From: Mytilus trossulus | Taxonomy: Eukaryota | Assembly: GCF_036588685.1 (NCBI RefSeq) | Contig: NC_086379.1 | Coordinates: 7,192,001 to 7,256,000 of the forward strand | Reading direction: 5' to 3' | Length of the DNA stretch: 64,000 bases | Shown: positions 1-64,000 of the stretch, one piece after another | Position numbering within the stretch: the first letter of the stretch is position 1 | Layout of the letters: every line of letters starts with the position of its first letter | Program-made: the position numbers and the translations under genes | The notes under the pieces: generated by a model | Told to the model about the DNA's origin: nothing | Database searches by the model: none | The model's input: the letters and a program-made list of their open reading frames with translations, nothing else

Positions 1-777
1 AAGAGTTCCAAATGGTGAAGTTGAAATCATCTTTTTTAAAATTTTACGCACGCCATCACGAGTTGGTTGCCCGTTAAGGAATAACCGTTTAACAGATGAT
101 ATAGGATATGTTCCTTACGTCGTAACTACAATTCCCTTTCCTTTCATGAATGTGACCGACCGCATTAGACTATTTACCGGATTTGTTATTACATGAGCAA
201 CATGACGAGTGCCACATGTTGATCAGGATCTGCCTACCCTTTTGGAACATCTGAGATCACCCCAGTTTTTGGTTGGATTCGTATTGCTTATTCTTTAGTT
301 TTCTATGTTGTGTCATGTATACTATTGTTTGTCTATTTGTTATTTTTCCTTTTTAGCCATGGCGTTGTCAGTGTATTTTCGATTGATGAGTTTTACGGTC
401 CCTGTTGTATCTTTCGTCCCTCTTTTAGTACATATGTCTCTGAAACTGCATGCATAATGAAAATCAAGAGCCGAATATTTGGCCTTTTTTTTTAGTATTG
501 ACGAGTCTTGTAGCTGCGAATGACTCAAAAGTAATAATAATCAAAAATTGGCAATAACCCGAATGCTTTTTTTACCGGAGTTCAATTCGGATGATGAAAA
601 TTGGAAGGTAATTAGGAAAGACGTCTAGATGATATGCAGTTGATGTAAATGCTGGAAAGAGATTATCTTATCATGTATTTTAATTGTTCTCTCAATGAGT
701 CACTTGGAAATACAAATGTAGCCGTGTTTTTAAGGAAAATGTAAAATTGAATCCTTATTGTTGTAGGTAATTATATC

Positions 778-3645
778 ACTGTGTCTAAACCACATCGACA
801 AGAATGTGTTGACTCGATGGTATCAAACATCCGGCACGGTGTCGGAACGTTATTGGACAGAGAAAATGTTGATATCGTTTATTTATTTGTTATTTTTATG
901 ATATCGAAGAATGTGTACACATACATAACTATCTTCTATTGTAAGTTGTAATATTTTCTACAACCGTTCTATATAAACGGAGAAATAAGTAATAATGCAT
1001 GTCAACATGACGAATTAGTGAACCTTGCCTCGCATTTGTTAAATATCTCGTTAAATTGTACACACTGTACGGGGAGACAGGAATGAAAAGAAAGATATTG
1101 ACACGGAAATTACAAAACTAGCCACTTTGAGCACCTCAAAACTTGTATTTTTGTGTATGGAATGAAAGAAATCGGTCAATTTAAAATGAAAGAGGCTGGT
1201 TTGGTCAATGTTAACAATCCGTTTTTTTTTCTAGATTTCTCAAGGTAGAACCCGGTTTTGGCTAAGAAATAAAACGCACAATTGCATAACATAATTGAAC
1301 TTCGGCGTTTTATGGATCTTTTGAAAATGATGTCTTTCAGAGGACAACTTATTATTTATTTAAATCTGTAAACACTTGAATTCCTACTTTATTGAAACTA
1401 ATTTTTATTTTTATTTTTTGGCTTTCATAAAAAAACATCTTTACTCGGAAATTTATAGAAATGAAGGTTATCACGTAAATTGAGATTTTTAAAAGTTCTC
1501 TATACGTTTTTTTATATGCACATTGTAAATATAAGTGATACTTGAACTACAGTTAACGGTCATAATAATTGAACACGCACATTTGATATGTAAATTTCTT
1601 GCACAACAGAATGGTTATCTTTAAAAGTAATTAAATTTTACCAGGCAAACGTACGACAAATTCGCGCAAGCGTAACTCCCCGCTACCAAGTGGTGTAATC
1701 TTTTTAATGTTCGATTAAACTAGATCTTCTTAAAGCTAAGTGTTTATTATAAAACATGATAAGAAGACAAATGTTTTGAGACGATTTTTAGCTTTTCAAA
1801 AAAAAGAATTAAAACAAGATTTTTTTAGGGACTTCCCAGGTGGGGGTGCGGGGCGGACGACCTATATACCGCTTGGATTCCTCACAAATGTGATATACTA
1901 GTAACTAAATTGTGTACCAACTTCAGGTGCGATTAAACCCCGTTTGCATCTCTTACATTGTCCTACTAGTATTTTTAACTTCTAAACATATACATTTTAA
2001 CTTATTGTCTTCATTTTCTTCAAAAATAAAAAAATAAATCGTCTGTTTATTTATCATACTACATCAGACATTTATGGCATATACAGTGAACATGATAGTT
2101 TAGGATCCGCACTTTGCATACACTGATAAGTAAAGGTAAATTATTGTATAGATTGTAGTCTGATTTTGAGGACTTTTGATGTATTTTATTTACTGTAGAA
2201 TATTATGAATATTTTATACGCAAACTCAATCTATGTAATGAATATGAATGTATAACTTATGTATGGAAAAAATATAAAATAGATTTTTTTTTATAATAGA
2301 GTCCAGCGTTTTTCCCTTGACATTGGATCATTTTAAACACAGGGCCCCTTGTGTATTCTTCCCTGGGTTATACAAGATAAATTATATTCAGGTGATTTTC
2401 AATAAATGTATTTCAAGTCTAGAAAAAAAGAAACAAAAAGAAACAAAACAAACCCTCATCCTGTGAGTAAAATGGTTGTTCCTTAATGGTTGATATCCAT
2501 GATCAAGGTTAACATTTCGTGTTCAATAAAAATAAGTATTTGTGGTATAATTGGCATGGAGACAACTCTCCACGACAGACCAAATAACACATAAATCTAC
2601 AGCTACAGGTCACTATACGGCCTTCAACAATGAGCAAAACTAATACCGCATATTGAGCCGTAAAAGGCCCTGAAATCATAAATGTAAAACAATTCAAACG
2701 AGAAAAACAACTTTGTAACACAAGTCATTATCTCTTATACCATAAGTAATAGGTCAACTATATTTGCTCATTTGACTATCATATGACCTAGAACCTATCT
2801 TATTATTTAATTGGTAAATGTTAAGTTTTTATTTTATTTTTATATTTTGGTTGGTTTTAATAATTGTAATGTGTTCATGTCTGTCTAGCAGGTTTCATTA
2901 GACTTTGACTTGTTATGGTTCCATGAACAATGTTAAGTTCTTGTGATACTTTTACTAAATTATTTATCAGTCTTACAGATCTTAAAAATAGATTCAAAAT
3001 AACGAACATTCAAGCAGTCGCTCCATGTCAGTGCGAACACTCTTGTATAAATAATACATTGCAACTATATAGTATTTGTTTTGTCGAAAACACGCAATTG
3101 AACTTGTTTCACAATAACAGTCATATTTATCTTGAATTTCATTCGATGGACAATGTTATTAAGATCCGTGTTAGTGTTGTTTTTCAAAACAAAACCGGGT
3201 GATTGTGTAGTAAACAACATTGACCAAACCGGCCTCTTCCATTTTGATATGACCCATTTCCTCCATTCCATGCAGAGGAATACAAGTATTGAGGTGTTCA
3301 AAGTGGCTATTTTTGTAATCTCCGTGTCAATATATTTCTTTTCATACCTTTCTTCCTATATAATGTGAACAATTGAACGGGACATAAAACAAATTCTAAG
3401 CAAGGTTCACTCAATTCGTCATGTTGACATGCATTATTATTTATTTCTCCGTTTATATAGAACGGTTGTAGAAAATATTTCACCTCACAAAAGAAAATAG
3501 TCATGTATGTATACACATTCTTCGATATCATAAAAATAACAAATAAATAAACAGAAATCAACCTTTTCTCTGTCCAATAACGTTCCGTCGCAGTGCTGAA
3601 TATTATATACCAACAAGTTTTGCCGCTGTGGTTTAGACACAATGT
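778..3645. repeat. Diverged ~440-bp inverted repeat pair (~778-1215 and ~3215-3645)
   Basis: Collinear reverse-complement similarity, e.g. GGAACGTTATTGGACAGAGAAAA and CAACCGTTCTATATAAACGGAGAAATAA. Confidence 0.85.
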
Positions 3646-3957
3646 ATATGTTAGGAATAAGACAATTATCTTAAATATTTGTTCCTAATTTCATAACAGG
3701 ACACTAAAGGCTGGGTATCGAAATTATGATTTGATCAACTTATTGTTGGCTATCTAAAAAGGTTCAAAAACTTCTTAAACGCCCATACCCACGAACGTGG
3801 AATATTCAAAAACAATATTGACAACTACTGCTTTTATTAATTATAATTGACAGTCAATTATTTTTAAAGGTGAAAATCAGCCAATTCAAAGTTAGAATAT
3901 TTTCAAATTCAGGAATATATCTCCGCTTGTAAGTCACAGAATCCTTGTTCGGGTTAA

Positions 3958-4227
3958 AGTGGTACCCAACACTTTCACTAAAATTTATTTGGCTCGTTTA
4001 ATTTTCGTAAAACTTTGACAAATATTAACTTTGACCCTTTTACGAAAATATAAAAATTTCAAAAAATTTGAACCAACCATTTTATCAGAAAAACTACACT
4101 GGTTATATAGCAGTTTGACAAAGATCAATTTTGATCACTGAGAAGCTTAATATCCCCTTTACAACACAGCGAAATAAACGTTTATGTGACTTTACAGAGT
4201 TATCTCCCTGTGGTGTTAGGTACCACC
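3958..4227. mobile_element. TTAA-flanked MITE (Kolobok-like termini)
   Basis: TTAA|AGTGGTACCCAACAC ... GTGTTAGGTACCACC|TTAA. Confidence 0.75.
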
Positions 4228-4851
4228 TTAAGGTATTCTTTTTGTTTTGGGCTATAATGTCGTCAACTGTCAAAAAAATATTGAAATTCAAATAGTTTGG
4301 TCTCTAGCATTACTGAAAAATATTAACTACAAAGAACGCATCTGGCTCAGTAAAGTTAGAACTGTTAATGCTTTTATTTGTTAATATCAACAAAAAGGTA
4401 AACATGTAACATTTACACATGAAATAAACAATAAGTAGCTTACAAATGCACTCAAGTACAGCGATAGCAAAATGAATTACCATTTGTTGGTTTTGTTCAT
4501 TTAACGACAGTAATGTCAACTTTCTTTGAACTTTAAAATAAAACCGCTTACAGCTTACAAACTTTGGGAATCATTTCAAAGATAACTATTCCATGTATTC
4601 ACTGTGTTCCAAGTGGTCTACACGCATATTTAGAGTATAAGGTTATAGCTATGTTTTTATGGGTTGGCAAAGTGCATATGTTACCAATTGGAAATCAATA
4701 CCATCAATGAAAATAGCATCATTTAATGAGTTTGAGTGTCCCTTTGGTATCTTTTGTCCCTCTTTTTTTAAAGTCAAAATATATGTTTCCTTTGAATAAT
4801 CTTAATACATTTCCATATTTACAAACACAAAATCTTTTCTAGATACAAAGT

Positions 4852-7800
4852 TTATGCTGCATCATTGTTAATACCTGCAAAGATAAAAAAACATTACAAA
4901 TGAGCGTATTGGTTAAAGGCCCGTTTATCAGTGGAATACGTCACGAAACTTTCAAATTGGGTTCTTTTACGGGCAAGTTAAAATAAATACTATACCGATA
5001 AAGACGGCATTTAATCAAATTTGATTTTAACACGCTCAGCTACAAACACAATATAGAAGAAATAGACACAACTAGTGTTAAACATGGAAGCATATAATCA
5101 AGACTATACTTTTTACAAAACATCGTTTTTTCGCGAAATATTGAAATGGAATCTATCTATACAATTCTATATAGTAATACAACGACACACTATTGGAAAA
5201 AACTAGTACATTACATAATAGTTTTGGCCAAAACACGAAAAGGAATAATGTTATCAAAACATATGTTGAAATATCCAATTGTTTCATGTGAAATTGATTT
5301 TCACCTACTGCGGCATTTATGATGTATTTGTGACATCTTGAATTTGAGTGAATTATGGTTTTTGAAACAATAACTGTATTTTATTTTTCTGTTAAATAGA
5401 AAAAAGAATGGAATCGGATAATGCGTCGAGGAAACAACAACCTAAACGAAAAGCAGAAATTTTACAAGGCTACTAATGGATCTTTAATGCAGCGAGGTAA
5501 TCGCAAAGCCGGAGGATAGGCGCAAAAATGCAGCGGGGTTATACATGTTTTGTGTGATGACAATAAGGGAGACTATATCTAGATTATTGGAAAAATCCTC
5601 CCACCACCTTATATGATACCTTCTAAATCTTTGCTATTATTTATAGATATAAAACCCATATATATGATACATAACTAGTTCATATATATATAGTTACCCT
5701 TTGATCTGTCCTTTGTTTTCAACGCTATATAATCGTCTGACAAAACTGGTTGGTCCAACATTGTCTCTTGAAGTTCACGACTTAAATTTGACATATGAGT
5801 TTCATGCTGTTTGGATCGTTGCAGCGCCATATCAGAAGCGTCTTGCATTTCTCTTTTCATATTTTCAACAAATGCGTTAAATTCCGCAGAAAGAGATTCA
5901 TATAAATTCATGTCTTCCGCTGCATCAAACATTTGATCTGTTAATGCGTCTATTATATTTGCATTTGAGGCTGCCTTTTCAGTAGAAGCTTGTTGAAAAA
6001 GCTCTAACTCGTTTTTATATTGTTCCTGTGCCAAATCAATCGCAGTATATATCGACTCCATCTTTTTCTTTTTATGATGTTCCTGATTTTGAATGTACTG
6101 TTCTAAAATATAAAGATGTGTAGTAAGTTAAAGACATAACAAAATAAGTAATTAAGAACGTTTAAAGACAATCTCCGATTTTTCGGAAATAAATTGAAAA
6201 TAACGTAAAATTTAATTCTATTGAACGTTTAATAAAATGTAACTAAGTTATTTCTACCTAAGTATCATACCTGTCAGACAACAGACGTAACTATAGTAAT
6301 TTTGTTAAACGTTTGCACCCGGTTGACGGAAAAGTATTACCTTAAAACTTGAGATACTGACCTTGAAATATGGCTTGCTGATATAAATATATTTAATAAA
6401 TTACCGTCACGTAAGTTTCAATAAATATCGATGTGATTGGTCCACTCAGAACAACATAACAACACACCTTTACCTTAGAATCGTCAAAACAGTACTCTTC
6501 ATATTTTAAAAGTTAGCAAAAGATTTAAATGATAATTTAATATATTTAGAGTTGTCGCTCTTCCTACTGAATATCAGTTTATACTATAGTAAATGATAAA
6601 GACTAATATAAAACATTAAGACAGGGTATAATTGCCTATGAGACAAATCTCTTCAAGAGACCAAATGACACAAAAAATAACAAATATACGGTCTTCAACA
6701 ATGAGCAAAACATATACCACATAGTGAGTTATTAAGGTGTAATACCACTTAATCCTAAAATAGGTCGAAATAAAATATTTCCTTGAATTAGACATTTTTA
6801 GGTAATTAAATCTCCATTGGATTGCAGTAAAATATTTTTGGGTCATAAACATATATCTTTGGTATTTCAAAGCACCATTATTTTTTGAGGGTTCTAAAGA
6901 ATATTTTGGAATTTGGAGGTTACATGGTTACTAAATCTTGCACACAGGTTAAACAGGTGTGATTAGTTAACTTCTCTAATGATGGTTATTTTCTTACATG
7001 CAATTACATGTTATGTGAAAAATGCATTGAAAGAAATTGTTGAATAACTAGAAAGCATATTAAAAGAACAAAGGCAGCTTTTAAACTTGTTGATAGTCTG
7101 TTTTCAGTATCAATTTTGTAATATTAAGTTTGTTTACAAAGTCAAATGATGTTTATTATTCAAGAAAAATACAGTTGACAGTGACCTACCGAATAATGAA
7201 TCACAATTCATTTTCCTAACAGCTTAGATATCAACTACTAATTTTACCTTTTTCTTCCTGTTTTAAATTGTCCACTTCTAACGTTCCTATCTTGTCCTGA
7301 TGTATGTCTGTTCTTTCGTTCAATGTTCTAATATTTTCATTTGAAGTGTCTGTAATTTCTTTTAGTGTTCCTATCTGTTCTGTATGTACTGTCGTATGTT
7401 CTTCTATCTCCACTATTTGATCCCTGTGTTGATTCGTCTGTTCTACCAAAGTATCGATCTTTCCCTGGTGTTGGTCTGTGAGTTCTTCTAATGTTCCGAT
7501 CATATTTTGATGTTCATCTGTTGTGTCTTCTAAGTTTTCTATCTTTATTTCATGCACATCAACTGAAACTTCTAAATTTTCTATTTTGACTTCATGGTCG
7601 TCAGTTTTAGCATATAAATTCTCAGTCTCGTAACCACTTTTTTCAGTGGCATCTTCTAGTAATTTGATTCTCAAGGTTTGTGAACTGGTACTCTGTTCTA
7701 AAGTCTTAATGTTCTGCTCGTGTTGTTCTGTAACTTTTGCCAATGTCTCTGTCCCACGTTTGAATTTGCTTGCTGTATTCTTTATGTCGTCGTCAAGTGA

Positions 7801-9049
7801 CTGAATACTCATTTTATGTTCGTTCAGTGTAATTTTTAAATCTTGTTCTAAGAAAAGAAAACTAATCGTATTATTTAAATAACGAAAATTAACTTGCAGG
7901 TTGTCGTCATATATTTCCAATGAGTGTTTAATAATTTAAGGGGGAATTGTATCTCAAAATGTACTGCAAACTATAAACAAAATCTTGATAAAGTCATCAC
8001 AAAGCCAAAAGTGAATTAAATTTTACAACAACAAACGGAAGTTTTTAACGACGTTGATTTGCTATACAACACATTGCAAGGTCGATAAATTTTACAAAAA
8101 TGTCGTATTTTATTTTATTTCCCCATAAAAAGCTGATGTATGCATGAACTTAAAATCCAAATGTATTTCAGACTTACCATGACATTCACGTAAAACGAAC
8201 TTATTCATATAATATTTTTTTTTCTAATCTCACTCAATTTTAAGCTTTCACTTTAAAAAAAAAATTAATTGATGTGGCACAAATATTAAGACGATTTAAG
8301 TAGGAATGAAAAGAACGTTTCAGTCACATTTAATTTATTTATTTATTCAATGAAGCATGATCAATGTAAAAAGAGTCGTGGCATCATACAAAGTAAAAAT
8401 TAGGCGTACCTTGTTTTGCGATCATCTGAACTGTATTTTGTACCAGGGAAATTTGTTCTTTAAATGTATTTTCCTCTTTCCTAAGTATTTCAAGATTTTC
8501 CAAATACATCTTTTCTGTTTCTATGTCCATGCAACATGATTCTAAATGCTCAAATGTCGACACAAACTCATTCTTTGCTGTTCCTAGGTATATTTCTAGC
8601 CTTCCGGATATGGATTTGAAGATTGTAAAATAATCCGTTAATTCCTGGTCTGTTACCAATGTATTGCCCCGGTGAAGAACTTCATTACGTTTCCTTCGAA
8701 CACGCTCAATATCGTCGCCAACAGTTAGCTCCAATGGTGTCGGGTCTGCTGGGAAATCCCACCCTTGAGTTGGAGGAGGAACCAAATTTAGATTTCGAAT
8801 TAACTTGTAGCATAATGATATATCTAGATTACTGTAGCCATTTGACTGTACACCAGTAATCTGTTTCCATTCATGTGCTCTTAAATTCCGTGATAAAAAT
8901 TTGTTTGTGCTAACATGACTATGCAACAAGTGAGGTGGCTCTTTAATGGTAAGTAGCTTCTGAAGAACGCTTGGTAGTTCACTTTGTGCTGCACACCCAA
9001 GACGAGCATAATTGGTAAATGACGATGTAGCTGTAGATGCACTAGCCAT
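4852..9049 (-). CDS. DZIP3-type HEPN domain + long coiled-coil protein (~555 aa; coding exons 9049-8410, 7847-7248, 6102-5698, 4874-4852; probable non-coding first exon ending at 11881)
   Basis: Three ORF-track ORFs join through canonical GT-AG junctions, all phase 1, total 1668 nt. The N-terminus (NYARL..., LDISLCYKLIRNL, PPTQGW, GDDIERVRRKRNEVLH) resembles the HEPN_DZIP3 family. The last micro-exon is less certain. Confidence 0.8.
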
Positions 9050-9391
9050 CTCTAAAGTCGTAGTGCTACAGTTGAAATTTACTTAATCTGTCAAAAAAGC
9101 ATAGTACAGTTTGAGAAATCTTATTAACATATTTGTTTATTTATATTCAGAACAACCATAAGTTTGATAAAGAAATAATTGAATAAGTTATATATTTAGT
9201 AATTAAATCAAAGTACAACAACCGCACACACTAAATGTATGAATATCATTCAACAGGAATTTTTAGGTTATACTTTATTTTACTACGTGTTTTTGTAATG
9301 ATGAATATGTTGTTTTGTGCAAAAAAAAACCCACTAAAAACGTTCATATGAAATAACTGACAATATGGTAGTCACTGGAAAGCATGACCAG

Positions 9392-10064
9392 GGGTGGTGT
9401 TCTCGAAGCTATCTTAGGATTAGGACGTGTCCTAAGTCTATCTTATGGCAAGTCTTTGTCCTAAGTCGAGTTCTCGAAGCTCTCTTAACTTTTGATATAT
9501 CTCATTTTTCGTCCTAACTTTAGGACACCCAATAAGGTGTCTTAAGAGCATCATATCTTCATCCTAGTGTAATAATGTTTGGATTTCGCTTTTTGCTCAT
9601 TATTTTACGTGAAAATGAACATGAAATGAAACGCACCATCGGTTATTAACTCGTATATAAAGAAATTGTGCATGATTTTAAACTTTGAACTTCGTGTTTC
9701 ACGATATGATTACACAACAAATTTAATTCTCATTTCAAAACAAATTGTTTTCAAGTTTAAATAACAATCTTTTTTTTATATAATAACATTGGTAATTATG
9801 CATTTAATTCTGTACATGTTATTATAAAATTCGTAAACAATTTTGTTAAAATTTTTCGTCATTAATAAATGTTTTATCAAAAAATAACTTTAAAGATTTA
9901 AAATTTCGACTTAGGAAATGTTTAGGACGTCCTAACATAAGATTCGTCTGAGAGAGCATCGAGACACAACTTAAGAGTGTCCTAAGTCGATCCTAAGTCG
10001 ATCCTAAAATCGGACTTATCTATGACTTAGGACGAATCTTAGGATACCTTCGAGAACACCACCC
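9392..10064. mobile_element. PIF/Harbinger-type MITE in the HEPN gene's first intron
   Basis: TIR GGGTGGTGTTCTCGAAG.TATC, CAG target duplication (9389-9391 / 10065-10067), subterminal TTAGGAC repeats. Confidence 0.8.
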
Positions 10065-10135
10065 CAGATCTTTTTCCGTGATTTAGTAAAACGGAGATGC
10101 TATATGATTGCCAATGAAAAAAACTATATATTATC

Positions 10136-10495
10136 TAATAATTACATTAGATGTAAGTTTCATTATAATACGTTATTCTAATTGGCTAACATGTTATTCC
10201 GTAAACAATTGCATCCGACAATAACATTTATCATGCATAATGACACGAGGTCCCACAAAAAAGTGCACAGGTGAATTAAATAAAACTGGATAAAAATCGT
10301 GTTTTCATGATTTTAGCTAAAAAAATGTAATTATATTAAGTATTGAATACTTCTTTTTGAAACTTTATAGGGTTGTAAAAGCGTTGACCGTGCGTACCTT
10401 TTTAGAATGAAGCGTTTCCGCGCTTCATACAAAATGTAATTCGGTCAACGCTTTTACCACCCAATAAATTTACAAAAAGAAGCATTCAATTCTTA
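10136..10495. mobile_element. Non-autonomous element with one-ended palindrome (family A; palindrome-only copy at ~38390-38552)
   Basis: Palindrome ~10336-10495; TAATTACATT/AATGTAATTA inverted pair at ~10139 and ~10324. Confidence 0.65.
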
Positions 10496-12027
10496 AATAA
10501 AGAAATACGGCGAAAACTACGGCAGATTGTAAAATAGATTGAATACAAAACTCGAATGATGTCGTTAGATATGAAATAGTCAAAAACATTCTTCGGTTTT
10601 CAAAGTGTATTCAGACCTGAAATAATACACAATGTATGGTTAACTGATGTAATTTACTGCAACATAAGAGTGTTACATATTTAGAGTTAGAGATGAGGAC
10701 GTTTTCTATCTTTTTGATATAACATAAATTAAAGTATAGCACACTACACGGGAAACATATTATTGAGAAAGCTCAGGTGTTTAACATTTTACTTTTGTTT
10801 TCATTTATTGTCTAAAAGAAATGCACTAACAAACAACCGTGTTCTCAGATCATATCTATACATCTTATTGATTTGTTTTGATTCATATTCAAAAGAAGCA
10901 TACATCAATGTATGATCCGTTCATCCTATTTCGACTCTTTAAAATTCAAGAGTTTGTTTTGAATTGAGATAAATTAAAATGTATATGGCCTTCAAAATAC
11001 CATTTCGATCCCTTACATCAGTGAAGAGACATTAGTTATCAAAATCCGGATATGGTGTACAAATCTTTGCACCATGTTTGCGGTATACCATCTTCTCCGC
11101 AAATTGAAATTAAAATCGTCAAGCTATCTGTATTAAAAGCTTAATTTTATATTTTACAGTTTACAAGTTAACAAATTAAAAATATTCCGGTAAAAGCTAC
11201 TTCACTATATCCTTCCTTGTAAACTGCTATTGTACATCTGATAACTGAAAAGTGATTACCAGTGTCATATTTGCAACCAATAAGAAAACTATGAATACTT
11301 TTTCATAACATGCCAATACTTTCAAAATTTGTAGTCAAATTAATACTTGACAAAATAAAAATTGGGACACATATTATCACTTTCAAAAATCTAATACTTT
11401 TGATATAAAACATATGATAAAAACTACTATGACATCAATCTGTTTCTGAGTGTATTAATGTTCTTCTATTCATAAACCTACATATGCATCAGAGTATAAA
11501 CAAAAAAAAAATGTTGATGTCTACAGAATTTTTAAGTTAGAATTTCAACAATACTACGATAATATGAACGTTCTTGATAAAGAAATCTAGTAGGTTTTTA
11601 AGTGATGTTTATATAATTACCATGTCTACATTATAAATGTATTTATATTTAATATCATTACACATATCATGTAGAATGACTCATAGGAAATGTTAACAAG
11701 TTTCATGTGTGTGGTTACAAAAGATCAATGTTTACCTGTACAAAAGTCAGCGTGCTTACAGAACATTGACCCTGTACTATCTTATGTCAGACTAGAAATT
11801 CTTTGATATTTTAGAATAAATCATGATGCTTTCTAAAAACTTATCATAAATAAAACAATTGAAATATTTCCCAAACTCACCAGTAGAGACACCTAAATTA
11901 GATAAGACTGAACCTTCTGCTCATCATCAATACACGTGACATTCATTAATCATATCCGATCATCTCAACTTTCACGTGAACTTGTACTGATCAAGGTAAA
12001 TAGGTCAACGATTACACAGGTAAAATA

Positions 12028-12172
12028 GCTACGGATGTTTTACGTCCGTAAACAATCCATAATACGTCCGTTGCTTTTCATCCGTAAAACGTCTGTTAAA
12101 CGTCCGTAATACGGACGTTTAGTACCACGACCATAATACGGATGTTTTGTACCACGGACGTATAACGTCTAT
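12028..12172. repeat. Cluster of ACGTCCGT/ACGGACGT motifs in both orientations
   Basis: About eight variants within 145 bp. Confidence 0.7.
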
Positions 12173-12198
12173 TATTATTATGCATTATAATATATTAT

Positions 12199-12340
12199 GG
12201 TATTATTGCGTAACAATTTTCATATTGGCTTAGTTATAGGTCCGAGGGTACCATATTGGCCTGAGGCGAAGCCGAATGCCAATATGGCTGCCCGAGGACC
12301 TATAACTAAGCCAATATGAAAATTGTTACGCAATGATACC
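12199..12340. repeat. Long terminal palindrome (~62-bp arms) with central GGCGAAGCC mini-hairpin
   Basis: Arms 12199-12260 and 12278-12340 are near-perfect reverse complements. Confidence 0.95.
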
Positions 12341-12562
12341 TTTATTAATTAACCAGTCCAATATGAACTCTAGCCGGGCCAATATGAAGATTGAAAAAAG
12401 TGTGAAAATCTGACATTCAGGACTTCAATAGTAGTGATTTGAATATGTATCAATGAAAATTGAGGATTTTAATCAAAACAATAAAATAGTAACAATTTTA
12501 TTAAATAATCAACAGTAAATAAACACAACAAGTAAAAAACATGTTTTTATCTAGTTTTCAGA

Positions 12563-15024
12563 TTAAAGCTCTTGGCTGCAGTTTATAGTATTCTTTCTTT
12601 CCCCTGAGTATATGTTAATATTGAAAACACCACCTGTTATAGTTGCACCTGCAAACATGGCCATTGGGTTGTCATGTTTGTTAGCAGTTTGATTATTTGT
12701 ATTTGATACATTTGCATTTAAATTATTATGAACTAATGTATTTGAGTTTGAAAGTTCACAAGGTTCCTCTGAATCTGATGTCGTCTGTAAATCTGAGTTC
12801 GGCAACATGACCTTAGATATTGTGTGAGAAGCTTGTTGCTGTTGTTCAATAGACGGTACTGAATAATGAGTTAAGGTACTAATGCCTTTCCAGCCTCCTA
12901 ATTGAGCAACTTCATTGGCAGGTCTACCATTTTGAAGTAGTGTGGTAGCAAAAGTTTTACGTCCCGAATGATTAACCTTTCTTCCTTGAAGATCTCCTTT
13001 TTCTGCCATATTTTTTACCATTTTACCTAATTTATCTTTGCCTATGGTTTTGCGAGTGTACCATATTTCCTCATGTTTATTATCTAAAGGCCTCAAATAA
13101 AATCTATGTTCATCAGTTAATGTGTCTTGAGGTCTATGCCGTTTGTATTCCTTGTAAACATGAATAGGGCAATTACTTCCTCCTTCCCCGAAAATCTTTG
13201 GCGTAATATCCCGGAAATCCCTGCTTTTTGCTCCACTACGGGTTTTGGTGCTTCTTTCTGAAAAAAGTATGCTTATGTCAATATTTAAAGAAGAATTATC
13301 CTTCCTGTCTGTACAAAACTTTCACTTTTATATAACAAAAAACATGTATTGCATAGTAAATAAGATTTGTTTTGATAAATATAAAACAATGGTTAATATC
13401 CTTAAAAGCACAAATTACCAACTTTTGTCAGGACTGTTGTACATGTACATCCATTATCCACAGAAGTATATATTCTGTGATTTCTAAAAGATTAAAAATA
13501 GCAACTATTTAAATGATGGAAATCATAACATAATCTCACCATTAAATTCCAAATACTCCTTTCCATCAGATGTAGCTTTTAACTTGACATCTCCCCATGT
13601 CATGTTAACATGGTCTTGTCGACCTCGTAGACCAAAGTATGTTGCATTATTTAAAAACACAGCATTCAGTAATGCATCAGGGTTTTCTGGAAAAAGAAAA
13701 AAAAAGAACTTAACTAAAATACATGTATCTTAATGTAAATATCCAACTTAAAATAGTATTTAAAGGACAAATACTGTATCAAAATGCAAAAGACCTCTGG
13801 AGACACTCTCATTGTTCAAGACCTTATGTGTATTTTAAACATTTTCTATTAGAACAACCATTTAATAATCAGGGATGGATAGAGGGCGACAAGGAAATAA
13901 AATAATTTGTTTGCCACAAGGTTAGAAAAATGTTTAATTAAAAGTTACTGACTGACACGCTGGAATACAACATTTTTTTAAACTTACGTGTTCCAATAAT
14001 TCCTTTCTCCCTCAAGATTTGGATTTCCTCAGTCGTCAAAGGTTCAGCTCTGTTTGGCTTACTGCCCTTGCCCAATGACTTTAATGCCTTTCGCTTCGCT
14101 TCTAATACCCGTCTTGTGTGGTTGAACTCAGGATCCTTTTTAATACTGAAACATTAAAGAAAAGATATGCATAATATCTGACATGTAATTTTTGTATGTA
14201 CATGTTTTATACTTATAGCAAAGAGAAACCAAGGAATATTCATTGTACACAAGCTTAAGATCATCAAAACCACATTGACCCAGATGATATATATAGTTTT
14301 TACCAAAAAAAATGACACAAGGCTAAAATTAAAATATTGGCACTGAATATTCGAGTCATAATGCTTGACAGAATAATGCAAAGGCTATCATGCTATATCA
14401 AGACAAGGGAGTTACATGTCTCACAGATATCAAATAATCTACATGAAAATAATCGTACCTTATACTACTTTTTGAGTCCTTCAAATGTCTATCCAAGCTG
14501 TTGAACATAGAGGATAAAGAGTCAGGCTCATATTCGTCACCATTTTTCTTCAGGACTCCAAGAAAAAATCTTGATAACAGACTGTCCAAGTCTTTGGCAG
14601 GTATTTCCACTGAATCACGCATTTCTCCAACAGATATGAAAAAATCCAGCATCACTTTCAAGTCACTCTTTGTTTTAGTTTTTGTGTTCTTGTTAACACT
14701 TAAAGCTAGAAAAGAGTCAGTGTCTTCATCAGTGACAGAGCGAAACCTCTTGCTACTCGAGCTATTTTCTTTGTCTGATTCGTCAATCTCATGATTCTGT
14801 GCATTTTCAATGTCCTGCAGAATTTCATTTGGGAAGTTGAAATTCGCTGAATCAACTTCTTCCAGAATCAAATTTCCTTCCCCATTGACATCCGCAAGAT
14901 TTCTCTTGATGTACTCTGCCTCCCTATTAGATAAATCGTCGTAGTGAAAATAGTCTTCAACTAACGCATCCATCGCATCATCTATATTTTGTATAGAGCT
15001 ATTGCTCCATCGTTTTGTTGTCAT
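12563..15024 (-). CDS. Crypton-type (DUF3504/ZMYM-QRICH1-like) tyrosine recombinase, 521 aa; exons 15024-14459, 14145-13988, 13686-13540, 13257-12563
   Basis: GT-AG splicing gives a 1566-nt open frame. Motifs: YEPDSL, LEAKRKALKSLGKG..AEPLT, FGLRG (R), STKTR (K), CPI..Y, FYLRP, NHSGR (HxxR), GGW, THY (Y). Confidence 0.9.
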
Positions 15025-15418
15025 TTTCTCCTGTCAGACGACACTAGCCGTAGTTCTCTAGAGTTATCGGGATTTCAACCGATTAGTCTAGAGCTAATCG
15101 AATATGCTAATATTGGGCTTGCTACACCCGGGCCAATACGGAAAAATCCGTATTGGCCTTATAGGACAAAATTATCGATTTGGCAGTTTTACTCGTATTT
15201 AGTCAAATAAGCTCCAGTTAATTAATAATATATATTACAGTATCTAATACACTTATTGTAGAATATATAACACACTTATTATAGTATATAGTATAGTTTG
15301 ATTTGTATGTAACAGTTGCATTGTATTGCTGAGACTTTTGATGGAACTGTCAATGACAAAATGCTTTTCTTTATTTTAAGGTGATGATACTTTTTATCTA
15401 CATTTCCTTATATAGTAT

Positions 15419-17048
15419 TGTAAGCCACCCGAGAGCATCCTGTCCTATACTCGGTAGTTTACTTTAATAACACGTAAATACAATATGTGACTCCTGTAGC
15501 AACTCTACATTTGTATTAAACTTCCTAAATTACTTGTCAGGTATGGTCTTCAGGTTGTTTAATATGTATGTATTGAGCGATCCCTTGTATTCGAGTGTTA
15601 CTGAGCTAATTTTTGTTCCTAACGGCTTTCCATAGTTTTTATGTTTGAACGAGCGTCTTCCAGCATCTTTTGTTTTCATCAGTGTAAATTCATGTTCTTT
15701 TTATATGTATCATAGTTCAATTAAACAAAGTTATCTTTCCAATGTTAACAGTTTTTATTTGCTCACTGTTAAAAGTATGTAACATTATAACATCGTAAAA
15801 CAATATAAATAAACAGTTGCGTTCAAGTGTACTGAATCATAAATCCTTATAAATACATATTTGTGGTGTCCGACGTGGTGGGAGATAGCTTACTGTACAA
15901 AAGACGGCTAATTACATATCATTAAACTTCATTATGTTATCCTTATTCTCACCTAAAGGTTATTGTTACTTTATTTGTTTTCCAAGGTTTGAACTTGCCG
16001 CCAGCAAAACTTTGGGCTATCTGCCATTGCTGAGTGCTCGCGCGTTTATATACTAAATTGTAATTGTCACGTGACATACTAATCCAATGGAAACTTGTCC
16101 TTTCCGGGAAGCCGGAACTATAAAAATTTCAGATAATGAAAAACATGATATACATATCATCTTAAATTGTCCGAACATTGTCCTTATACATAAAATATCA
16201 AAACAAAGCTATAGCATCTGAAATATCGACAAAGAAGCTTGAAATAAACAATCGGACACCACTGCGCGCGCATTGATTTAGCAGACGATCTGCGTAATTA
16301 CATAATACGTAAATAACATACAACATAGTTCATTTCAACCATCTAAATATTTACAATATATTTGTGTCCGGCAGGGTATACTTATTAAAAATCTTATGTG
16401 TGGTATTAAAAATACAATATAAGATCAAATGTTCAGGGGACGAATTGGTATTTAAAGATATCAAAACACATGTTTCGGTCCCCACAAAAATGGCAGACGA
16501 CAAAGTCTCCGTAAATAAACAATTGCAGTTGAAGTAATTTTCTATGTATATCAGGCATATTAGACGTTTAAATATGAATATTTGGTTACAAGAAATGATC
16601 CTTAAATCTGGAATTACATGATATAAAGCATGTAGAAGGTAAGCCATGAGTAATTACATACATTCCCTGCCGTAACACTTGTACAACAAAATGTAAACAA
16701 ATGAAAAATTCATTTCACTTCCAGTGTTTTACGCATTAAAAATGTGTTATCCTTGATAATTGTCAACATCATCTTGAACCTATATACAAACATGAACTAG
16801 AAATTCATATCATAGCTGATGAAATGCTTCCCCCCTTTATATTTGGTAAACAAAAAAATGAAACTTTGGCCTGTGAAATCCATACATAAAAATAGTAAAT
16901 TAATGCCATATCTTTGATTAAAAAAATGTTTTACTTGTTCGTGCGAGCCAAGTTACTATGCGTAAGAACACAACCATCATGTTTAAAAGAATAATATTTC
17001 CTTTTTCTGAATTTATAATATCATAACAAGTACTTCCAATGCCTTACA
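15419..17048 (-). repeat. 3' LTR (1630 bp)
   Basis: Direct repeat of 24920-26549, preceded on the minus strand by the PPT. Confidence 0.97.
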
Positions 17049-17060
17049 CTTCCCCCAACT
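17049..17060 (-). promoter_or_regulatory. Polypurine tract
   Basis: AGTTGGGGGAAG abuts the 3' LTR on the minus strand. Confidence 0.8.
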
Positions 17061-17143
17061 TCAATATATATTAATTCTCCTGAATTAAAAAAAACAGTAT
17101 AACTATGTTATTTAAAAGAATTGTTCATAAATTGTCTTTCTCT

Positions 17144-17656
17144 TCATTGGTCTTCACCAAGTCTAAGTTGTACACCCACGGCATCATTTTTGTTCAAGAT
17201 AATGTCTGTTGATGTGTCTCTCTTTGATGATGACGCTTCAATCATATCAAGCAATTGTAAGGTGGTGGGATCGTCTGTTTTACTCTTAATGATATTGGCA
17301 ATTGCTTGGTACAGATAGTATCTAGACTTAACTGTCATTGTATTGCCCTCTGTTGATTGTGGGGTTTTCGTGCCTGGAAGTGCCAAAAAGTGATACTTTA
17401 ATAGAAGCTCCTCCTTTGAAAATTGAAGCTGTTTCCCGGTGTTTAACTCCAATGCAATGCTAGCATACTCCCAATTGAAATATCTTTGTTCAGGGGTCAT
17501 GTTTTTCCAGTTTTTCGGGGGCCATTTCACTTCAGCTGGTATGGTAATCAAAGTTACGATTTCTTCTTTTTCCCATTCCCTCCTCCCAGCTGGGAAAAGT
17601 GGCATCCCACCTCTCCTTAAAAGTTTGTCTGCTCTTTCACTGGCAGTGTAAAACTG
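17144..17656 (-). CDS. In-frame continuation of ORF3 beyond a single TAA (globular C-terminal domain, GGMPLFPAGRREW..WPPKNWK)
   Basis: Same frame as ORF3; 17 open codons lie between the TAA and the ATG at 17605. Confidence 0.65.
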   Translation of the reverse strand, partial: QFYTASERADKLLRRGGMPLFPAGRREWEKEEIVTLITIPAEVKWPPKNWKNMTPEQRYFNWEYASIALELNTGKQLQFSKEELLLKYHFLALPGTKTPQSTEGNTMTVKSRYYLYQAIANIIKSKTDDPTTLQLLDMIEASSSKRDTSTDIILNKNDAVGVQLRLGEDQ

Positions 17657-19345
17657 TTAACTTTGCAGGTTCTCTCCTTCCTGTAGTCTCATTAGTTCTG
17701 CTTCATTTGACCTGGTTTCTTCTGCTAATCTCTTGGTTTCTGCCTCCTCCTGTCTCCTTAGTTCTTCCTCTTTCATTCTAATTTCCTCATCCTGTTTGTG
17801 TTTTTCCCTTCTCTTTTGTTCTGCCTCCTTTAGTCTGACTTCCTCCTCCTGTTTCTGTTTTTCCTGCTTCTTACGTTCTTCCTCCTTCTGTCTGATCTCC
17901 TCCTGTTCCTGTTTTTCCTTTCTCTTTTGTTCTGCTTCCTTTAGTCTGACTTCCTCCTCCTGTTTCCGTGTTTCCTGCTCCTTATGTTCTTCCTCCTTCC
18001 GTTTAATCTCCTCCTGTTCCTGTTTTTCCTTTCTCTTTTGTTCTGCTTCCTTTAATCTGACTTCCTCCTCCTGTTTCCGTGTTTCCTGCTTCTTATGTTC
18101 TTCCTCCTTCCGTTTGATCTCCTCCTGTTCCTGTTTTTCCTTTCTCTTTTGTTCTGCTTCCTTTAGTCTGACTTCCTCCTCCTGTTTCTGTGTTTCCCGC
18201 TTCTTATGTTCTTCCTCTTTCCGTTTGATCTCCTCCTGTTCCTGTTTTTCCGTTCTCTTTTGTCCTTCCTCTGTTAATGGCATTTCCTCATCCTGTTTCT
18301 TGTAATCCTTTCCTTTCTTTATTTTCTTTGCCTTCTGTTCCTGGTGGTTAGTCTTTTTCTTTCTTTTCTCTACATATCTCTCTTCTTCTTTCTCGGTCGT
18401 CTTTCTACCCTTCTTCTGGCTTGTTGGTTCCTCTAAAATCTCGGGTTCTTCATTGTCGCTGTCGTCTTCTAAAATGATATCCGATGTTGATGGTGTTTTC
18501 AGTGGTGATAGTTGATTTGTGGCGGCTTTTGTCTGTTTTCCTGGGAATAATTCGCCTGATGTTTTTATATCCGTTATATACTCCTCCTTTATTGATAATT
18601 TCCTAGCCACTACAGGAGTCACTATAGACTTTAGTTTACCGTCTATCGATACAGAGAAGGTATGTGATCCTGCGTACTTTGTGTTAACTAGTGCTGTCAT
18701 CCTTCTAATCAGAGCGTCAAGCATTTTTTGGTCTCTAAGAACGGAGTCATTCAAATGGATCATATAAAATCTTATGGACACTCCAAGGTCCAATTTAAAA
18801 ATGGCTGTAGAGTCCCCAAGTCCCAAAGTTAGTTGCTGGAGGGCCAGCCCTTCATAAATAGTGGGGCGTGTTGGTGAGTAAGATCCATTGGGTTTCTCCG
18901 ACTCAACCTCTTCTTCTTGTGTACCTTTTACCATCTCCTTCGGACACTTCCACCCTACAGTCCATTCCTCTTTCTTTCTGTTGGTGTTGTCCACCCTGTT
19001 TAAAAATTCAAGAACCTCAATCCTGGCTTTCATTGCTTCTTGTGAATTCTCATTTGATGGTAGGATTACCTTAGCATATGTCTCTGGATAGTTTGCCATC
19101 CAAAACCCATTGTTTTCGCTCAGGAAGCTATAAGGCATCAGTTCTATTTTACTGCGGTGGTGAGCCATGACATGCTCCTTAAGGTCAACCATCCTCCTGT
19201 AGGACTTCTCCTCAGGACACCAAACACAAATGACCGAAAGCCTTTTGTGTGGGGCAGCTGCCAGATGATTTTTCAGTTGTCTCCTTGTCCTAAACGTCAT
19301 GGGACACAGCCAACACTTTGCCTCAATTTGGGATGATGGTCTCAT
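17657..19345 (-). CDS. Retrotransposon ORF3: two C2H2-type zinc fingers + K/E/Q-rich 40-aa repeat coiled coil
   Basis: 562-aa ORF between pol and the 3' LTR; CWLC..H..H and CVWC..H..HH; about four 120-bp tandem repeats at ~17770-18260. Confidence 0.85.
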   Translation of the reverse strand: MRPSSQIEAKCWLCPMTFRTRRQLKNHLAAAPHKRLSVICVWCPEEKSYRRMVDLKEHVMAHHRSKIELMPYSFLSENNGFWMANYPETYAKVILPSNENSQEAMKARIEVLEFLNRVDNTNRKKEEWTVGWKCPKEMVKGTQEEEVESEKPNGSYSPTRPTIYEGLALQQLTLGLGDSTAIFKLDLGVSIRFYMIHLNDSVLRDQKMLDALIRRMTALVNTKYAGSHTFSVSIDGKLKSIVTPVVARKLSIKEEYITDIKTSGELFPGKQTKAATNQLSPLKTPSTSDIILEDDSDNEEPEILEEPTSQKKGRKTTEKEEERYVEKRKKKTNHQEQKAKKIKKGKDYKKQDEEMPLTEEGQKRTEKQEQEEIKRKEEEHKKRETQKQEEEVRLKEAEQKRKEKQEQEEIKRKEEEHKKQETRKQEEEVRLKEAEQKRKEKQEQEEIKRKEEEHKEQETRKQEEEVRLKEAEQKRKEKQEQEEIRQKEEERKKQEKQKQEEEVRLKEAEQKRREKHKQDEEIRMKEEELRRQEEAETKRLAEETRSNEAELMRLQEGENLQS

Positions 19346-19894
19346 TCTGAAATTGAATCATCAATTATAAATCCCTCCACCATACAACATATATTAATAC
19401 AATACATAATATCATGTAGTGTCCTGTAGTGTGACTATATTTGTTTGTGTGTTTAAAATCCTCCCCCCATATGGCATATGCTGGTAGTAAATGGATCAAG
19501 CTAAGTTTCAGTCTAAAAATATGATATCCACCCCCTTGGTCTCCCTATTTCAAAAATCTCAAGCCTCCTCAAGACAGTAAGTTGTCGTTAATTGCTTTCC
19601 GCCGCGCAACTTGCGCATAAAAAAAACGCTTGGCAGTAGTTTAATCTGCCATTCCCCTGGCAGGAAGATTCATCCTTCCCTTACAGCCAATAATATGTCC
19701 TGAGAAACAATGGCCATTTGTCTCCCTTACATATTCTTCCAGAGTGGATCCAACTCTAGGAATTCCATCATGACTTTCTCCAGTCTGAGAAAAGTCAAAC
19801 AGTTACTCTTAAACATAGTAACTCATCAAAACAATTAAAAACGTAACAACTTGTACAACTAATTTCGGCTATTCAAACAACGTTAAAGGGCATC

Positions 19895-22800
19895 TCAAAC
19901 CTTCCTACTGGAGAACCAAGTGGGCGGATTCCGTCCTTGATAGGGCAGTAGTCTATCAATGTGGTAGACCTTCCCTGGCTGTTTCTTTGACCTTCTCACA
20001 AGGTAAGTGATGTCGTCAATTTTCCTTGTAACAACATATGGTCCTTTCCATTTTGATGTCAACTTATGACAAATTCCCTTTTTCTTCGATGCATCATAAA
20101 GCCATACAGCTTGACCTACTTGTAATTCGCGCTTTACTGCTTTCAAGTCATAGTGACGTTTTTGATACTCAGAATTCTGCTTAAGATGTTTCCTAGCAAG
20201 TACATGTGACTTTGACATTGCGTCCTGTAATTCATTTACATATTTATCTGTTTCAGGGGAAGTGGATTCGTTTGGTCCATCAGGGCGTGGAATAACAGCT
20301 TCCATAGGAAGAAATATGTTTCTGCCAAACATCATCATGTTAGGGGTCTGTCCTGTACTGGCGTGAACTGATGATCTGTATGCCATCATAACCTGTGGCA
20401 AAATCTCATCCCAGTTTCTCTGATCATTTTGACAATAAAATGTTAGCATGCTTAGGAGTGTTCTGTTAAATCTTTCTACGCTTCCGTTGGACTGGGGGTG
20501 TTGACTTGTACTTCTAGTTTTGTCAATTTTAAGTAGATCACACAGATCTTGAAACAGCTTTGCTTCGAAAGACCTTCCTTGATCAGAGTGGAGCTGTAAT
20601 GGTGAACCAAACCTACAAATAAATTCATTCACGATGGTACGGGCAATGGTCAGGGATTCCTGGTCCGGAATAGCATATGCTTCAGTCCATTTAGAAAAGC
20701 AGTCGCAAAGGACCAGAACATAGCGGTTTTGTCGTTTTGTTAACGGAAGTGGACCAAGAATATCAATCGCCACACGTTCCATAGGCTCGCCAACCAAGTA
20801 TTGACCCAATGGAGCCTTGTTCCGCTTCAGTGATTTCCTAGCAGCACACTGGTCACATTCCTTGCAGTACCTTGTGATGGAGCTTTTCATAGCTGGCCAG
20901 TAAAAGAGTTTCTGGATCCTACTTAGCATTTTATCTGGTCCTAAATGACCTGCAGATGGAACGTCATGAAAATACTTGAAGACTGTCTTTTGGTGTGATT
21001 TTGGTACCAGGAGCTGCAATTTGAAGTTGTCTACATCGTCTTTATCAGAACAATAAAATTTTCTATAAAGCATGCCATTGTTTATTGTTAGCCTATCCCA
21101 TTGTCGCCATATTGTCTTCTGGAATGATGTTCCTTTTGATACTTGGTCCCAGTCAGGTTTATTTTTCTTTTCTTGAAGATATGTCACAATGAGTGACATG
21201 TCTAGGTCTTCCAATTGGCTTTGTCTGATACTATCTGGGTCCCATCCATCAATGCAGTAACCACTTGTAGCACTATACTGATTTCCTGTCTGACTTCTTG
21301 TACATACTCGTACTATTTCTATTCTTGGTGTTGGTTCTTCATTTTCGTGTAACTCCTGGTTAACAAAATCAGTTTCTTCCAGTTGGATTTCGTCTGTTTC
21401 ATCGTCGCTTGCGTGGTTTCCAGATTCTTGTCTCTCGCATGATTTACAAGGTCTTCTGGACAGAGCATCGGCATTTGAGTGTTTCCTTCCAGCTCTGTGT
21501 GTTACTGTCAAATTGTAAGTTCCCAGTTCTTCGAGCCATCTGGCTGTTTGACCAGTGGGTTTCTTTAGATTTTTCATCCATGATACAGCTGCGTTATCTG
21601 TGCGCAGCAAAACTTCCTGGCCATATAGATAATGATGAAATGTCTTTAGTGCTATAATTACAGCAAGTAGCTCTTTTCGGGTTACACAGTATGCCTGTTC
21701 ATGTATGTTCATAGATTTGCTCATGTATGCTATGACTCGTTCAAGACCATCTTGAATTTGTGACAACACTGCTCCGACAGCCTTATCACTTGCATCTGTG
21801 TCAAGTATGAATGGCAAATTTGGCAGTGGGTAGGCAAGTACAGGTGTACTTGTTAAAGCGCTTTTCAACTGTTGAAATGCCTTTTGACACTCATCATTCC
21901 AAGCAAAACGGCTATTCTTTTCACAAATTTTGTGCATTGGTCTTGCAATTGCTGCAAATCCCTTAACAAATCGCCTATAGTAAGAGCAAAGTCCTAAAAA
22001 GCTGCGCACCTGTTTTGCAGATTTAGGGACAGGCCAGTCATCTATTGCTTTTGTTTTCTCTAGATCAGTGGAAATTCCCTCCTCGGACACGATATGCCCA
22101 AGGAACCTAACTTGTTTTTGAAAGAAAATGCATTTGGCAGGTTTCAATTTCAGATGTGCGTTTTGTAGACGTATACAGATTCTTTCCAGCCTCCCAAGAC
22201 CCTCTTCAAATGTCGAACTTATTGATATGATGTCGTCCATGTAGAGTAATAGTTCTTTCCACTGTAGCCCTCTGAGAACATTTTCCATCAGACGCTCAAA
22301 AGTAGATGGTGAATTTGCAAGTCCAAAGGGCATGACAGTGAACTGGTATAACCCTAAACTTGTCAGAAATGCGGTCTTTTCCTTGTCTTCAGGAGCCATG
22401 CCGATTTGCCAAAATCCTGAATTTAAGTCCATTGATCCGAAGAATTTTCCCCCAGCGAGCGAGTCGAGGCACTCGTCTACTCTCGGAATCGGGTAGGAAT
22501 CTTTTTTCGTGACGTCATTCAAAATTCTGTAATCAACACAGCACCTAGGGCTGCCATTTTTCTTCATTACAAGGACTATATTTGATGCCCAAGGACTAGA
22601 AGATGGTTCGATGATTCCTTTGTCCAACATCCGATTGACTTCTGATTTTTCCATCTCTTGCTTTCCAAGTGGCATACGTCTAGATCTCTGCCTAAAGGGT
22701 ACTGCATTTCCTGTATTTATTCTATGTGTTACAAGGTCTGTCCTCCCTATGTCATCATCTGTCCTTGAAAATACATTTTGGTACTGTGAAAGGGGTCTGG

Positions 22801-23704
22801 AGAGTTGTTGTCTTTGGTCCTCATTTATATAAGTTGAACTCCTTTTTAATAAGTCAGTAAGATGTTCTGGTATTTCTTCACTAGCTGTAAAGCAATCTTT
22901 CTGTAGTGTTCTAATCTGCTCTGGTTTCAAATCATGCTCAGTATATGATTCACATGTTCCTATTGTTTCCTTTTTATACAGTTTAACTTCGTCGTCACCA
23001 TAGTTGACAACATTAACAAAGTGTACTTGGTCTTGTGTATTTATAATCCCAGGTATGGTTAATGTAGACTTGGCTGTTCCTGTCGTGCCCTCTATTAATC
23101 CGTATTCTGTTAAATGATTGACTCCCGGTATTTCTACAGGCATCATAGTACTCGTCATTGGAGGAATTGTCATGTTGTCCTTAATTTCTACTTTGCAAAT
23201 CATATTTGCCTTCCCTCCAATCCAACATTGTATTTCCTGGTTGTGGATCGTGTGTAAGACCATGCGCTGATAATTTACTTTACTAACTTCCTTTAGTAAG
23301 AAATCCTGTCCAAGTATTCCATCCTGATTGATATTGCATATCATAAAATTTTGACTGAAAATTTCTTGACCAAGCATTAGTTCTAAAATGATCGATCCAA
23401 TGGCAAAAACCTTATTGCCATTAACGTCAAATATTTCGGATTTGTTTGGTACTAAAGAACACCAAACATTTGAAGGCAATTTTTCGTAAACATCAATAGA
23501 TAATATTGACGCAGTTGAGCCACTGTCAATTAAAAAGTTGACAGGAAACCCAAAAATTAATCCATTTGTATAAAACCCGTTATCCCAATTATCATCTGTT
23601 TCCCCTATATGTCCTGTCCGGACATGTTTTTCTCCCTTCATATCAGGCCTTTTATCTTCTGTCACTAGCTCACGACCTATTGAGCCAGCGTTCTGTCGTT
23701 TCCC
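19895..23704 (-). CDS. pol: Pol polyprotein (protease, RT, RNase H, integrase), reached by -1 frameshift
   Basis: LIDSGS protease, YMDD RT, DTDAS RNase H, HHCC + DDE integrase and a GPY motif, with no stops. Confidence 0.97.
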   Translation of the reverse strand, partial: GKRQNAGSIGRELVTEDKRPDMKGEKHVRTGHIGETDDNWDNGFYTNGLIFGFPVNFLIDSGSTASILSIDVYEKLPSNVWCSLVPNKSEIFDVNGNKVFAIGSIILELMLGQEIFSQNFMICNINQDGILGQDFLLKEVSKVNYQRMVLHTIHNQEIQCWIGGKANMICKVEIKDNMTIPPMTSTMMPVEIPGVNHLTEYGLIEGTTGTAKSTLTIPGIINTQDQVHFVNVVNYGDDEVKLYKKETIGTCESYTEHDLKPEQIRTLQKDCFTASEEIPEHLTDLLKRSSTYINEDQRQQLSRPLSQYQNVFSRTDDDIGRTDLVTHRINTGNAVPFRQRSRRMPLGKQEMEKSEVNRMLDKGIIEPSSSPWASNIVLVMKKNGSPRCCVDYRILNDVTKKDSYPIPRVDECLDSLAGGKFFGSMDLNSGFWQIGMAPEDKEKTAFLTSLGLYQFTVMPFGLANSPSTFERLMENVLRGLQWKELLLYMDDIISISSTFEEGLGRLERICIRLQNAHLKLKPAKCIFFQKQVRFLGHIVSEEGISTDLEKTKAIDDWPVPKSAKQVRSFLGLCSYYRRFVKGFAAIARPMHKICEKNSRFAWNDECQKAFQQLKSALTSTPVLAYPLPNLPFILDTDASDKAVGAVLSQIQDGLERVIAYMSKSMNIHEQAYCVTRKELLAVIIALKTFHHYLYGQEVLLRTDNAAVSWMKNLKKPTGQTARWLEELGTYNLTVTHRAGRKHSNADALSRRPCKSCERQESGNHASDDETDEIQLEETDFVNQELHENEEPTPRIEIVRVCTRSQTGNQYSATSGYCIDGWDPDSIRQSQLEDLDMSLIVTYLQEKKNKPDWDQVSKGTSFQKTIWRQWDRLTINNGMLYRKFYCSDKDDVDNFKLQLLVPKSHQKTVFKYFHDVPSAGHLGPDKMLSRIQKLFYWPAMKSSITRYCKECDQCAARKSLKRNKAPLGQYLVGEPMERVAIDILGPLPLTKRQNRYVLVLCDCFSKWTEAYAIPDQESLTIARTIVNEFICRFGSPLQLHSDQGRSFEAKLFQDLCDLLKIDKTRSTSQHPQSNGSVERFNRTLLSMLTFYCQNDQRNWDEILPQVMMAYRSSVHASTGQTPNMMMFGRNIFLPMEAVIPRPDGPNESTSPETDKYVNELQDAMSKSHVLARKHLKQNSEYQKRHYDLKAVKRELQVGQAVWLYDASKKKGICHKLTSKWKGPYVVTRKIDDITYLVRRSKKQPGKVYHIDRLLPYQGRNPPTWFSSRKV
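23664..23704 (-). promoter_or_regulatory. -1 ribosomal frameshift signal (G GGA AAC + downstream stem-loop)
   Basis: The slippery heptamer at 23704-23698 is in gag phase. Its -1 frame is continuous with pol. A stem CTGGCTCA/TGAGCTAG starts 9 nt downstream. Confidence 0.85.
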
Positions 23705-24741
23705 TGGATGTGATTAAAAGAGGTATTTTGTCTTTGGTTGCCCTGGAAATTCCCTCTAGCTCTTTGGTTGTTTTTGTGTGGACAGTTCCTCATAAAATGG
23801 TCTGGGGAGTTACATCCGTAGCATCTGCCAGTATTTGCCCTCTTTGATTCCCGACTTCCATGTCCTTGTTCCAGCTTTGCTATCCTATCTTGTAATTCCT
23901 GCAAATTGCTATGGTAATCCTTTTCACTCATGTGTCCTTCGATGTCCTTTGATTCCACAGCTCTGATCATTGTTGACTTCTTTTTGTCTTGATCCCCCAA
24001 AATTGACTCATACCTCTCTATTACATCAACAGCGTCTGCTATTGTGTGGCATTCCTTGTCAATACAACGACATTTCATTTCCACAGTTATTACCTTGAAT
24101 AACTGGTTTAGTGCAAGAGACTCCTGCGCTGCTAGGTCCAGGTCATAGTACGCCTTTTGCGCTAGTTGCCTGATATCATCCCCCACCTCAGCTATGCTTT
24201 CCCCTGCCATGCGCCTGCGCATCTCTAACTTTGAGAGCCAACGATTTTTGTGTTTTGAACTCCCAAACCTCTGATCTAACTTTTGTGTTAGCATTTGGTA
24301 TGTGCGCCTGTCGCCAGCAGACAAGCTCATGTAGTATGTCCTTGCTTGGCCCCTTAAGCTAGCTGCCAAAAACAACAGTTTTGTACGGTTTCCCCATTGT
24401 CCCAATTCAGCGCAGTCCTCAAAATGCGACAAGTATTCCTCCCAACAATCCTTACCAGAGAAGGGCTCAGGTTTAAGTGTTACCTTTGGTGGGCCAATTG
24501 GTTGCATATTATGATTACCCCTACCATTCCTATCGTCAAAATCATGTCTCTGATATTCATCCCGTCCTTTATGTCTCTGATCTACTTCATCACCATGACC
24601 TTGTAAAATTGATTCCCTATCAAAGTCGTCATTGTCATCAGTGTGTATTTGATCCCCTTGTCCTAAGTCATCTAAATCTAAATCCCTTTCCCTACGGAAA
24701 TTTATTTCAGGGTCTGGGGAGTTCCTACCAGTATCAGCCAT
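23677..24741 (-). CDS. gag: Gag (capsid + CCHC nucleocapsid)
   Basis: 354 aa; KPEPFSG..WEEYLSHFE capsid-type motif; CYGCNSPDHFMRNC zinc knuckle. Confidence 0.95.
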   Translation of the reverse strand: MADTGRNSPDPEINFRRERDLDLDDLGQGDQIHTDDNDDFDRESILQGHGDEVDQRHKGRDEYQRHDFDDRNGRGNHNMQPIGPPKVTLKPEPFSGKDCWEEYLSHFEDCAELGQWGNRTKLLFLAASLRGQARTYYMSLSAGDRRTYQMLTQKLDQRFGSSKHKNRWLSKLEMRRRMAGESIAEVGDDIRQLAQKAYYDLDLAAQESLALNQLFKVITVEMKCRCIDKECHTIADAVDVIERYESILGDQDKKKSTMIRAVESKDIEGHMSEKDYHSNLQELQDRIAKLEQGHGSRESKRANTGRCYGCNSPDHFMRNCPHKNNQRARGNFQGNQRQNTSFNHIQGNDRTLAQ

Positions 24742-24898
24742 ATTCTAAATAAAGACTTTTTATTTTATTTGTTGTTTCATATTCTATAGTTATAATAAAT
24801 TTTTGTACAGTAAATCCACCACGTCGGGCTTAAACCACGTTTTTAAGTTGACAGGTTATTCCAAGGTTCGTATCCTGGATGCTAATTAGAATTTTAGC

Positions 24899-24916
24899 AT
24901 CCCACTTCTGACACCA
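24899..24916 (-). promoter_or_regulatory. Primer binding site complementary to the tRNA-Leu 3' end
   Basis: TGGTGTCAGAAGTGGGAT lies 3 nt inside the 5' LTR boundary and is complementary to ...ATCCCACTTCTGACACCA of tRNA-Leu. Confidence 0.85.
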
Positions 24917-24919
24917 AAT

Positions 24920-26549
24920 TGTAAGCCACCCGAGAGCATCCTGTCCTATACTCGGTAGTTTACTTTAATAACACGTAAATACAATATGTGACTCCTGTAG
25001 CAACTCTACATTTGTATTAAACTTCCTAAATTACTTGTCAGGTATGGTCTTCAGGTTGTTTAATATGTATGTATTGAGCGATCCCTTGTATTCGAGTGTT
25101 ACTGAGCTAATTTTTGTTCCTAACGGCTTTCCATAGTTTTTATGTTTGAACGAGCGTCTTCCAGCATCTATTGTTTTCATCAGTGTAAATTCATGTTCTT
25201 TTTATATGTATCATAGTTCAATTAAACAAAGTTATCTTTCCAATGTTAACAGTTTTTATTTGCTCACTGTTAAAAGTATGTAACATTATAACATCGTAAA
25301 ACAATATAAATAAACAGTTGCGTTCAAGTGTACTGAATCATAAATCCTTATAAATACATATTTGTGGTGTCCGACGTGGTGGGAGATAGCTTACTGTACA
25401 AAAGACGGCTAATTACATATCATTAAACTTCATTATGTTATCCTTATTCTCACCTAAAGGTTATTGTTACTTTATTTGTTTTCCAAGGTTTGAACTTGCC
25501 GCCAGCAAAACTTTGGGCTATCTGCCATTGCTGAGTGCTCGCGCGTTTATATACTAAATTGTAATTGTCACGTGACATACTAATCCAATGGAAACTTGTC
25601 CTTTCCGGGAAGCCGGAACTATAAAAATTTCAGATAATGAAAAACATGATATACATATCATCTTAAATTGTCCGAACATTGTCCTTATACATAAAATATC
25701 AAAACAAAGCTATAGCATCTGAAATATCGACAAAGAAGCTTGAAATAAACAATCGGACACCACTGCGCGCGCATTGATTTAGCAGACGATCTGCGTAATT
25801 ACATAATACGTAAATAACATACAACATAGTTCATTTCAACCATCTAAATATTTACAATATATTTGTGTCCGGCAGGGTATACTTATTAAAAATCTTATGT
25901 GTGGTATTAAAAATACAATATAAGATCAAATGTTCAGGGGACGAATTGGTATTTAAAGATATCAAAACACATGTTTCGGTCCCCACAAAAATGGCAGACG
26001 ACAAAATCTCCGTAAATAAACAATTGCAGTTGAAGTAATTTTCTATGTATATCAGGCATATTAGACGTTTAAATATGAATATTTGGTTACAAGAAATGAT
26101 CCTTAAATCTGGAATTACATGATATAAAGCATGTAGAAGGTAAGCCATGAGTAATTACATACATTCCCTGCCGTAACACTTGTACAACAAAATGTAAACA
26201 AATGAAAAATTCATTTCACTTCCAGTGTTTTACGCATTAAAAATGTGTTATCCTTGATAATTGTCAACATCATCTTGAACCTATATACAAACATGAACTA
26301 GAAATTCATATCATAGCTGATGAAATGCTTCCCCCCTTTATATTTGGTAAACAAAAAAATGAAACTTTGGCCTGTGAAATCCATACATAAAAATAGTAAA
26401 TTAATGCCATATCTTTGATTAAAAAAATGTTTTACTTGTTCGTGCGAGCCAAGTTACTATGCGTAAGAACACAACCATCATGTTTAAAAGAATAATATTT
26501 CCTTTTTCTGAATTTATAATATCATAACAAGTACTTCCAATGCCTTACA
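24920..26549 (-). repeat. 5' LTR (1630 bp)
   Basis: Direct repeat of 15419-17048, adjacent to the PBS. Confidence 0.97.
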
Positions 26550-26722
26550 GTATCATAGTGTTCTATCTACAATTTGTTTCTGGTGCAATACAAATACAAG
26601 GATTTTGACATAGAACTTTCTGTCATACAGTACGCCACTTGTTGTTTAACAAGTTGAATATTGATGATAACTCTGATTTAAAATCTTTGTATTTGTTTGG
26701 CTTTTTAACTATTTTGATCTGA

Positions 26723-26766
26723 GCGTCACTGATGAGTCTTATGTAGACGAAACGCGCGTCTGGCGT
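26723..26766 (+). ncRNA. Minimal type I hammerhead ribozyme (intact core)
   Basis: GCGTCA-CTGATGA-GTCT(TATGT)AGAC-GAAA-CGCGC-GTC^TGGCGT, with palindromic stem III. Confidence 0.85.
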
Positions 26767-29700
26767 ATAAAATTATAATCCTGGTACTTTTGATAACTAT
26801 TTAAACATTCTACATGAATATTCAAGAGTAAATCAACAATAATCAGAAGTATTTCAGTGCTGGTCTTTGGTTCATACTTTGCTTTCATGTATTAACTTGA
26901 TAAACAATATCGGACAATAGATAGTACAAATTCCGTAATTACGTTATATATGGAAACTGTAAAAGACAAATTTTCAAAATCAATGTATTTATATTTTATT
27001 ATTGTATAACTAATCCTATCTGATACTGTTAGATAATAATTTTACTGTATAATCTTCCTAGTTGAACAGTTACTAATTCACTTATGAGTCTAATGTAGAC
27101 GAAACGCGCGTCTGGCGTATAAAATTATGATCCTGGTACTTTTGATAACTATTTACAGGTATATCCGACTGAATGCTGCGAGTCGTTGTAAACAGCAGAG
27201 AAATGTGCAATAAAAGATTTATTTTATATAAAAAAAAAAGAGTTCAGTATTTATTTTAAGATTTTACTTTTTAAACGACTAACTTATTCGTATTCAGTTG
27301 TGTCAGTCATGACACATGATTTTTTATATTTAATTGTTTTGGCTATTAACTAGCTGCCAGTAAGTGCGAGTACTTTTACATCGTACTTTCTTGTTAATTT
27401 GACTTATTGATACTATTTGTTATGCTTTTTTGTTATTTTATGTTAAAATGGGTCTTGTCTTTATATCAGCTTTGACTATTTTGAGTCAATCTTTTCACTT
27501 TTTCGTATACTATGAACATCAAAATTATTTTATTTCTCCTTAAATACTGTTCTTGCATCTGTACAAGAGGTTTTATCTAGCCTAAATTGTATTGTTTTAT
27601 TGTTGATATTCACCACATATGTATCAAGTGTTAGATTTGTTTTATTCATATCAAAGACATTCTTGGTATTCCTAAACGGACAATTTATACACACAGACGA
27701 AGAAGTATACGACAAACTTATTTTCAGGTACTCGTAAAGGATATGGCGCAGTTTTTTTTCAAAAGTGATGATTTCTATTTTTTTTTTACATTTCACATTG
27801 GTATCTTACTTTAACTTTGTTTGAACCTGTTTATTTACTTTTGACCTTATATTATTTATCCCTTATAGTTTTTATTGGTGGAAGAAGACTTCAAGTCTTC
27901 TGAAGGCCAATGGTGCCGACTAAAATCATTAAGCCTCCGTATGCCGCATTTGTTTCTGGGTATTACAATTTCATAACAACTTCTGATTCCTGACACGGAG
28001 TTTTACACATGATTAAGCGTCTGAATCATTTAATTTCTTAAATAGGATTGAAAAACAACCACTATCGTGAATATGTACCCTTTTTATTTATGTAAATTAT
28101 TAGATTTCATCTCATCTACATGAACGTTATTTGTTTACTTGTAACCGGATGTTTTACTGTAGATATTTGTAGTACGCATGCGCGAATTTGATATCGGGAC
28201 AACTCGCCCGATTTACATGTTTGCCCTTGGTCTGACAATCGTGTTCAGCTAATCAAATTCTGTGTTTCTCATGATCAATTGATAAGCCAATCAAAAACGT
28301 TTTCTCTGAAGATTATTCTAACATACTAGATTTGAACTTGTTGTTTTTATCTAGTTGTTTAAAAATCGTGAAGATGACATGTGAATTTTCATTAGCGAGC
28401 AGGTTCTTACACAGCTTAAGGTTTAAAGATTGACAAAATTCAATGATGCAGTACTACCAGTCACTAATTTATTGAACATATTGTATTTTTGTATTCAATT
28501 ATATCATTTAAAGGACAATGCACTATTCTTTTTTTAACAAAGACCCCCCATTTATTAGTGGTGGACTGTCCCTAAAACAAAGGGGTTATTTTACTAATGA
28601 AAAAAAAAGAAAGAACATTTTTAAGATTTTTAACTCAAAAGTGGGAAAATTCATAATATTTGGAACAACTTTTCTAAATGAGGGGTCATATAATTAAAGA
28701 AGTTTAGAAACATCACAACATTCTTTTGACATGTTTGGACCATTAAATACTTGATAGATGCATAGGTCTTGGAGAAAAGTTTCATCAAATAATACCCCTC
28801 ATTTGGAGTTTTGTTCTCAACCTGTTAAAGGTCCATCTCTGTGCATAATTCAAAATTGTAAATTTCAACAAGCATGTTATATTCTCACACAAGAAAATAA
28901 ATCATGGTCTGCTAGCTACATGTTCATCTTTTCTACCGATTTAATAACTAGAATCATGCAAACAGACTTAGGAAAAAGGCATGTAAATTCATCATACAAA
29001 TATGACACTTTTTCTAGACAATCCAGATGGTGCAAAATACTTCGCTCAAAATTGTAACCTTTTAAAATTGTTGCAGCGCACTTAAAACCCCCATGGGAAA
29101 TATTTTTATGCCCCATTTATGGGCTATATGTTTTCAGGTCTGTCCATCCATCCTGCTTTAGGTTAAAGTTTATGGTCGAGCTAGTTTTTGATGAAGTCAT
29201 AATCCAATCAATTTGAAACTTAGTATACATGTGTTCCTTATGAGATGATCTTTCTAATTTTACTGCCAAACTAAAGATTTTGCCTTTTTCACAGTTCCCT
29301 GAACATAGGAGAATGATTTTACGGATGGGAAATCCATGTACTTATGACACATTCTTGTTCGAAGAAAACAAAATGCCATACCCCATAATGGAACAAAGCA
29401 GGCTGGGTTATTGGGCTGCTTTTATCTCGTCCTTGTTGATAAATATTCCGTATCAACTTCTCAAATAATACACGATGGTCTTGATGTATAGATTCTGCGT
29501 ACTGATGTGGTTTATCATCTTAACAACGTGTTTTATAGTTCTTTCATTTGTCTTTCTATAATTAATATTACTTTTACTGTTGAATGGCTTGATGTGATAT
29601 CCGTTTGACGTGGCTCGGTATATACACATCTCGTCAATGTGTTTGTATTTGGTTTATTTTTTGGTAACTTGTTATGTATATGCGACTTTTTGTATTTCTT

Positions 29701-31367
29701 TTGTTTTTATAACGTGGCACTGCACTTTAAAAGATCCCGTGAGTATGATATTGTTCTATTATATGTCATTATGATATATTTCTATTTTGAATTACAATAT
29801 ACGTTGAACCACAAACGTCAAAATCATTCAATCGCGTAGTGGAATTAACTATTTGTGGATTCTAATGAATTCTATATATACTTTTGGACTAGTTTAAATC
29901 TCGGTCTATTTCTGAAATTTATTCTAACATACTTTTGATTTTTTAACCCTGTATGATAACATGGCTATGTAAATTTTAAAATTTGTTTGTATGCACATTG
30001 AACGACAAATTCATGTGATGTATACAATTATCTGACGTCAGACACTCAAATCAACCAATGTGTTCGTAGATAGTAGATGTTTTTGTGTTCTGATAAATTG
30101 TCCCTTTTAAAATTGTTATACGATGATGGCTGATGTACCCATATTTTGACCATTTTATTAAGACTGTCATTAAAGTGAGAGGGTTAGCGCTATAGAACCA
30201 GGTTTAATCCACAATTTTCTACATTTGAAATTGCCACAAATTGTACAAAGTGAGGAATATGACAGTTCTTGTCCTTTCGTTTTTATGCGTTTTGTTATTT
30301 GATTTTGCCATGTAATTATGGACTTTCCGAATTGAGTTTCCTCCAAGTTCAGTATTTTTATGATTTAACTTTTATTGTAATTCAAGTTACTTTTTATTCA
30401 TCTTCTTCCACCTCAGAGCTATAGCTTAAGAATACTATGTATTTGCATTCGTTCATTGAGTGTCAATTTGCGTTTTTGTTTGAGGTAAGCCTTCCAATTG
30501 ATATTTTATAGTGTGTTTTTCTATGTTGTGATGCTATTCCATTTTTCAGAAAAAAATGTAATTCCGCTGCAAATGTTTGCACCAGTCCTAAGTCAGGAAT
30601 CTGATGTACATTAATTACGTCTGTTTATGTAGTTCATACGTGTTTCTTGATTTCTTTTTTTTTATATAGATTAGATCGTTGCTCTTCCTTTTCGAATGAT
30701 TTAACACTAGTAATTTTTTAATGCTCATTTACTCTGGCTTCTAAGATCGAAATGTATATATGTTGCAGTAAAACATCACCGTTAATGTCATTGATATCCT
30801 ATTCAAACATTTAAACCCGCTACAATTATTTGCACTGTCCTGAGTCAGGAACCCAATATTCAGTTGTTGTCGTTTTGTCGATGTCGTTCATAAGTATTTC
30901 TCGTTTCTCATTATCATATTGAATAGACCGTTGTTTCTTTCGTTCGAATGGTTTAACAGTAGTTTGGGGCCCTTAATAGCTTGTTGTTCGATGTGAGCGT
31001 TGTGTTGATGAAGACCGGAATGTTACCTATAATGGTTGACATTAACAAATGGTGACTTGGCACTCATACCATATCTTCTTATATGTATTTAACTTATCCG
31101 CTTATTTAGATTGACACTACTATGCAAGTTACATTCGTTTACCTTTTTAATGACAGAAACTGTATCAAGAAGAAAATATTAAAATAACAAAAATACCGAA
31201 AAATCAAAACGGATAGTCCGCAATCTAACGGTAAAATCAAGTGCTCAAATACATCAAACGAATGGATACCAACTGTCATATTCCTTTTTTTCTTATTTCC
31301 TAGATATAAATGGTGAACTAAAACTGCTTTTATAGTTATTAAATGCTCTCACTGGATTACAGTTGTA

Positions 31368-32113
31368 GATGACGTTCTTTCACTAAACAATTCAAAATTT
31401 GGTGACTATGTGGAACGCATCTATCCCATCATATTCGAGATAAAGGATACTACTGATACAGGTAAGTCGGCTTCATATCTTGACTTACATCTAGAAATTG
31501 ACAATGAGGGTCGGTTGAAAACAAAACTTTACGACAAAGGAGATGATTTCAGCTTTCCAATTGTGAACTTTCCATTTCTAAGTAGCAACATTCAAGCAGC
31601 ACCTGCACACGGGGTATATATCTCCCGTGCTTGCAATTCCTATCATGCTTTTCTTGATAGATGGTTACTGCTCACAAGGAAGCTTTTAAGCCAAGAGTTT
31701 CAAATGGTGAAGTTGAAATCATCCCTTCGTAAATTTTACGGACGCCATCACGAGTTGATTGACCGTTATGGAATATCCGTTTCACAAATGATATCGGATA
31801 TGTTCCTTACTTCGTAACTACAATCCCCTTCCCTTTCATGAATGTGACCTACCGAATTATACTATTTACCGGATTTATAATCACATAAGCAACACGACGG
31901 GTGCCACATGTGGAGCAGGATCTGCTTACCCTTCCGGAGCACCTGAGATCACATGAGTTTTTGATGGGGTTCGTGTTGTTTATTCTTTAGTTTTCTATGT
32001 TGTGTCATGTGTACTATTGTTTTTCTGTTTGTCTTGTTCATTTTTAGCCATGGCGTTGTCAGTTTGTTTTAGATTTATGAGTTTGACTGTTCCTTTGGTA
32101 TCTTTCGTCCCTC
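31368..32113 (+). pseudogene. Penelope-like element RT C-terminal fragment and 3' tail (other fragments at 1-425 +, ~42955-43330 -, ~50984-51400 -, ~58075-58400 +, ~63050-63230 +)
   Basis: ASYLDLHLEID..LKTKLYDK.DDFSFPIVNFPFLSSNI matches the PLE RT thumb region; 5'-truncated; homologous to 1-425. Confidence 0.75.
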
Positions 32114-33269
32114 TTGTATACAATATCATTTTAATGACAACGATGTGTGAATAACAAAGAAACATATGTAGGCATATAGACAAAGTACCCTAGCAAAATG
32201 AATGACAAAAATACACAATTCGTCCATAACACAATCATACAATGACAGGTTGTATAACTACAAAGCCAGGTCAATAATGTCTAACTAAAGAACCTAACGC
32301 ATGTTCTAGCTGACAATGATCTGCGTTGATAGAAATATGACAAAAAATAATCTGTTAACAATTTTAGGACATATTTTGTACTGTATGATTTAACTTGAAT
32401 TTGAAAGTGCAGTGATATTATCTGTATCGTACGGTAGGATAAAACAATATGTCAGTAATTTGTTGCATTTTCGATGAGACGCACAATGGATCTTTAAAGT
32501 AATTTGAATTTATACATCAATATGTAAGTTTTTAAGTTACAACCTTCTCAGTATTGTAGAACACTTGATACGCAATCGCTTGAAAAATATGTTATACATA
32601 GAAGTGGAAATACCGTACTTGGTGTGTCTCTTTGTTGACAAAAAAGCAATGAAGTTTTGATAACCAATCAAAGCGCTGTAAGCACTGTAGGAAGTTAACC
32701 AAAAACCAAGGCAAACATAATTTTGAGAACTGTGGCAATGTTTTTTTTTAAAGATTTAAAAGAACAAACATTAAACTTTCATATATAATTGTACATTTAT
32801 GTTCATTTAATGAATTAATCATTAAGGCAAATAATTCATATTTTATCAAGGTTTTCGATAGCAACGTATATATCAAGTATATTTGTTTTCATGGTCATGA
32901 GTCTTGAGTCAGCAGTGGAACAAATTCGCAATGATTGCAGTTCTTCAAGTTGATCGTAATTGTTCGTATTAGTTGACTGTTAGTAGTCCAAGTTGACTTT
33001 AGTATAAGCTTGTAAAAGTATGAATAGACTGACCTGTCCATAGTAAATGCTAATGACTCCCACCTTCACCCCAAGACCATGATGTCTAAGTTTGGAATAA
33101 AATGACAGGTGTTATAAGTCTAGCAAAGTGATATGCATATGTGACGCCTATGAGATAGACCTTGTATGTCATTCAATCTTTTTGAAATGACAAACAGGAA
33201 TGAATATATATATGGTTTAGGAATGGTATCTTAATCTTTTACAAGTTTTCAAAACTCAAAACACACACA

Positions 33270-33335
33270 AGAGGGTGTGGGTGACCCTAGGGACTACCCC
33301 TATTTTTCATTTGATTTTTTATATTGTCCCATACA

Positions 33336-33384
<49 letters not shown>

Positions 33385-34790
33385 TTGAGGGGTGGGGATC
33401 TCATCTGTTTCCCAGTTATCAAACAGGATTAGGTAGGTTGACCCTTAGGACTCTCCCTATATTTCATTTGAATAGTTCTTTTGTCCCATACATAAAAATA
33501 TATGGTTTAACTTAAATGTGGGGATCTCGACTGTTTCCAAGTTCTCAAACAACAGGAGGGGTGGGGTGACCACAGGGACTCCCCCTATATTATATTTGAT
33601 TTGTAATTAAGTCCAATACATGAGTATTAATGGTTAAGGGGTAGATGATCTCGACTGTTTCCAAGTTCTCAAACATGAGGGTGCAGTGACACTAGGGACT
33701 TCCCCTATAACTCATTTACTTTGTTTTATTGTCCAATACATTAATTAAATTAACAGTACCAATTTTCTTGCACCAGATGCGCATTTAGACAATATATGTC
33801 TCTTCAGTGATGTTCGTGGCCAAAACATTTGAAAATCCAAAGCTTATATAAAAGATGAAGAGCTATAATCCGAAAGGTCCAAAAAGTATAGCCAAATCCG
33901 TGAAAGAAATCAGAGCTTTGCATGAGGGAGATACATTCCTTAAATTATAATAATTTATAATATTTTGTAACAGCAAATATAACATGTTTTAATAACACCA
34001 ACAAATCCGTATTTTCATACCAGTACCGGAGTACTGGCTACTGGGCTGGTGATACCCTCGGGGACTAATAGTCCACCAGCAGAGGCATCGACCCACTGGT
34101 AGTAATTAAATTAACGGTACCAATTTTCTTGCACCAGGTGCGCATTTGACAATACATGTCTCTTCAGTGATGCTCGTGGCCAAAATATTTGAAAATCCAA
34201 AGCTTATAAAAAAGACGAAGAGTTATAATCCGAAAGGTCCAAAAAGTGTAGCCAAATCCGTGAAAGGAATCAGAGCTTTGCATGAGGGAGATACATTCCT
34301 TAATTTACAATATGATATTTATTTAATATATATGATGTATGGGTGGGGATAGCAACGGTATTCAAATTCTCAAACAAGAAGGGGTAGAGTGACCCTAGGA
34401 ACACCACCTATATTTCACATGGTTTGTTAAATTAGTGTCCCATACATGAATATATATGGTTTAGGGGTGGGGATCTTGACCGTTTCTAAGTTCTCAAACA
34501 AGAGGGGTTGGATGACCCACATGGACTACCCCTATATTTCATTTGATTTTTTATATTGTCCCATACATAAATATATATGGTTGAGTGGACAGGATCTCGA
34601 TTGTTTCCAAGTTCTAAAGCAGGAGGTGGTGGGTGACCCTAGGGACTTCACCTATATTTCATTTGATTAGTTATATAGTCCCATATATGAATGTATATGG
34701 TTGAGATGTGGGGATCCCATCAATTTCAAAGTTATCAAACAGGAGGGGGTAGAGTACTTCAAAGAACTCCACATACATATCATATGATTT
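33270..34790. repeat. ~120-bp satellite-like array containing (AT)n at ~33338-33382, interrupted by the retrozyme-like insertion
   Basis: Recurrent GGTGACCCTAGGGACT...GTGGGGATCTC...CAAGTTCTCAAAC units. Confidence 0.85.
33743..34308 (-). mobile_element. Retrozyme-like tandem unit (361-bp period, ~1.5 copies, two degenerate CUGAAGA hammerheads)
   Basis: Direct repeat at 33743/34104; hammerhead-like motifs at ~33770-33813 and ~34131-34174 with damaged GAAA. Confidence 0.7.
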
Positions 34791-35197
34791 GCTAACATTC
34801 AGGTATCATATACTAGTAATCTAGTTGCTTTATATGTGTAAAATAAGAATCTTCCAGCTTTTTTAATGGCCCATCAAAATTGAGAAAAAAAAAATACCCA
34901 TAGAAATTGCAGTAATAGGTTTACACTTTAAAAGCATCTAACTTGCTTTACCAAAATTTATTACTGAGAAAGAACATATATACCGTCACCGGACCATATA
35001 TATTGTTAGATATACTGTTCCCAGCTGTCACAAAGACTCACATTGTCGCTGATTGGATTTTGACATTAAAATTTGTCAAAAAGTAATTTTGAGTTTCAGT
35101 ACAACATATTTTCTGTTGTTTTTTTCCCATTCTTTTGCATTTATCTTTTGGTTTTCAATTCTAGTGTTTATATTTTTTTACCATGCAAAGATGTAGT

Positions 35198-36035
35198 TTT
35201 GGATTCTCATAAATTCTATGTATAACTTTTGGACTAGTTTGATTTCTGTAATTTATTCTTACATACTTTTGATTTTTTAACCCTGTCTGCGCTCATTGCC
35301 TATGTAAAATTTAAAATTGTTTATAATCCAGGTACTTTGGATAACTATTGTATGCACATTGAACGACAAATTTATGTGACGTATATAATTTTTCTGACGT
35401 CGGACACTCAAGTAGATCCATGTGTTCGTGGATAGGTTTTTGTGTCCTGTTAAATTGTTCCTTTTAAAAGTTTTGGATTCTCATAAATTCTATGTATAAC
35501 TTTTGGACTAGTTTGATTTCTGTAATTTATTCTTACATACTTTTGATTTTTTAACCCTGTCTGCGCTCATTGCCTATGTAAAATTTAAAATTGTTTATAA
35601 TCCAGGTACTTTGGATAACTATTGTATGCACATTGAACGACAAATTTATGTGACGTATATAATTTTTCTGACGTCAGACACTCAAATCAATCCATGTGTT
35701 CGTAGATAGTAGAAGTTGTTGTGTCCTGTTAAATTGTTATACGATGATGACTGATGTTCCCATATTTTGACTATTTTATTGATTGTGACTGTTTATTTAA
35801 CGCATCATGTAAATGTAACGGAATTTGATGAGACTGTTATTAAAGTGAGAGGGTTAGCGCTATAGAACCAGGTTTAATCCACCATTTTCTACATTTGAAA
35901 ATGCCTGTACCAAGTCAGGAATATGACAGTTCTTGTCCATTCGTTTTTGATACGTTTTGTTTTTTGATTTTGCCATGTGATTATGGACTTTCCAAATTGA
36001 TTTTCCTCTGAGTTCAGTATTTTTGTGATTTTACT
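35198..36035 (+). repeat. Dispersed repeat (also ~29856-30372, ~42710-42935 inverted) with an internal ~272-bp tandem duplication
   Basis: 35198-35469 is repeated almost exactly from 35470. Confidence 0.8.
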
Positions 36036-36859
36036 TTTGTCATCTGTCTGATTTTTGTCAAAGTTCAACGAACGTAAAAACCCGGAATTACCCATATCCG
36101 CTTACGAAATCGGATCCGATATTGTAATTTTCTTCTCATGTCAGCCATTTTGTTTTCAATGTTGTTTTTGTCAGATACGATTTTACTCGAATTTTTACAT
36201 TCTTTGTCGGCGATTTTCTGCATAAAGCTAGCGGTTGAACAAGATGAACATAGCTGTCATGAATAATAATGCTAAAACAAGTTTTGATATCGTTTATTAG
36301 GAGCCTTGGGTAAAAAGGTTTGCAAAGTTATTATTTTTATTTCCTCTCGAGTCGGGCACGTCGAGCGTAGCTACGGTAACCAAAATGGAAAGTCTGAATG
36401 CAAAAGTGGAAGGTCGCACACCTCGGACAACCGCTAATTTGAACCCCTGCCTCCAAATTGATAATGTACAAAAATTTCGTCTTAAAATTTAACATTGCCG
36501 CCAACAGCTTGAACAGTCGAACTTATTTTAAGACTACTGACGTAGTTGACTACGTATTGATGACAAACAATTTTCCTACGACTTTTGCCATTTGGGAAAT
36601 CTAAACTACTTGTATTTAGAGATTTTCGGCGATTAAACATTTCATACATTTGTTCTTCGACAGCTTAGCCAAAACCGCAGGGGATAATAAACTATATAAA
36701 GATTCCTAATGTGCCCTACTTCCTATGTGCAACTTCAACACTTTTGGATAAATCGACGATCATTTAAGGTTTTTCTGATAATTTTTTTGTAATAAAGAAT
36801 TAAAAGTATGATTAAACTCTCTAATGAGTTATAAATAACATAACATCCAGCTAGATAAT

Positions 36860-37460
36860 AACAATGAAATTGAGAAAGGAAATGGTGAATATGTCAAAGC
36901 GACAACCACCCGACCATAGAGTAAACAACAGCCGAAGGCAACCAATGGGTCTTCAATGTAGCGAGAATTCCCGCACCCGTAGGTGTCCTTCAGCTGGCCC
37001 CTAAAATATACATAATAGTACAGTGATAATGGACGTCATACTTAACTCCGAATTATACACATGAAACCAAAATTTAAAATCATACAAGACTAACAAAGGC
37101 CAGAGGCTCCTGACTTGGGACAGGCGCAAAATTGCGGCGGGGTTAAACATGTTTATGAGATCTCAACCCTCCCCCTATACCTCTAGCCAATGTAGAAAAG
37201 TAAAAGAATAACAATACGCACATTAAAATTCAGTTCAAGAGAAGTCCGAGTCCGATGTCAAAAGATGTAACAAAAGAAAATAAATAAAATGACAATAATA
37301 CATATAAATAACAACAGACTACTAGCAGTTAACTGACATGCCAGCTCCAGACCTCAATTAAACTGATTCAAAGATTATGTCTTCATCATATGAATATCAG
37401 GTACAATCCCTCTCGTTAGGGGTTTAGTATCATAGTATCATAAAATATATGAGAAGGAAA
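36860..37460. repeat. Dispersed repeat (inverted partial copy ~58500-58810)
   Basis: Shared AGAAGTCCGAGTCCGA, ACTAGCAGTT..ACTGACATGC and CTCCAGACC blocks. Confidence 0.65.
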
Positions 37461-37539
37461 GGACGATAACTCTGTCTGTATGGGATATTGTGGGAGATTG
37501 AGGAGGAAAGGGCGATAACTCTGTCTGTATGGGAGATTG

Positions 37540-37902
37540 GAGTTAATCCGTCACCGGAAAAAACTCGTCAATAATACGCGCCTTTAACACCGTCATTTGG
37601 GCGTTTAGGGGCGTCGTCACTTCCCTTCCAATATTGAGCGAGTGGTTGGAAAATTATAATTCTATATTGTACGAATTGTTCGGCAAATTGAATTCTCAAA
37701 ATTGACAATCAACACTGCTGTCATTAGGGAATTGTCAGTAAGTACCTACAGAGCAACTATTATTTCTAGTTTATCCTGCACAGAGACGATCACTAAGACG
37801 CTTGATGAACGTAAATAATGCAGAGATACAGGCGACCCCCTCTATCTGGTTAATGACGTCATAAAGGCATGCATAATTGACGAGTTTTTGCCGGATGAAC
37901 TC
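37540..37902. mobile_element. MITE with GAGTT.ATCCG termini (degenerate partial copy at ~40860-41125)
   Basis: Imperfect ~55-bp TIRs; no clear TSD. Confidence 0.6.
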
Positions 37903-40397
37903 GAAAGTGGTATATTAATAATGATTTGTTTTGTTAAGAGAATAATGTTTAAAAACTTATGCAATCACTCAAATGAGTTCATATAATTGCATAGAATACG
38001 CCACAGATGAACCAGAATCTACGTACCCTTCCATTGCACATGCGATGCTGCCAAGTTTTTGATTAGATTCGTTTTTCTTTATCTATAGTTATGTTGTGTG
38101 TTGTGCTGTTTGTCGTTAACTTTTTTAGCCATGGCATTGTTAGTTTATTTTCGATTTATGCGTTTGAATAATTAATTATCTGGTATTTTTTGCGCTCTTT
38201 TTTAACCGTTAAATATCTCTTATAATATGAGGAAAACAAGTGCTCTCAAAGAAATAATTTTTACTGCATTTTCCATCACACCAATCAAAATAGAGTTAAT
38301 GCTAATCCAATTTTTTTATTGAGATACAATTGAAATAAAAAAAAATGATAAACAATATTAATTTATAGATATGGATGGACAAAATCTGATGAATGCTTCT
38401 TTTTGTAACTTCATTGATCTTCATAGGGTTGTAAAAGCGTTGACCGTGTGCACATTTTTAGAATGAAGCGCTTCCGCCATTCATACAAAATGTACTTCAG
38501 TCAACGCCTTTACACCCCAATGAAGTTACAAAAAGAAGCATCCAATTCTTAATTTAAAATCAAACTAAATATTATTGTTAAAAATATATGGACTTTCGTG
38601 GATCTACAACCAGTCGATACCTGTATCTTTGCATTGCACAATGTCATGTGTTTCTTTATATAGACATAGGAAGATATGTTTGTATCGTCTTTCCACTCAA
38701 TCAATTGGACGAGTATTGATTGATAATTTAGTCTTAGATGCATAATTTTTGTTTAGTAGTTGTACATGTAATTGGCTTTAAACTAGCTGTCAGTAGTACT
38801 ACTATCAGTGTCATTTTATGTTGAGCTGTACAAGTACCCGGTTACGTCCACTCTGTGTTTTTGTTATATGTATCTCTATTTGTATCCATAGGATGAGTTT
38901 ACCCTTTTACCAGATTTAAATATTTCGTTCTTATGTTCTACGTTCTACCACTATCATAGATAAGACCCACTATAACATGTGTTATCCCGCCACATTCTGT
39001 ATTCATGTACATGTACATGTCTGTCCATAGTCAGGCGCCTGTTATTCCCTGTTTGTAGTTTGTTGGTGTGTTGAATAATTATTTGTTTTTCGTTTCTTTT
39101 TAACATCATTTAGGACGTTGGTTTTCCCGTTTGGATTGTTTCACATTTTTGATTTGGGGCCTTTTGAAAGCTGACTATTCGGTACAAGCTTTGCTCATTG
39201 TTGGAAGCCGTACGGTGACCTATAGCTGTTTATTTATGTCATTTGGTCTCTTGTAGAGAATTGTCTCATTGGCAATCATACATGTACCACATCATCAATT
39301 TTATATGTTAGAAATTTAACTTTTTTTGATAATTAAGATTCCTCAAGAGTATAGTCGAAACGTTTGAATTTTTGACCATCTTACCAGTTTAGGTGTCAGA
39401 CTACCAATTACTCCCTCAAATTTAAAAGTAGGTCTACTCGGGACAAAAAATAGTGCATTTAATGTCATTGTTTACTTAAGCTACCCAACCAATTTGCAGA
39501 AATGAAACTTTTGGTGAAAGAGAAATATATTAAGATAATTTTGAGCCCAAATATACATGTTGTACTTGTTTATGAGTTGAAATTAACAATTGAGGATTAA
39601 TGCGCTCCATGGTATAATACTAATTTAAGATTTCAAGAAAACCAGGGGTTGTTTTAGTGGTACATCCATTCGGAAGGTCTCTTCTTTCTTATATGGCTTT
39701 AAAGGCATGAAGAAAGGTGATACCTGTATTCAGATTCCTGATTCAGGACATACCTGGTTTGCAAGAGGTTAAACTTAAGATAAAAAATTTAGAAAGCTAT
39801 GCAATTGGACTTTTAAATGGTGGTCTGACACCTATAAAATTTTTTTATTTATTAGTGACTAATACTCTGTGCAAAAATGTTTTTATCATTGCATTTGTAA
39901 TTGTTGTTTCAAAATTCACTATATCATATACAAATGGTACTAGAATGACAAAAATATAAATGAAATTCTAGATTCAGGATTTAAAAAAAATCAGTTGTTG
40001 TTAAAATCAAACTCGGTTAAATTTTAGAGCTAATTTGAAAACCTACCCTAAAATAAAAATAAAGTTACACAGTTTAATCAGTACATGAAGAACACTAGAA
40101 TTAAAGACTTCGAATTAAAACGCCGTTGAAATTGATAAAAATAAAATAGGCAATGTATACAAAGTATTATAAATGTATTGCTATCATAAAAGCGCTGCCG
40201 GGTCAAAGATTGCATTCATCTTGAAATGGCAACTTAATATTAATCATTCAATCATGCATCGGAAGGAAATATAAAATATCTTCTTTTGTCCATTATTGCA
40301 AATGGTTTTACAACTAACGAAGATAAGTTAAAAAATTAAACATACATATCTTTCTTTAACAACGATTATTGCTATTTTTATTTTAATGTAATTTCTT

Positions 40398-40695
40398 CAA
40401 GGAATGACTGTAATATTTTTCTGTCTATGAGGAAATAACATAAAAAAATTGGTGCACACTGAATAACGCGCGTAACAGTGTGTACAACATTTTTTTTAAT
40501 GTTATTTCGAATAGACAGACAAAATATTACCATAATTTTTTTATAATTTAATTCTAAATTCCATTTAAAACCGTAGAAAACCATGAAAAAACGTTGATGA
40601 CGCCACGGTCACATGACTAAATTATGTCTTAATGGCCTCATAACAAAATAATGTCCGCCAATCAGAAGACGCGTTACATCCAAAATTAAATTATT
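40398..40695. mobile_element. Non-autonomous element with one-ended palindrome (family B)
   Basis: Palindrome ~40400-40540; ATAATTTAATT / AATTAAATTAT inverted pair at ~40543 and ~40684. Confidence 0.6.
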
Positions 40696-41196
40696 AACAA
40701 ATATGGTTATACATAAAAAAAAATATTACAAAAAGCCTTTGATCATTGGCTGATTATCTATAGCCAGCAATCAACGTCTTAACTCAACACACAAATGCTG
40801 TATCGAATAAGCAAAAAGACCACTTTTTGTGGATGATACCACATGCGTTTAGGTAAAGGTTTCTTCACTTCCTGTCAACGTTGAGCGAGTGGTTGAAAAA
40901 ATGACGTCATATTGCACGAATAATTCGGCAAATCAATTACTTATAATGGATAATCAGCACTGCTGTGATAAGAGAATTGTGATTAAGAACCTATGGAACA
41001 AACAATATTTCTACATAAGCGAAGACGAAGAATGAACATGAATAATGCAGGGATACAGGCGATCTCCTTTACCTAGTGAATGTCGTAAAAACAGCGGGCA
41101 TAATTGACGAACTTTCCGTGAAGAACATGTCCTGAAAGTGGTCTATTCCTAAGAAAAGGTGATTAAACAAAAATGATGCCATATTCATAAGATACA

Positions 41197-44100
41197 TTAC
41201 AAAAATATACTACTTGCTATGAAGTCTCTTAATTTTGTCTTTTTTCTCAATAGAAATAAACTACTTTCCCTACATATGTCACCAAGATAGAACCACAACC
41301 AACGGCTTTGGCTGTAATATCTCTGGATAGGTACTCTAGGTTGGAATGGAGATTTTGGCGAGTACATGCAATAAAGCACCTGTTGGTCTGTGTTCATTAT
41401 ACTCATTGTAATTAATCCTTCAACTGCTTTTTTATAATCTTCAACAAACAGTAGTAAGTAGTCAGGTGTACCAATGAATAATCCACCAGCTAAAAATACA
41501 CTATTACTAAACATGATTTGTTTTGGAGTCATGTCTACGAATTTATCAATCTGTACAAATGCTATATGATCGTCTTTAATATTTTGTGGAGTTTGTAATG
41601 TAAAAACACCCTTTTCATTGCCTCTGAAATAACCTAAGTCAATCCATGCTAAATATTTTGTGTTTACTAATTTTTCCTTTATTACCTCCTTTAAAAGATC
41701 ATACTTTACATGCATGGCACACGAATATGAAGCCATGACAGTATTCGGATACCATTTTGGATAGTCTGGTTGATTGTAAATTTTCTCTATTTTTTGTTTT
41801 AATCCAAATGCCCAAAATTCGTTTTGCTTTTTTAAAAATATTCTGGTCATGTGATCTTGAAAATGAGATCTTTCCAGTTTAAAATTAGTTGCTAAATCTT
41901 CTAAATCGGTGTAGAGAATAATAGTGTTGTTCATAAACGCGTAATTTTTCATCCATTTGTAATACGATTGTGTATTGAATGTTTTGAAAGGACCTTTCAT
42001 GATTTTACCAAGATTAAAATAGGCTGTGACAAACGTGATTTCCTTGCTTTGACTGGAATAATCTATTGATCCTTCCAACATATTTGGTGGTGTAGGCTCC
42101 TGAAAATAAAAATACCAGGCAGTTATAACAGTATGTTGACGTCATAAAGACAGCATAACTACACGTGATAGTTGTGAATTGTTTTTTTTTCAAACCCTGC
42201 AGGAGGAAAATATTGACATGCATTTGTGAGTTGTAATCTCTGTCCTGTATTTTAAATTTATTTCCACTCTATTTGGTCCTGTCCTTTTATATTTATATAT
42301 AGGTGTGACTTTTAAAAAAATTTAAATTGTCAACCTCCCTGGAGTTTTTGCCAAGTTTCTCATTTTTTTCTCTCTCAAACTTATGTCCTGCCTTTTTTTA
42401 AATTTCATCATAGCCCCTATTTATATACTTAGTAAATCAAATGATATCTCCTATAATTGCCTAACTGTTGACCTATTTAATCTTACCTTATATTTGAGCT
42501 CAGTTGACCATCCATCTGTTATCATATATTCTTGGTAACAACCTGCAAAGAAACATACAGCTGTAAACATAAGAAAATGTAGCTGTACACACAAGTAAAT
42601 ATAGTAATACAATCTAGTTCATTAATATGCTTCTTTTTTATGTAGGAGCTTTATTTAGAAATTGTATAGTTTTTCTCTCTCATGAAATTAGGGTGGTAAT
42701 GATATTAGAAAAAAGTTAAATCACAAAAATACTGAACTCCGAGGAAAATTCAAAACGGAAAGTCCCTAATCAAATGTCAAAATCAAATGACAAAAAACAT
42801 CAAACGAATGGACAACAACTGTCATATTTCTGACTTGGTAAAGGCATGTTCAAATGTAGAAAATGGTGGATTGAACCTGGTTTTATAGCGCTAAACCTCA
42901 TACTTGTACGACAGTCGCATCAAATTCCATTAAAAATTGACAATGGTACACACAACAACACGAAACCCATCAAAAAATGGTGGTGATTTTAGGTGCTCCG
43001 GGAGAGTAAGCAGATCCTGCTTCACATGTAGCACCTGCTGTATTTCTCATTTATTTTTTACAAAACCAGTAAAAAGTCTAATTCGGTAGTTCACATTTGT
43101 GAAAAGAGAATGGGATTGTAGATACGAACATATCCAATACCAGATGTATAACGGATATTTCATAACCGGTCAACCAACTCGTGATGGCGTCCGTAAAATT
43201 TACGAAGTGATGAATTCAACTTCACCATTTGGATCTCTTGGTTTGAAAATGAAAAGGTCACAATTGGGAACCTTTTTTTTCAAGATGAAATCATCTCTTT
43301 TGTCGTAAAGTTTTGTTTTCAACCGACACTCATAGTCAATTTATAGATACAAATGTATAAGTCCTAATGAAAAGGCAAAATCAAAAGCTCAAACACATCA
43401 AACAAATGGATAACAACTGTCAAATTCCTTGCCATAAGTTCGTTTGTACACTTGCATTTATTCAAACCATGACGCCAAGTTAATAGTTATCAAAGGTTTC
43501 AGGATAATAATTAAGTACGCCAGACGCGTGTTTCGTCTACACAAGACTCGATCATTTGTGACGCTCATATCAAACTATTTACCAATCCAAATTATAACGA
43601 AGTTGAAGAGCATTGAGGATCCAAAATTCCGAAAAGTTAAAATCGGTGTTATTTTAGCTCCAACTCGAGGAATTTGTTTTCTTTCAGTGCGCGTGATGTA
43701 TGGATTATTTCTTGAATTCAAGAAAGCATCAATTTATTCTAAAACTTTTTTTAACTGAATTGCTAGCAACCAGTTTAAGTGAAACATTTTTTTTTCTCAC
43801 AAACTTTTCAGATCTGCTCAAAGCCCAAAAGTTGTGTCAATGATAAATCTCATGTAGATCAAAGAAGCATGTACATGTAGGTTAGAATCACCTAATTTCC
43901 ACAGGTTGTTTTACTAGCTGAAATGCATTGTTTAACCAAGTAATATAATTGTAAGTCATTCAGTATCATATTACTGATTTTTTTGCAGTAAATCGTAGGC
44001 ATTTAGTTCACTGCGCGGTCAGATCTTCATCTTACAGTAATACCATGGAGATTCAACTGCACATTAAATTATATGGCTGTAGTGTAACACATCAATATCT

Positions 44101-45572
44101 GTATACTTAAAGAATTTCCAAAGTCTGCCTTTACATCACTGCGACAAAATTGTACAAATGAGCTTAAATTTGTATATGGATGATACTTTGATGGCGTTAT
44201 AAGTTTGTATTTGACTAAATTTAATATATAATCTTATCATGAAATGTACAAAACCGAAGTCTTATGGGTAGTTATATTTTTTTGTACATTTTTCATTAAA
44301 GAAATTGCAAATTTGAAGCTTTGTAACCATTTGAAAAAAATAATGTGAAAATTTTGTATTTTTTATATCTGTATATTATATTTTTTCAGCAACTTACTTA
44401 TCTTATGAAACTTATAACCACAAAAAGAAGAATACATGCTTAATTATTTGTATTAAATTTGAGATTCTTTACCTTGACATGTTGAAAAATTCAATAAATG
44501 ATCAACTAATAAATTACGAAATCTAGATTATAGCTTGATAAAACATACGAAAACACCTTTAGAGTTGTTTGTTATACTCTAAAGACCGCTAAAAAATCAA
44601 GAAGAAATACATTCTGTTGAATAGGAGCGGTAAAGTTGTAATTTTGTATCAATTTTTATTGACATTTCTGTCTTTTTTGCAAGAGTTATTTCCCTTTTCA
44701 CTGCAAAACTCCATAAGAATTTTAAATGGTGATTTTTTTAGTTTTCCTCAAGTTAGATTAATGGGACTTTTTTTCTGTGTATATTTGGGGTATAATAAAA
44801 AAAAATAATAAAAAAAAAAATGATCAAAACTTTAAAATCTTCTGTTGCAATTACTTTCAGGTTAGGGTCAAATTTATGCTAGATTGACTGGACTAGGAAA
44901 ATTAGCTTAAATTACCTTAAATTTTGTGTATGGAAAATAAGCTTAAACTAGTATATTGGATTCGGAGTGACAAAATGATTACTATTAGCAAAATTGATTG
45001 TAGACGAAATAAAGAAAATGTAGAAAAGTATCAATTTGAGATTACATTGGTACTTTTCAACGACTGAGATAAAATAATGATAAGAGATCCCATTTTGGTT
45101 TTTGATGGGGGTTGTTTAGCTCTGTATCTTGTTTTCTATGCAGAGTTCTATGCTGTTGGCCGTTTTTTGCCATATAAAAAAAGATGTGGTATGATAGCCA
45201 ATGAGACAACTGTGCACAAGAGACCAAAATGACACATACATTAACAACTATTGGTCACCGTAGGGCCTTCAACAATGAACAAAACCCATACCGCATAGTC
45301 AGCTATAAAGGGCCCCGATACAACAATGTAAAACAATTCAAACGAGAAAGCTAACGGGTCTTATTTATATAAAAAATGACTGTCATATATAAGTTTTTTT
45401 TTTAACTGAATAAGTTTACATACCCTTTTGGTGTTTTCTGCCTCTATTTTATGAAATATTAAACATATTGAATGTACGTACAGAAAACTAATAATACCAG
45501 GTAAAGACCTGCTGGCAAAATATATGGTTCTGGTCCACAAAGTTTCAGCCATACCTTGAACCTGCACAGCAT
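41197..45572 (-). CDS. Type II membrane HtrL/YibB-like putative glycosyltransferase (~349 aa; exons 45572-45482, 42542-42487, 42099-41197)
   Basis: TFVTAYF, LAWIDLGYFR, LAGGLFIG and TDQQVL resemble the HtrL_YibB family. The upstream exons splice in frame (1050 nt) and supply a hydrophobic anchor, YILPAGLYLVLLVFCCY. Confidence 0.7.
45175..45375 (+). repeat. High-copy short dispersed repeat (AAGATGTGGTATGATTGCCAATGAGACAACT...); copies also at ~2550, 6625, 39100-39305, 50120, 50712, 55385, 59090
   Basis: Multiple homologous copies in both orientations. Confidence 0.8.
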
Positions 45573-46045
45573 CTAAAACACAACAATTTAAATAATTATG
45601 CAATTAGAATGACTCAGCGCCAATGAAATATTTTATAAATCAATGCACTTGATAATAAAATAAAAGTCGTGAACTAATACACTTTTGTCTATTAAATAAA
45701 GAACCATCATACAGTCTTATTTCAACATATCTGTCGAAACAAGCATTATGTGAGTATTGCATGGTAATAAATAGTCCTCTACCTATTAAAAATCCATTGT
45801 ATTGGACGAAAAAACTAACTTGATATATAAATTGCCATGGTTTAAATTATATAACATATATCAGGTCAATATATCAAAGAATGACAAAAACACACATATG
45901 AAGAAAACTGATTATTTGAGTGAATTTGCTATTTCCAAGGACCATAACACTGCAGCAAATCAGACTGGAAACAAAATTGAACTTAAACTTTAAATAGTCA
46001 CGGTAAAAGTTATACCAACTATCAAATCAATATTTCAAGAATGAG

Positions 46046-47087
46046 AAACTAGAGGCTCTCAAGAGCCTGTATCGCTCACCTGATTCTACTTTTTTTTTGA
46101 AATCATATAAAAAGATAATTTGGCTACAAAGTAACAAAACTTGGCCAGCCACTCATTAAGAAAGGAACCTTTATGCTATGTTTGGTTTCATTCAATTCAG
46201 TGGTTCACTAAAAGTAGACATTTGTATGTATTTCCCTTAGGGTCCCTAGTTAAACCAATTCCACTACTGGCCACCATCTTGGATGATGGATCAGCTGCAA
46301 AGTAACAACACTTGGTCAGCATGTCATAAGGAACATTCATACTATGTATCGTTGCATTCCATTCAGTGATTCTCTAAAAGCAGTCATTTGTATGCATGTC
46401 CAATAGGGTCTTATATGTTAAACTTAGTCCCCCACTGGCAGCCACATGGGATGATGGATCGGCTACTAAATAACAACGCTTGGTCAACACCTCATAAGGA
46501 ACATTCATGCTAGGTATGGTTTCATTCCATTCAGTGGTTCTCTAATAGCAGTCATTTGCATGTTTTCCCATATGGTCCTATGTTAAACGAAGTCCCCCGC
46601 TGGCGGCCATCTTGGATGATGGTTCGGCTACAAAGTAACAACACTTGGTCAGCGCCTAATAAGGAACATTCAAACCATAGTTTGTTTCATTCCATTTAGT
46701 GATTCTCTAAAAGAAGTAATTTTTATGCATTTCCCATAGGGTCCTATGTTAAACTAAGTCCCCCGCTGGCGGCCATCTTGGATAATGGATCGGCTACAAA
46801 AGAACAACGCTTGGTCAACACCTCATAAGGAACATTCATGTCATATATGGTTTCATTTCATTCAGTGGTTCTCTACAAGAAGTTCAAAATGTAAAAAGTT
46901 CGCTTTTCTCATCACTTTGGCGTTTGTCGCCCGTCGTCGGCATACACTTTTCACATTTTGAACTTCTTTTAGAGAACAACTGAATAGAATGAAACCAAAC
47001 ATGGCATGAATGTTCCTAATGAGGTGCTGCACAAGTGTTGTTACCTTGTAGCCGAGCCGATCCATCATCAAAGATGGCAGCCAGCAC
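46046..47087. mobile_element. Helentron/HINE-type non-autonomous element with ~160-bp internal tandem repeats, plus an inverted partial copy
   Basis: Terminal hairpin AGGCTCTCAAGAGCCT + GCTCACCTG, about five tandem units; 46900-47087 is inverted. Confidence 0.6.
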
Positions 47088-47120
47088 ATTAAGGCTAAAC
47101 TAATTTAAATACTATATATA

Positions 47121-48978
47121 ATATATGTTAGCGATTTAAGCTTAAATCCTGAAAAGGGTGTGCAGGCATTAAGCTTAATGTCTAAAATATAAATGTGAGT
47201 AAATAAAGGACATTTATTCATCTAAATGAAAATACATTTGTTACATAACAACATCATCAGAACTGAAGTTAAATGTCATCTTCCGGATCTAATATTACTT
47301 ATAAAATATGTACTTCAATATATCAAAACTTATCAAATAATACTTTCAAAATATGAAAACTAGGTAAAAAAAATATGTACTTTAATATATCAAAACTCAT
47401 CAAATAATAATTTCAAAATATGAAAACTAAATAGAATTTAATTTGTGTTAAAATCACCGCCGGACTCATGGGTTGCTGCCTTATGACCACTTAAAGTTGT
47501 TTCACAATTGATTAACTCTTCTAGAATTAAATTTATGTAAGGTGATATTTGAACACCACAAAAGATGTATAGTTTCCATCTGCGTTTGATTGAAAATCCA
47601 TGAAATCAACTTGCCCTCTAGTGTCATAACAGTAGAGGTCAAGTTGATTAACTTAAAGTCTTAAGATAAAATGAGCTTCACTCCTACTCCTTTCCCTATA
47701 TGTTTTCTTTTTCATATGTAATGATTACAATTTTCACAAAGTGAATGAACAGTAAAAATAGCATCACGGGAAATATCAAATTATCAAATATTTAGCTGTT
47801 TAATCATGCAGTCTCTGTCGCCATGAGTAGTTTCTTTATGAGCCTTTTCCAAAATACCACATATTTCCTCTAGTAAGACATACATGTAAAAAAAAAAACC
47901 TCATAAATCTCATTGACTTTAGTTATCAATCTCTCAAAACCGTAATTTGTAAAAATGTTATACCTTGTTTTCCCTTAGTGGCGGATCCAGGGGGAGGGTT
48001 CCGGGAGTTAAACCCCCCTTTTTGGACGATCAATACATTTAAATGGGGACATATAGTTGGAACCTACCACTTTGACCTGAGTTGGGACCCCCTTTTTAAA
48101 AGGCTGGATTCGACCCTGTCCCTGATTAGAATTTAGACCTCAAAGATTCAAAAATGTGTCCTTAATATAAATGCTGTCACTTAACGCTAATAATCTAGAT
48201 AAAAAGCAAAAAAAGGCAGTGGCGGATCCAGAAATTTTCATAAGTGGGGGCCCACTGACTGACCTAAGAGGGGACCCGCTCCAGTCACGTTTCAGTGATT
48301 CCCTAAATAAGCAACCAATTTTTTCCCCCAAAAAGGGGGGGGGGCGGGCCCCCTGTCTCTCACCCCTAAATCCGCCTCTGAAGGGGTATTTAACAGTTTG
48401 ACTTTGAAAAAATGGTGTGAGCAAAAATTATATCTTAATTCTTTCTACTTTTGACAAGTTAAAACCAGCGCGACCAGTGAAGTGTAAAAAAATCTAAATA
48501 ATTATTATAATTTATTTATTTGATAGAATCTCTCCCTTTTTTTATCTGATACAATCACTTTTTTTTTAACCTATTTTTATTTGTTTAAAACCACAAAATA
48601 GTACGATCAGTTAATTCCGTTTAGAATATGAGAAAAAACTCAAATTGAAGATCTGTCAAACGAATTTATAATAATAATTTAATTACGAAACTACTTAATA
48701 TTAAGAATAAATCACAAAATATTAATTCCACTTATTGCTTGAAATCAAGATCGGCGATGGGTTGAATAATGATCATTAGATTTCAGGAAATAGCTAATGT
48801 CTGAAAATTTCAGGCAATAGCTTAACGCCTATTCGTTAGCTTATTGATTAGGATTTAAGCTGAATGCCTAGGCGTTGTTAGCTTATTGATTAGGATTTAA
48901 GCTTAATGCCCAGACGTTAGCTTATTGACTAGGATTTAAGCTTAATGCCTAATTTCACCTTTTGCCGCTAACATATAT
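47121..48978. mobile_element. Non-autonomous TIR element with subterminal TTAAGCTTAATGCC repeats and two nested small GC-rich elements (~47977-48117, ~48217-48380)
   Basis: ATATATGTTAGCG / CGCTAACATATAT ends; ~36-bp repeats at 48830-48950; nested CAGTGGCGGAT...ATCCGCCTCTG. Confidence 0.55.
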
Positions 48979-51539
48979 ACATGCGTGGGCACTAAGCTAA
49001 AAGCAACATAAAAACTTAAGCACAGCAATCACAAATTAAAATTACTTAGCAAACAACCACAAAACACACAGCACTATAATTATGCTTCAAAGCGGCCTGT
49101 AACATTTAACACAAAATAAAATATAAGCACATGCATTCCAAGGACATGAGTTGCCATTCCATGAGTTGATTAGATTCTTGAATTAGGTAAAAGATGTTTC
49201 AATTCTAAGGTTGTTTGGCAACTCATTCTATAGTTTGCAGCACATATAATGACAAAGTAACACATAATAAACACTTTTGTTTTAGCCCTAATCTAAGAAT
49301 AAATTATACCTTAAATCGTCTAAGCTATTCACATTCTTACCTTACTTAGTTACATGTAGGTATGAAGGTAGACTGGCTGACCTCTTGCTTGATACCTACG
49401 CTCAAGGCCGATCAGATGTGACAAATATTTATCAGTCTAGCTACATTGTATGAAAGTCATCGTCACTCTAAACAGCTGTATCGATTTCCGTTCCGTTCTG
49501 CTTCAGTGCAGATCATCAATTAATACGCAGTCAGAAAACCTACCTGTGGTATCTATTTCCATCACATTTGTGTGAGTTTATCGTAAAAACATAATCAAGG
49601 TACTGAAGTTATGTAATAATTGTCAGATAAACATCCCGTTCTTTAGAAGATTAAAAAAAACAACATAATTAGTTTAAACATATTTTATTTACAAAAGTAG
49701 CAAAAGGGATTGGACACAAGTTATAACAACGTTAGAGACGTCCTCTCCCAATATAATATAACCAAAATATTGGAGCAAAACATTTTTTTAAGTGTTGAAA
49801 ACAAATTTTAATGTATATTTTTACATGACTGATGCATGATATGTTGGTCATGGGTGTAATATCATAAAAAGAGTGTTTTCCTGTAGGTAAAAATTGCGAT
49901 TTTCATTGTTTACTAGAAACAATCAGTGTTTTGTGTAATTGTTTAACAGTTAATATAATTAGAATTTAATGATGTATTGTATTGCTTTCAAGAGTTAATT
50001 AATACACTTTGCCTTAAAAAGGTATAGCTAGCTGGGTCTCTTAGTTAAAAGATTCAGGCTACAGTGATGTCAATTTTCTATGTTTACATTACAGCTGCAT
50101 TTAATATATTTTATATTAAAAAGAAGATGGGGTATGATTGCCAATGAGACAACTCTCCACAAGAGACCAAAATGAAACAACTTAATAACTATAGGTCACC
50201 GTACGACCTTCAACAATGAGCAAAACCCAAACTGCATAGTCAGCTATAAAAGCCCCAACATGACTAAGAACACAATTCAAACGAGAAAACTAACGGTCTT
50301 ATGTATGTATTTATACATGTTCATGGAGGACAATGGAGTAGCCAGGTGTGGGTTCAAGTCCCAACGTATCCTAGGTATATATGTTCATAGGCAGATGCAA
50401 AGTTGACAGTTAAGTCTATAAATATAGTGGGCCTGCGTCTACTCTTTTATTCTAAGGTCTCAAAATTCTGCTCGCTCTGGCTAAGTTCATAACGGTTTTC
50501 TTGTTTTAAAAATAGAGCAGCTCATTTTAAAGTTAGGAAACACTTTATATATAGTCAAAAGTTCTGTTTTTTTCTGGTCTCTCTACCGTTTTTTTGTCTA
50601 GGGTCCCCCTTGTGAGCTCCCACTTGAAAGCAACCAAGCTACAACTCCTCTTTTGGTGGAAAACGATTTAATGATTTTGTTAATTTTTTATATCTGTTGA
50701 AACTCAATATAAGAAAGGAGATGTTGTATGATTGTCAATGAGACAACTCTCCACAAGAGACCAAATAACACAGAGGACAGTAAACAACTATAGGTCATCG
50801 TACGGCCGCCAACAATGAGCAAAGCCGATACCGCATAGTCAGCAATAAAAGGCCCCGAACTGACAAATTATGCAAAACCATTCAGACGAGAAATAAATTA
50901 ACGACCTAATTTAGGTGCGAAAAATGAACGAAACACACATATGTAACATATAAACAAACGACAACCACTGAATTATTTCCTATTTAAACAATAGTATTCA
51001 ATGATCTAATTACAGAGTTGAATTGGTAACCTTTTAGAATGAGTGTATTCAAAGGATCGATAAGTTTACCAGGATCGTTTCTAAATTTCCGGGCATGGTA
51101 AACAATATTTCCATAAAAAAACCGATGTGCTATCCCGTTTGAAATAAGTTTCCTTAAGGTAGAGCCAAACTTCAAACTTCAAACCCAAATCTTAATATTT
51201 ATGGAAAAATTTAGTAAAGGTTTTAATTGATTATGTTAATTTAAATAAAAAGACGCCACAACAGACACGGGCATAGCGAACGAGTTGCAAAATATAAACC
51301 CTGTTAGATGGTGCCAAAGGAACTTTCCCATCCAAAAAGGGAAACATTACAACAGGAAACGAAAATCGTTCCTTTTGTCGTATATTGTAGTGTGGAGTTT
51401 AATGGCAATGTTTATTTGAAGCACTTTTTAATTCAAATTTAAGAACAAATTTCCCAAAACATCTTTAAACCTTCAAGCATGTTTTCTATTTTTTATATTT
51501 ATGCACCCCTTTATTTTTTAGTTTCTACACCTTACTATT

Positions 51540-51835
51540 CCTTATTCTCTTATCTATATATCTTAGACCCCTTTTATTCTCTTATCTATATATATCTTAG
51601 ACCCCTTTTATTTTCTTATCTATATATATCTTAGACCCCTTTTATTCTCTTATCTATATATATCTTAGACCCCTTTTATTCTCTTATCTATATATATCTT
51701 AGACCCCTTTTATTCTCTTATCTATATATCTTAGACCCCTTTTATTCTCTTATCTATATATATCTTAGACCCCTTTTATTCTCTAATCTATATATCTTAG
51801 TCTTATCTATATATCTTAGACCCCTTTTATTCTCT
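51540..51835. repeat. ~33-35-bp minisatellite (TTAGACCCCTTTTATTCTCTTATCTATATATATC)n
   Basis: About eight tandem copies. Confidence 0.95.
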
Positions 51836-52751
51836 TTTTCTTAATATTTTAAGCATCGTATTATCCTCTATTCTTTATTTTTCTCGGCCAATTAGTATCT
51901 GTTCTGTTATCACCAACCAGACTCTCGCCTATCTATGACGACCATTACTGTAACCTCCAGATACTTCGTTTTTTAGGTGTTGTTTTGCATTGTTGATATG
52001 AACGTCTCTAGGTCTAAACCAAATGAACCATATCTTATTGTCCCCAGACAAAGTTGACATGATAATATAGATTTGGCAATTATTTTTAAATCCATTTTGA
52101 TTTTATAGATCTTCACGTGTTCTGGTATTTGTACATACGTGGCTTTGATATTTGTTTGCTTTGAGTGTTTCTGATGAAGGCTGCTTCGGACATGAAACAT
52201 TTACAAAGTCTTATCTACATTGATTAAGCCATCATAAAAATAATATTTATAAAAGTATATGGGTTTAGCAATAAAATGAATCTAAATGGATGATGAGTTG
52301 TCTCATTGGCACTCCTGCCACATCTTCCTTTATCTATAAAATATGTTTTTATTAGAATTCTTTAATTGTTTAATACCTATAATATGATAATTCACCTAGT
52401 GGTATTAACTAGTGTTTGATTTGAAAAAAAAAATAAATAGAATCGAACTGTTGGTCTTTAAAAAACAACATAAAAATTACATTGGTTCAAATATTTAGTA
52501 ACAATTTAAATACACACAAAACATGTCTTCCACTATTCTTTTTAGCATGATCAGTAAATAAAAAAAGATATTCAGTATGTTTATTTGAGTTATTAATTCT
52601 TCTTTAATACTCTTGTAATGGCAAAACATCTTCTTCCTCCGTAATATGTACATAATGTTTAAGTTGCTGTAACTTTATCTTTAAGGAATCATCTGGAAGG
52701 ATTTTCAAAATCACAAAAGAATTTCCCAGACAGTCACTGAGCTCAAATGAC

Positions 52752-53100
52752 TTGCATATACACCAACCGCCACAACTCGGTTAATTCCGTACCATCATTT
52801 AGGAAGACGATTAGCGGATTCACCCGATGATGGCCGATTGACATATACACCATCCGTCACAACTCGGTTGATTCCGTACCTTCATTTAGGAAGAGTAACG
52901 GATTCACCCGAGGATGGCCGATTGACATATACACCATCCGTCACAACTCGGTCAATTCTGTACCTTCATTTAGGAAGAGTAACGGATTCACCCGAGGATG
53001 GCCGATTGACATATACACCATCCGTCACAACTCGGTCGATTCCGTACCTTCATTTAGGAAGACGAGTAGCGGATTCACCCGAGGATGGCCGATTGACATG
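52752..53100. repeat. Four GC-rich 84/87-bp hairpin-forming tandem repeats directly after the Rac stop codon
   Basis: Visible tandem units with nested complementary blocks. Confidence 0.9.
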
Positions 53101-53119
53101 TACACAATATACAACTTTA

Positions 53120-56100
53120 CTACAACACTTTACATCTTCGCTCTCTAGAATATTTCCGTTTAGGTGGTACAATTAACACCTTTATTACTTCGTCAAAAAC
53201 TGTTTTTACTCCGTGCATAGTTCGTGCTGAACACTCCAAGTATTTTACAGCTTTTATTTCATTGGCTAGTGCTTGTCCTTTTTCAACTGTAACTGTTTCA
53301 CTAATTTCTATTGATTTCTTTTTAGTTTTTATGGATATTTTTCTTAAGTCTGTTTTGGTAGCCACCAGTACGATTGGGACATCTGGACAATGATGTGAAA
53401 CTTCGGGATACCACTGAAAATAATACGAAATGAATTGTCAGTTTATTATTTTTGGTCATGGAACCATTATTCTAGATATTATACATTGAAAAGGGTCTAG
53501 ATGGGATTTATATAGTAAAAAACAATATGTGGAAGAAGAAAACAATATGTGAAAGAAGAAAACAATATGGAATTATGACCATTATAGTTTGACGGTATTT
53601 TATTTTGTTATTTTGATGGACTTCATTTCAGCTGTCACTTTCTGTAAATGTACTTCTCATGAATTTAAAAACACTTCGAAATAATGAAATTTTACGAATA
53701 TGATGCATATATATGATAGGTGAGATTTAGTTTTCAGTTCTCGTGAAACGGAAGAACGACCGATGTGGAAAATGGTAAGAAGGTGTCTGATGATATTTTT
53801 ATATTTTCGATTAAAATAAAGTGATACCAAGCGTATAATGTGTCTAATGTAACAGTCTTCATAAATTAAAATTAAAATCAATTTATTTGATTTAAAAAGA
53901 GATTATTTTGTTCACGCTTCGCTTAAAAGACGAAGCGTGCATAGCCAACTTTGCGTTAAAATATGATTGAAACATGGTTAACTCTTTACGATATCGTTAA
54001 CTTTACAAACTTACCTTTGACTTGATATTTTGAAAACTTGCTTTGCTGTCAACACTATAACATAACACGAAAACATCCTAAAAAAAGTAAGCCATTTTAT
54101 TTGCTATTAATTCAAGAAACTCTTTCGTGTTATATTTCAATTATCAAATTGTAATATTTCGATATTTTACTGAATTTTTCATTTAAATGCAATTTTTCAC
54201 CTTTTTCTTAAAAGTAATAATAATGACGTCGTACACTCTTTTCATAAAATGTTTAAACAAAGCCACGTACCGTCAAAGGGTATGACAAGGGACGTAACCT
54301 GTCATAATCTTCTTGTCCAGCTGTATCCCATAAACCCAACTGAACTGGTATCTGGTTAACCCAAACCGTCGTGGAATAGTTATCAAATCTTAAATGAAAG
54401 TTAGTGGTTCATTAATATGAATTTGTACCGACAGTAAAGAATATATGACATATGTTATTAATACTAATAGTTAAATATTTGAATTTGTAACAGGTAATTC
54501 GACACCATTTTGATAAAATCATGATACATATAAATCTCTATTTCCTCGATTTTGCGTGCACATGCAGAAAGTGAAAATCTTATTCAACATGTTCAGACCA
54601 TCCCTCGTTGTAGTAGAACTAGAGAGTAGAAGATGCTGTAATAGAATAGATGTAGCGAAAAAGTTAAGCTATATGCTCCAGTCTCTTTTATATGTTTTTC
54701 AATGGCATTGTCAAATGCACTGTAACTGAAAATCTAAGCAGTTTGAATCCTTTAAAAAAAGAAGCATAACGACTAAATGTCAATTCAAAATTGATGCCCA
54801 ATTTAATAGGTCCAGATATACCCAAAAGTAGAGTAATACGTTGTTCTTCATCTGACTATATTTCCAATCTTGTACGCCTAGTTTATATTCGTTCCGTTCC
54901 AGACTTCGCAAATTGCACACACAGATTGAGTTGGACATTGTGGAACGTATACAAAGCGGATGTGGAACGTATACAAAGTGGATGTGGAACGTATACAAAG
55001 CGGATGTGAACTTTTTACTGGAGATTGTATGTACAATCAACATGGCTCAAAAATAAATGTTGTTCTCTTTTGGAGAATAAAGGAAACCTGTGTGACTCTT
55101 GTAGCATTTTGCTTAACCGGAAATGAAGATGCTCCGCTGTCAATTGACTAATAAGGTACAAGCTAAATACTTACATAGTTGGTACATACGTCTCGGGGAA
55201 GGTATCAGTTGCATAGCAAGTCAACAGACAGGTTTTACCAACAGCCCTGTAACGAAAAAGGCAATGTTTTTACATTTTTTTTTTATCTTACTCTCTCTCT
55301 AGTAAAACTGATATGTAAATAGGCACTTTATCATGTTTATGTGTGCAATTCGATGAACACGATTTGATAATTTGCTTTGCATGCATTGTTGAAGGCCGTA
55401 CTTTAACCTATAATGGTTTAATTTTTAAATTGTTTTTTGGAAGGAGAGTTGTCTCATTGGCACTCACACCACATCTTCCTATATCTATTGTTACATATTG
55501 CCATAACAAAGTTTACACATTTGGATTAATGAAGCAATTGCAGTTGGAAATCTTCTCTTTTAACAGTTTATATTTGTAACTCAATCTAATTAAAAACCGA
55601 TCTCTCATCGCTCCCGTTTCTGATATGTCGCGTGGGAGATCTAACCAAACCCGCTTTGAGGTCACATGTGAGTGAACTAGAAGTTGCGAATTTATAATGA
55701 TATGCAAATGAGTTGACGACTTATTCATAAGCCAATCAAAAAAGTTTATGAATTTTTTTGACTGACGATTTCGTAGTAAATAAAATGAGTTACACCCCTT
55801 TACCCTTACGATAAACTTTCAAGATCGTGGAAGACTAAATTACATTGGTTGAAAAATACACACCTACGAGGTCATTCACATTTGATCTCAAAGCGAGTTT
55901 CGTTAGATCTCCCACGCGACATATCAGAAAACGGGAGCGATTAGAGATCGGTTTTTAAGTAGAATGTTTGTAACCCCTCCCCCCCCCCCCAAATTTTATA
56001 TTCCGAGATACCAATTGCTTTTATATAATTTTAAAGTCCCCAAATTTTATATTCTGAGAGACCAATTGCTTTTATATACACTTTTAAAAAGTCTTTAAGC

Positions 56101-56668
56101 CACTTTCTTTGCATTGAAAAACCAAATCCAAATAATGTTACGTAGCAAGTAAGTCAATCTTTGTCAAGAGGTTAAAGCATCTTGGGGTATTTGAATGATT
56201 TTGACATTTTGAGAACAACAAATTTAAGCACCAATCATTAGGTTTTTAAGAAAAGGGGGAGAGGCAATTTAGAAGTGTGCTAAATTTCTTCATGTTCTTG
56301 AAGAATGATAGACTTGTACAAAACAGATTAATTTTGATAATTGAACAGTTCACAGGTTTTCTTTATGTTAGTTATTATATTTCACAGACTTTTATGTTTT
56401 TGATAATTTTCTGTGAATCTGTTCTGTGCGTGCTTTGCCCGTGTGGACGATATTCCGTTGTGCACGTGTTTTAAATGATCTATAAATTAGGAACATCAAA
56501 TTAACGGAATAATATCCTACACACTTTAAGGTTTATATATACGTATTGATATCACTAATAATTTACTATTTAGTATCTTTTGAATGAAAAGTCTAGTTAA
56601 GACATTAAATAAATTTTATAAGTAACATACCCGTCTCCCACTACAACACACTTAATATTTTTGGCCAT
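53120..56668 (-). CDS. Rac/Cdc42-like Rho-family small GTPase, 194 aa (exons 56668-56631, 55246-55175, 54388-54271, 54077-54015, 53413-53120)
   Basis: [50 protein letters not shown], polybasic tail + CKVL CAAX; 585 nt in frame. Confidence 0.93.
54938..55012. repeat. 24-bp tandem repeat x3 in a Rac intron
   Basis: (TGTGGAACGTATACAAAGCGGA)-type units. Confidence 0.85.
55582..55966. mobile_element. MULE-type MITE with ~100-bp TIRs in Rac intron 1
   Basis: Long TIRs; 9-bp near-duplication TTTGTAACT / TTTGTAACC. Confidence 0.75.
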
Positions 56669-57463
56669 TCTTTAGATCTGTTTATTATGAGTATAAACAC
56701 AACGATTTGAATATTATATTTATAATATAATAATAAACTCTATATTTAGATATCTATGATTAAAACGATTTTAGTTGGACAGTATTTATACAACCGGAAC
56801 ATATCTTAAGTAAACATTAATTACAGATTTAAGGAGAAATGGAAATCACCTATACTAAAGTTAGATTATATTTCATAATTATTCAATCTTGGAACTACGA
56901 CGTTCTTTTAAAACAGAGTGAAAAGAAATTGTAATAAAGAAGGAAAGTCGAAACAGTTGGCAAACACTTGTTATTCAATGACTTTTTCAAACTATAGAAT
57001 GCAAGAATTTGAATACATAAACCAGACAAAACTCCACTTGGACCACTTTAAAAACAAATTATACGCAACAAGTTTGAAAAACAATTTGGACGACTTATTA
57101 CAATTACTTTATACTTTCATTGTATTTGTTTTGTCTTTACAAACTGGTATTTACATAAGTCATTATAAGTCCAAGATGTCTTTAAATGGGTCGCAGTTGT
57201 CTTTTATGGTTTATTAATTCATAATGCACTAAGAGAGGCTATCTCTTTTGCTATGAAGGATTTATACATACACAGCAACGTCAGCTCAATTGAGAAAATT
57301 AAATTCGAACCCTGGTGTAGAGAGAGTACAACGCTCTAAAAACATCAAACCACTCTAATAACTTTGTAAAACCGTAGCATTGTTTTTCTTGTGGCTTTTG
57401 TCATGTCGGGAACTTTATGAATTTATAACCAACACACAATCATTTTTCATTTGCTATTGTTAA

Positions 57464-58054
57464 GGTGGTATGGGTGTCTTTCGCCATCTTGGATTGTAAA
57501 AAACAGAGAATCTAAGGTCCATAGTTCTATCAAGTTAGCAAAATTTGATGCAGGAATACAGATATTTAATGTGAATTTTCATTTAAAAGAACCAATTCAT
57601 AAGAATATTACTTAGAAATATTAATATTTTTACAAGTGTAGATTAATTTTGGTTGTTTTTGAATATTTTCAAATTGGCAATTTAAGGGGAGGTAACTCTA
57701 AAACAGTGCATTTTCTGAAGGACTCTACATGACATTTTCCTATTTTGTCTTTTAGCCGGATAAAAAGTACGGTGACCCTACCTTTTCTTTTGATTTTCTC
57801 AAAGCATCGTCTGAAAGCAATCTTTTTCTAATTTATTTTACAATTCTATCATTTTGTTTAGTTTTTATTCACAAAATGTTGTTTTTTCCTGTATAATCTA
57901 TACAAAATTTGTCATTTTGTCACAACCTGTAGCTTGAGAAAATGCGCGGTGACCTATCATTTTCATAATATTTTTGAACATGTATCAATAGATACTAAAT
58001 TTTGACAAAGTATGAACAAATTCTATCATTTTTATTTTAGACTCCCATACCACC
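57464..58054. mobile_element. TTAA-flanked MITE (Kolobok-like termini)
   Basis: TTAA|GGTGGTATGGGTGTCT ... AGACTCCCATACCACC|TTAA. Confidence 0.8.
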
Positions 58055-58805
58055 TTAATTATCCAATTTTAGATGGTGACATTCCCTAGTCACTATGGTG
58101 TTTATATGTATATCTCAACGTGTACGATTCGCTCGTGTATGTAACAACGTATTTGATTTTAGCGAAATAAATCTATGTATTACATCAAAATTATAACACC
58201 AGAGTTTTCGATGTCACAAATTAGTCAAACCATTTACTGAATTTTATCATTGGTACAAGGACATTGTTCTTAAATATAAATCAACCTTCAGACACTTTAT
58301 ACGTTCAGGTATTTCACATCCTAATCTTTTATGCTATTCTTTTTCAGAATGCACAAACATGTTGAATTCACACCAAAAAGCTAACAAAACATTTCAACTT
58401 ACTCATTATAAAGAAGGAATATACACGAAGTGAAGATTCTGTTGTCATGTAACGAAAGATGTCATATTCTGGCTTTACTAATGATTCACTTAATATAGGG
58501 TCTTTGCATCATGATACTCATATGATGAAGACATAATCTATCAATCAGTAGTAATTAAGGTCTGGAGCTAGCATGTCAGTAACTGCTAGTAGTCCTTTGT
58601 TAATTTATGTATCATTGTCATTTTGTTTACCTATTCTGACCTCGGACTCGGACTTCTTCTAAATTGAGTTACTGTGCCTTTTGCTGTTTTTTTCTTTCTT
58701 TCTACATTTGCTAGAGGTATAATGGGAGGGTTGAGATCTAAAAAAAAACATGTTTGACTCCGCCGCATGTTTGAGCCTGTCCCAAGTCAGGATCGTTTGA
58801 CCTTT

Positions 58806-60075
58806 GTTAGCTCACCTTGCCCGAGTGGAATGATACCAAACATGACATGATGGTTGCTTATGTCCTGTTACTTGGCAGTCGATCCATCATGCAAGATGGC
58901 CGCCAACAGGGGACTTAGTTTAACAAACGACCCTATGGGAAATACATACAAATGTCTTCTTTAAGAAGATAGTAGAATGAAACACAACATGGCATGGATG
59001 TTCGTTATGAGGTGCTGATCAATCATCAAAGATGGCTGACAGTGGGGACTTGATTTAACACAAGACCCTATGGAAAATACATACAAATATAAAAAAGAAG
59101 ATGTGGTGTGATTGCCAATGAGACAACTATCCACAAAAGACCAAAATGACACAAACATTAACAACTATAGGTCACCGTACGGCCTTCAACATTGAGCAAA
59201 GCCCGTACCGTATTGTCAGCTATAAAAGGTCCCGATTAGACAATGTAAAACAATTCAAACGAGAAAACTAACGGCCTTATTTATGTAAAAAAAAATGAAC
59301 GAAAAACAAATATTTCAAACATAAACAAACGACAACCACTGAATTACAGGATCCTGACTTGGGACAGGCACATGCATAAATAATGTGGCGGGGTTAAACA
59401 TGTAAGCGGGATCCCAACCCTCACCTAACCTGGGACAGTGGTACAACAGTACAACATAAGAACGACCTATAAAAATCAATTGAAACATGTCTTCTTTAAG
59501 AGAACTACTGAGGGAAATGATATCAAACATGGCATGAATGTTCCTTATAATGTGCTGACCAAGTTTTGGTACTTTGCAGTCGACCAAGCATCAAAGAGGA
59601 CCGACAGCGAGGTACTAGTAGTGTTTAAAAAAAAACCAATGGAAAAAACATACAAATGTTTTCTTTTAAACTCTGAATCCATTGAAAATACATACAAATG
59701 TTTTCTTTAAGAGAACCACTGAGTGAAATGATACCAAACATGGTATGAATGTTCCTTATCGGTCGCTGACCTAGTGCTGTTACTTTGCAGTCGATTCCTC
59801 ATCTAAGATGTCTGCCCGCAGAGGACTCAATTTGACATAGGACCATAAGGGAAATATATACAAATGTCTTCTTTTAGAGAACCGATGAATTGAATGGAAC
59901 CAAACAAGGCATGAATGCTTCTTATGAGGTGTTGACCAAGTGTTTGTACTTTGCAGTCGATCCATCATCGAAGATTTTCGCCAGAAGGGGACTTAGTTAA
60001 AGATAGGACCTTAATATGGAAAATACATACAAATGTCTTCTTTAAGAAAACCACTGCATGGAATAATCTTCTGTT
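58806..60075. mobile_element. Same ~160-bp repeat family in the opposite orientation, interrupted by a dispersed repeat at ~59090-59485
   Basis: TTAGCTCACC start; units are reverse complements of 46200-46880. Confidence 0.6.
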
Positions 60076-60928
60076 CAAGATGGCCTCCAGGATATTTTGT
60101 TAAACTAAGGGAAGTAAAATATAAATGCAAGGGTACACAGAATCGAATCAACCCTTTAAAACAGCATGATTTATTTGCCTTGTTAAAAAACCTCAATTAC
60201 GATTGTCCGTTATTAATTTTTCTGATGACAAATAACCGACCCTTTATTATCGTTGTTCGACAAAATAAAGTCCACATGTACAGAGTATTACTTATGAATG
60301 CTATTCATGAAACATCTTACAGATTATTTTCTTCATGTTTTATGCATCAAATATCACGAACGGAATAAAAGATACTGTACAAAACTTGAATCATGAATTT
60401 GTAGTAGTGCTCATAAAGTGCAGTTGGTAAAGGTTAAGAGTGAGGTTAAGAGTGAGTATATCTGAATCGGTCAAATTAAATTAGTGAACCCCTTATATTT
60501 TGTGTTAGAGCTGACGTATTTTCTATCATTTATATATAATTCAGCGCAAAAGTTGTATAAACAACAGTACAAATCTTATTGGGAAACTATATTTCTACGA
60601 TTGTTAACTATAATCAAACAATTCTATTGAAACTGCATAACGTATTCAATAGACTTACAAATTCATAAAATCTATTAATCCGGGACCATAATTACGCCCT
60701 TAATTGGGCGATGCGACATTTACCTAGAGTTCACTGTTGTCTTTTGACACACCAATCGATTAATGACAGATTAATGATAAACTAGATCAAACATGTTAAA
60801 AGAAGAAGCAGCCATTGAAATATATTTGTACAATTTTGTTTTGTTGTTTTCTTTAATCAAGTGTAAACGTCCAAAGGAATTTGTAAAACTGTATACAAAT
60901 AAAACATATCATATTAGTAAACACAACT

Positions 60929-62569
60929 TCACAATAAAATGCATGATCTTCGTTTTGGTTTGTGATAAGATGGAAATAGCACAGCTTTTGCAGCCTCTTC
61001 AAAAACAGACTGAAGCCCTTCTTGAGTCTTTGCAGAACATTCTAAATATCTGACAGCATCTATTCGTTTTGCTAAAGATTGTCCCTCACTGAATGATACT
61101 GGACGAGTGTTTTTCTCAATATGTGACGAATTTCCTGGTTCTTGTCGAATGTCAAGTTTTGTACCAACTAACACTATAGGTGTTCTTGAGCAGTGGTGTC
61201 TGACTTCAGGAATCCACTGCAATAATAAAAGTTGGAACATCAATATACTATTAACGAACGATGTTACACATATGTTTGGCTGCAATATGAAATAATCTTT
61301 TTTTTTTAACCCTGAGGAAATTTTGTTCACTTTGAATTCTTAGTCATTTGTTTTAATCAATGCAATTTGATTCAACGGATATGTGATCAGCTATCTAAAA
61401 CAATTAGGCAACATCCACCGTTTTTTACATAAGAAAATATCTATACGAATTCAGCAATATGACAACTGTTATCCCTTGATGAGTTTGAGCATTTGATTTT
61501 GCCGTTTGATTATGGACTTTTTGTTTTGAATTTTCCTCGGAGCTCAGTATTGTTCTTATTTTACTTATGATCTCTGTCGTAAAGATTAACTGAAATCAGT
61601 GTCTTGTTTATGATATGCTGACAGAAGAACTAAACAAACTAACAATGATCAGAACTCACCTTACCTCCGCTTAGCTTCAAATACTTACTTGGTGAAGTAT
61701 GTTATCAAAACTAGATCTATAAACCAATGAAAAACAAGCAAGAAATACATCCTAAAAATAAGATAATAGTAATATTAGATATATTTTTACACTGTTCTAA
61801 ATATGAGCTCTTTATGAACATAAAATTCATTTGCATGTCATCTCTAAGCTCCGCTGGATTATGTATTTTAGTTAATGTGTGCATGATATATGAAGCATGA
61901 GAAGAATCCCCAATTAACTTTAGTTGTCGTCCAATTTAAACGCCATATCCATTATGTTTTTGCGTATTGTATTCTACACAATGTTTATTACTTATCAATT
62001 TATGGAGTGCCATCACTTATTATCTTCTTATACGTGTTTTGTGTGCGGATTCCCATTTTTAATGAACTCTTAATGAATTGAATAAGATTTCTGCCAAATT
62101 CAGTTGTTGGGAGATGAAAACATCTTTATAGTTTTTTTTAAATATCAGCGAGAAAAGATATCAAAAATATAAACAAACAAAAAAAATCTTGTTCTATATG
62201 CTGTCCAAAATATCTGTTTTCAATTAAAGTTTAAAAAGACTCTTTGTCTCTCCGTGATTTTTCTTTTTGATAATTAATGTTTTTAAACCATGGTTTTGGA
62301 TTGCCATTTATCCTCTTTTTGATATTGAATTAAAAGTCGCAGATAACGATAAGAATAAACGCATATTATACTACCACTTTTGATGTTTATTTTCCTTTCC
62401 ACTTGTTCTTTGTCATATGAACAAACCATCTATACAGACACGGACACTTACCGTTTGTGGATATGATAATGGACGGATTCGGACGTAATCTTCTTGACCA
62501 GCTGTATCCCATAATCCCATTTCCACGGGAATGTCATTTACCATTACAGTTGCTTTATAATTATCATAT
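60929..62569 (-). CDS. Second Rac-like GTPase, 5'-partial (exons 62569-62452, 61751-61689, 61216-60929; first exons at or beyond the window end)
   Basis: [48 protein letters not shown]. Exon sizes (118, 63) match the neighbouring gene. Confidence 0.92.
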
Positions 62570-62744
62570 CTACAAATATTCCAATTAAACTATCATAACC
62601 AAAATTTATATCATGATAGTAAGAATTGAGGTCGAATATTTGTTATTTATATACTTGGAACACAAAATAAAAGAAGGGTAACATGAATTACAAAAGTATA
62701 AGATAGAACAATAGTTATCAAAGGTACCAGGATTATAATTAAGT

Positions 62745-62788
62745 ACGCCAGACGCGCGTTTCGTCTACATAAGACTCATCAGTGACGC
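62745..62788 (-). ncRNA. Minimal type I hammerhead ribozyme (intact core), intronic
   Basis: Reverse complement of the 26723 motif. Confidence 0.85.
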
Positions 62789-63239
62789 TCATATCAAAAT
62801 ATTTATAAAGCCAAACAAGTACACAATTGAAGAGTTATAGAACAACACCTAAGCATTACCCCGACATCCGACTTCTGGCCCACAAACATGTTTAATCCCA
62901 CCACAGTCTGAATGTGCCTGATTGAGCCAGGGTTCTGTAGTTTAGTGGTGGTCTCATGTGACGTTTATCAAAATTGTGTTGCATTATATGTTTTTAAATA
63001 AGATCTTGCCGTTAGTTTCCTCGCTCGAATGTTTGTTACCAATTGTCTTCACTACAATCCTGATCCTTTTTTCTCAAATTTGACTTATCGAATAAAACTT
63101 TTCACCGGGGTTTGAGCTTACACGAGCAAATCGACTGGTGCCATATATGGAGCAGGACATTCTTACCCTTCCGGAACACATGAAATCACCACCAGTTCTT
63201 AGTGGGGTTCGTGTTGCACAGTCTTTAGTCTGGTATGAC

Positions 63240-63815
63240 TTTTTAATTTTTTGAAATGCTTTTCCACCTCAGGAATAAATTTCCTTATCTGTTTTTGGCA
63301 AACCTTTAAGGAATTTTGATCCTCAATGCTCTTCACCTTAGTACTTTATTTGACTATTTTAATTTTTTTGAATTCGAGCGTCATTGATGATTCTTTTGTT
63401 GACGAAACGCGCATCTGGCGTAAATACAAATCCTGGTATCTACGATCAGTTTATTTACAACCACTGGGTCGATGCCACTGATTGTGGAGTTCAAATTCCC
63501 CGAGGGTATCACAAGCCCAGTATTCAGAACTTCTCTGCTGACAGGAACTTTCCTTGATATGGTCATATTTATAAATTAACTGTTTACAAAACTTTTGAAT
63601 TTTTGAAATACTAACTTAAGGCTTTTCTACCTTAGGAAAAGAATACCTTAGCTGCATTTGGCAAATTCTTAGGAATTTTTATCCTCATGCTCTTCAACTA
63701 TGTACTTTATTTGGCCTTTTTAGCTTTTTTGGATTCGATCGTCACTGTTGAGTCTTTTGTAGACGAAACGCGCGTCTGGCGTAAATACAAAATAAATCCT
63801 GGTATCTATGATGAT
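63240..63815 (+). mobile_element. Retrozyme-like tandem unit (361-bp period, two degenerate hammerheads)
   Basis: Hammerhead cores at 63384 (TTGATGA) and 63745 (CTGTTGA) with duplicated flanks. Confidence 0.7.
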
Positions 63816-64000
63816 TTTTTTTTACATAGATATTATACATATTACATGTACATAAAAAAAAACTGTGAAATAAAACAGCCATTAAAGTATACCAATTTGA
63901 TTAGGTTTAAAAAAAAATCTTGAATCTAAAGTTGTGTTTCAACAGCCGAGTTTAAACTTAATTGTTGGAAGAAACAGTATGTTTACATACACAGGAAATA

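Follow-up and report, generated by a model that had tools for sequence, protein, structure and literature searches.

How does a short repeat that encodes no protein move, and which enzyme moves it? The question is raised by a 64,000-nucleotide stretch of the Mytilus trossulus genome (the window; 33.6% GC, AT-rich and crowded with repeats), in which a non-coding repeat, family A, ends in a long palindrome and lies close to an element with a tyrosine recombinase gene. Within these 64 kb, family A is represented by one full and one partial copy.

The left end of the full copy (the splint, S') is the exact 11-nt reverse complement of a site (S) just inside a terminal palindrome of about 160 bp (Table 1), and in both respects the initial annotation was confirmed. 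The S/S' match cannot be extended beyond 11 nt, and neither motif has a second occurrence in the window. The palindrome, whose arms include a longest ungapped stretch of 55 nt at 89%, folded on the minus strand with a minimum free energy of -72.5 kcal/mol (z -12, with 0 of 100 shuffles as good) and on the plus strand with z -9 against shuffles. On the minus strand, the apex of the full copy reads GAAGCGC-GGAA-ACGCTTC; its closing pair is C.A, so ViennaRNA gave a loop of 6 nt, and the GGAA-capped GCGC stem that had been described for this loop belongs to the two-copy consensus only. The folding energy of the apex showed no strand preference (-8.2 versus -8.7), and the splint was predicted to pair with a probability of 0.5-0.7 on either strand.

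All stop-free frames overlapping 10138-10496 were of 51 aa or fewer, no tandem repeat or microsatellite was found there at score 30, and Rfam gave four weak matches over 10000-12500, all under the gathering score. The family A pattern had 0 matches in GTDB genomes, and its DNA had no match in plasmid and phage collections. Conventional TIRs were not found at the two termini, the only inverted pairs being terminal-to-internal or inside one end. Immediately to the left of family A and of the neighbouring recombinase element lie separate repeat-like segments with short internal repeats (9880-10070 and 12030-12165, respectively).

Table 1 Positions of the repeats, their palindromes and their splint sites within the window
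Feature	Positions	Strand	Description
Family A, full copy	10138-10496	- (strand with the palindrome 5')	Non-coding, about 360 bp; the exact ends may shift by a few AT bases
Family A, terminal imperfect palindrome	10336-10496		Arms of about 75 bp; begins and finishes TTAAG/CTTAA; reaches 10331-10500 with a 1-nt bulge
Family A, apex GGAA (TTCC on +)	10416-10419	-	4-nt loop in the two-copy consensus only
Family A, inner splint site S, AATGTAATTAT	10324-10334		Single base (10335) from the palindrome arm
Family A, terminal splint S', ATAATTACATT	10138-10148		Perfect reverse complement of S
Family A, subterminal motifs in common with element B	10150-10186	-	GCCAAT(T/C)AGAA (10178-10186 region) and TTACATC (10150-10156)
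Family A, second copy	38390-38552	-	Palindrome only; broken within the inner arm; 10-nt insertion in one arm
CryptonA-type autonomous element	12199-15228	- coding strand; palindrome-first strand +	1.7 kb from family A
Crypton, terminal palindrome	12199-12340	+	GGC-GAA-GCC apex at 12265-12273; scan extends the arms to 12188-12351; z -15
Crypton, inner splint site S, TTATTAATTAAC	12342-12353		Separated from the palindrome arm by one base
Crypton, terminal splint S', GTTAATTAATAA	15217-15228		12-nt splint
Crypton, tyrosine recombinase gene, four exons	12566-15024	-	tblastn blocks 15024-14461, 14147-13968, 13687-13541 and 13264-12566
Element B, another kind of non-coding repeat, laid out in the same way	40399-40694	+	Palindrome 40410-40530, degraded outward to about 40399/40542
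Element B, inner splint site S	40543-40553		Perfect 11-nt pair with S'
Element B, terminal splint S'	40684-40694		Perfect 11-nt pair with S

Judged by its predicted protein, the neighbour of family A is a real, catalytically intact CryptonA-type element. Its sole gene encodes a recombinase 99% identical to a M. trossulus DUF3504 tyrosine recombinase, with PF12012 (DUF3504) and PF00589 (phage-integrase) domains above cut-off, and the matching protein P0001, which represents a cluster of 25 sequences, has the catalytic residues R262, K295, H387, R390, W413 and Y422 (P0001 numbering). When a Crypton alignment was compared with GTDB, 40 pattern matches were returned and 0 were confirmed; the plasmid collection held no match to the protein. 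A predicted model of the recombinase (mean pLDDT 78) matched Cre with Z 19.9 and rmsd 3.4 over 302 aligned residues, and further fold matches were to QRICH1 (Z 16.4) and the integron integrase IntI4 (Z 15.4). Among solved structures, the best relative is the QRICH1 DUF3504 domain, as seen in the Zincore complex (9hjt). No telomere resolvase was among the fold matches listed, which excludes nothing. Another protein, P0006, is a Mytilus coruscus prediction in which a Crypton fragment (86% identical) is fused to an OTU domain, and is probably a gene-model chimera.

The two ends of this Crypton repeat the layout of family A, with a 12-nt splint and, in both elements, a single unpaired T between the base of the hairpin (P') and S. 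That the two have the same architecture yet no sequence similarity, as first proposed, was borne out: when the ends of family A were aligned with those of the Crypton, 51-104 of 200 shuffles scored as high, as did 20 and 22 of 500 in a second test. GCCAAT-containing motifs are repeated at both Crypton ends (12221-12388 and 15111-15160), with a perfect 12-bp hairpin at 15131-15158, and one GCCAAT box sits near S' in each of A and B.

Other elements crowd the same window. A Gypsy-type LTR retrotransposon on the minus strand (15419-26549) lies 190 bp from the Crypton end. It has a GTAT target duplication, and its LTRs, of about 1630 nt, are 99.9% identical. Besides gag and pol it carries an additional ORF of 566 aa (17657-19357), in which a charged repeat and a weak match to a C2H2 finger were seen. 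Two minus-strand ORFs, 8384-9082 and 41197-42141, encode DZIP3-like HEPN and HtrL/YibB domains.

A gapped hairpin scan identified 8 hairpins in the window and 0 in the shuffled window. Four were long with tight loops: the Crypton end, family A, the truncated family A copy and a further hairpin at 40410-40530, which belongs to element B. Hairpin-plus-splint geometry was present in three of these four, the fourth being the truncated copy. When 8 inverted-repeat structures were put through one and the same test, three had splints, of 11, 11 and 12 nt, and the matches at the remaining five reached only 5-8 nt; the TIR-bounded miniature elements at 55582-55966 and 37554-37894, which served as controls, were without a splint. 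When 695 inverted pairs from the whole window were scanned without gaps, the Crypton came up together with two weak hits; A and B did not, probably owing to indels in their arms.

Element B was chosen by the hairpin scan before its flank was read. Its splint was predicted to pair with a probability of only 0.3-0.4 on either strand, and decay of the outer 12 bp of its arm leaves the junction less sharply defined. The last 80 nt of A and B align with a score reached by 2 of 500 shuffles and by 15 of 3000 random window segments, and the two end motifs that they have in common (Table 1) sit near S'. TAATT is present in the S sites of all three elements, A, B and Crypton.

These observations bear on one alternative, in which the splint would be no more than a coincidental AT-rich match next to a palindromic repeat of the ordinary kind. 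A match of at least 11 nt within 400 nt has a probability of 0.033 per side under an AT-rich null (0.0096 within 300 nt under an all-window null), so such a coincidence is not far-fetched for one element, and chance 11-mers do occur: within 3.5 kb, the AT-rich null gave 0.17 for 11 nt and 0.045 for 12 nt. The splint of family A alone is therefore modest evidence. Its recurrence at the same position in three elements with a common TAATT core adds weight and makes coincidence scarcely credible; the rough joint chance of the three splints was about 4e-4 as the product of two-sided AT-rich nulls, a figure to be read knowing that A and Crypton were known beforehand and that only B, at about 0.07 alone, was found blind.

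The second palindrome copy, which the initial annotation had placed at about 38390-38552, is present and is 83% identical to the first over 163 nt, without a splint: the site is missing together with the end of the inner arm, and the best inverted match there was 7-8 nt. Both arms had changed in only 1 of 70 gap-free columns between the two copies, which therefore offer no evidence of covariation. The 10-nt insertion (38417-38426) lies in one arm beside bases that match the opposite arm, and resembles a template switch.

A copy that consists of the palindrome without the remainder might suggest that the full copy is really a pair of neighbouring miniature elements of the DDE type, one a palindromic MITE flanked by TTAA in the style of Kolobok or piggyBac and the other a 197-bp MITE with 11-bp TIRs. 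TTAA does stand at both ends of the family A palindrome, in copy 1 only, and it is the TSD of Kolobok and piggyBac according to sections of PMC13565253. Copy 2, however, is broken inside the inner arm and does not end in TTAA; TTAA is lacking at the outer palindrome end of B and of the Crypton, which show the same abutment nonetheless; and the 360-bp unit as a whole lacks TIRs at both termini with a TTAA TSD. As three independent side-by-side insertions in 64 kb would also be unlikely, we regard this composite origin as highly unlikely.

We also considered a Helentron-type element (HINE/Helitron2), non-autonomous and moved by a Rep/helicase, whose 3' hairpin would be unusually long and whose plus strand would read subTIR ... 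subTIR, hairpin. HINEs, as described in parts of PMC4067079 and PMC7492417, carry subterminal inverted repeats of 11-15 bp, an end hairpin and T-rich flanks, and have no TSD. Family A resembles them, and DINE-1, in its asymmetric inverted repeats of 11 bp, within the HINE range, in its hairpin at one end and in its T-rich flanks. Its terminal 11-mer overlaps a 6-bp inverted repeat (10142-10147/10151-10156), recalling the subTIR plus inverted repeat of HINEs (where the latter is 7-12 bp or the subTIR palindromic), and the T that flanks both of its junctions may reflect a TT target as in HINEs, although the Crypton has these T residues too. HINE-like arrays also occur in the window. Tandem arrays of 166 bp were seen at 46046-47085 and 58823-60064, the first of which opens with a short inverted-repeat pair like that of a HINE and finishes in a fold-back.

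The proportions of family A are different. Passages of PMC4067079 give HINE palindromes of 5-10 bp and a 3' subTIR 38-60 bp from the end, whereas family A has arms of about 75 bp, a hairpin some ten times longer that reaches the terminus and an inner repeat about 162 bp from the end. The microsatellite or central tandem array that is usual in oyster HINEs is not in family A, and no inverted repeat was seen beside the terminal 11-mer of element B. The sole coding element in the window with this layout, moreover, encodes a recombinase and nothing of the Rep/helicase kind. A Helentron origin thus appears improbable.

The geometry of the ends is most simply described on the strand that carries the palindrome first, which reads 5'-P...P'-S...interior...S'-3', with P pairing to P' and S' to S. 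P' abuts S, which brings the two termini of the strand together on one continuous internal template. This layout hints at movement as folded single strands, as opposed to the double-stranded circles usually assumed. The strand could become single-stranded at a replication fork, during repair or as a cruciform; the recombinase would bind the duplex junction of the folded strand and, in one round of strand exchange, would close it into a dumbbell-shaped circle and rejoin the flanks. The closed junction could then mimic a duplex attachment site for a one-strand exchange into an AT-rich target, and the product would be resolved by replication. Such a cycle would explain why an integrated copy starts and ends mid-site while the intact complement of that site lies inside the element, and it would permit clean excision and copy gain alike. 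CryptonF, for which parts of PMC9977147 describe clean excision with copy gain, would fit it.

A strong rival is that family A is a non-autonomous Crypton moving as a conventional double-stranded circle. In that case S, S' and the arms would serve as inverted sites for protein binding, or as a cruciform enhancer, and would be complementary because the sites are symmetrical, not because they pair. The duplex circle is the standing model (PMC3212892), although a 2026 review states, in the sections available, that the Crypton mechanism is still not demonstrated (PMC13565253). The recombinase model is Cre-like over both domains, which favours a duplex circle, and 11-12 bp is the usual length of a half-site (11-13 bp in the available text of PMC3212892). 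A Crypton would be expected to show a terminal direct repeat or target microhomology of 4-6 bp and no true TSD. Short direct repeats span the ends of family A and of the Crypton: TTATT at both ends of A and a 9-nt AT-only repeat across the Crypton ends (12187-12195 and 15225-15233), which may be target sequence and differs from the internal template. All of these repeats are AT-only, however, and element B has no equivalent. A duplex circle would also leave unexplained why the joined ends find their complement, save for one base, in the internal P'-S stretch, and why 75-bp arms are kept in unrelated families.

Further results count against a single-strand mechanism. At the rebuilt junction, half-site symmetry of the loxP kind was no stronger than expected by chance, with 583-970 of 1000 shuffles doing as well. 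Strand bias was absent from the folding energies of the elements' hairpins, covariation was not seen between the two A copies, and the closer match of the predicted fold to Cre than to IntI4 does not mark the recombinase as a single-strand specialist. On balance, we judge the duplex circle rather unlikely. That family A moves as a folded single strand is our overall reading, offered tentatively at slightly less than an even chance. The broader proposal, that animal CryptonA elements and a sequence-unrelated class of non-coding repeats alike move through a folded single-stranded dumbbell on an internal splint, is more tentative still.

The question of which enzyme would act on family A can be separated from how the DNA is folded. 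The initial annotation made family A a non-autonomous partner of another Crypton recombinase, and the shared geometry, the finding of element B and the diversity of Mytilus recombinases all agree with this, whereas a sequence link from family A to any recombinase-encoding element did not emerge. Among 14 Mytilus proteins compared, taken from 53 hits among 8000 candidates, there were at least 5 lineages with core identities of about 40-70%, several of them catalytically intact by motif; other recombinases that could serve A and B therefore exist. Partnership with a Crypton is likely, on the strength of structure shared within one window, and family A is probably a non-autonomous Crypton whose hairpin and splint act as cis signals and which is moved by another Mytilus Crypton recombinase.

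Non-autonomous animal Cryptons as such are already known (PMC3212892 and PMC5753468, in the parts available). A literature search found no account of a terminal hairpin with a splint in Cryptons; Repbase, Dfam and Repbase Reports lay outside its scope and may already describe it. Reportedly, Repbase notes for some Eulor families describe hairpin-and-tail folds, and the hairpin itself may already be recorded in such entries. The strings 'palindrom' and 'hairpin' are absent from the available text of PMC3212892, PMC5753468 and PMC13465315, and four short family A/B motifs had no match in the available paper texts or in the searched part of the PMC10294476 supplements. Consistent ends could not be defined in a 2026 study of CryptonA, according to the available portion of PMC13465315.

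An end structure common to an intact autonomous element and to unrelated non-coding repeats defines the precise substrates and point mutations with which a first biochemical test could be made, and the hairpin-plus-splint arrangement offers a structure-based rule for sorting unclassified repeats. Such repeats are numerous: sections of PMC10294476 put the unclassified fraction at 20% of annotated repeats in Mytilus coruscus, and sections of PMC8905726 count about ten thousand Crypton-annotated repeats in a clam genome. If our reading is true, a long terminal hairpin with an abutting splint would classify many bivalve repeats and perhaps the conserved Eulor elements of vertebrates. Among eukaryotic DNA transposons, these elements would then stand as the equivalent of single-strand tyrosine recombination at attC/CTX, and the DIRS ICR would have in them a DNA-only forerunner.

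Family A can be compared with three known systems. The non-autonomous animal Cryptons (CryptonA-1N1/1N2_OL, CryptonI-1N1_RPro, Eulor5/6, and salmon Crypton-N1 and CryptonA-N2) are likewise short, non-coding and partnered with DUF3504-type recombinase elements; they range from 353 to 709 bp (PMC3212892, supplement 1) and have no ordinary TIRs or TSD, just as family A lacks TIRs. The available text of PMC3212892 reports no terminal repeats for animal Cryptons, and all CryptonA and CryptonI rows of its supplement 1 read 'n.d.'. These elements were assigned by identity of their ends to a parent or to other Cryptons, whereas the link proposed for family A is structural only.

In integrons, each cassette opens with a short stretch complementary to the bases that lie immediately inside attC. 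Like family A, the attC site and the CTXphi site each form a long imperfect palindrome with little sequence conservation between elements; a tyrosine recombinase acts on it in folded, single-stranded form, as proposed here for family A, and replication resolves the product (as set out in sections of PMC4792948). They are bacterial; neither an attI platform nor an AAC crossover motif nor strand selection was evident for family A, and the fold predicted for the neighbouring recombinase is nearer to Cre than to IntI4.

In DIRS elements, the internal complementary region splints the ends for circularisation. Family A contains an ICR-like stretch, and has neither ITRs at both ends nor a coding frame. 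It differs from DIRS in having no reverse transcriptase or RNA step, and where DIRS has ITRs at both ends, its long inverted repeat forms a hairpin at a single end. In DIRS as here, however, an element tied to a tyrosine recombinase carries an internal region complementary to both of its ends (described in part of PMC6681497).

Follow-up and report, generated by a model that had tools for sequence, protein, structure and literature searches.

The analysis of a 64,000-nucleotide stretch of the Mytilus trossulus genome (NC_086379.1, positions 7,192,001 to 7,256,000, forward strand; hereafter the window) has identified a young, probably still active tyrosine-recombinase (Crypton) transposon, with a long palindrome at one end. 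The joining of the two ends in an inferred circle would complete a hairpin-forming palindrome of about 170 bp, which is the layout of an integron gene cassette. This gives a testable idea of how these poorly understood eukaryotic transposons move. The element, named here F1, occupies positions 12196-15228 (3033 bp), begins with TATGG and ends with GTTAATTAATAA, and carries its recombinase gene on the minus strand. A total of 16 right ends and 15 left ends have been found in the genome, at about 99% identity, with constant limits and unrelated flanks. Paralogous empty sites read ...ATAATATAT/TATATATTA... (the slash marks the point of insertion, here and below the junction), so the insertion is clean and without target duplication. 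One copy (L007), however, has a 7-bp flanking repeat. The F1b copies (L041, L047-L049) share their left flank and are part of a larger composite repeat, and were therefore not used for the definition of boundaries.

At the left end lies an imperfect palindrome of 142 bp (12199-12340), for which a repeat search reports outer arms of 61 nt at 89% plus an inner pair, centred on GCGAAGC at 12266-12272. The loop is GAA (12268-12270), tandem G.A mismatches lie at 12244-12245/12294-12295 and 12263-12264/12274-12275, and there is a T.G wobble near the outer end. The palindrome is followed by a T (12341) and by TTATTAATTAAC (12342-12353), here called the twin, whose exact reverse complement is the right terminal 12-mer GTTAATTAATAA at 15217-15228. 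A single 12-mer pair is not significant alone, since 4 hits with at most one mismatch are present in the window against 2.9 expected, but its position at the ends of the element is reproduced in every copy. The joining of the ends would extend the palindrome by 12 bp.

The observation made in an earlier note, that a 142-bp palindrome at one end of a tyrosine-recombinase transposon is followed by a sequence complementary to its joined ends, is confirmed in all its parts. Some corrections are nevertheless needed. The note placed the element at 12190-15237, whereas the copies and the paralogous empty sites set its limits at 12196-15228. Furthermore, the joined ends would read GTTAATTAATAA/TATGGTATTATTGC (with more of the right end, ...CCAGTTAATTAATAA/TATGGTATTATTGC...), that is three bases (TAT) where the internal sequence has one, plus one T/C difference, and the internal sequence is therefore an imperfect complement of the junction. 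The possibility that the palindrome is an independent insertion (a foldback or MITE-like element) or an assembly artefact, with chance pairing of the 12-mers, has been rejected. Although three copies have a partly deleted palindrome, it lies inside the shared limits of every full copy, the empty sites lack it, all 15 left arms in the genome are preceded by TATGGTA and then by unrelated flanks, and it is conserved together with the 12-mer pair in four families. None of the conditions that the note had set against its own proposal was fulfilled.

The only coding capacity of the element is a recombinase gene of four exons, and no other open reading frame of 100 or more residues is present. In profile searches of the separate exons, exon 4 (12563-13258, minus strand), which encodes the C-terminal catalytic part (HxxR, W, Y) and the stop codon, matched Pfam DUF3504 at 37.8 bits and Phage_integrase at 31.9 bits, both above their cut-offs. 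Its HSGR, W and final Y align to the H-x-x-R, H and Y of XerA (5hxy); W replaces the second His, as in Cre. Exon 3 (13541-13686, minus), with splice sites read from the sequence, holds the first catalytic Arg, read from the motif FGLRGRQ, and matched DUF3504 at 25 bits, below the cut-off. Exon 2 lies at 13989-14147 (minus), and exon 1 (14462-15024, minus) encodes the N-terminal part with a QRICH1-like domain (PF25561 at 25.4 bits, below the cut-off). All exon pieces are open in at least 6 of 14 copies. Further recombinase genes have been found in Mytilus californianus, Mercenaria mercenaria, Mactra, Tegillarca and Porites.

The layout is shared by three relatives: the non-autonomous families F2 (0.8-1.5 kb, at least 40 copies) and F4 (354 and 604 bp), and a full-length metagenome Crypton, M1, with 46% protein identity in exon 4 and the same exon 2. 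Two unrelated short repeat families in the window have the same layout. For the repeat families A and B, and for further F2 copies, only coordinates were used. Between F1 and F2, 12-13 of about 65 stem pairs differ by double compensatory changes, with few one-sided changes. The twin is conserved in F2; it has changed together with the terminal 12-mer in F4 (3 positions) and in M1, where the match is 23 bp. F1, F2 and M1 all keep the T.G wobble, the two tandem G.A mismatches and the GAA loop, all of them on the strand antisense to the gene, and the junction arm is never a perfect complement of the twin at the crossover point. These conserved mismatches could instead be four direct CCGAGG protein-binding motifs in duplex DNA. 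Nearest-neighbour energies favour the proposed strand by only 1-3 kcal/mol in F1, F2, A, B and M1, while F4 goes the opposite way. Another relative at 45% identity (L054) shows no clear palindrome, having only a weak inverted repeat (z = -1.6). The tandem pairs of family A looked like arrays at first, but their upstream unit ends inside its distal arm and they were not counted as support.

The predicted junctions of F1, F2 and F4 all read [T]TAATAA-N7-TTATT. In F1 this is a core-type site, with inverted half-sites TTAATAA (contained in the right terminal 12-mer) and TTATTGC around the 7-bp donor spacer TATGGTA (12196-12202), whose first three bases have only a single T opposite them in the twin; the spacer is TATGATA in F2 and TATAGTG in F4. 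The insertion target is two-fold symmetric, ATAW/TAY NNN WTAT, and the counts in 23 insertions are -4 A 16, -3 T 19, -2 A 20, +8 T 18 and +9 A 19, as expected for a recombinase dimer. The half-site spacing of the donor is one base wider than that of the target consensus. TATGGTA is present at 15 of 15 left junctions and at 0 of 16 right junctions, which argues for the exchange of one strand only. Two-strand exchange across a non-identical spacer should give both kinds equally, and for 16 independent right junctions the observed outcome has a chance of about 2^-16. The heterologous joints F1/F4 and F4/F1/F4 fall exactly at AATAA/TATRG. No circle junction or excision footprint was seen in the assembly, without sequencing reads. 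The exact F1/F1 tandem (circle-type) junction does not exist there, and a search for the F2-type junction gave one hit with one mismatch, the same number as the reversed control.

The explanation favoured here, with moderate confidence, is that F1 is an autonomous animal Crypton excised as a circle by its own tyrosine recombinase. In this view the circle junction would be the core-type site and also the outer part of one arm of the palindrome of about 170 bp, the other arm being its imperfect complement, which the earlier note called the internal junction. Integration would cut only the junction arm, always between AATAA and TAT, so that in the chromosome the outer 12 bp of the arm lie 3 kb away, at the far end. 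The targets would be AT-rich symmetric pseudo-sites or the ends of resident relatives. Only the strand written as plus in the window would be exchanged, and the intermediate would then be finished by replication or repair. The palindrome most likely works in folded form, as a hairpin on single-stranded DNA or as a cruciform. In the integrated state the twin could pair with the distant right end while the hairpin stem brings in the left end, placing the two cut sites side by side for excision; in effect the element would work like an integron gene cassette that carries its own integrase. The element limits, the absence of target duplication, the layout, the covariation, the target logo, the one-sided junctions and an intact recombinase gene are established by the analysis, whereas the circle, the folding, the single-strand exchange and the recombinase as the acting enzyme are inferred. 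No single-stranded stage is known for any eukaryotic Crypton.

The interpretation offered in the note is supported in part. The identification of an element without reverse transcriptase and with a Crypton tyrosine recombinase, and of an internal sequence complementary to the two joined ends, is supported, and this complementarity is maintained by compensatory change across F1, F2, F4 and M1. The proposal of two inverted att sites, one of them split on integration, is not supported. The internal twin has a shorter spacer (A versus TAT), conserved in F1, F2 and F4, and is never used as a boundary in any copy, so it is a partner strand or site and not a second crossover site. The alternative proposal of the note, folding of single-stranded DNA, is supported indirectly but not shown, by the conserved non-Watson-Crick features on one strand, the irregularity exactly at the crossover point and the strictly one-sided junctions.

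A conventional duplex reaction is less likely but remains possible. Here the circle junction core would recombine with the target as ordinary double-stranded DNA, and the palindrome arms, with their CCAATA and CCGAGG motifs, would be only accessory protein-binding arms, like lambda attP arms or res sites. The donor junction and the target logo both look like ordinary core sites with two half-sites, and, as far as is known, all characterised eukaryotic tyrosine recombinases act on duplex DNA. Repeated motifs lie in both arms and at both ends. Six copies of GGCCAATATG-like motifs are located within 12221-12386, two per palindrome arm (12221 and 12252 on the minus strand; 12277 and 12309 on the plus strand) and two just inside (12356 and 12377), and they are candidate recombinase or CCAAT-factor binding sites. 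The motif search gave 9 hits against 3.2 expected, 8 of them in the element ends. The equivalent motif is CCAATACAG in F2 and F4, and GGCCAATAT in M1. However, the duplex reaction does not explain the covariation of stem positions, including those between the motifs, the co-variation of the terminal 12-mer with the twin, or the one-sided junctions.

Compared to published Cryptons, and in particular to the animal CryptonA type (with KIAA1958/QRICH1/DUF3504-related recombinases), F1 shares a single intron-containing tyrosine recombinase with DUF3504 and Phage_integrase domains, the absence of a reverse transcriptase, DDE transposase or Rep and of target duplication, a low copy number, non-autonomous derivatives, and the TATGG terminus reported for most CryptonS elements (PMC3212892). 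The published descriptions give only short terminal direct repeats, and no terminal repeats for animal Cryptons (PMC3212892, PMC8969392). In contrast, F1 has a 142-bp terminal palindrome and an asymmetric terminal inverted repeat (12 bp in F1, within a range of 12-23 bp), without a terminal direct repeat; its left end is TATGG and its right end ...AATAA. The flank next to the left end is ATAA or ATAT in about 14 of 22 insertions, but this is a target preference and not a fixed repeat. The present layout is not described in the Crypton literature that was found, although close analogues exist in other systems, which bears on the suggestion of the note that the mechanism might be distinct and undescribed.

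The first analogue is the integron attC site, with the CTX-phage attP(+) site used by XerCD. The circle of an integron cassette carries an imperfect palindrome with paired outer and inner boxes and unpaired bases at and near the crossover, which lies in the outer box of one arm, so the integrated unit starts with the outer box and ends with the rest of the palindrome. F1 has this arrangement, as deduced from its copies and the predicted junction, together with an implied one-strand exchange and exact heterologous head-to-tail joints, but the resemblance is one of design only. F1 encodes a Crypton-type recombinase rather than IntI or Xer, the gene lies inside the element, the stem is much longer, the targets are dispersed AT-rich pseudo-sites and not one attI, and the folding and single-strandedness are by analogy. 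In IS200/IS605 (IS608) elements there are also subterminal imperfect hairpins, and base pairing between an internal guide and the cleavage sites brings the ends together on one strand; IS608, however, is bacterial, uses an HUH Y1 transposase and has hairpins at both ends.

The second analogue is found in Helitron2/Helentron elements and their non-autonomous HINE/DINE-1 derivatives. Their asymmetric terminal inverted repeats (ATIRs) of 8-15 bp sit 0-2 bp from the 5' end and immediately upstream of a 3' hairpin, the subTIRs are often themselves palindromic, target duplications are absent, compensatory changes keep the pairing and short derivatives are abundant (PMC3627910, PMC4067079). F1 has this layout, and in gene orientation it begins with T. 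It could be considered a rolling-circle element moved in trans by a Rep/helicase, with the recombinase gene as a captured passenger, but this is very unlikely. No Rep/helicase is present in F1 or M1, no long element with F1-like ends exists in the genome (all 16 right ends belong to F1 or to its 0.86-kb derivatives), and the recombinase and the layout stay together down to 46% protein identity. Insertion is not at T/TT but at the symmetric target, where the base before the gene-side end is mostly A. The hairpin stem is about 70 bp, against 5-10 bp in Helentrons, and the hairpin is 7-10 times longer and reaches the very end of the element; the TATGG termini are a Crypton trait (PMC3212892).

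The analogy with DIRS1 drawn in the note is only formal. DIRS1 has an internal sequence complementary to the two joined termini and a related recombinase, but it is a retroelement with long inverted terminal repeats, and its internal region is thought to act during reverse transcription. A templated joining of this type during reverse transcription of an RNA copy has been rejected for F1. There is no reverse transcriptase or other open reading frame, the copies retain their introns, and the palindrome, of which the complement is simply the other arm, lies downstream of the likely polyadenylation signal.

Crypton transposition is not known to have been reconstituted, and reviews describe the ends as nearly featureless. 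In F1 the presumed cis-acting parts (the junction core, the twin, the long hairpin with conserved irregularities, and the target logo) are sharply defined and several copies look intact, so the mechanism becomes directly testable. A more far-reaching reading, which is tentative, is that a lineage of animal Cryptons transposes through folded single-stranded or cruciform DNA, the recombinase recognising a long imperfect hairpin whose base is completed by the two element ends, exchanging one strand only and leaving the rest to replication. This would be a eukaryotic counterpart of integron attC/CTX recombination, extending recombination on folded DNA by integrase-type tyrosine recombinases from bacteria to animals. 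It would show convergence with the end design of Helitron2 and IS608, offer a plausible precursor of the DIRS1 internal complementary region, and may also account for the mobilisation of thousands of short one-ended-palindrome repeats in bivalve genomes. The layout also gives a structural signature for the annotation of Cryptons and their non-autonomous derivatives in these genomes. A small palindrome made of two inverted GGCCAATACG motifs is additionally present at 15126-15160, about 70-100 bp from the right end of F1 and upstream of the start codon, and a similar inverted pair sits at the same relative place in M1 (L053:1652-1710).

The analysis of the region identified all of the structural elements described in the earlier note, namely (i) an imperfect palindrome at 12199-12340, centred on GCGAAGC; (ii) a T followed by TTATTAATTAAC at 12342-12353, directly behind the palindrome; and (iii) the reverse complement of the latter, GTTAATTAATAA, at 15217-15228. 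Between them, a four-exon gene is located on the minus strand, with approximate exons at 15024-14462, 14147-13989, 13686-13541 and 13258-12563. The exons were searched one by one, not as a joined protein, and the pieces match the QRICH1 domain, DUF3504 and Phage_integrase, exon 4 scoring above both curated cut-offs. Exon 4 aligns to XerA across H-x-x-R ... Y, with Trp at the position of the second His. The nearest protein relative is from Mytilus edulis, at 96% identity. A metagenome contig of 1.9 kb (ENA, ERZ887851 NODE-45735; L052) carries exon 4 of the element at 100% protein identity, and is presumably mussel DNA in an environmental or host-associated sample.

The element, designated F1, is represented in the 1.3-Gb genome by 16 right ends and 15 left ends, at about 99% identity. 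All copies start at TATGGTATTATTGC and end at GTTAATTAATAA, with unrelated flanks. The window copy is inserted in another dispersed repeat (11990-12195 and 15229-15340), rich in ACGTCCGTA-like units, of which many copies elsewhere lack the insertion and served as empty sites. These empty paralogues read ...ATAATATAT|TATATATTA..., and the insertion is therefore clean, without target duplication, which places the element at 12196-15228. A single F1 copy (L007, G000:C17:4601520-4604546) is flanked by a 7-bp direct repeat, AAGTGTT, whereas all other copies lack any duplication. Three copies have a partly deleted palindrome, and two internally deleted derivatives of 0.86 kb keep about 170 bp at the left and about 180 bp at the right. 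Two F1 copies (L002/L012, G000:C27:2142955-2148995) lie in tandem, joined by about 40 bp of filler made of two short internal pieces of the element; the downstream copy has only half a palindrome, and the arrangement looks like a repair scar. All four exon pieces are open in the window copy and in five others, out of 14 examined. The family is young and may still be active.

The layout is conserved and co-varies among related families. The non-autonomous family F2 (0.8-1.5 kb, at least 40 scored copies) begins TATGATATTATTACG and possesses a palindrome 77% identical to that of F1, with the same internal complementary 12-mer (the twin) and the same right end. Between F1 and F2, 12-13 of about 65 stem pairs differ by double compensatory changes, and only a handful differ on one side. 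The third family, F4 (354 and 604 bp), begins TATAG; its terminal 12-mer is ATCATTTAATAA and its twin is TTATTAAATGAT, which makes three compensatory changes relative to F1. M1, a full-length Crypton on a JGI metagenome contig (L053), shows 46% identity in exon 4 and the same exon layout. It carries a 142-bp palindrome (-69.6 kcal/mol, z = -19), and two bases upstream of that palindrome there is a 23-bp exact complement of its other end.

The hairpins of F1, F2 and M1 also share characteristic imperfections: a T.G wobble near the outer end, two tandem G.A mismatches (CCGAGG on both arms in the same direction) and a GAA loop. All of these appear on the strand antisense to the gene; on the other strand they would be C.A, C.T/T.C and a TTC loop. 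At the crossover point the junction arm is never a perfect complement of the twin, and reads TAT against a single base in F1, F2 and F4. These features argue for selection on a folded strand, although they could also be directional protein-binding motifs in duplex DNA, and energy calculations do not separate the strands clearly, with F4 disagreeing. In some F1 copies (L009, L015, L012 and L014) the GA of the right-arm CCGAGG reads TC, which turns the tandem G.A mismatch into Watson-Crick pairs, as if one arm had been corrected against the other.

The predicted junctions of F1, F2 and F4 all read [T]TAATAA, a 7-bp spacer (TATGGTA, TATGATA and TATAGTG, respectively) and TTATT, which is a canonical tyrosine-recombinase core. 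Twenty-three insertion sites give a two-fold symmetric logo, ATAW|TAY NNN WTAT, with counts of 19/23 for T at -3, 20/23 for A at -2, 18/23 for T at +8 and 19/23 for A at +9. This is what a recombinase dimer would select, not an HUH enzyme. The donor spacer is present at 15 of 15 left junctions and at 0 of 16 right junctions. Exchange of both strands across a non-identical spacer should leave it at either side with equal chance; the result therefore points to exchange of one strand at a single position, completed by replication or repair. F1 also abuts F4 exactly at AATAA|TATRG, in F1|F4 and F4|F1|F4 arrangements, as expected if the ends of resident relatives are the best targets.

No terminal repeats were found in animal Cryptons by Kojima and Jurka, who also noted that most CryptonS elements share TATGG termini (PMC3212892), and a 2022 curation guide lists only a short direct repeat as the Crypton hallmark (PMC8969392). 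A literature search for Cryptons with a palindrome or hairpin, which did not extend to Repbase and Dfam, found no description of the present layout. The same geometry has, however, been published for Helitron2 and Helentrons: a terminal inverted repeat whose inner copy lies just before a 3' hairpin, with no duplication (PMC3627910, PMC4067079). An origin as such an element is considered unlikely, as there is no Rep/helicase in F1 or M1, no long partner in the genome shares these ends, the recombinase and the layout stay together to 46% identity, and the target is symmetric rather than T/TT. The nearest functional analogue is the integron cassette with its attC site. The observation made in the earlier note, of ends matched by an internal complementary sequence, is confirmed. 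Its interpretation is partly supported: the “splint” proposed there is the uncut arm of a palindrome that the inferred circle would complete. While the element limits, the layout with its covariation, the target logo and the one-sided junctions are seen directly in the sequences, the folded, one-strand mechanism is inferred from them, and remains the best-supported reading.

The one-ended palindrome with a terminal complement is also found in two unrelated short repeats of the window, families A and B, each with thousands of candidate copies. Family A (10138-10500) is about 363 bp long, with more than 3000 first-look candidates at about 97% identity; a palindrome of about 165 bp lies at one end, next to a 10-bp complement of the other end, and no ORF is present. 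Family B (40399-40695) is about 297 bp long, with more than 2800 candidates at about 87% identity; it has a 132-bp palindrome at one end and an 11-bp complement of the far end a few bases beyond it, with a 12-13-nt unmatched stretch at the would-be junction. At two loci (G000:C14:7024185-7024878 and G000:C1:84474909-84475578) family A units lie in tandem with a diverged unit (88% and 77% identity), whose alignment stops inside its distal palindrome arm, where the next unit begins. A palindrome 90% identical to that of F1 (F1b, beginning TATAG) lies near the end of a larger repeat of at least 3.7 kb (L048:602-4318, L049, L041 and L047), which carries unrelated ORF fragments and is therefore a composite.

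What the first reader, a model, noticed from the sequence alone, without database searches (positions are those of the whole stretch)
12563..15024. Catalytically complete, intron-containing Crypton recombinase with Trp at the second His position
Seen: manual splicing restores R (GLRG), K (TKT), HxxR (NHSGR), W (GGW) and Y (THY) with no lesions. Known: most tyrosine recombinases have His at this site (GH) while Cre and Flp have Trp, and domesticated DUF3504 proteins have typically lost catalytic residues. Inference: a potentially active animal site-specific recombinase. Its three introns imply DNA-level mobility.
Basis: partly seen in the sequence, partly recalled or inferred. Interest (0 to 1): 0.7.

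Follow-up and report, generated by a model that had tools for sequence, protein, structure and literature searches.

The report
Young mussel Crypton with Cre-like recombinase
This is one of at least 14 near-identical full-length copies of a recently spread jumping gene in a mussel genome; its spliced gene keeps every catalytic residue of a Cre-type DNA recombinase, and its ends suggest it likely inserts as a folded single DNA strand, which would make it a ready test case for a transposon group whose mechanism is unproven.

Summary
Observation confirmed. The minus-strand gene (521 aa, three GT-AG introns) keeps R262, K295, H387, R390, W413 and Y422. RNA contigs show all three junctions, though with sister-copy alleles, and an NCBI protein is identical to the model. 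It lies in a 3,033-bp CryptonA transposon (12196-15228) with at least 14 near-full copies about 0.4% from their majority. Six of the 14 have an intact ORF, and empty sites show insertion without duplication. It is not domesticated.

Intact animal Crypton recombinases are known and common (100 of 127 scorable relatives). Trp is real but minor: 8 of 132 relatives, marking a bivalve clade. It comes with the Gly/Ala packing partners described for Cre and Flp.

The ends are the more useful finding: a 3' hairpin with strand-biased G·A mismatches, and an internal exact complement of the far terminus that covaries across families. Targets show symmetric arms around a 6-bp spacer, and the element's spacer always stays on one side. 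This fits single-strand, integron/CTXphi-like integration, which is inferred, not shown. This scan already noted such folded ends on other DNA, including this genome.

The parts
12196..15228 (.). Whole autonomous CryptonA element, 3,033 bp, no terminal inverted repeats, no target duplication
   Evidence: Ends from flank divergence among 16 copies; empty paralogous sites; element contigs of 4 of 4 DNA runs stop at 15228-15230
14459..15024 (-). Exon 1 (codons 1-189; acidic N-terminus and start of the DNA-binding domain, QRICH1-like)
13988..14145 (-). Exon 2
   Evidence: RNA junctions
13540..13686 (-). Exon 3, with R262 (13627-13625) and D266 (likely the Glu/Asp-I equivalent, one residue later than in Cre)
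12563..13257 (-). Exon 4, with K295, H387, R390, G411, W413 (12892-12890), Y422 (12865-12863), low-confidence tail and stop
12196..12201 (+). Element's 6-bp spacer TATGGT; strand exchange maps to its left edge
   Evidence: Kept at the left end in 16 of 16 copies, at the start of 0 of 16 right flanks
12199..12340 (+). Terminal hairpin 3' of the gene; tandem G·A mismatches at +49/50 and +68/69 and a GCGAAGC apex on the + strand
   Evidence: z = -16.6 against 60 shuffles on copy L003; mismatch list
12342..12353 (+). Internal 12-bp exact reverse complement of the far terminus; extends the hairpin only when the two ends are joined (DIRS ICR-like)
15217..15228 (+). Right terminus, 12 bp complementary to 12342-12353
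15131..15158 (.). Small perfect inverted repeat upstream of the gene carrying the GCCAATA motif; 7 of 8 such motifs lie in the two end regions; possible binding or promoter site
12497..12502 (-). Candidate AATAAA poly(A) signal; an RNA contig stops at 12485, short of the hairpin (weak hint only)
12012..12195 (.). Left part of the ~490-bp host repeat split by the insertion
15229..15418 (.). Right part of the host repeat

Best explanation
It is an autonomous, recently amplified CryptonA DNA transposon of a Mytilus mussel whose spliced gene encodes a tyrosine recombinase with a complete R-K-H-R-W-Y set, and it likely moves by a single-strand, integron/CTXphi-like route. Shown: ends, copy number, introns kept in all copies, insertion with no duplication, spliced transcripts of the family, a Cre-like predicted fold. 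Inferred, step by step: (1) the recombinase exchanges one strand (window + strand) between the two element junctions, giving a single-stranded circle and leaving the other strand as template, so copy number can rise; (2) the circle's junction pairs with the internal complement at 12342-12353 and with the hairpin arm, forming a double-stranded site whose spacer is bulged (7 nt opposite 5 nt); (3) this site recombines with an AT-rich target, ATAW-N6-WTA, by one strand exchange at the left edge of the 6-bp spacer; (4) replication or repair resolves the junction. Trp413 with Gly411 and Ala394 is likely a second way of packing under the catalytic tyrosine helix, convergent with Cre and Flp, not a new chemistry. 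Identity as a young CryptonA: about 0.95. The single-strand route: about 0.55.
For: Mobility: 14 near-full copies on 10 contigs, plus 2 internally deleted and 2 non-autonomous 851-bp copies (40 of 54 candidates scored). Copies are 0.24-0.56% from the majority, with a near-star tree, 6 of 14 ORFs intact, and pN/pS 0.92, P=0.77 against neutral. No duplication: 8 of 10 paralogous host repeats give a same-length join for the window site, 4 of 4 for copy L006. Fold: Cre Z 20.4, rmsd 4.7 over 303 residues; XerA 16.7; QRICH1 16.6; IntI4 15.1 (model of P0047, 3 residues from the window protein). Internal complement: own-family match 12, 13, 14, 8, 13, 13 and 9 bp in 7 element types, against at most 7 bp in 421 internal control windows; own family is best in 6 of 7 rows. 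Hairpin mismatches on the + strand: G·A 30 against C·T 3, G·T 10 against C·A 2 in 7 hairpins, with a purine mismatch at +48-50 in 7 of 7. Target symmetry in 13 flanks: -4 A 11, -3 T 12, -2 A 12, +8 T 12, +9 A 11, each P<=2.3e-4 among 26 positions. Held-out families: -2 A 7 of 9, +8 T 8 of 10, +9 A 7 of 10. One-sided inheritance of the spacer, 16 of 16. Trp partners: Gly at -2 in 5 of 8 Trp rows and 0 of 118 His rows; Ala at Arg-II+4 in 7 of 8 Trp rows, while 115 of 118 His rows have V/I/C/M/L there, as PMC2943603 describes for the two solutions.
Against: No circle, single-stranded intermediate or enzyme activity was observed. No circle-junction joint was among the 15 joints shown for 4 DNA runs, with 1 more hidden. 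No perfect head-to-tail dimer of this family exists in the assembly: the junction pattern hit only 2 known flanks. No two dispersed copies are identical, so transposition today is not shown. The families are related and their mismatches sit at homologous positions, so the mismatch counts are not independent. One row of the complement matrix matched another family better (11 against 9). The held-out families differ at -4 (T 9 of 9) and -3 (T 4 of 9). One-sided spacer inheritance could also come from biased repair after a two-strand exchange. Joining the ends adds only about 6 kcal/mol, and ordinary flanks add 0-3. Position Arg-I+3 is Gln, not Glu/Asp; the acidic residue is at +4 (E or D in 135 of 163 rows), and its equivalence to Cre Glu176 is inferred.
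Confidence: 0.55

Rival explanations
1. Same transposon, but it moves by the canonical route proposed by Goodwin et al.: two-strand excision as a double-stranded circle and two-strand integration. The hairpin and the internal copy of the terminus would be accessory protein-binding or regulatory sites.
For: This is the standing model (PMC3212892). Clean excisions were seen for CryptonF-1_cRei (PMC9977147). The fold is Cre-like, and targets have symmetric arms around 6 bp. An inverted copy of a binding site would also covary with the terminus.
Against: A double-stranded model gives no reason for G·A over C·T mismatches on one strand (30 against 3), for the internal copy lying in exact register to extend the hairpin across the junction, or for 16 of 16 one-sided spacers with no homology at +4 to +6. 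The algal Crypton also rose in copy number.
Confidence: 0.28
2. DIRS-like splint: the internal complement only holds the two ends of a linear single strand together so that they can be sealed into a circle. The circle is then made double-stranded and integrated canonically.
For: DIRS-1 has an internal region complementary to both joined ends, and it is essential for transposition (PMC7192593). The layout here is the same.
Against: A splint should pair perfectly across the junction, but all 7 element types are bulged or mismatched exactly there. It does not explain the one-sided spacer.
Confidence: 0.12
3. The family is an extinct burst: it moved as DNA recently, but no copy is competent now, and the transcripts are residual.
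For: 8 of 14 copies have broken ORFs, evolution since insertion is neutral, and no dispersed copies are identical. This is compatible with either mechanism above.
Against: 6 of 14 ORFs are intact, correctly spliced RNA is found in three studies, and 521-aa members with the full catalytic set are named from three Mytilus species.
Confidence: 0.35
4. A domesticated ZMYM2/KIAA1958-like host gene, as the NCBI name suggests.
For: Database names; DUF3504 and QRICH1 domains; introns.
Against: At least 14 dispersed copies with unrelated flanks, precise empty sites, pN/pS 0.92, catalytic Tyr kept, no zinc-finger domain.
Confidence: 0.01

Closest known systems
CryptonA DNA transposons of animals (Kojima and Jurka 2011, PMC3212892; e.g. 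CryptonA-1_OL; also reported from the mollusc Lottia)
   Same: Single YR/DUF3504 gene with intact R-H-R-Y, no C-terminal GCR1_C domain, no TIRs, non-autonomous derivatives.
   Different: That paper found no terminal repeats in animal Cryptons, and 'hairpin', 'palindrom' and 'tryptophan' do not occur in its text. Here the ends, a 3' hairpin, an internal complement of the far end, the target geometry and a Trp clade are defined.
Cre (and Flp) recombinase
   Same: Best structural match to Cre (Z 20.4); Trp at His/Trp-III with Gly two residues before; Arg-II to Trp 23 residues and Trp to Tyr 9 residues, as in Cre (Flp 22 and 13; numbering from PMC2943603 Table 1).
   Different: 11-13% identity; a transposase with a loose AT-rich target and no loxP-like pair at its ends. 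The Trp arose within a His-bearing family, so it is convergent. Flp was not among the rows shown.
Integron attC x attI and CTXphi attP x dif recombination (PMC2727003, PMC4792948, PMC3442271)
   Same: Folded single strand with an unpaired spacer, strand-distinguishing irregularities and one strand exchange. All of this is inferred here.
   Different: A eukaryotic transposon that encodes its own enzyme; the site forms only after end-joining; an I2 insertion was not tested; no experiment.
DIRS-1 internal complementary region (PMC7192593)
   Same: Internal sequence complementary to the two joined ends; YR integration.
   Different: No reverse transcriptase; introns kept in all copies; pairing is bulged at the junction.
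CryptonF-1_cRei (PMC9977147), described there as the first Cryptons seen active
   Same: Precise insertion at a short motif; multicopy.
   Different: Different Crypton group and host; targets CAYCG.

Membership tests
CryptonA | Single gene encoding only a YR/DUF3504 domain, no GCR1_C | tested here: met
   Pfam DUF3504 79 bits, Phage_integrase 32.2, QRICH1 28.3 (below cut-off), nothing else
CryptonA | Intact R-H-R-Y tetrad | tested here: met
CryptonA | No terminal inverted repeats and no target site duplication | tested here: met
CryptonA | Dispersed multicopy family with non-autonomous derivatives | tested here: met
CryptonA | Tree placement with named Repbase CryptonA elements | not testable with these tools
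   No Repbase sequences on hand; the label rests on DUF3504, animal host and structure
CryptonF/CryptonS | Exact 4-6 bp direct repeats at both ends | tested here: inconclusive
   Only a degenerate ATAW-T overlap; copies L004, L006 and L015 mismatch on both sides of the cut
CryptonV | Insertion into microsatellites (some families, PMC8869645) | tested here: not met
   16 flanks are AT-rich but not microsatellites
Domesticated DUF3504 genes (KCTD1, KIAA1958, ZMYM, QRICH1) | Loss of catalytic Tyr and second Arg; conserved single locus | tested here: not met
Trp-type YRs (Cre, Flp) | Trp at His/Trp-III with Gly two residues before | tested here: met
   W413 and G411
Trp-type YRs (Cre, Flp) | Acts on two identical sites with 13-bp inverted arms | tested here: not met
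   No such pair at the element ends; targets share only 3-4 bp arms
Trp-type YRs (Cre, Flp) | Active-site geometry and catalysis | not testable with these tools
   The model gives no coordinates to measure; no assay
Integron/CTXphi single-strand recombination | Folded single-strand site with unpaired spacer and strand-distinguishing features | tested here: inconclusive
   Predicted and covarying in 7 element types; folding in the cell not shown
Integron/CTXphi single-strand recombination | One strand exchange resolved by replication | not testable with these tools
   Indirect only: 16 of 16 one-sided spacers
Integron integrases | I2 insertion | not tested
   No residue-level superposition on IntI4 was available
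DIRS retrotransposons | Reverse transcriptase/RNase H and an RNA intermediate | tested here: not met
   No RT in the element; introns in 14 of 14 copies

The most novel reading that the evidence does not exclude
Animal CryptonA elements are eukaryotic counterparts of integron cassettes and CTXphi: their recombinase cuts out one strand, whose joined ends fold into the recombination site, and integrates it by a single strand exchange. This 3-kb mussel family, with an intact Cre-like enzyme, mapped ends, a 6-bp-spacer target and natural 851-bp mini-elements, is a directly testable model and a possible scar-free single-stranded-DNA insertion tool.
Probability: 0.45. Interest if true: 0.8.

Novelty: new variant of a known kind. 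Interest (0 to 1): 0.5.

Why it matters
The Crypton mechanism is still a proposal by analogy (PMC3212892), and I found no animal Crypton tested experimentally (searches). Cryptons gave rise to six human genes. This family supplies what a test needs: enzyme, ends, target rule and mini-elements. If the folded-strand model holds, single-strand tyrosine recombination, so far described for integrons and CTXphi (PMC4792948), also operates in animals. The His-to-Trp switch with its Gly/Ala partners is a clean natural repeat of the Cre/Flp packing solution. Practically, many mussel 'ZMYM2-like' or 'KIAA1958-like' annotations are transposons.

Tried and rejected
Enumerating splice combinations by open frame was uninformative.

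The joint 12196 to 15231 in 1 of 4 DNA runs looked like an empty allele, but its extra G matches paralogous host repeats L061 and L062. It is not counted as polymorphism at this locus.

Empty-site searches failed for two copies: L004 has a unique flank, and for L010 the hits did not span the site.

The C27 tandem is not a circle-junction dimer. Its joint is built from two short internal pieces and a flipped hairpin arm. An exact end-to-end junction was not found for this family.

Family F (L086, L087) was dropped from the end analysis because its hairpin could not be tied to its ends. The single copy L073 had no defined far end, so only its hairpin was used.

Rfam gave 0 hits over 11800-15600. 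A sequence look-up among earlier scan findings gave none. Flp was not among the fold-search rows shown, which is no evidence. RNA contigs show no cover over the hairpin, but contigs cannot show transcript ends.

The idea that Trp is unique to this gene was rejected. The idea that Trp is general in animal Cryptons was rejected too (118 His against 8 Trp). No complex prediction was run.

Full report
Observation. The gene reads on the minus strand in four exons (15024-14459, 14145-13988, 13686-13540, 13257-12563), giving 521 aa with GT-AG introns of 313, 301 and 282 bp. Open frame alone does not fix the junctions, but RNA contigs do: 3 of 4, 2 of 4 and 3 of 4 runs laid show the three junctions exactly; the raw-read run had 39 reads on the stretch and no junction. 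An NCBI protein, P0050, equals the model at all 521 residues. The catalytic set is R262, K295, H387, R390, W413, Y422. The window copy has two private amino-acid changes, V238I and Q360K. All four RNA runs carry the family allele at 13051, so they show expression of the family, not of this copy. Near-identical proteins are named from Mytilus trossulus, M. edulis and M. galloprovincialis, so the host is taken to be a Mytilus mussel.

The element. A DNA search of the own genome gave 14 near-full copies at 99-100% on 10 contigs, two internally deleted copies, and two 851-bp copies that share only the ends; 40 of 54 candidates were scored, so these are lower bounds. Flanks diverge at 12196 and 15228, and element contigs in 4 of 4 DNA runs stop at 15228-15230. 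Copies lie 0.24-0.56% from their majority, and 140 of 149 variable sites are singletons. Six of 14 have an intact ORF, coding changes are neutral (16 synonymous, 53 missense, 4 stop; pN/pS 0.92), and all 14 keep the three introns. The window copy split a ~490-bp repeat. Eight of 10 paralogues of that repeat give a same-length join and 2 are rearranged; for copy L006, 4 of 4 paralogues join without duplication. So insertion is precise and leaves no duplication. The joint seen in one DNA run matches a paralogue and does not show polymorphism at this locus. Domestication is excluded.

The protein. Pfam finds DUF3504 and Phage_integrase above cut-off and QRICH1 below it. The AlphaFold model of P0047 (3 residues from the window protein; mean pLDDT 73.5, core 100-440 mostly above 80) matches QRICH1 and Cre best by Foldseek, and Cre at Z 20.4 by VIA-align, ahead of XerA 16.7 and IntI4 15.1. 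A profile search found 2,829 clusters at E<=1e-30. Among the best 150 (163 aligned rows), 127 cover all six sites and 100 are complete; at His/Trp-III, 118 have His, 8 Trp and 6 other residues. In a 27-row tree (near-duplicates and proteins under 280 aa left out), the Trp proteins form one side of a branch at 100/100; the named members are bivalves. A faster 129-row tree shows two further small Trp groups. The own genome holds both kinds: Trp in families A, A2, B and B2, His in C, D and E. Gibb et al. (PMC2943603; passages and section 22 read) give His 92% and Trp 4% across YRs. They state that Trp enzymes have Gly two residues before, while His enzymes with a small residue there have a large hydrophobic residue four after Arg-II. 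Cryptons follow both rules: Gly at -2 in 5 of 8 Trp rows and 0 of 118 His rows; V/I/C/M/L at Arg-II+4 in 115 of 118 His rows, and Ala in 7 of 8 Trp rows. This supports the residue assignment and makes Trp413 a convergent packing solution. One point against a textbook site: Arg-I+3 is Gln, and the retrieved passage says Cre E176Q 'showed no measurable' and is cut off there. However, an acidic residue is conserved one place later (135 of 163 rows), which I infer is the equivalent.

The ends. The end 3' of the gene is a hairpin (12199-12340; z -16.6). Just inside it, 12342-12353 is the exact reverse complement of the far terminus, 15217-15228, so joining the ends extends the stem across the junction with a small bulge. 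Six of the other multi-copy or nested element types examined are built the same way with different sequences. The own-family match is 12, 13, 14, 8, 13, 13 and 9 bp, against at most 7 bp in 421 control windows; one row matched another family better, and one further family was dropped. Hairpin mismatches on this strand are G·A 30 against C·T 3 and G·T 10 against C·A 2, with a purine mismatch at +48-50 in 7 of 7; the families are related, so these counts are not independent. That tandem G·A pairs and GNA loops are stable in single-stranded DNA is recalled, not from a call. Target flanks (13 of 16 held; dropped: one internal joint, one truncated end, one repeated host) show arms ATA and TA placed symmetrically around 6 bp. 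Held-out families repeat -2, +8 and +9 but not -3 or -4. The element's spacer stays at its left end in 16 of 16 copies and starts 0 of 16 right flanks. L013 sits exactly at the head-to-tail junction of another Crypton-type unit, and a family-B copy sits in the hairpin arm of a sister.

Mechanism. Shown: DNA-level spread, precise insertion, cut position, end architecture. Inferred: one-strand excision to a circle, folding of the junction into a site with an unpaired spacer, a single strand exchange with the target, and resolution by replication. This is how integron cassettes (PMC2727003 and PMC4792948, passages) and CTXphi (PMC3442271, listing and start of abstract) recombine. It would reconcile the clean excisions with the rising copy number reported for CryptonF-1_cRei (PMC9977147, passages). 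The internal complement also recalls the DIRS-1 ICR (PMC7192593 and PMC6681497, passages). I saw the hairpin and the internal complement; the integron reading was prompted by earlier notes of this scan, which are leads and not support. No intermediate was seen. I put the single-strand route at 0.55, the canonical double-stranded circle at 0.28 and the splint at 0.12.

Known and new. Intact animal CryptonA elements, non-autonomous derivatives and a mollusc example are in PMC3212892 (parts 1-3 of 7 and passages read; its Figure 4A alignment and supplements were not seen and may show His/Trp states or termini). Intron-bearing, intact DUF3504 elements are described in fungi (PMC13465315, passages). 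Polymorphic Crypton-A insertions are reported in an oyster (10.64898/2026.02.10.705023, passages; supplements closed). Also seen as passages: PMC5753468, PMC4381057 and PMC8869645. Searches listed no paper on a Trp clade, on hairpin or internal-complement ends of Cryptons, or on an assay of an animal Crypton. Repbase Reports and most subscription journals are outside the library.

Verdict. The finding is real, a new variant of a known kind. The value lies in a young, fully mapped family that makes the Crypton mechanism testable. Interest 0.5; novel case probability 0.45, interest 0.8 if true.

Noticed in passing
window 17144-24744 (-): Gypsy-type LTR retrotransposon: gag-like ORF 23677-24744 and a 1,272-aa pol frame 19895-23713 (protease, RT, RNase H, integrase). 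Downstream on the same strand lie a 566-aa frame (C2H2 finger, long Lys/Glu-rich repeats) and a 170-aa frame with no Pfam match; these may be extra ORFs of the element.
   Followed up: no
window 8384-9082 (-): 232-aa frame with a HEPN_DZIP3 domain (E 3.7e-13); coiled-coil-like frames at 7231-7935 and 5675-6127 may be further exons.
   Followed up: no
window 41197-42141 (-): 314-aa frame matching HtrL_YibB (E 1.4e-13), a family described as bacterial.
   Followed up: no
window 12012-12195 and 15229-15418: Young ~490-bp repeat with 27-bp internal repeats that received the insertion; its target site is a near-perfect AT palindrome; one inverted pair on C34.
   Followed up: partly
L023 (G000:C27:2142955-2148988) and L014: Two copies begin at the hairpin apex with the inner right arm replaced by the complement of the left arm; the C27 joint holds two ~20-bp pieces copied from inside the gene. 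L009 and L015 have one G·A mismatch corrected to perfect pairing, and L013 has a deletion across the hairpin. All suggest the hairpin forms in vivo or promotes template switching.
   Followed up: partly
L068 (G000:C11:16414500-16424400): Trp-type family B (99.5% identical copies, 3.75 kb): one copy inserted into the hairpin arm of another, plus a duplicated hairpin.
   Followed up: partly
L013, L009, L073: A short non-autonomous unit sharing its hairpin end with the Trp-type element L073 was hit twice by this family, once exactly at its head-to-tail junction, which hints at cross-family target use.
   Followed up: partly
L017, L018: 851-bp non-autonomous copies, 99.9% identical, with both ends of this family around ~510 bp of unrelated sequence.
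   Followed up: partly
whole element, other runs and species: Element contigs from DNA runs under other organism labels differ from the window at about 10 of 2,926 bases, the same as the window's distance to its own family majority; one identical 521-aa protein is named from two Mytilus species. Introgression or horizontal spread is possible.
   Followed up: no
L019, L020, L024, L025: A ~90% identical copy of the hairpin end sits inside a larger repeat on C8, C12 and C5.
   Followed up: no

Follow-up and report, generated by a model that had tools for sequence, protein, structure and literature searches.

The 64,000-nt stretch of Mytilus trossulus DNA analysed here (the window) carries on its minus strand a Gypsy element that spans positions 26549..15419 in the order LTR-gag-pol-spacer-ORF3-LTR (Table 1). 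The element displays the defining characters of Ty3/Gypsy (Metaviridae), i.e., paired TG...CA LTRs, a target duplication, a primer binding site (PBS), a polypurine tract, and gag followed by PR-RT-RH-IN. The target duplication (4 nt, ATAC) flanks both element ends and, together with an LTR pair that differs at two positions, indicates that the insertion is very young. The GTCACGTGAC palindrome of the candidate core promoter is common to the LTRs of the window element, of a second family in the same genome (family B, see below), and of the metagenomic locus L053. The PBS, TGGTGTCAGAAGTGGGAT, is presumably primed by tRNA-Leu, and the leader behind it is predicted to pair with the R/U5 segment in a duplex of -44.7 kcal/mol, compared with a mean of -20.2 and a minimum of -36.4 for shuffled sequences. 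The GGGAAAC/T motif at the gag-pol overlap is present in families A (the window family), C, and D and in L053, and was not found in the stretch of family B that was examined.

Table 1. Features of the Gypsy element, in window coordinates
Feature	Position	Strand	Remarks
5' LTR	24920..26549	-	1630 nt, TG...CA
Candidate core promoter, GTCACGTGAC palindrome + TATATAA	25546..25576	-	putative function
Candidate splice donor AG/GTGAG	25448..25455	-	GT at 25453; about 100 nt past TATA
R/U5 segment, complementary to leader behind PBS	25370..25411	-	predicted duplex
PBS TGGTGTCAGAAGTGGGAT	24899..24916	-	identical in families A-D
Leader partner of R/U5 segment	24800..24839	-	
gag, 354 aa	23677..24741	-	Retrotrans_gag E 5e-4, zf-CCHC E 0.019, both under Pfam cut-off
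GGGAAAC, probable -1 frameshift site	23698..23704	-	gag-pol overlap; sequence motif
pol, 1272 open codons	19895..23713	-	PR-RT-RH-IN (Pfam)
Non-coding spacer, pol to ORF3	19346..19894	-	549 nt
Candidate splice acceptor TTTCAG	19347..19352	-	1 nt upstream of ATG
ORF3 Z module, aa 1-135	18941..19345	-	C2H2 fingers aa 11-63 + conserved helical extension
ORF3 middle alpha/beta (M) domain, aa 160-262	18560..18868	-	model; no fold match >Z 4.2
KRKKK, NLS-like run	18353..18367	-	
Five 37-aa K/E/Q/R repeats	17696..18250	-	111-nt period; family-specific linker
Premature in-frame TAA	17657..17659	-	cuts ORF3 into 562 aa + 170-aa C domain, same frame
ORF3 C domain, 170 aa	17144..17656	-	mainly helical; model; without known fold
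AATTCRGGAGAATT conserved motif + polypurine tract	17049..17086	-	
3' LTR	15419..17048	-	2 mismatches vs 5' LTR

ORF3 (19345..17144) runs sense to the element between the pol stop (19895) and the 3' LTR. The sequence-only reading that preceded this analysis had described a sense ORF in the env position, with two C2H2-like fingers, a KRKKK basic run, no evident signal peptide or transmembrane (TM) segment, and a TTTCAG just before the ATG, and each of these features was recovered: the finger ligands are C11/C14/H27/H33 and C40/C43/H58/H63, the maximum 19-residue hydropathy in an open copy is 1.06, and the TTTCAG ends 1 nt upstream of the start codon, which lies at 19345 rather than at 19348 as first given. 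Other parts of that description required correction, since the frame taken to be continuous is interrupted by a premature TAA in this copy, and repeats put at 40 aa measure 37 aa (111 nt). The charged coiled coil presented as a defining part is likewise not general, as the region is K/E/Q/R-rich in just 6 of 80 full-length homologues and the linker is often P/S/T-rich. The premature stop, the middle domain, and the analogous zinc-finger ORFs of other Gypsy clades had been missed. A copy ~99% identical to the window element (C8), which has a frameshift in pol and four 37-aa repeat units, is open over 696 aa of ORF3, and eight database proteins of the ORF3 family read through the stop position, as do related copies; the TAA is therefore either a lesion of the window copy or an assembly error.

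Across the family, ORF3 follows a single order, namely a C2H2 pair with a helical extension, a middle alpha/beta domain, a variable linker, and a helical C domain. AlphaFold2 models built with about 95 sequences gave a mainly helical C domain (pLDDT 92.8, pTM 0.86) and an N part (pLDDT 88.8, pTM 0.55) that is consistent with two separate units, the finger pair with its extension (aa 8-135) and the middle domain (aa 160-262). A fold search of PDB and BFVD produced no match at E<=0.001, and structure comparison with VIA reached best Z scores of 4.5 for the C domain and 4.2 for the N part, with the extension (aa 66-135) barely covered; these negative results fall short of establishing a new fold. 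The linker ranges from 16 to more than 400 residues and is K/E-rich, acidic, or P/S/T-rich depending on the family, and an NLS-like K[KR]x[KR] occurs in 56 of 80 full-length homologues. Maximum hydropathy is 0.95-1.13 across families A-D, with 6 of 80 homologues reaching 1.6 and 2 of 80 reaching 1.9, a level suggestive of a TM segment; by these sequence properties the ORF3 product is not an envelope protein. Neither the window protein nor any of the 95 family members scanned contains a BTB_2 domain, and a search of low power for fused forms of 1438-4105 aa found none.

The fingers are of the classical C2H2 type (C-x2-C...H-x3-5-H in a beta-beta-alpha fold) and their eight zinc ligands are 97-100% conserved across the family, but neither finger reaches the Pfam cut-off (21.5 versus 25.2 bits). 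By structure, aa 6-65 match DNA-bound fingers at weak Z scores of 3.2-4.0, and by sequence the top PDB hits are fingers of CTCF (E 2.9e-5). In the Atlas, the N part matches generic short C2H2 clusters only and the C domain has no match; zf-met occurs in 11% of the top Atlas cluster, and zf-met and zf-C2H2_jaz give weak matches in 1 and 2 of 95 members, respectively. Contact positions could be parsed in 65 of 94 sequences; in finger 2, position -1 is R in 47 of these and position +3 is D/E in 61, both positions usually contacting bases. Finger 1 has mostly H-x4/5-H spacing and variable contact residues, and the two fingers are joined by an xRLxVI-type linker instead of the canonical TGEKP type of classical C2H2 proteins. 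These latter sequence features may fit RNA or protein binding equally well.

A C-domain search of the M. trossulus genome gave 37 matches among 47 candidates. Eleven of the 30 loci examined pass a test for an open finger-to-C pattern and one of these stops inside the C domain, leaving 10 of 30 complete. The complete copies fall into four families (A-D), and relative to the window element pol is about 52% identical, the ORF3 N part 28-30%, and the C part 32-44%. Pol lies upstream of ORF3 in 10 of the 11 copies inspected with flanks, the eleventh being internally deleted with spacer and LTR sequence retained, and 8 of 9 tested copies yield LTR pairs that are 99.15-100% identical. Amongst six metagenomic loci, pol was seen in both with enough upstream DNA (L053 and L055), one other reads ORF3-LTR-gag, and three are too short. 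The placement of homologues between pol and an LTR, proposed earlier as a check, thus holds wherever flanks are readable. The seven carriers group as one branch (support 100/100) in a 47-row RT/RNase H tree; when ORF3 and RT trees of six elements are compared, family A and L053 are the sole pair resolved in all three.

A profile search recovered 172 homologue clusters at E<=1e-30 and 890 at E<=0.001, and the clusters weaker than E 1e-30 probably include generic fingers. The finger module and the C domain occur together in 80 of 162 homologous proteins. Named hosts among 30 clusters are Mytilus species, Mercenaria mercenaria, Potamilus streckersoni, and Thiodiazotropha bins (which we take to contain lucinid clam host DNA), most homologues having no name, and a GTDB scan gave 65 pattern hits with none confirmed. 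Public annotations label homologues as host "C2H2-type domain-containing proteins", which, with 20 of 30 loci broken, might suggest a captured host gene or a neutral passenger. However, ORF3 is intronless, lies inside young LTR pairs, is fixed across one RT clade rather than captured in this copy only, and is under selection (see below), and broken copies are usual for transposons. Capture or neutrality is extremely improbable here and stands refuted at the family level; a single-copy member may have been domesticated somewhere. The data support ORF3 as an accessory gene, distinct from env, that belongs to one Gypsy RT clade as a whole.

Within families, 38 of 42 pairwise dN/dS comparisons were finite and 36 of these were at most 0.35 (mostly 0.1-0.3), with the caveats that three pairs have saturated dS and that the comparisons are not independent because pairs share a reference; the two higher values (0.61 and 0.79) rest on <=4 synonymous changes each. 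ORF3 is under purifying selection in both domains, contrary to the neutral evolution that the sequence-only reading had named as its possible undoing, and pairwise tests of either domain gave no sign of fast adaptive change. Divergence of the two halves is discordant in some copies (e.g., N dS about 0.5 with C saturated in L004, L014, and L050; dS 0.024 for N versus 0.19 for C in L021), which suggests recombination in the linker, or module swapping, in these sequences. In the mosaic subfamily, LTRs are interrupted or missing.

The position of the acceptor offers a route of expression for the third gene. A YAG lies 0-1 nt upstream of the ORF3 ATG in 9 of 9 lineages, versus 52 of 555 background ATGs inside pol. 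L053, with an LTR about 70% identical, retains the family A donor, and families B, C, and D each have a TATA with AG/GT 100-125 nt downstream (C and D read by eye). As the acceptor is conserved across lineages, a spliced ORF3 mRNA, which had been suggested from TTTCAG, is strongly implied at the sequence level. Four sequencing runs contained no junction at the acceptor, at a depth too low to exclude the spliced form. The two raw-read runs gave 84 and 155 reads, mainly on the LTR, and contigs from two runs, which are RNA by guess only, cross the acceptor unspliced; among 20 holders of the sequence in 10 studies, none is on record as RNA. Higher ORF3 contig depth in run X2 was considered as support for splicing and rejected, because the rise begins elsewhere than at the acceptor.

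An RT search gave 109 scored matches, the best of which (62-66%) are the carrier families, and 40 copies were sampled from the next tier (47-57%), picked by eye for family spread and including near-copies. A C2H2 module lies downstream of integrase in 29 of these 40, as 25 separate ORFs and four in-frame fusions to pol; of the other 11, 10 lack the module and one has a spurious 37-aa segment. Each of the 16 separate ORFs tested is enclosed by LTRs 98.7-100% identical to each other, and most of these ORFs start behind an acceptor-like AG. The C-terminal modules differ among clades. BTB_2 passes the Pfam cut-off in five of the 16 ORFs tested (L058, L062, L064, L069, and L076), with KCTD5 as the nearest solved relative of the tail (E 1.6e-10) and RT clade support of 99/98, and RT clade support is 99/96 for a DPR..PSSY..LP.GT tail domain and 100/98 for short-form tails; coiled-coil forms make no supported RT group (41/78). 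The plan of fingers first, variable linker, and C-terminal module is also found in at least four other RT clades. The M and C domains of the window family are absent from the other-clade ORFs sampled, and profile comparison of its N part with one BTB-clade ORF gave a probability of 5.6%, covering the fingers only.

The BTB tail brings in a counter-defence reading, in which the fingers would capture a silencing protein of the host, which the C domain would route to inactivation or degradation in the style of a Cul3 adaptor, with no action on nucleic acid. The neighbouring-clade tail is closest to the BTB domains of Cul3-adaptor KCTD proteins, and the module swapping suggested by discordant N and C divergence would suit such an adaptor. 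However, the window family has no BTB domain, and its two domains show purifying selection with no sign, in pairwise tests, of fast adaptive change. This role is quite improbable for ORF3.

A different role is raised by the four fusions (L089, L091, L093, and L096, of one RT clade), in which a two-finger module is joined in frame to the integrase C-terminus. Such an arrangement would suit a reading in which ORF3 joins the pre-integration complex and its fingers bring that complex to chromatin or preferred target DNA, as the chromodomains of chromovirus integrases do. The fused fingers directly follow R..R..P..F.DF, a motif that ends pol in several other clades, and the modules retain their own Met, with an AG shortly upstream in two of three families; they may thus be made separately too, which weakens the case for a tether. 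In addition, the resemblance of the fused fingers to the window family appears confined to the C2H2 pattern, and no insertion-site preference was seen among nine carrier-clade insertions, which share no flank sequence except one weak 38-nt match and no tRNA gene, and which carry target duplications that are ordinary AT-rich 4-mers. Tethering is accordingly considered unlikely.

Because base-contacting residues are retained in finger 2 and DNA-binding proteins are the closest relatives by structure, the preferred reading is that ORF3 encodes a spliced, nuclear, DNA-binding self-regulator of the cognate LTR, a tentative proposal with a reasonable chance of being right that falls short of even. 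Transcription would start in the 5' LTR, and the donor about 100 nt downstream would be joined to the acceptor at 19347, removing gag and pol. Basic runs would carry the protein into the nucleus, where the C2H2 pair, chiefly finger 2, would read a short DNA site in cognate LTRs and the C domain, attached by a flexible linker whose composition is immaterial, would recruit a host cofactor or oligomerise, a role that the KCTD-type BTB would fill at the same position in the neighbouring clade. By binding its own LTR the protein would keep that LTR transcribed, with the fingers as address and the terminal module as effector; the effector role rests on analogy, since the C domain has no fold match. 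The truncated window allele, which keeps the fingers and has lost the effector, would be a null or a competitor reliant on other copies in trans. Foamy virus Tas (PMC8670036) and VANC (PMC6719617), as described in the available portions of those papers, are counted as precedents. A scan of all 7- and 8-mers found ACTGGACA in 4 of 6 carrier LTRs versus 0 of 19 others; motifs enriched in this way can be shared by descent, and the scan identified no binding site for ORF3.

The best precedent belongs to another reading, in which ORF3, like CERV or Rev, would bind and multimerise on unspliced genomic RNA, license its export, and balance spliced against full-length transcripts. CERV is spliced and nuclear, with a KRKK-type NLS, three folded domains on flexible linkers, and a zinc finger (PMC10309623, in the text available). 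The spacing of finger 1 and the weak zf-met and zf-C2H2_jaz matches would favor RNA, and the long non-coding spacer upstream of the acceptor and the conserved R-leader helix could provide targets. Nevertheless, ORF3 has no sequence or fold link to CERV (a C2H2 pair in place of a C4 loop), the six spacers share no structured element (windowed z-scores <=-4 occur in L055 only), family D has no NES-like patterns, and finger 2 retains DNA-type contact residues. An Rfam search gave no match. RNA export is possible but rather doubtful.

The usual picture of animal LTR retrotransposons is one of gag-pol elements, some of which also carry env, and for very few of their accessory proteins has a function been tested. 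ORF3 is a stable, selected non-env gene of a clade that spans several bivalve orders, with two confidently modelled domains that match no known fold, and most of the related Gypsy copies sampled from the M. trossulus genome show a zinc-finger-first design as well. Many bivalve Gypsy elements might by extension encode zinc-finger-addressed regulators with swappable effector tails (a helical fold, a KCTD-type BTB, or an integrase fusion), a generalization that we consider doubtful. If true, such regulators would be the transposon's counterpart to the zinc-finger silencers of the host, and would give animal retrotransposons a sequence-specific means of countering silencing. The proteins form an expressible set with which the self-regulation of animal retrotransposons, or their resistance to silencing, can be studied, and some gene models annotated in mussels and clams as "C2H2-type" host genes belong to transposons.

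No C2H2 or BTB third ORF was found described for mollusc Gypsy elements in the open-access literature searched, and the available parts of PMC8220671, PMC6238403 (including four supplements), PMC11952523, PMC2774666, PMC12440569, PMC6719617, and PMC10294476 contain no description of ORF3. Repbase consensus entries may already annotate it.

Amongst known systems, the env of errantiviruses and other env-bearing Gypsy elements is expressed by splicing and, like ORF3, occupies the third-ORF position, between pol and the 3' LTR, and begins at an acceptor (a candidate one in ORF3); ORF3 differs in having N-terminal zinc fingers and neither a signal peptide nor a TM segment. The env of errantivirus-type Gypsy elements is of baculoviral origin, according to the accessible text of PMC12440569. 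VANC, from Arabidopsis VANDAL transposons, is an anti-silencing protein whose proposed action is sequence-specific and directed at its own transposon family. It differs from ORF3 in belonging to a plant DNA transposon, in recognizing short tandem motifs, and in its unrelated sequence (PMC6719617, in part). The sORF1 and sORF2 of the Drosophila MDG1 group are non-env accessory ORFs of Gypsy elements under selection; unlike ORF3 they are small and lie upstream of gag, sORF2 being a membrane fusogen and sORF1 possibly a helix-turn-helix protein (PMC11952523, in part). The ZnF-BTB (KCTD-type) third ORF of the neighbouring clade is distinguished from ORF3 by its C-terminal BTB_2. We know of no C2H2 pair in foamy virus Tas, and no homology test between Tas and ORF3 was positive. 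Tas is a retroelement-encoded regulator near the 3' LTR that is made from spliced transcripts and activates the LTR, and it differs from ORF3 in belonging to Retroviridae and being expressed mainly from an internal promoter (available portions of PMC8670036 and PMC13220597). CERV comes from Cer1, a Gypsy element of C. elegans, and is the one tested nuclear accessory protein of an animal Gypsy element that was found; it acts in RNA export and is dispensable for transcription, which counts against the LTR-regulator reading of ORF3. Its N-terminal exons are shared with gag, and it contains a C4 loop and a G-protein-like domain (PMC10309623, in part), whereas ORF3 has its own ATG behind a candidate acceptor, two C2H2 fingers, and middle and C domains that are unrelated, the C model being mainly helical and matching no fold above Z 4.5. 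No homology between ORF3 and CERV was detected in sequence or fold. The two are nonetheless alike as non-env accessory proteins of animal Gypsy elements with folded domains on flexible linkers, a basic NLS, and a zinc-binding part, and the spliced mRNA and nuclear location described for CERV (PMC10309623, in part) are those that ORF3 would be predicted to share.

Behind the primer binding site of the Gypsy element, the leader contains a stretch complementary to a segment of R/U5, and the same complementarity is found at equivalent sites in L033, L037 and L045 and in the metagenome locus L053. The letters of the paired segments vary from family to family while their complementarity is kept. The predicted duplex is strong in family A (the window element) and in L053, at -45 kcal/mol and below all 200 shuffles; it is borderline relative to shuffles in families B and C, and in family D it is no stronger than shuffles. 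The R/U5 segment overlaps a possible splice site. About 25 nt after the TATA, ATGGC opens a short upstream ORF in the window element, and an equivalent ORF occurs at the corresponding place in families B and D and in L053; these ORFs have 8-18 codons and stop ahead of the candidate donor.

All four sequencing runs contain reads or contigs in which a match to a short stretch of the element gives way to other sequence, at two positions; their source is probably a transcribed host region with element fragments. Among the ORF3 relatives, L004, L005, L014 and L050 are mosaic copies, with identity to the window of ~88% in the N part and ~67-70% in the C domain. In the Mytilus gene model P0243, ankyrin repeats and a STAND NTPase are combined with a portion of the C domain, a fusion that may be an annotation merge. 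Elsewhere in the window, an intron-containing, Crypton-like tyrosine recombinase gene matches the Pfam entries QRICH1 and Phage_integrase, and its first ATG has the Gypsy element ~390 nt upstream.

Coordinates of features in the window and in other Gypsy copies
Feature	Sequence	Position
R/U5 segment	window	25411-25370
Complementary leader	window	24839-24800
ATGGC upstream ORF	window	25528 onward
Reads/contigs passing into other sequence	window	18763, 20518
Crypton-like gene (minus strand)	window	about 12380-15140
34-nt minisatellite; satellite of ~166 nt, both orientations	window	51508-51914, 46162-46900, 59475-60044
Dispersed short repeats, SINE-like copies	window	2526, 6607, 45170, 50113, 50707, 59087
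Finger fusion in pol tail	L089, L091, L093, L096	about 3270-4300 (from RT start)
Tandem finger ORFs	L083	3835-4884
	L088	

Other Gypsy copies of this genome also carry fingers. In four copies (L089, L091, L093, L096) the integrase C-terminus continues in frame into a pair of C2H2 fingers with an acidic tail, and two tandem, mutually related ORFs with two fingers each follow pol in L083 and L088. In a neighbouring clade (L058, L062, L064, L069, L076), the third ORF, enclosed by young LTR pairs, comprises a zinc finger, a linker and a KCTD-type BTB domain, the finger and BTB parts lying in different frames in L076. The closest relative of this BTB domain is KCTD5, and the third ORF could possibly encode a transposon-borne Cul3 adaptor or an oligomer.
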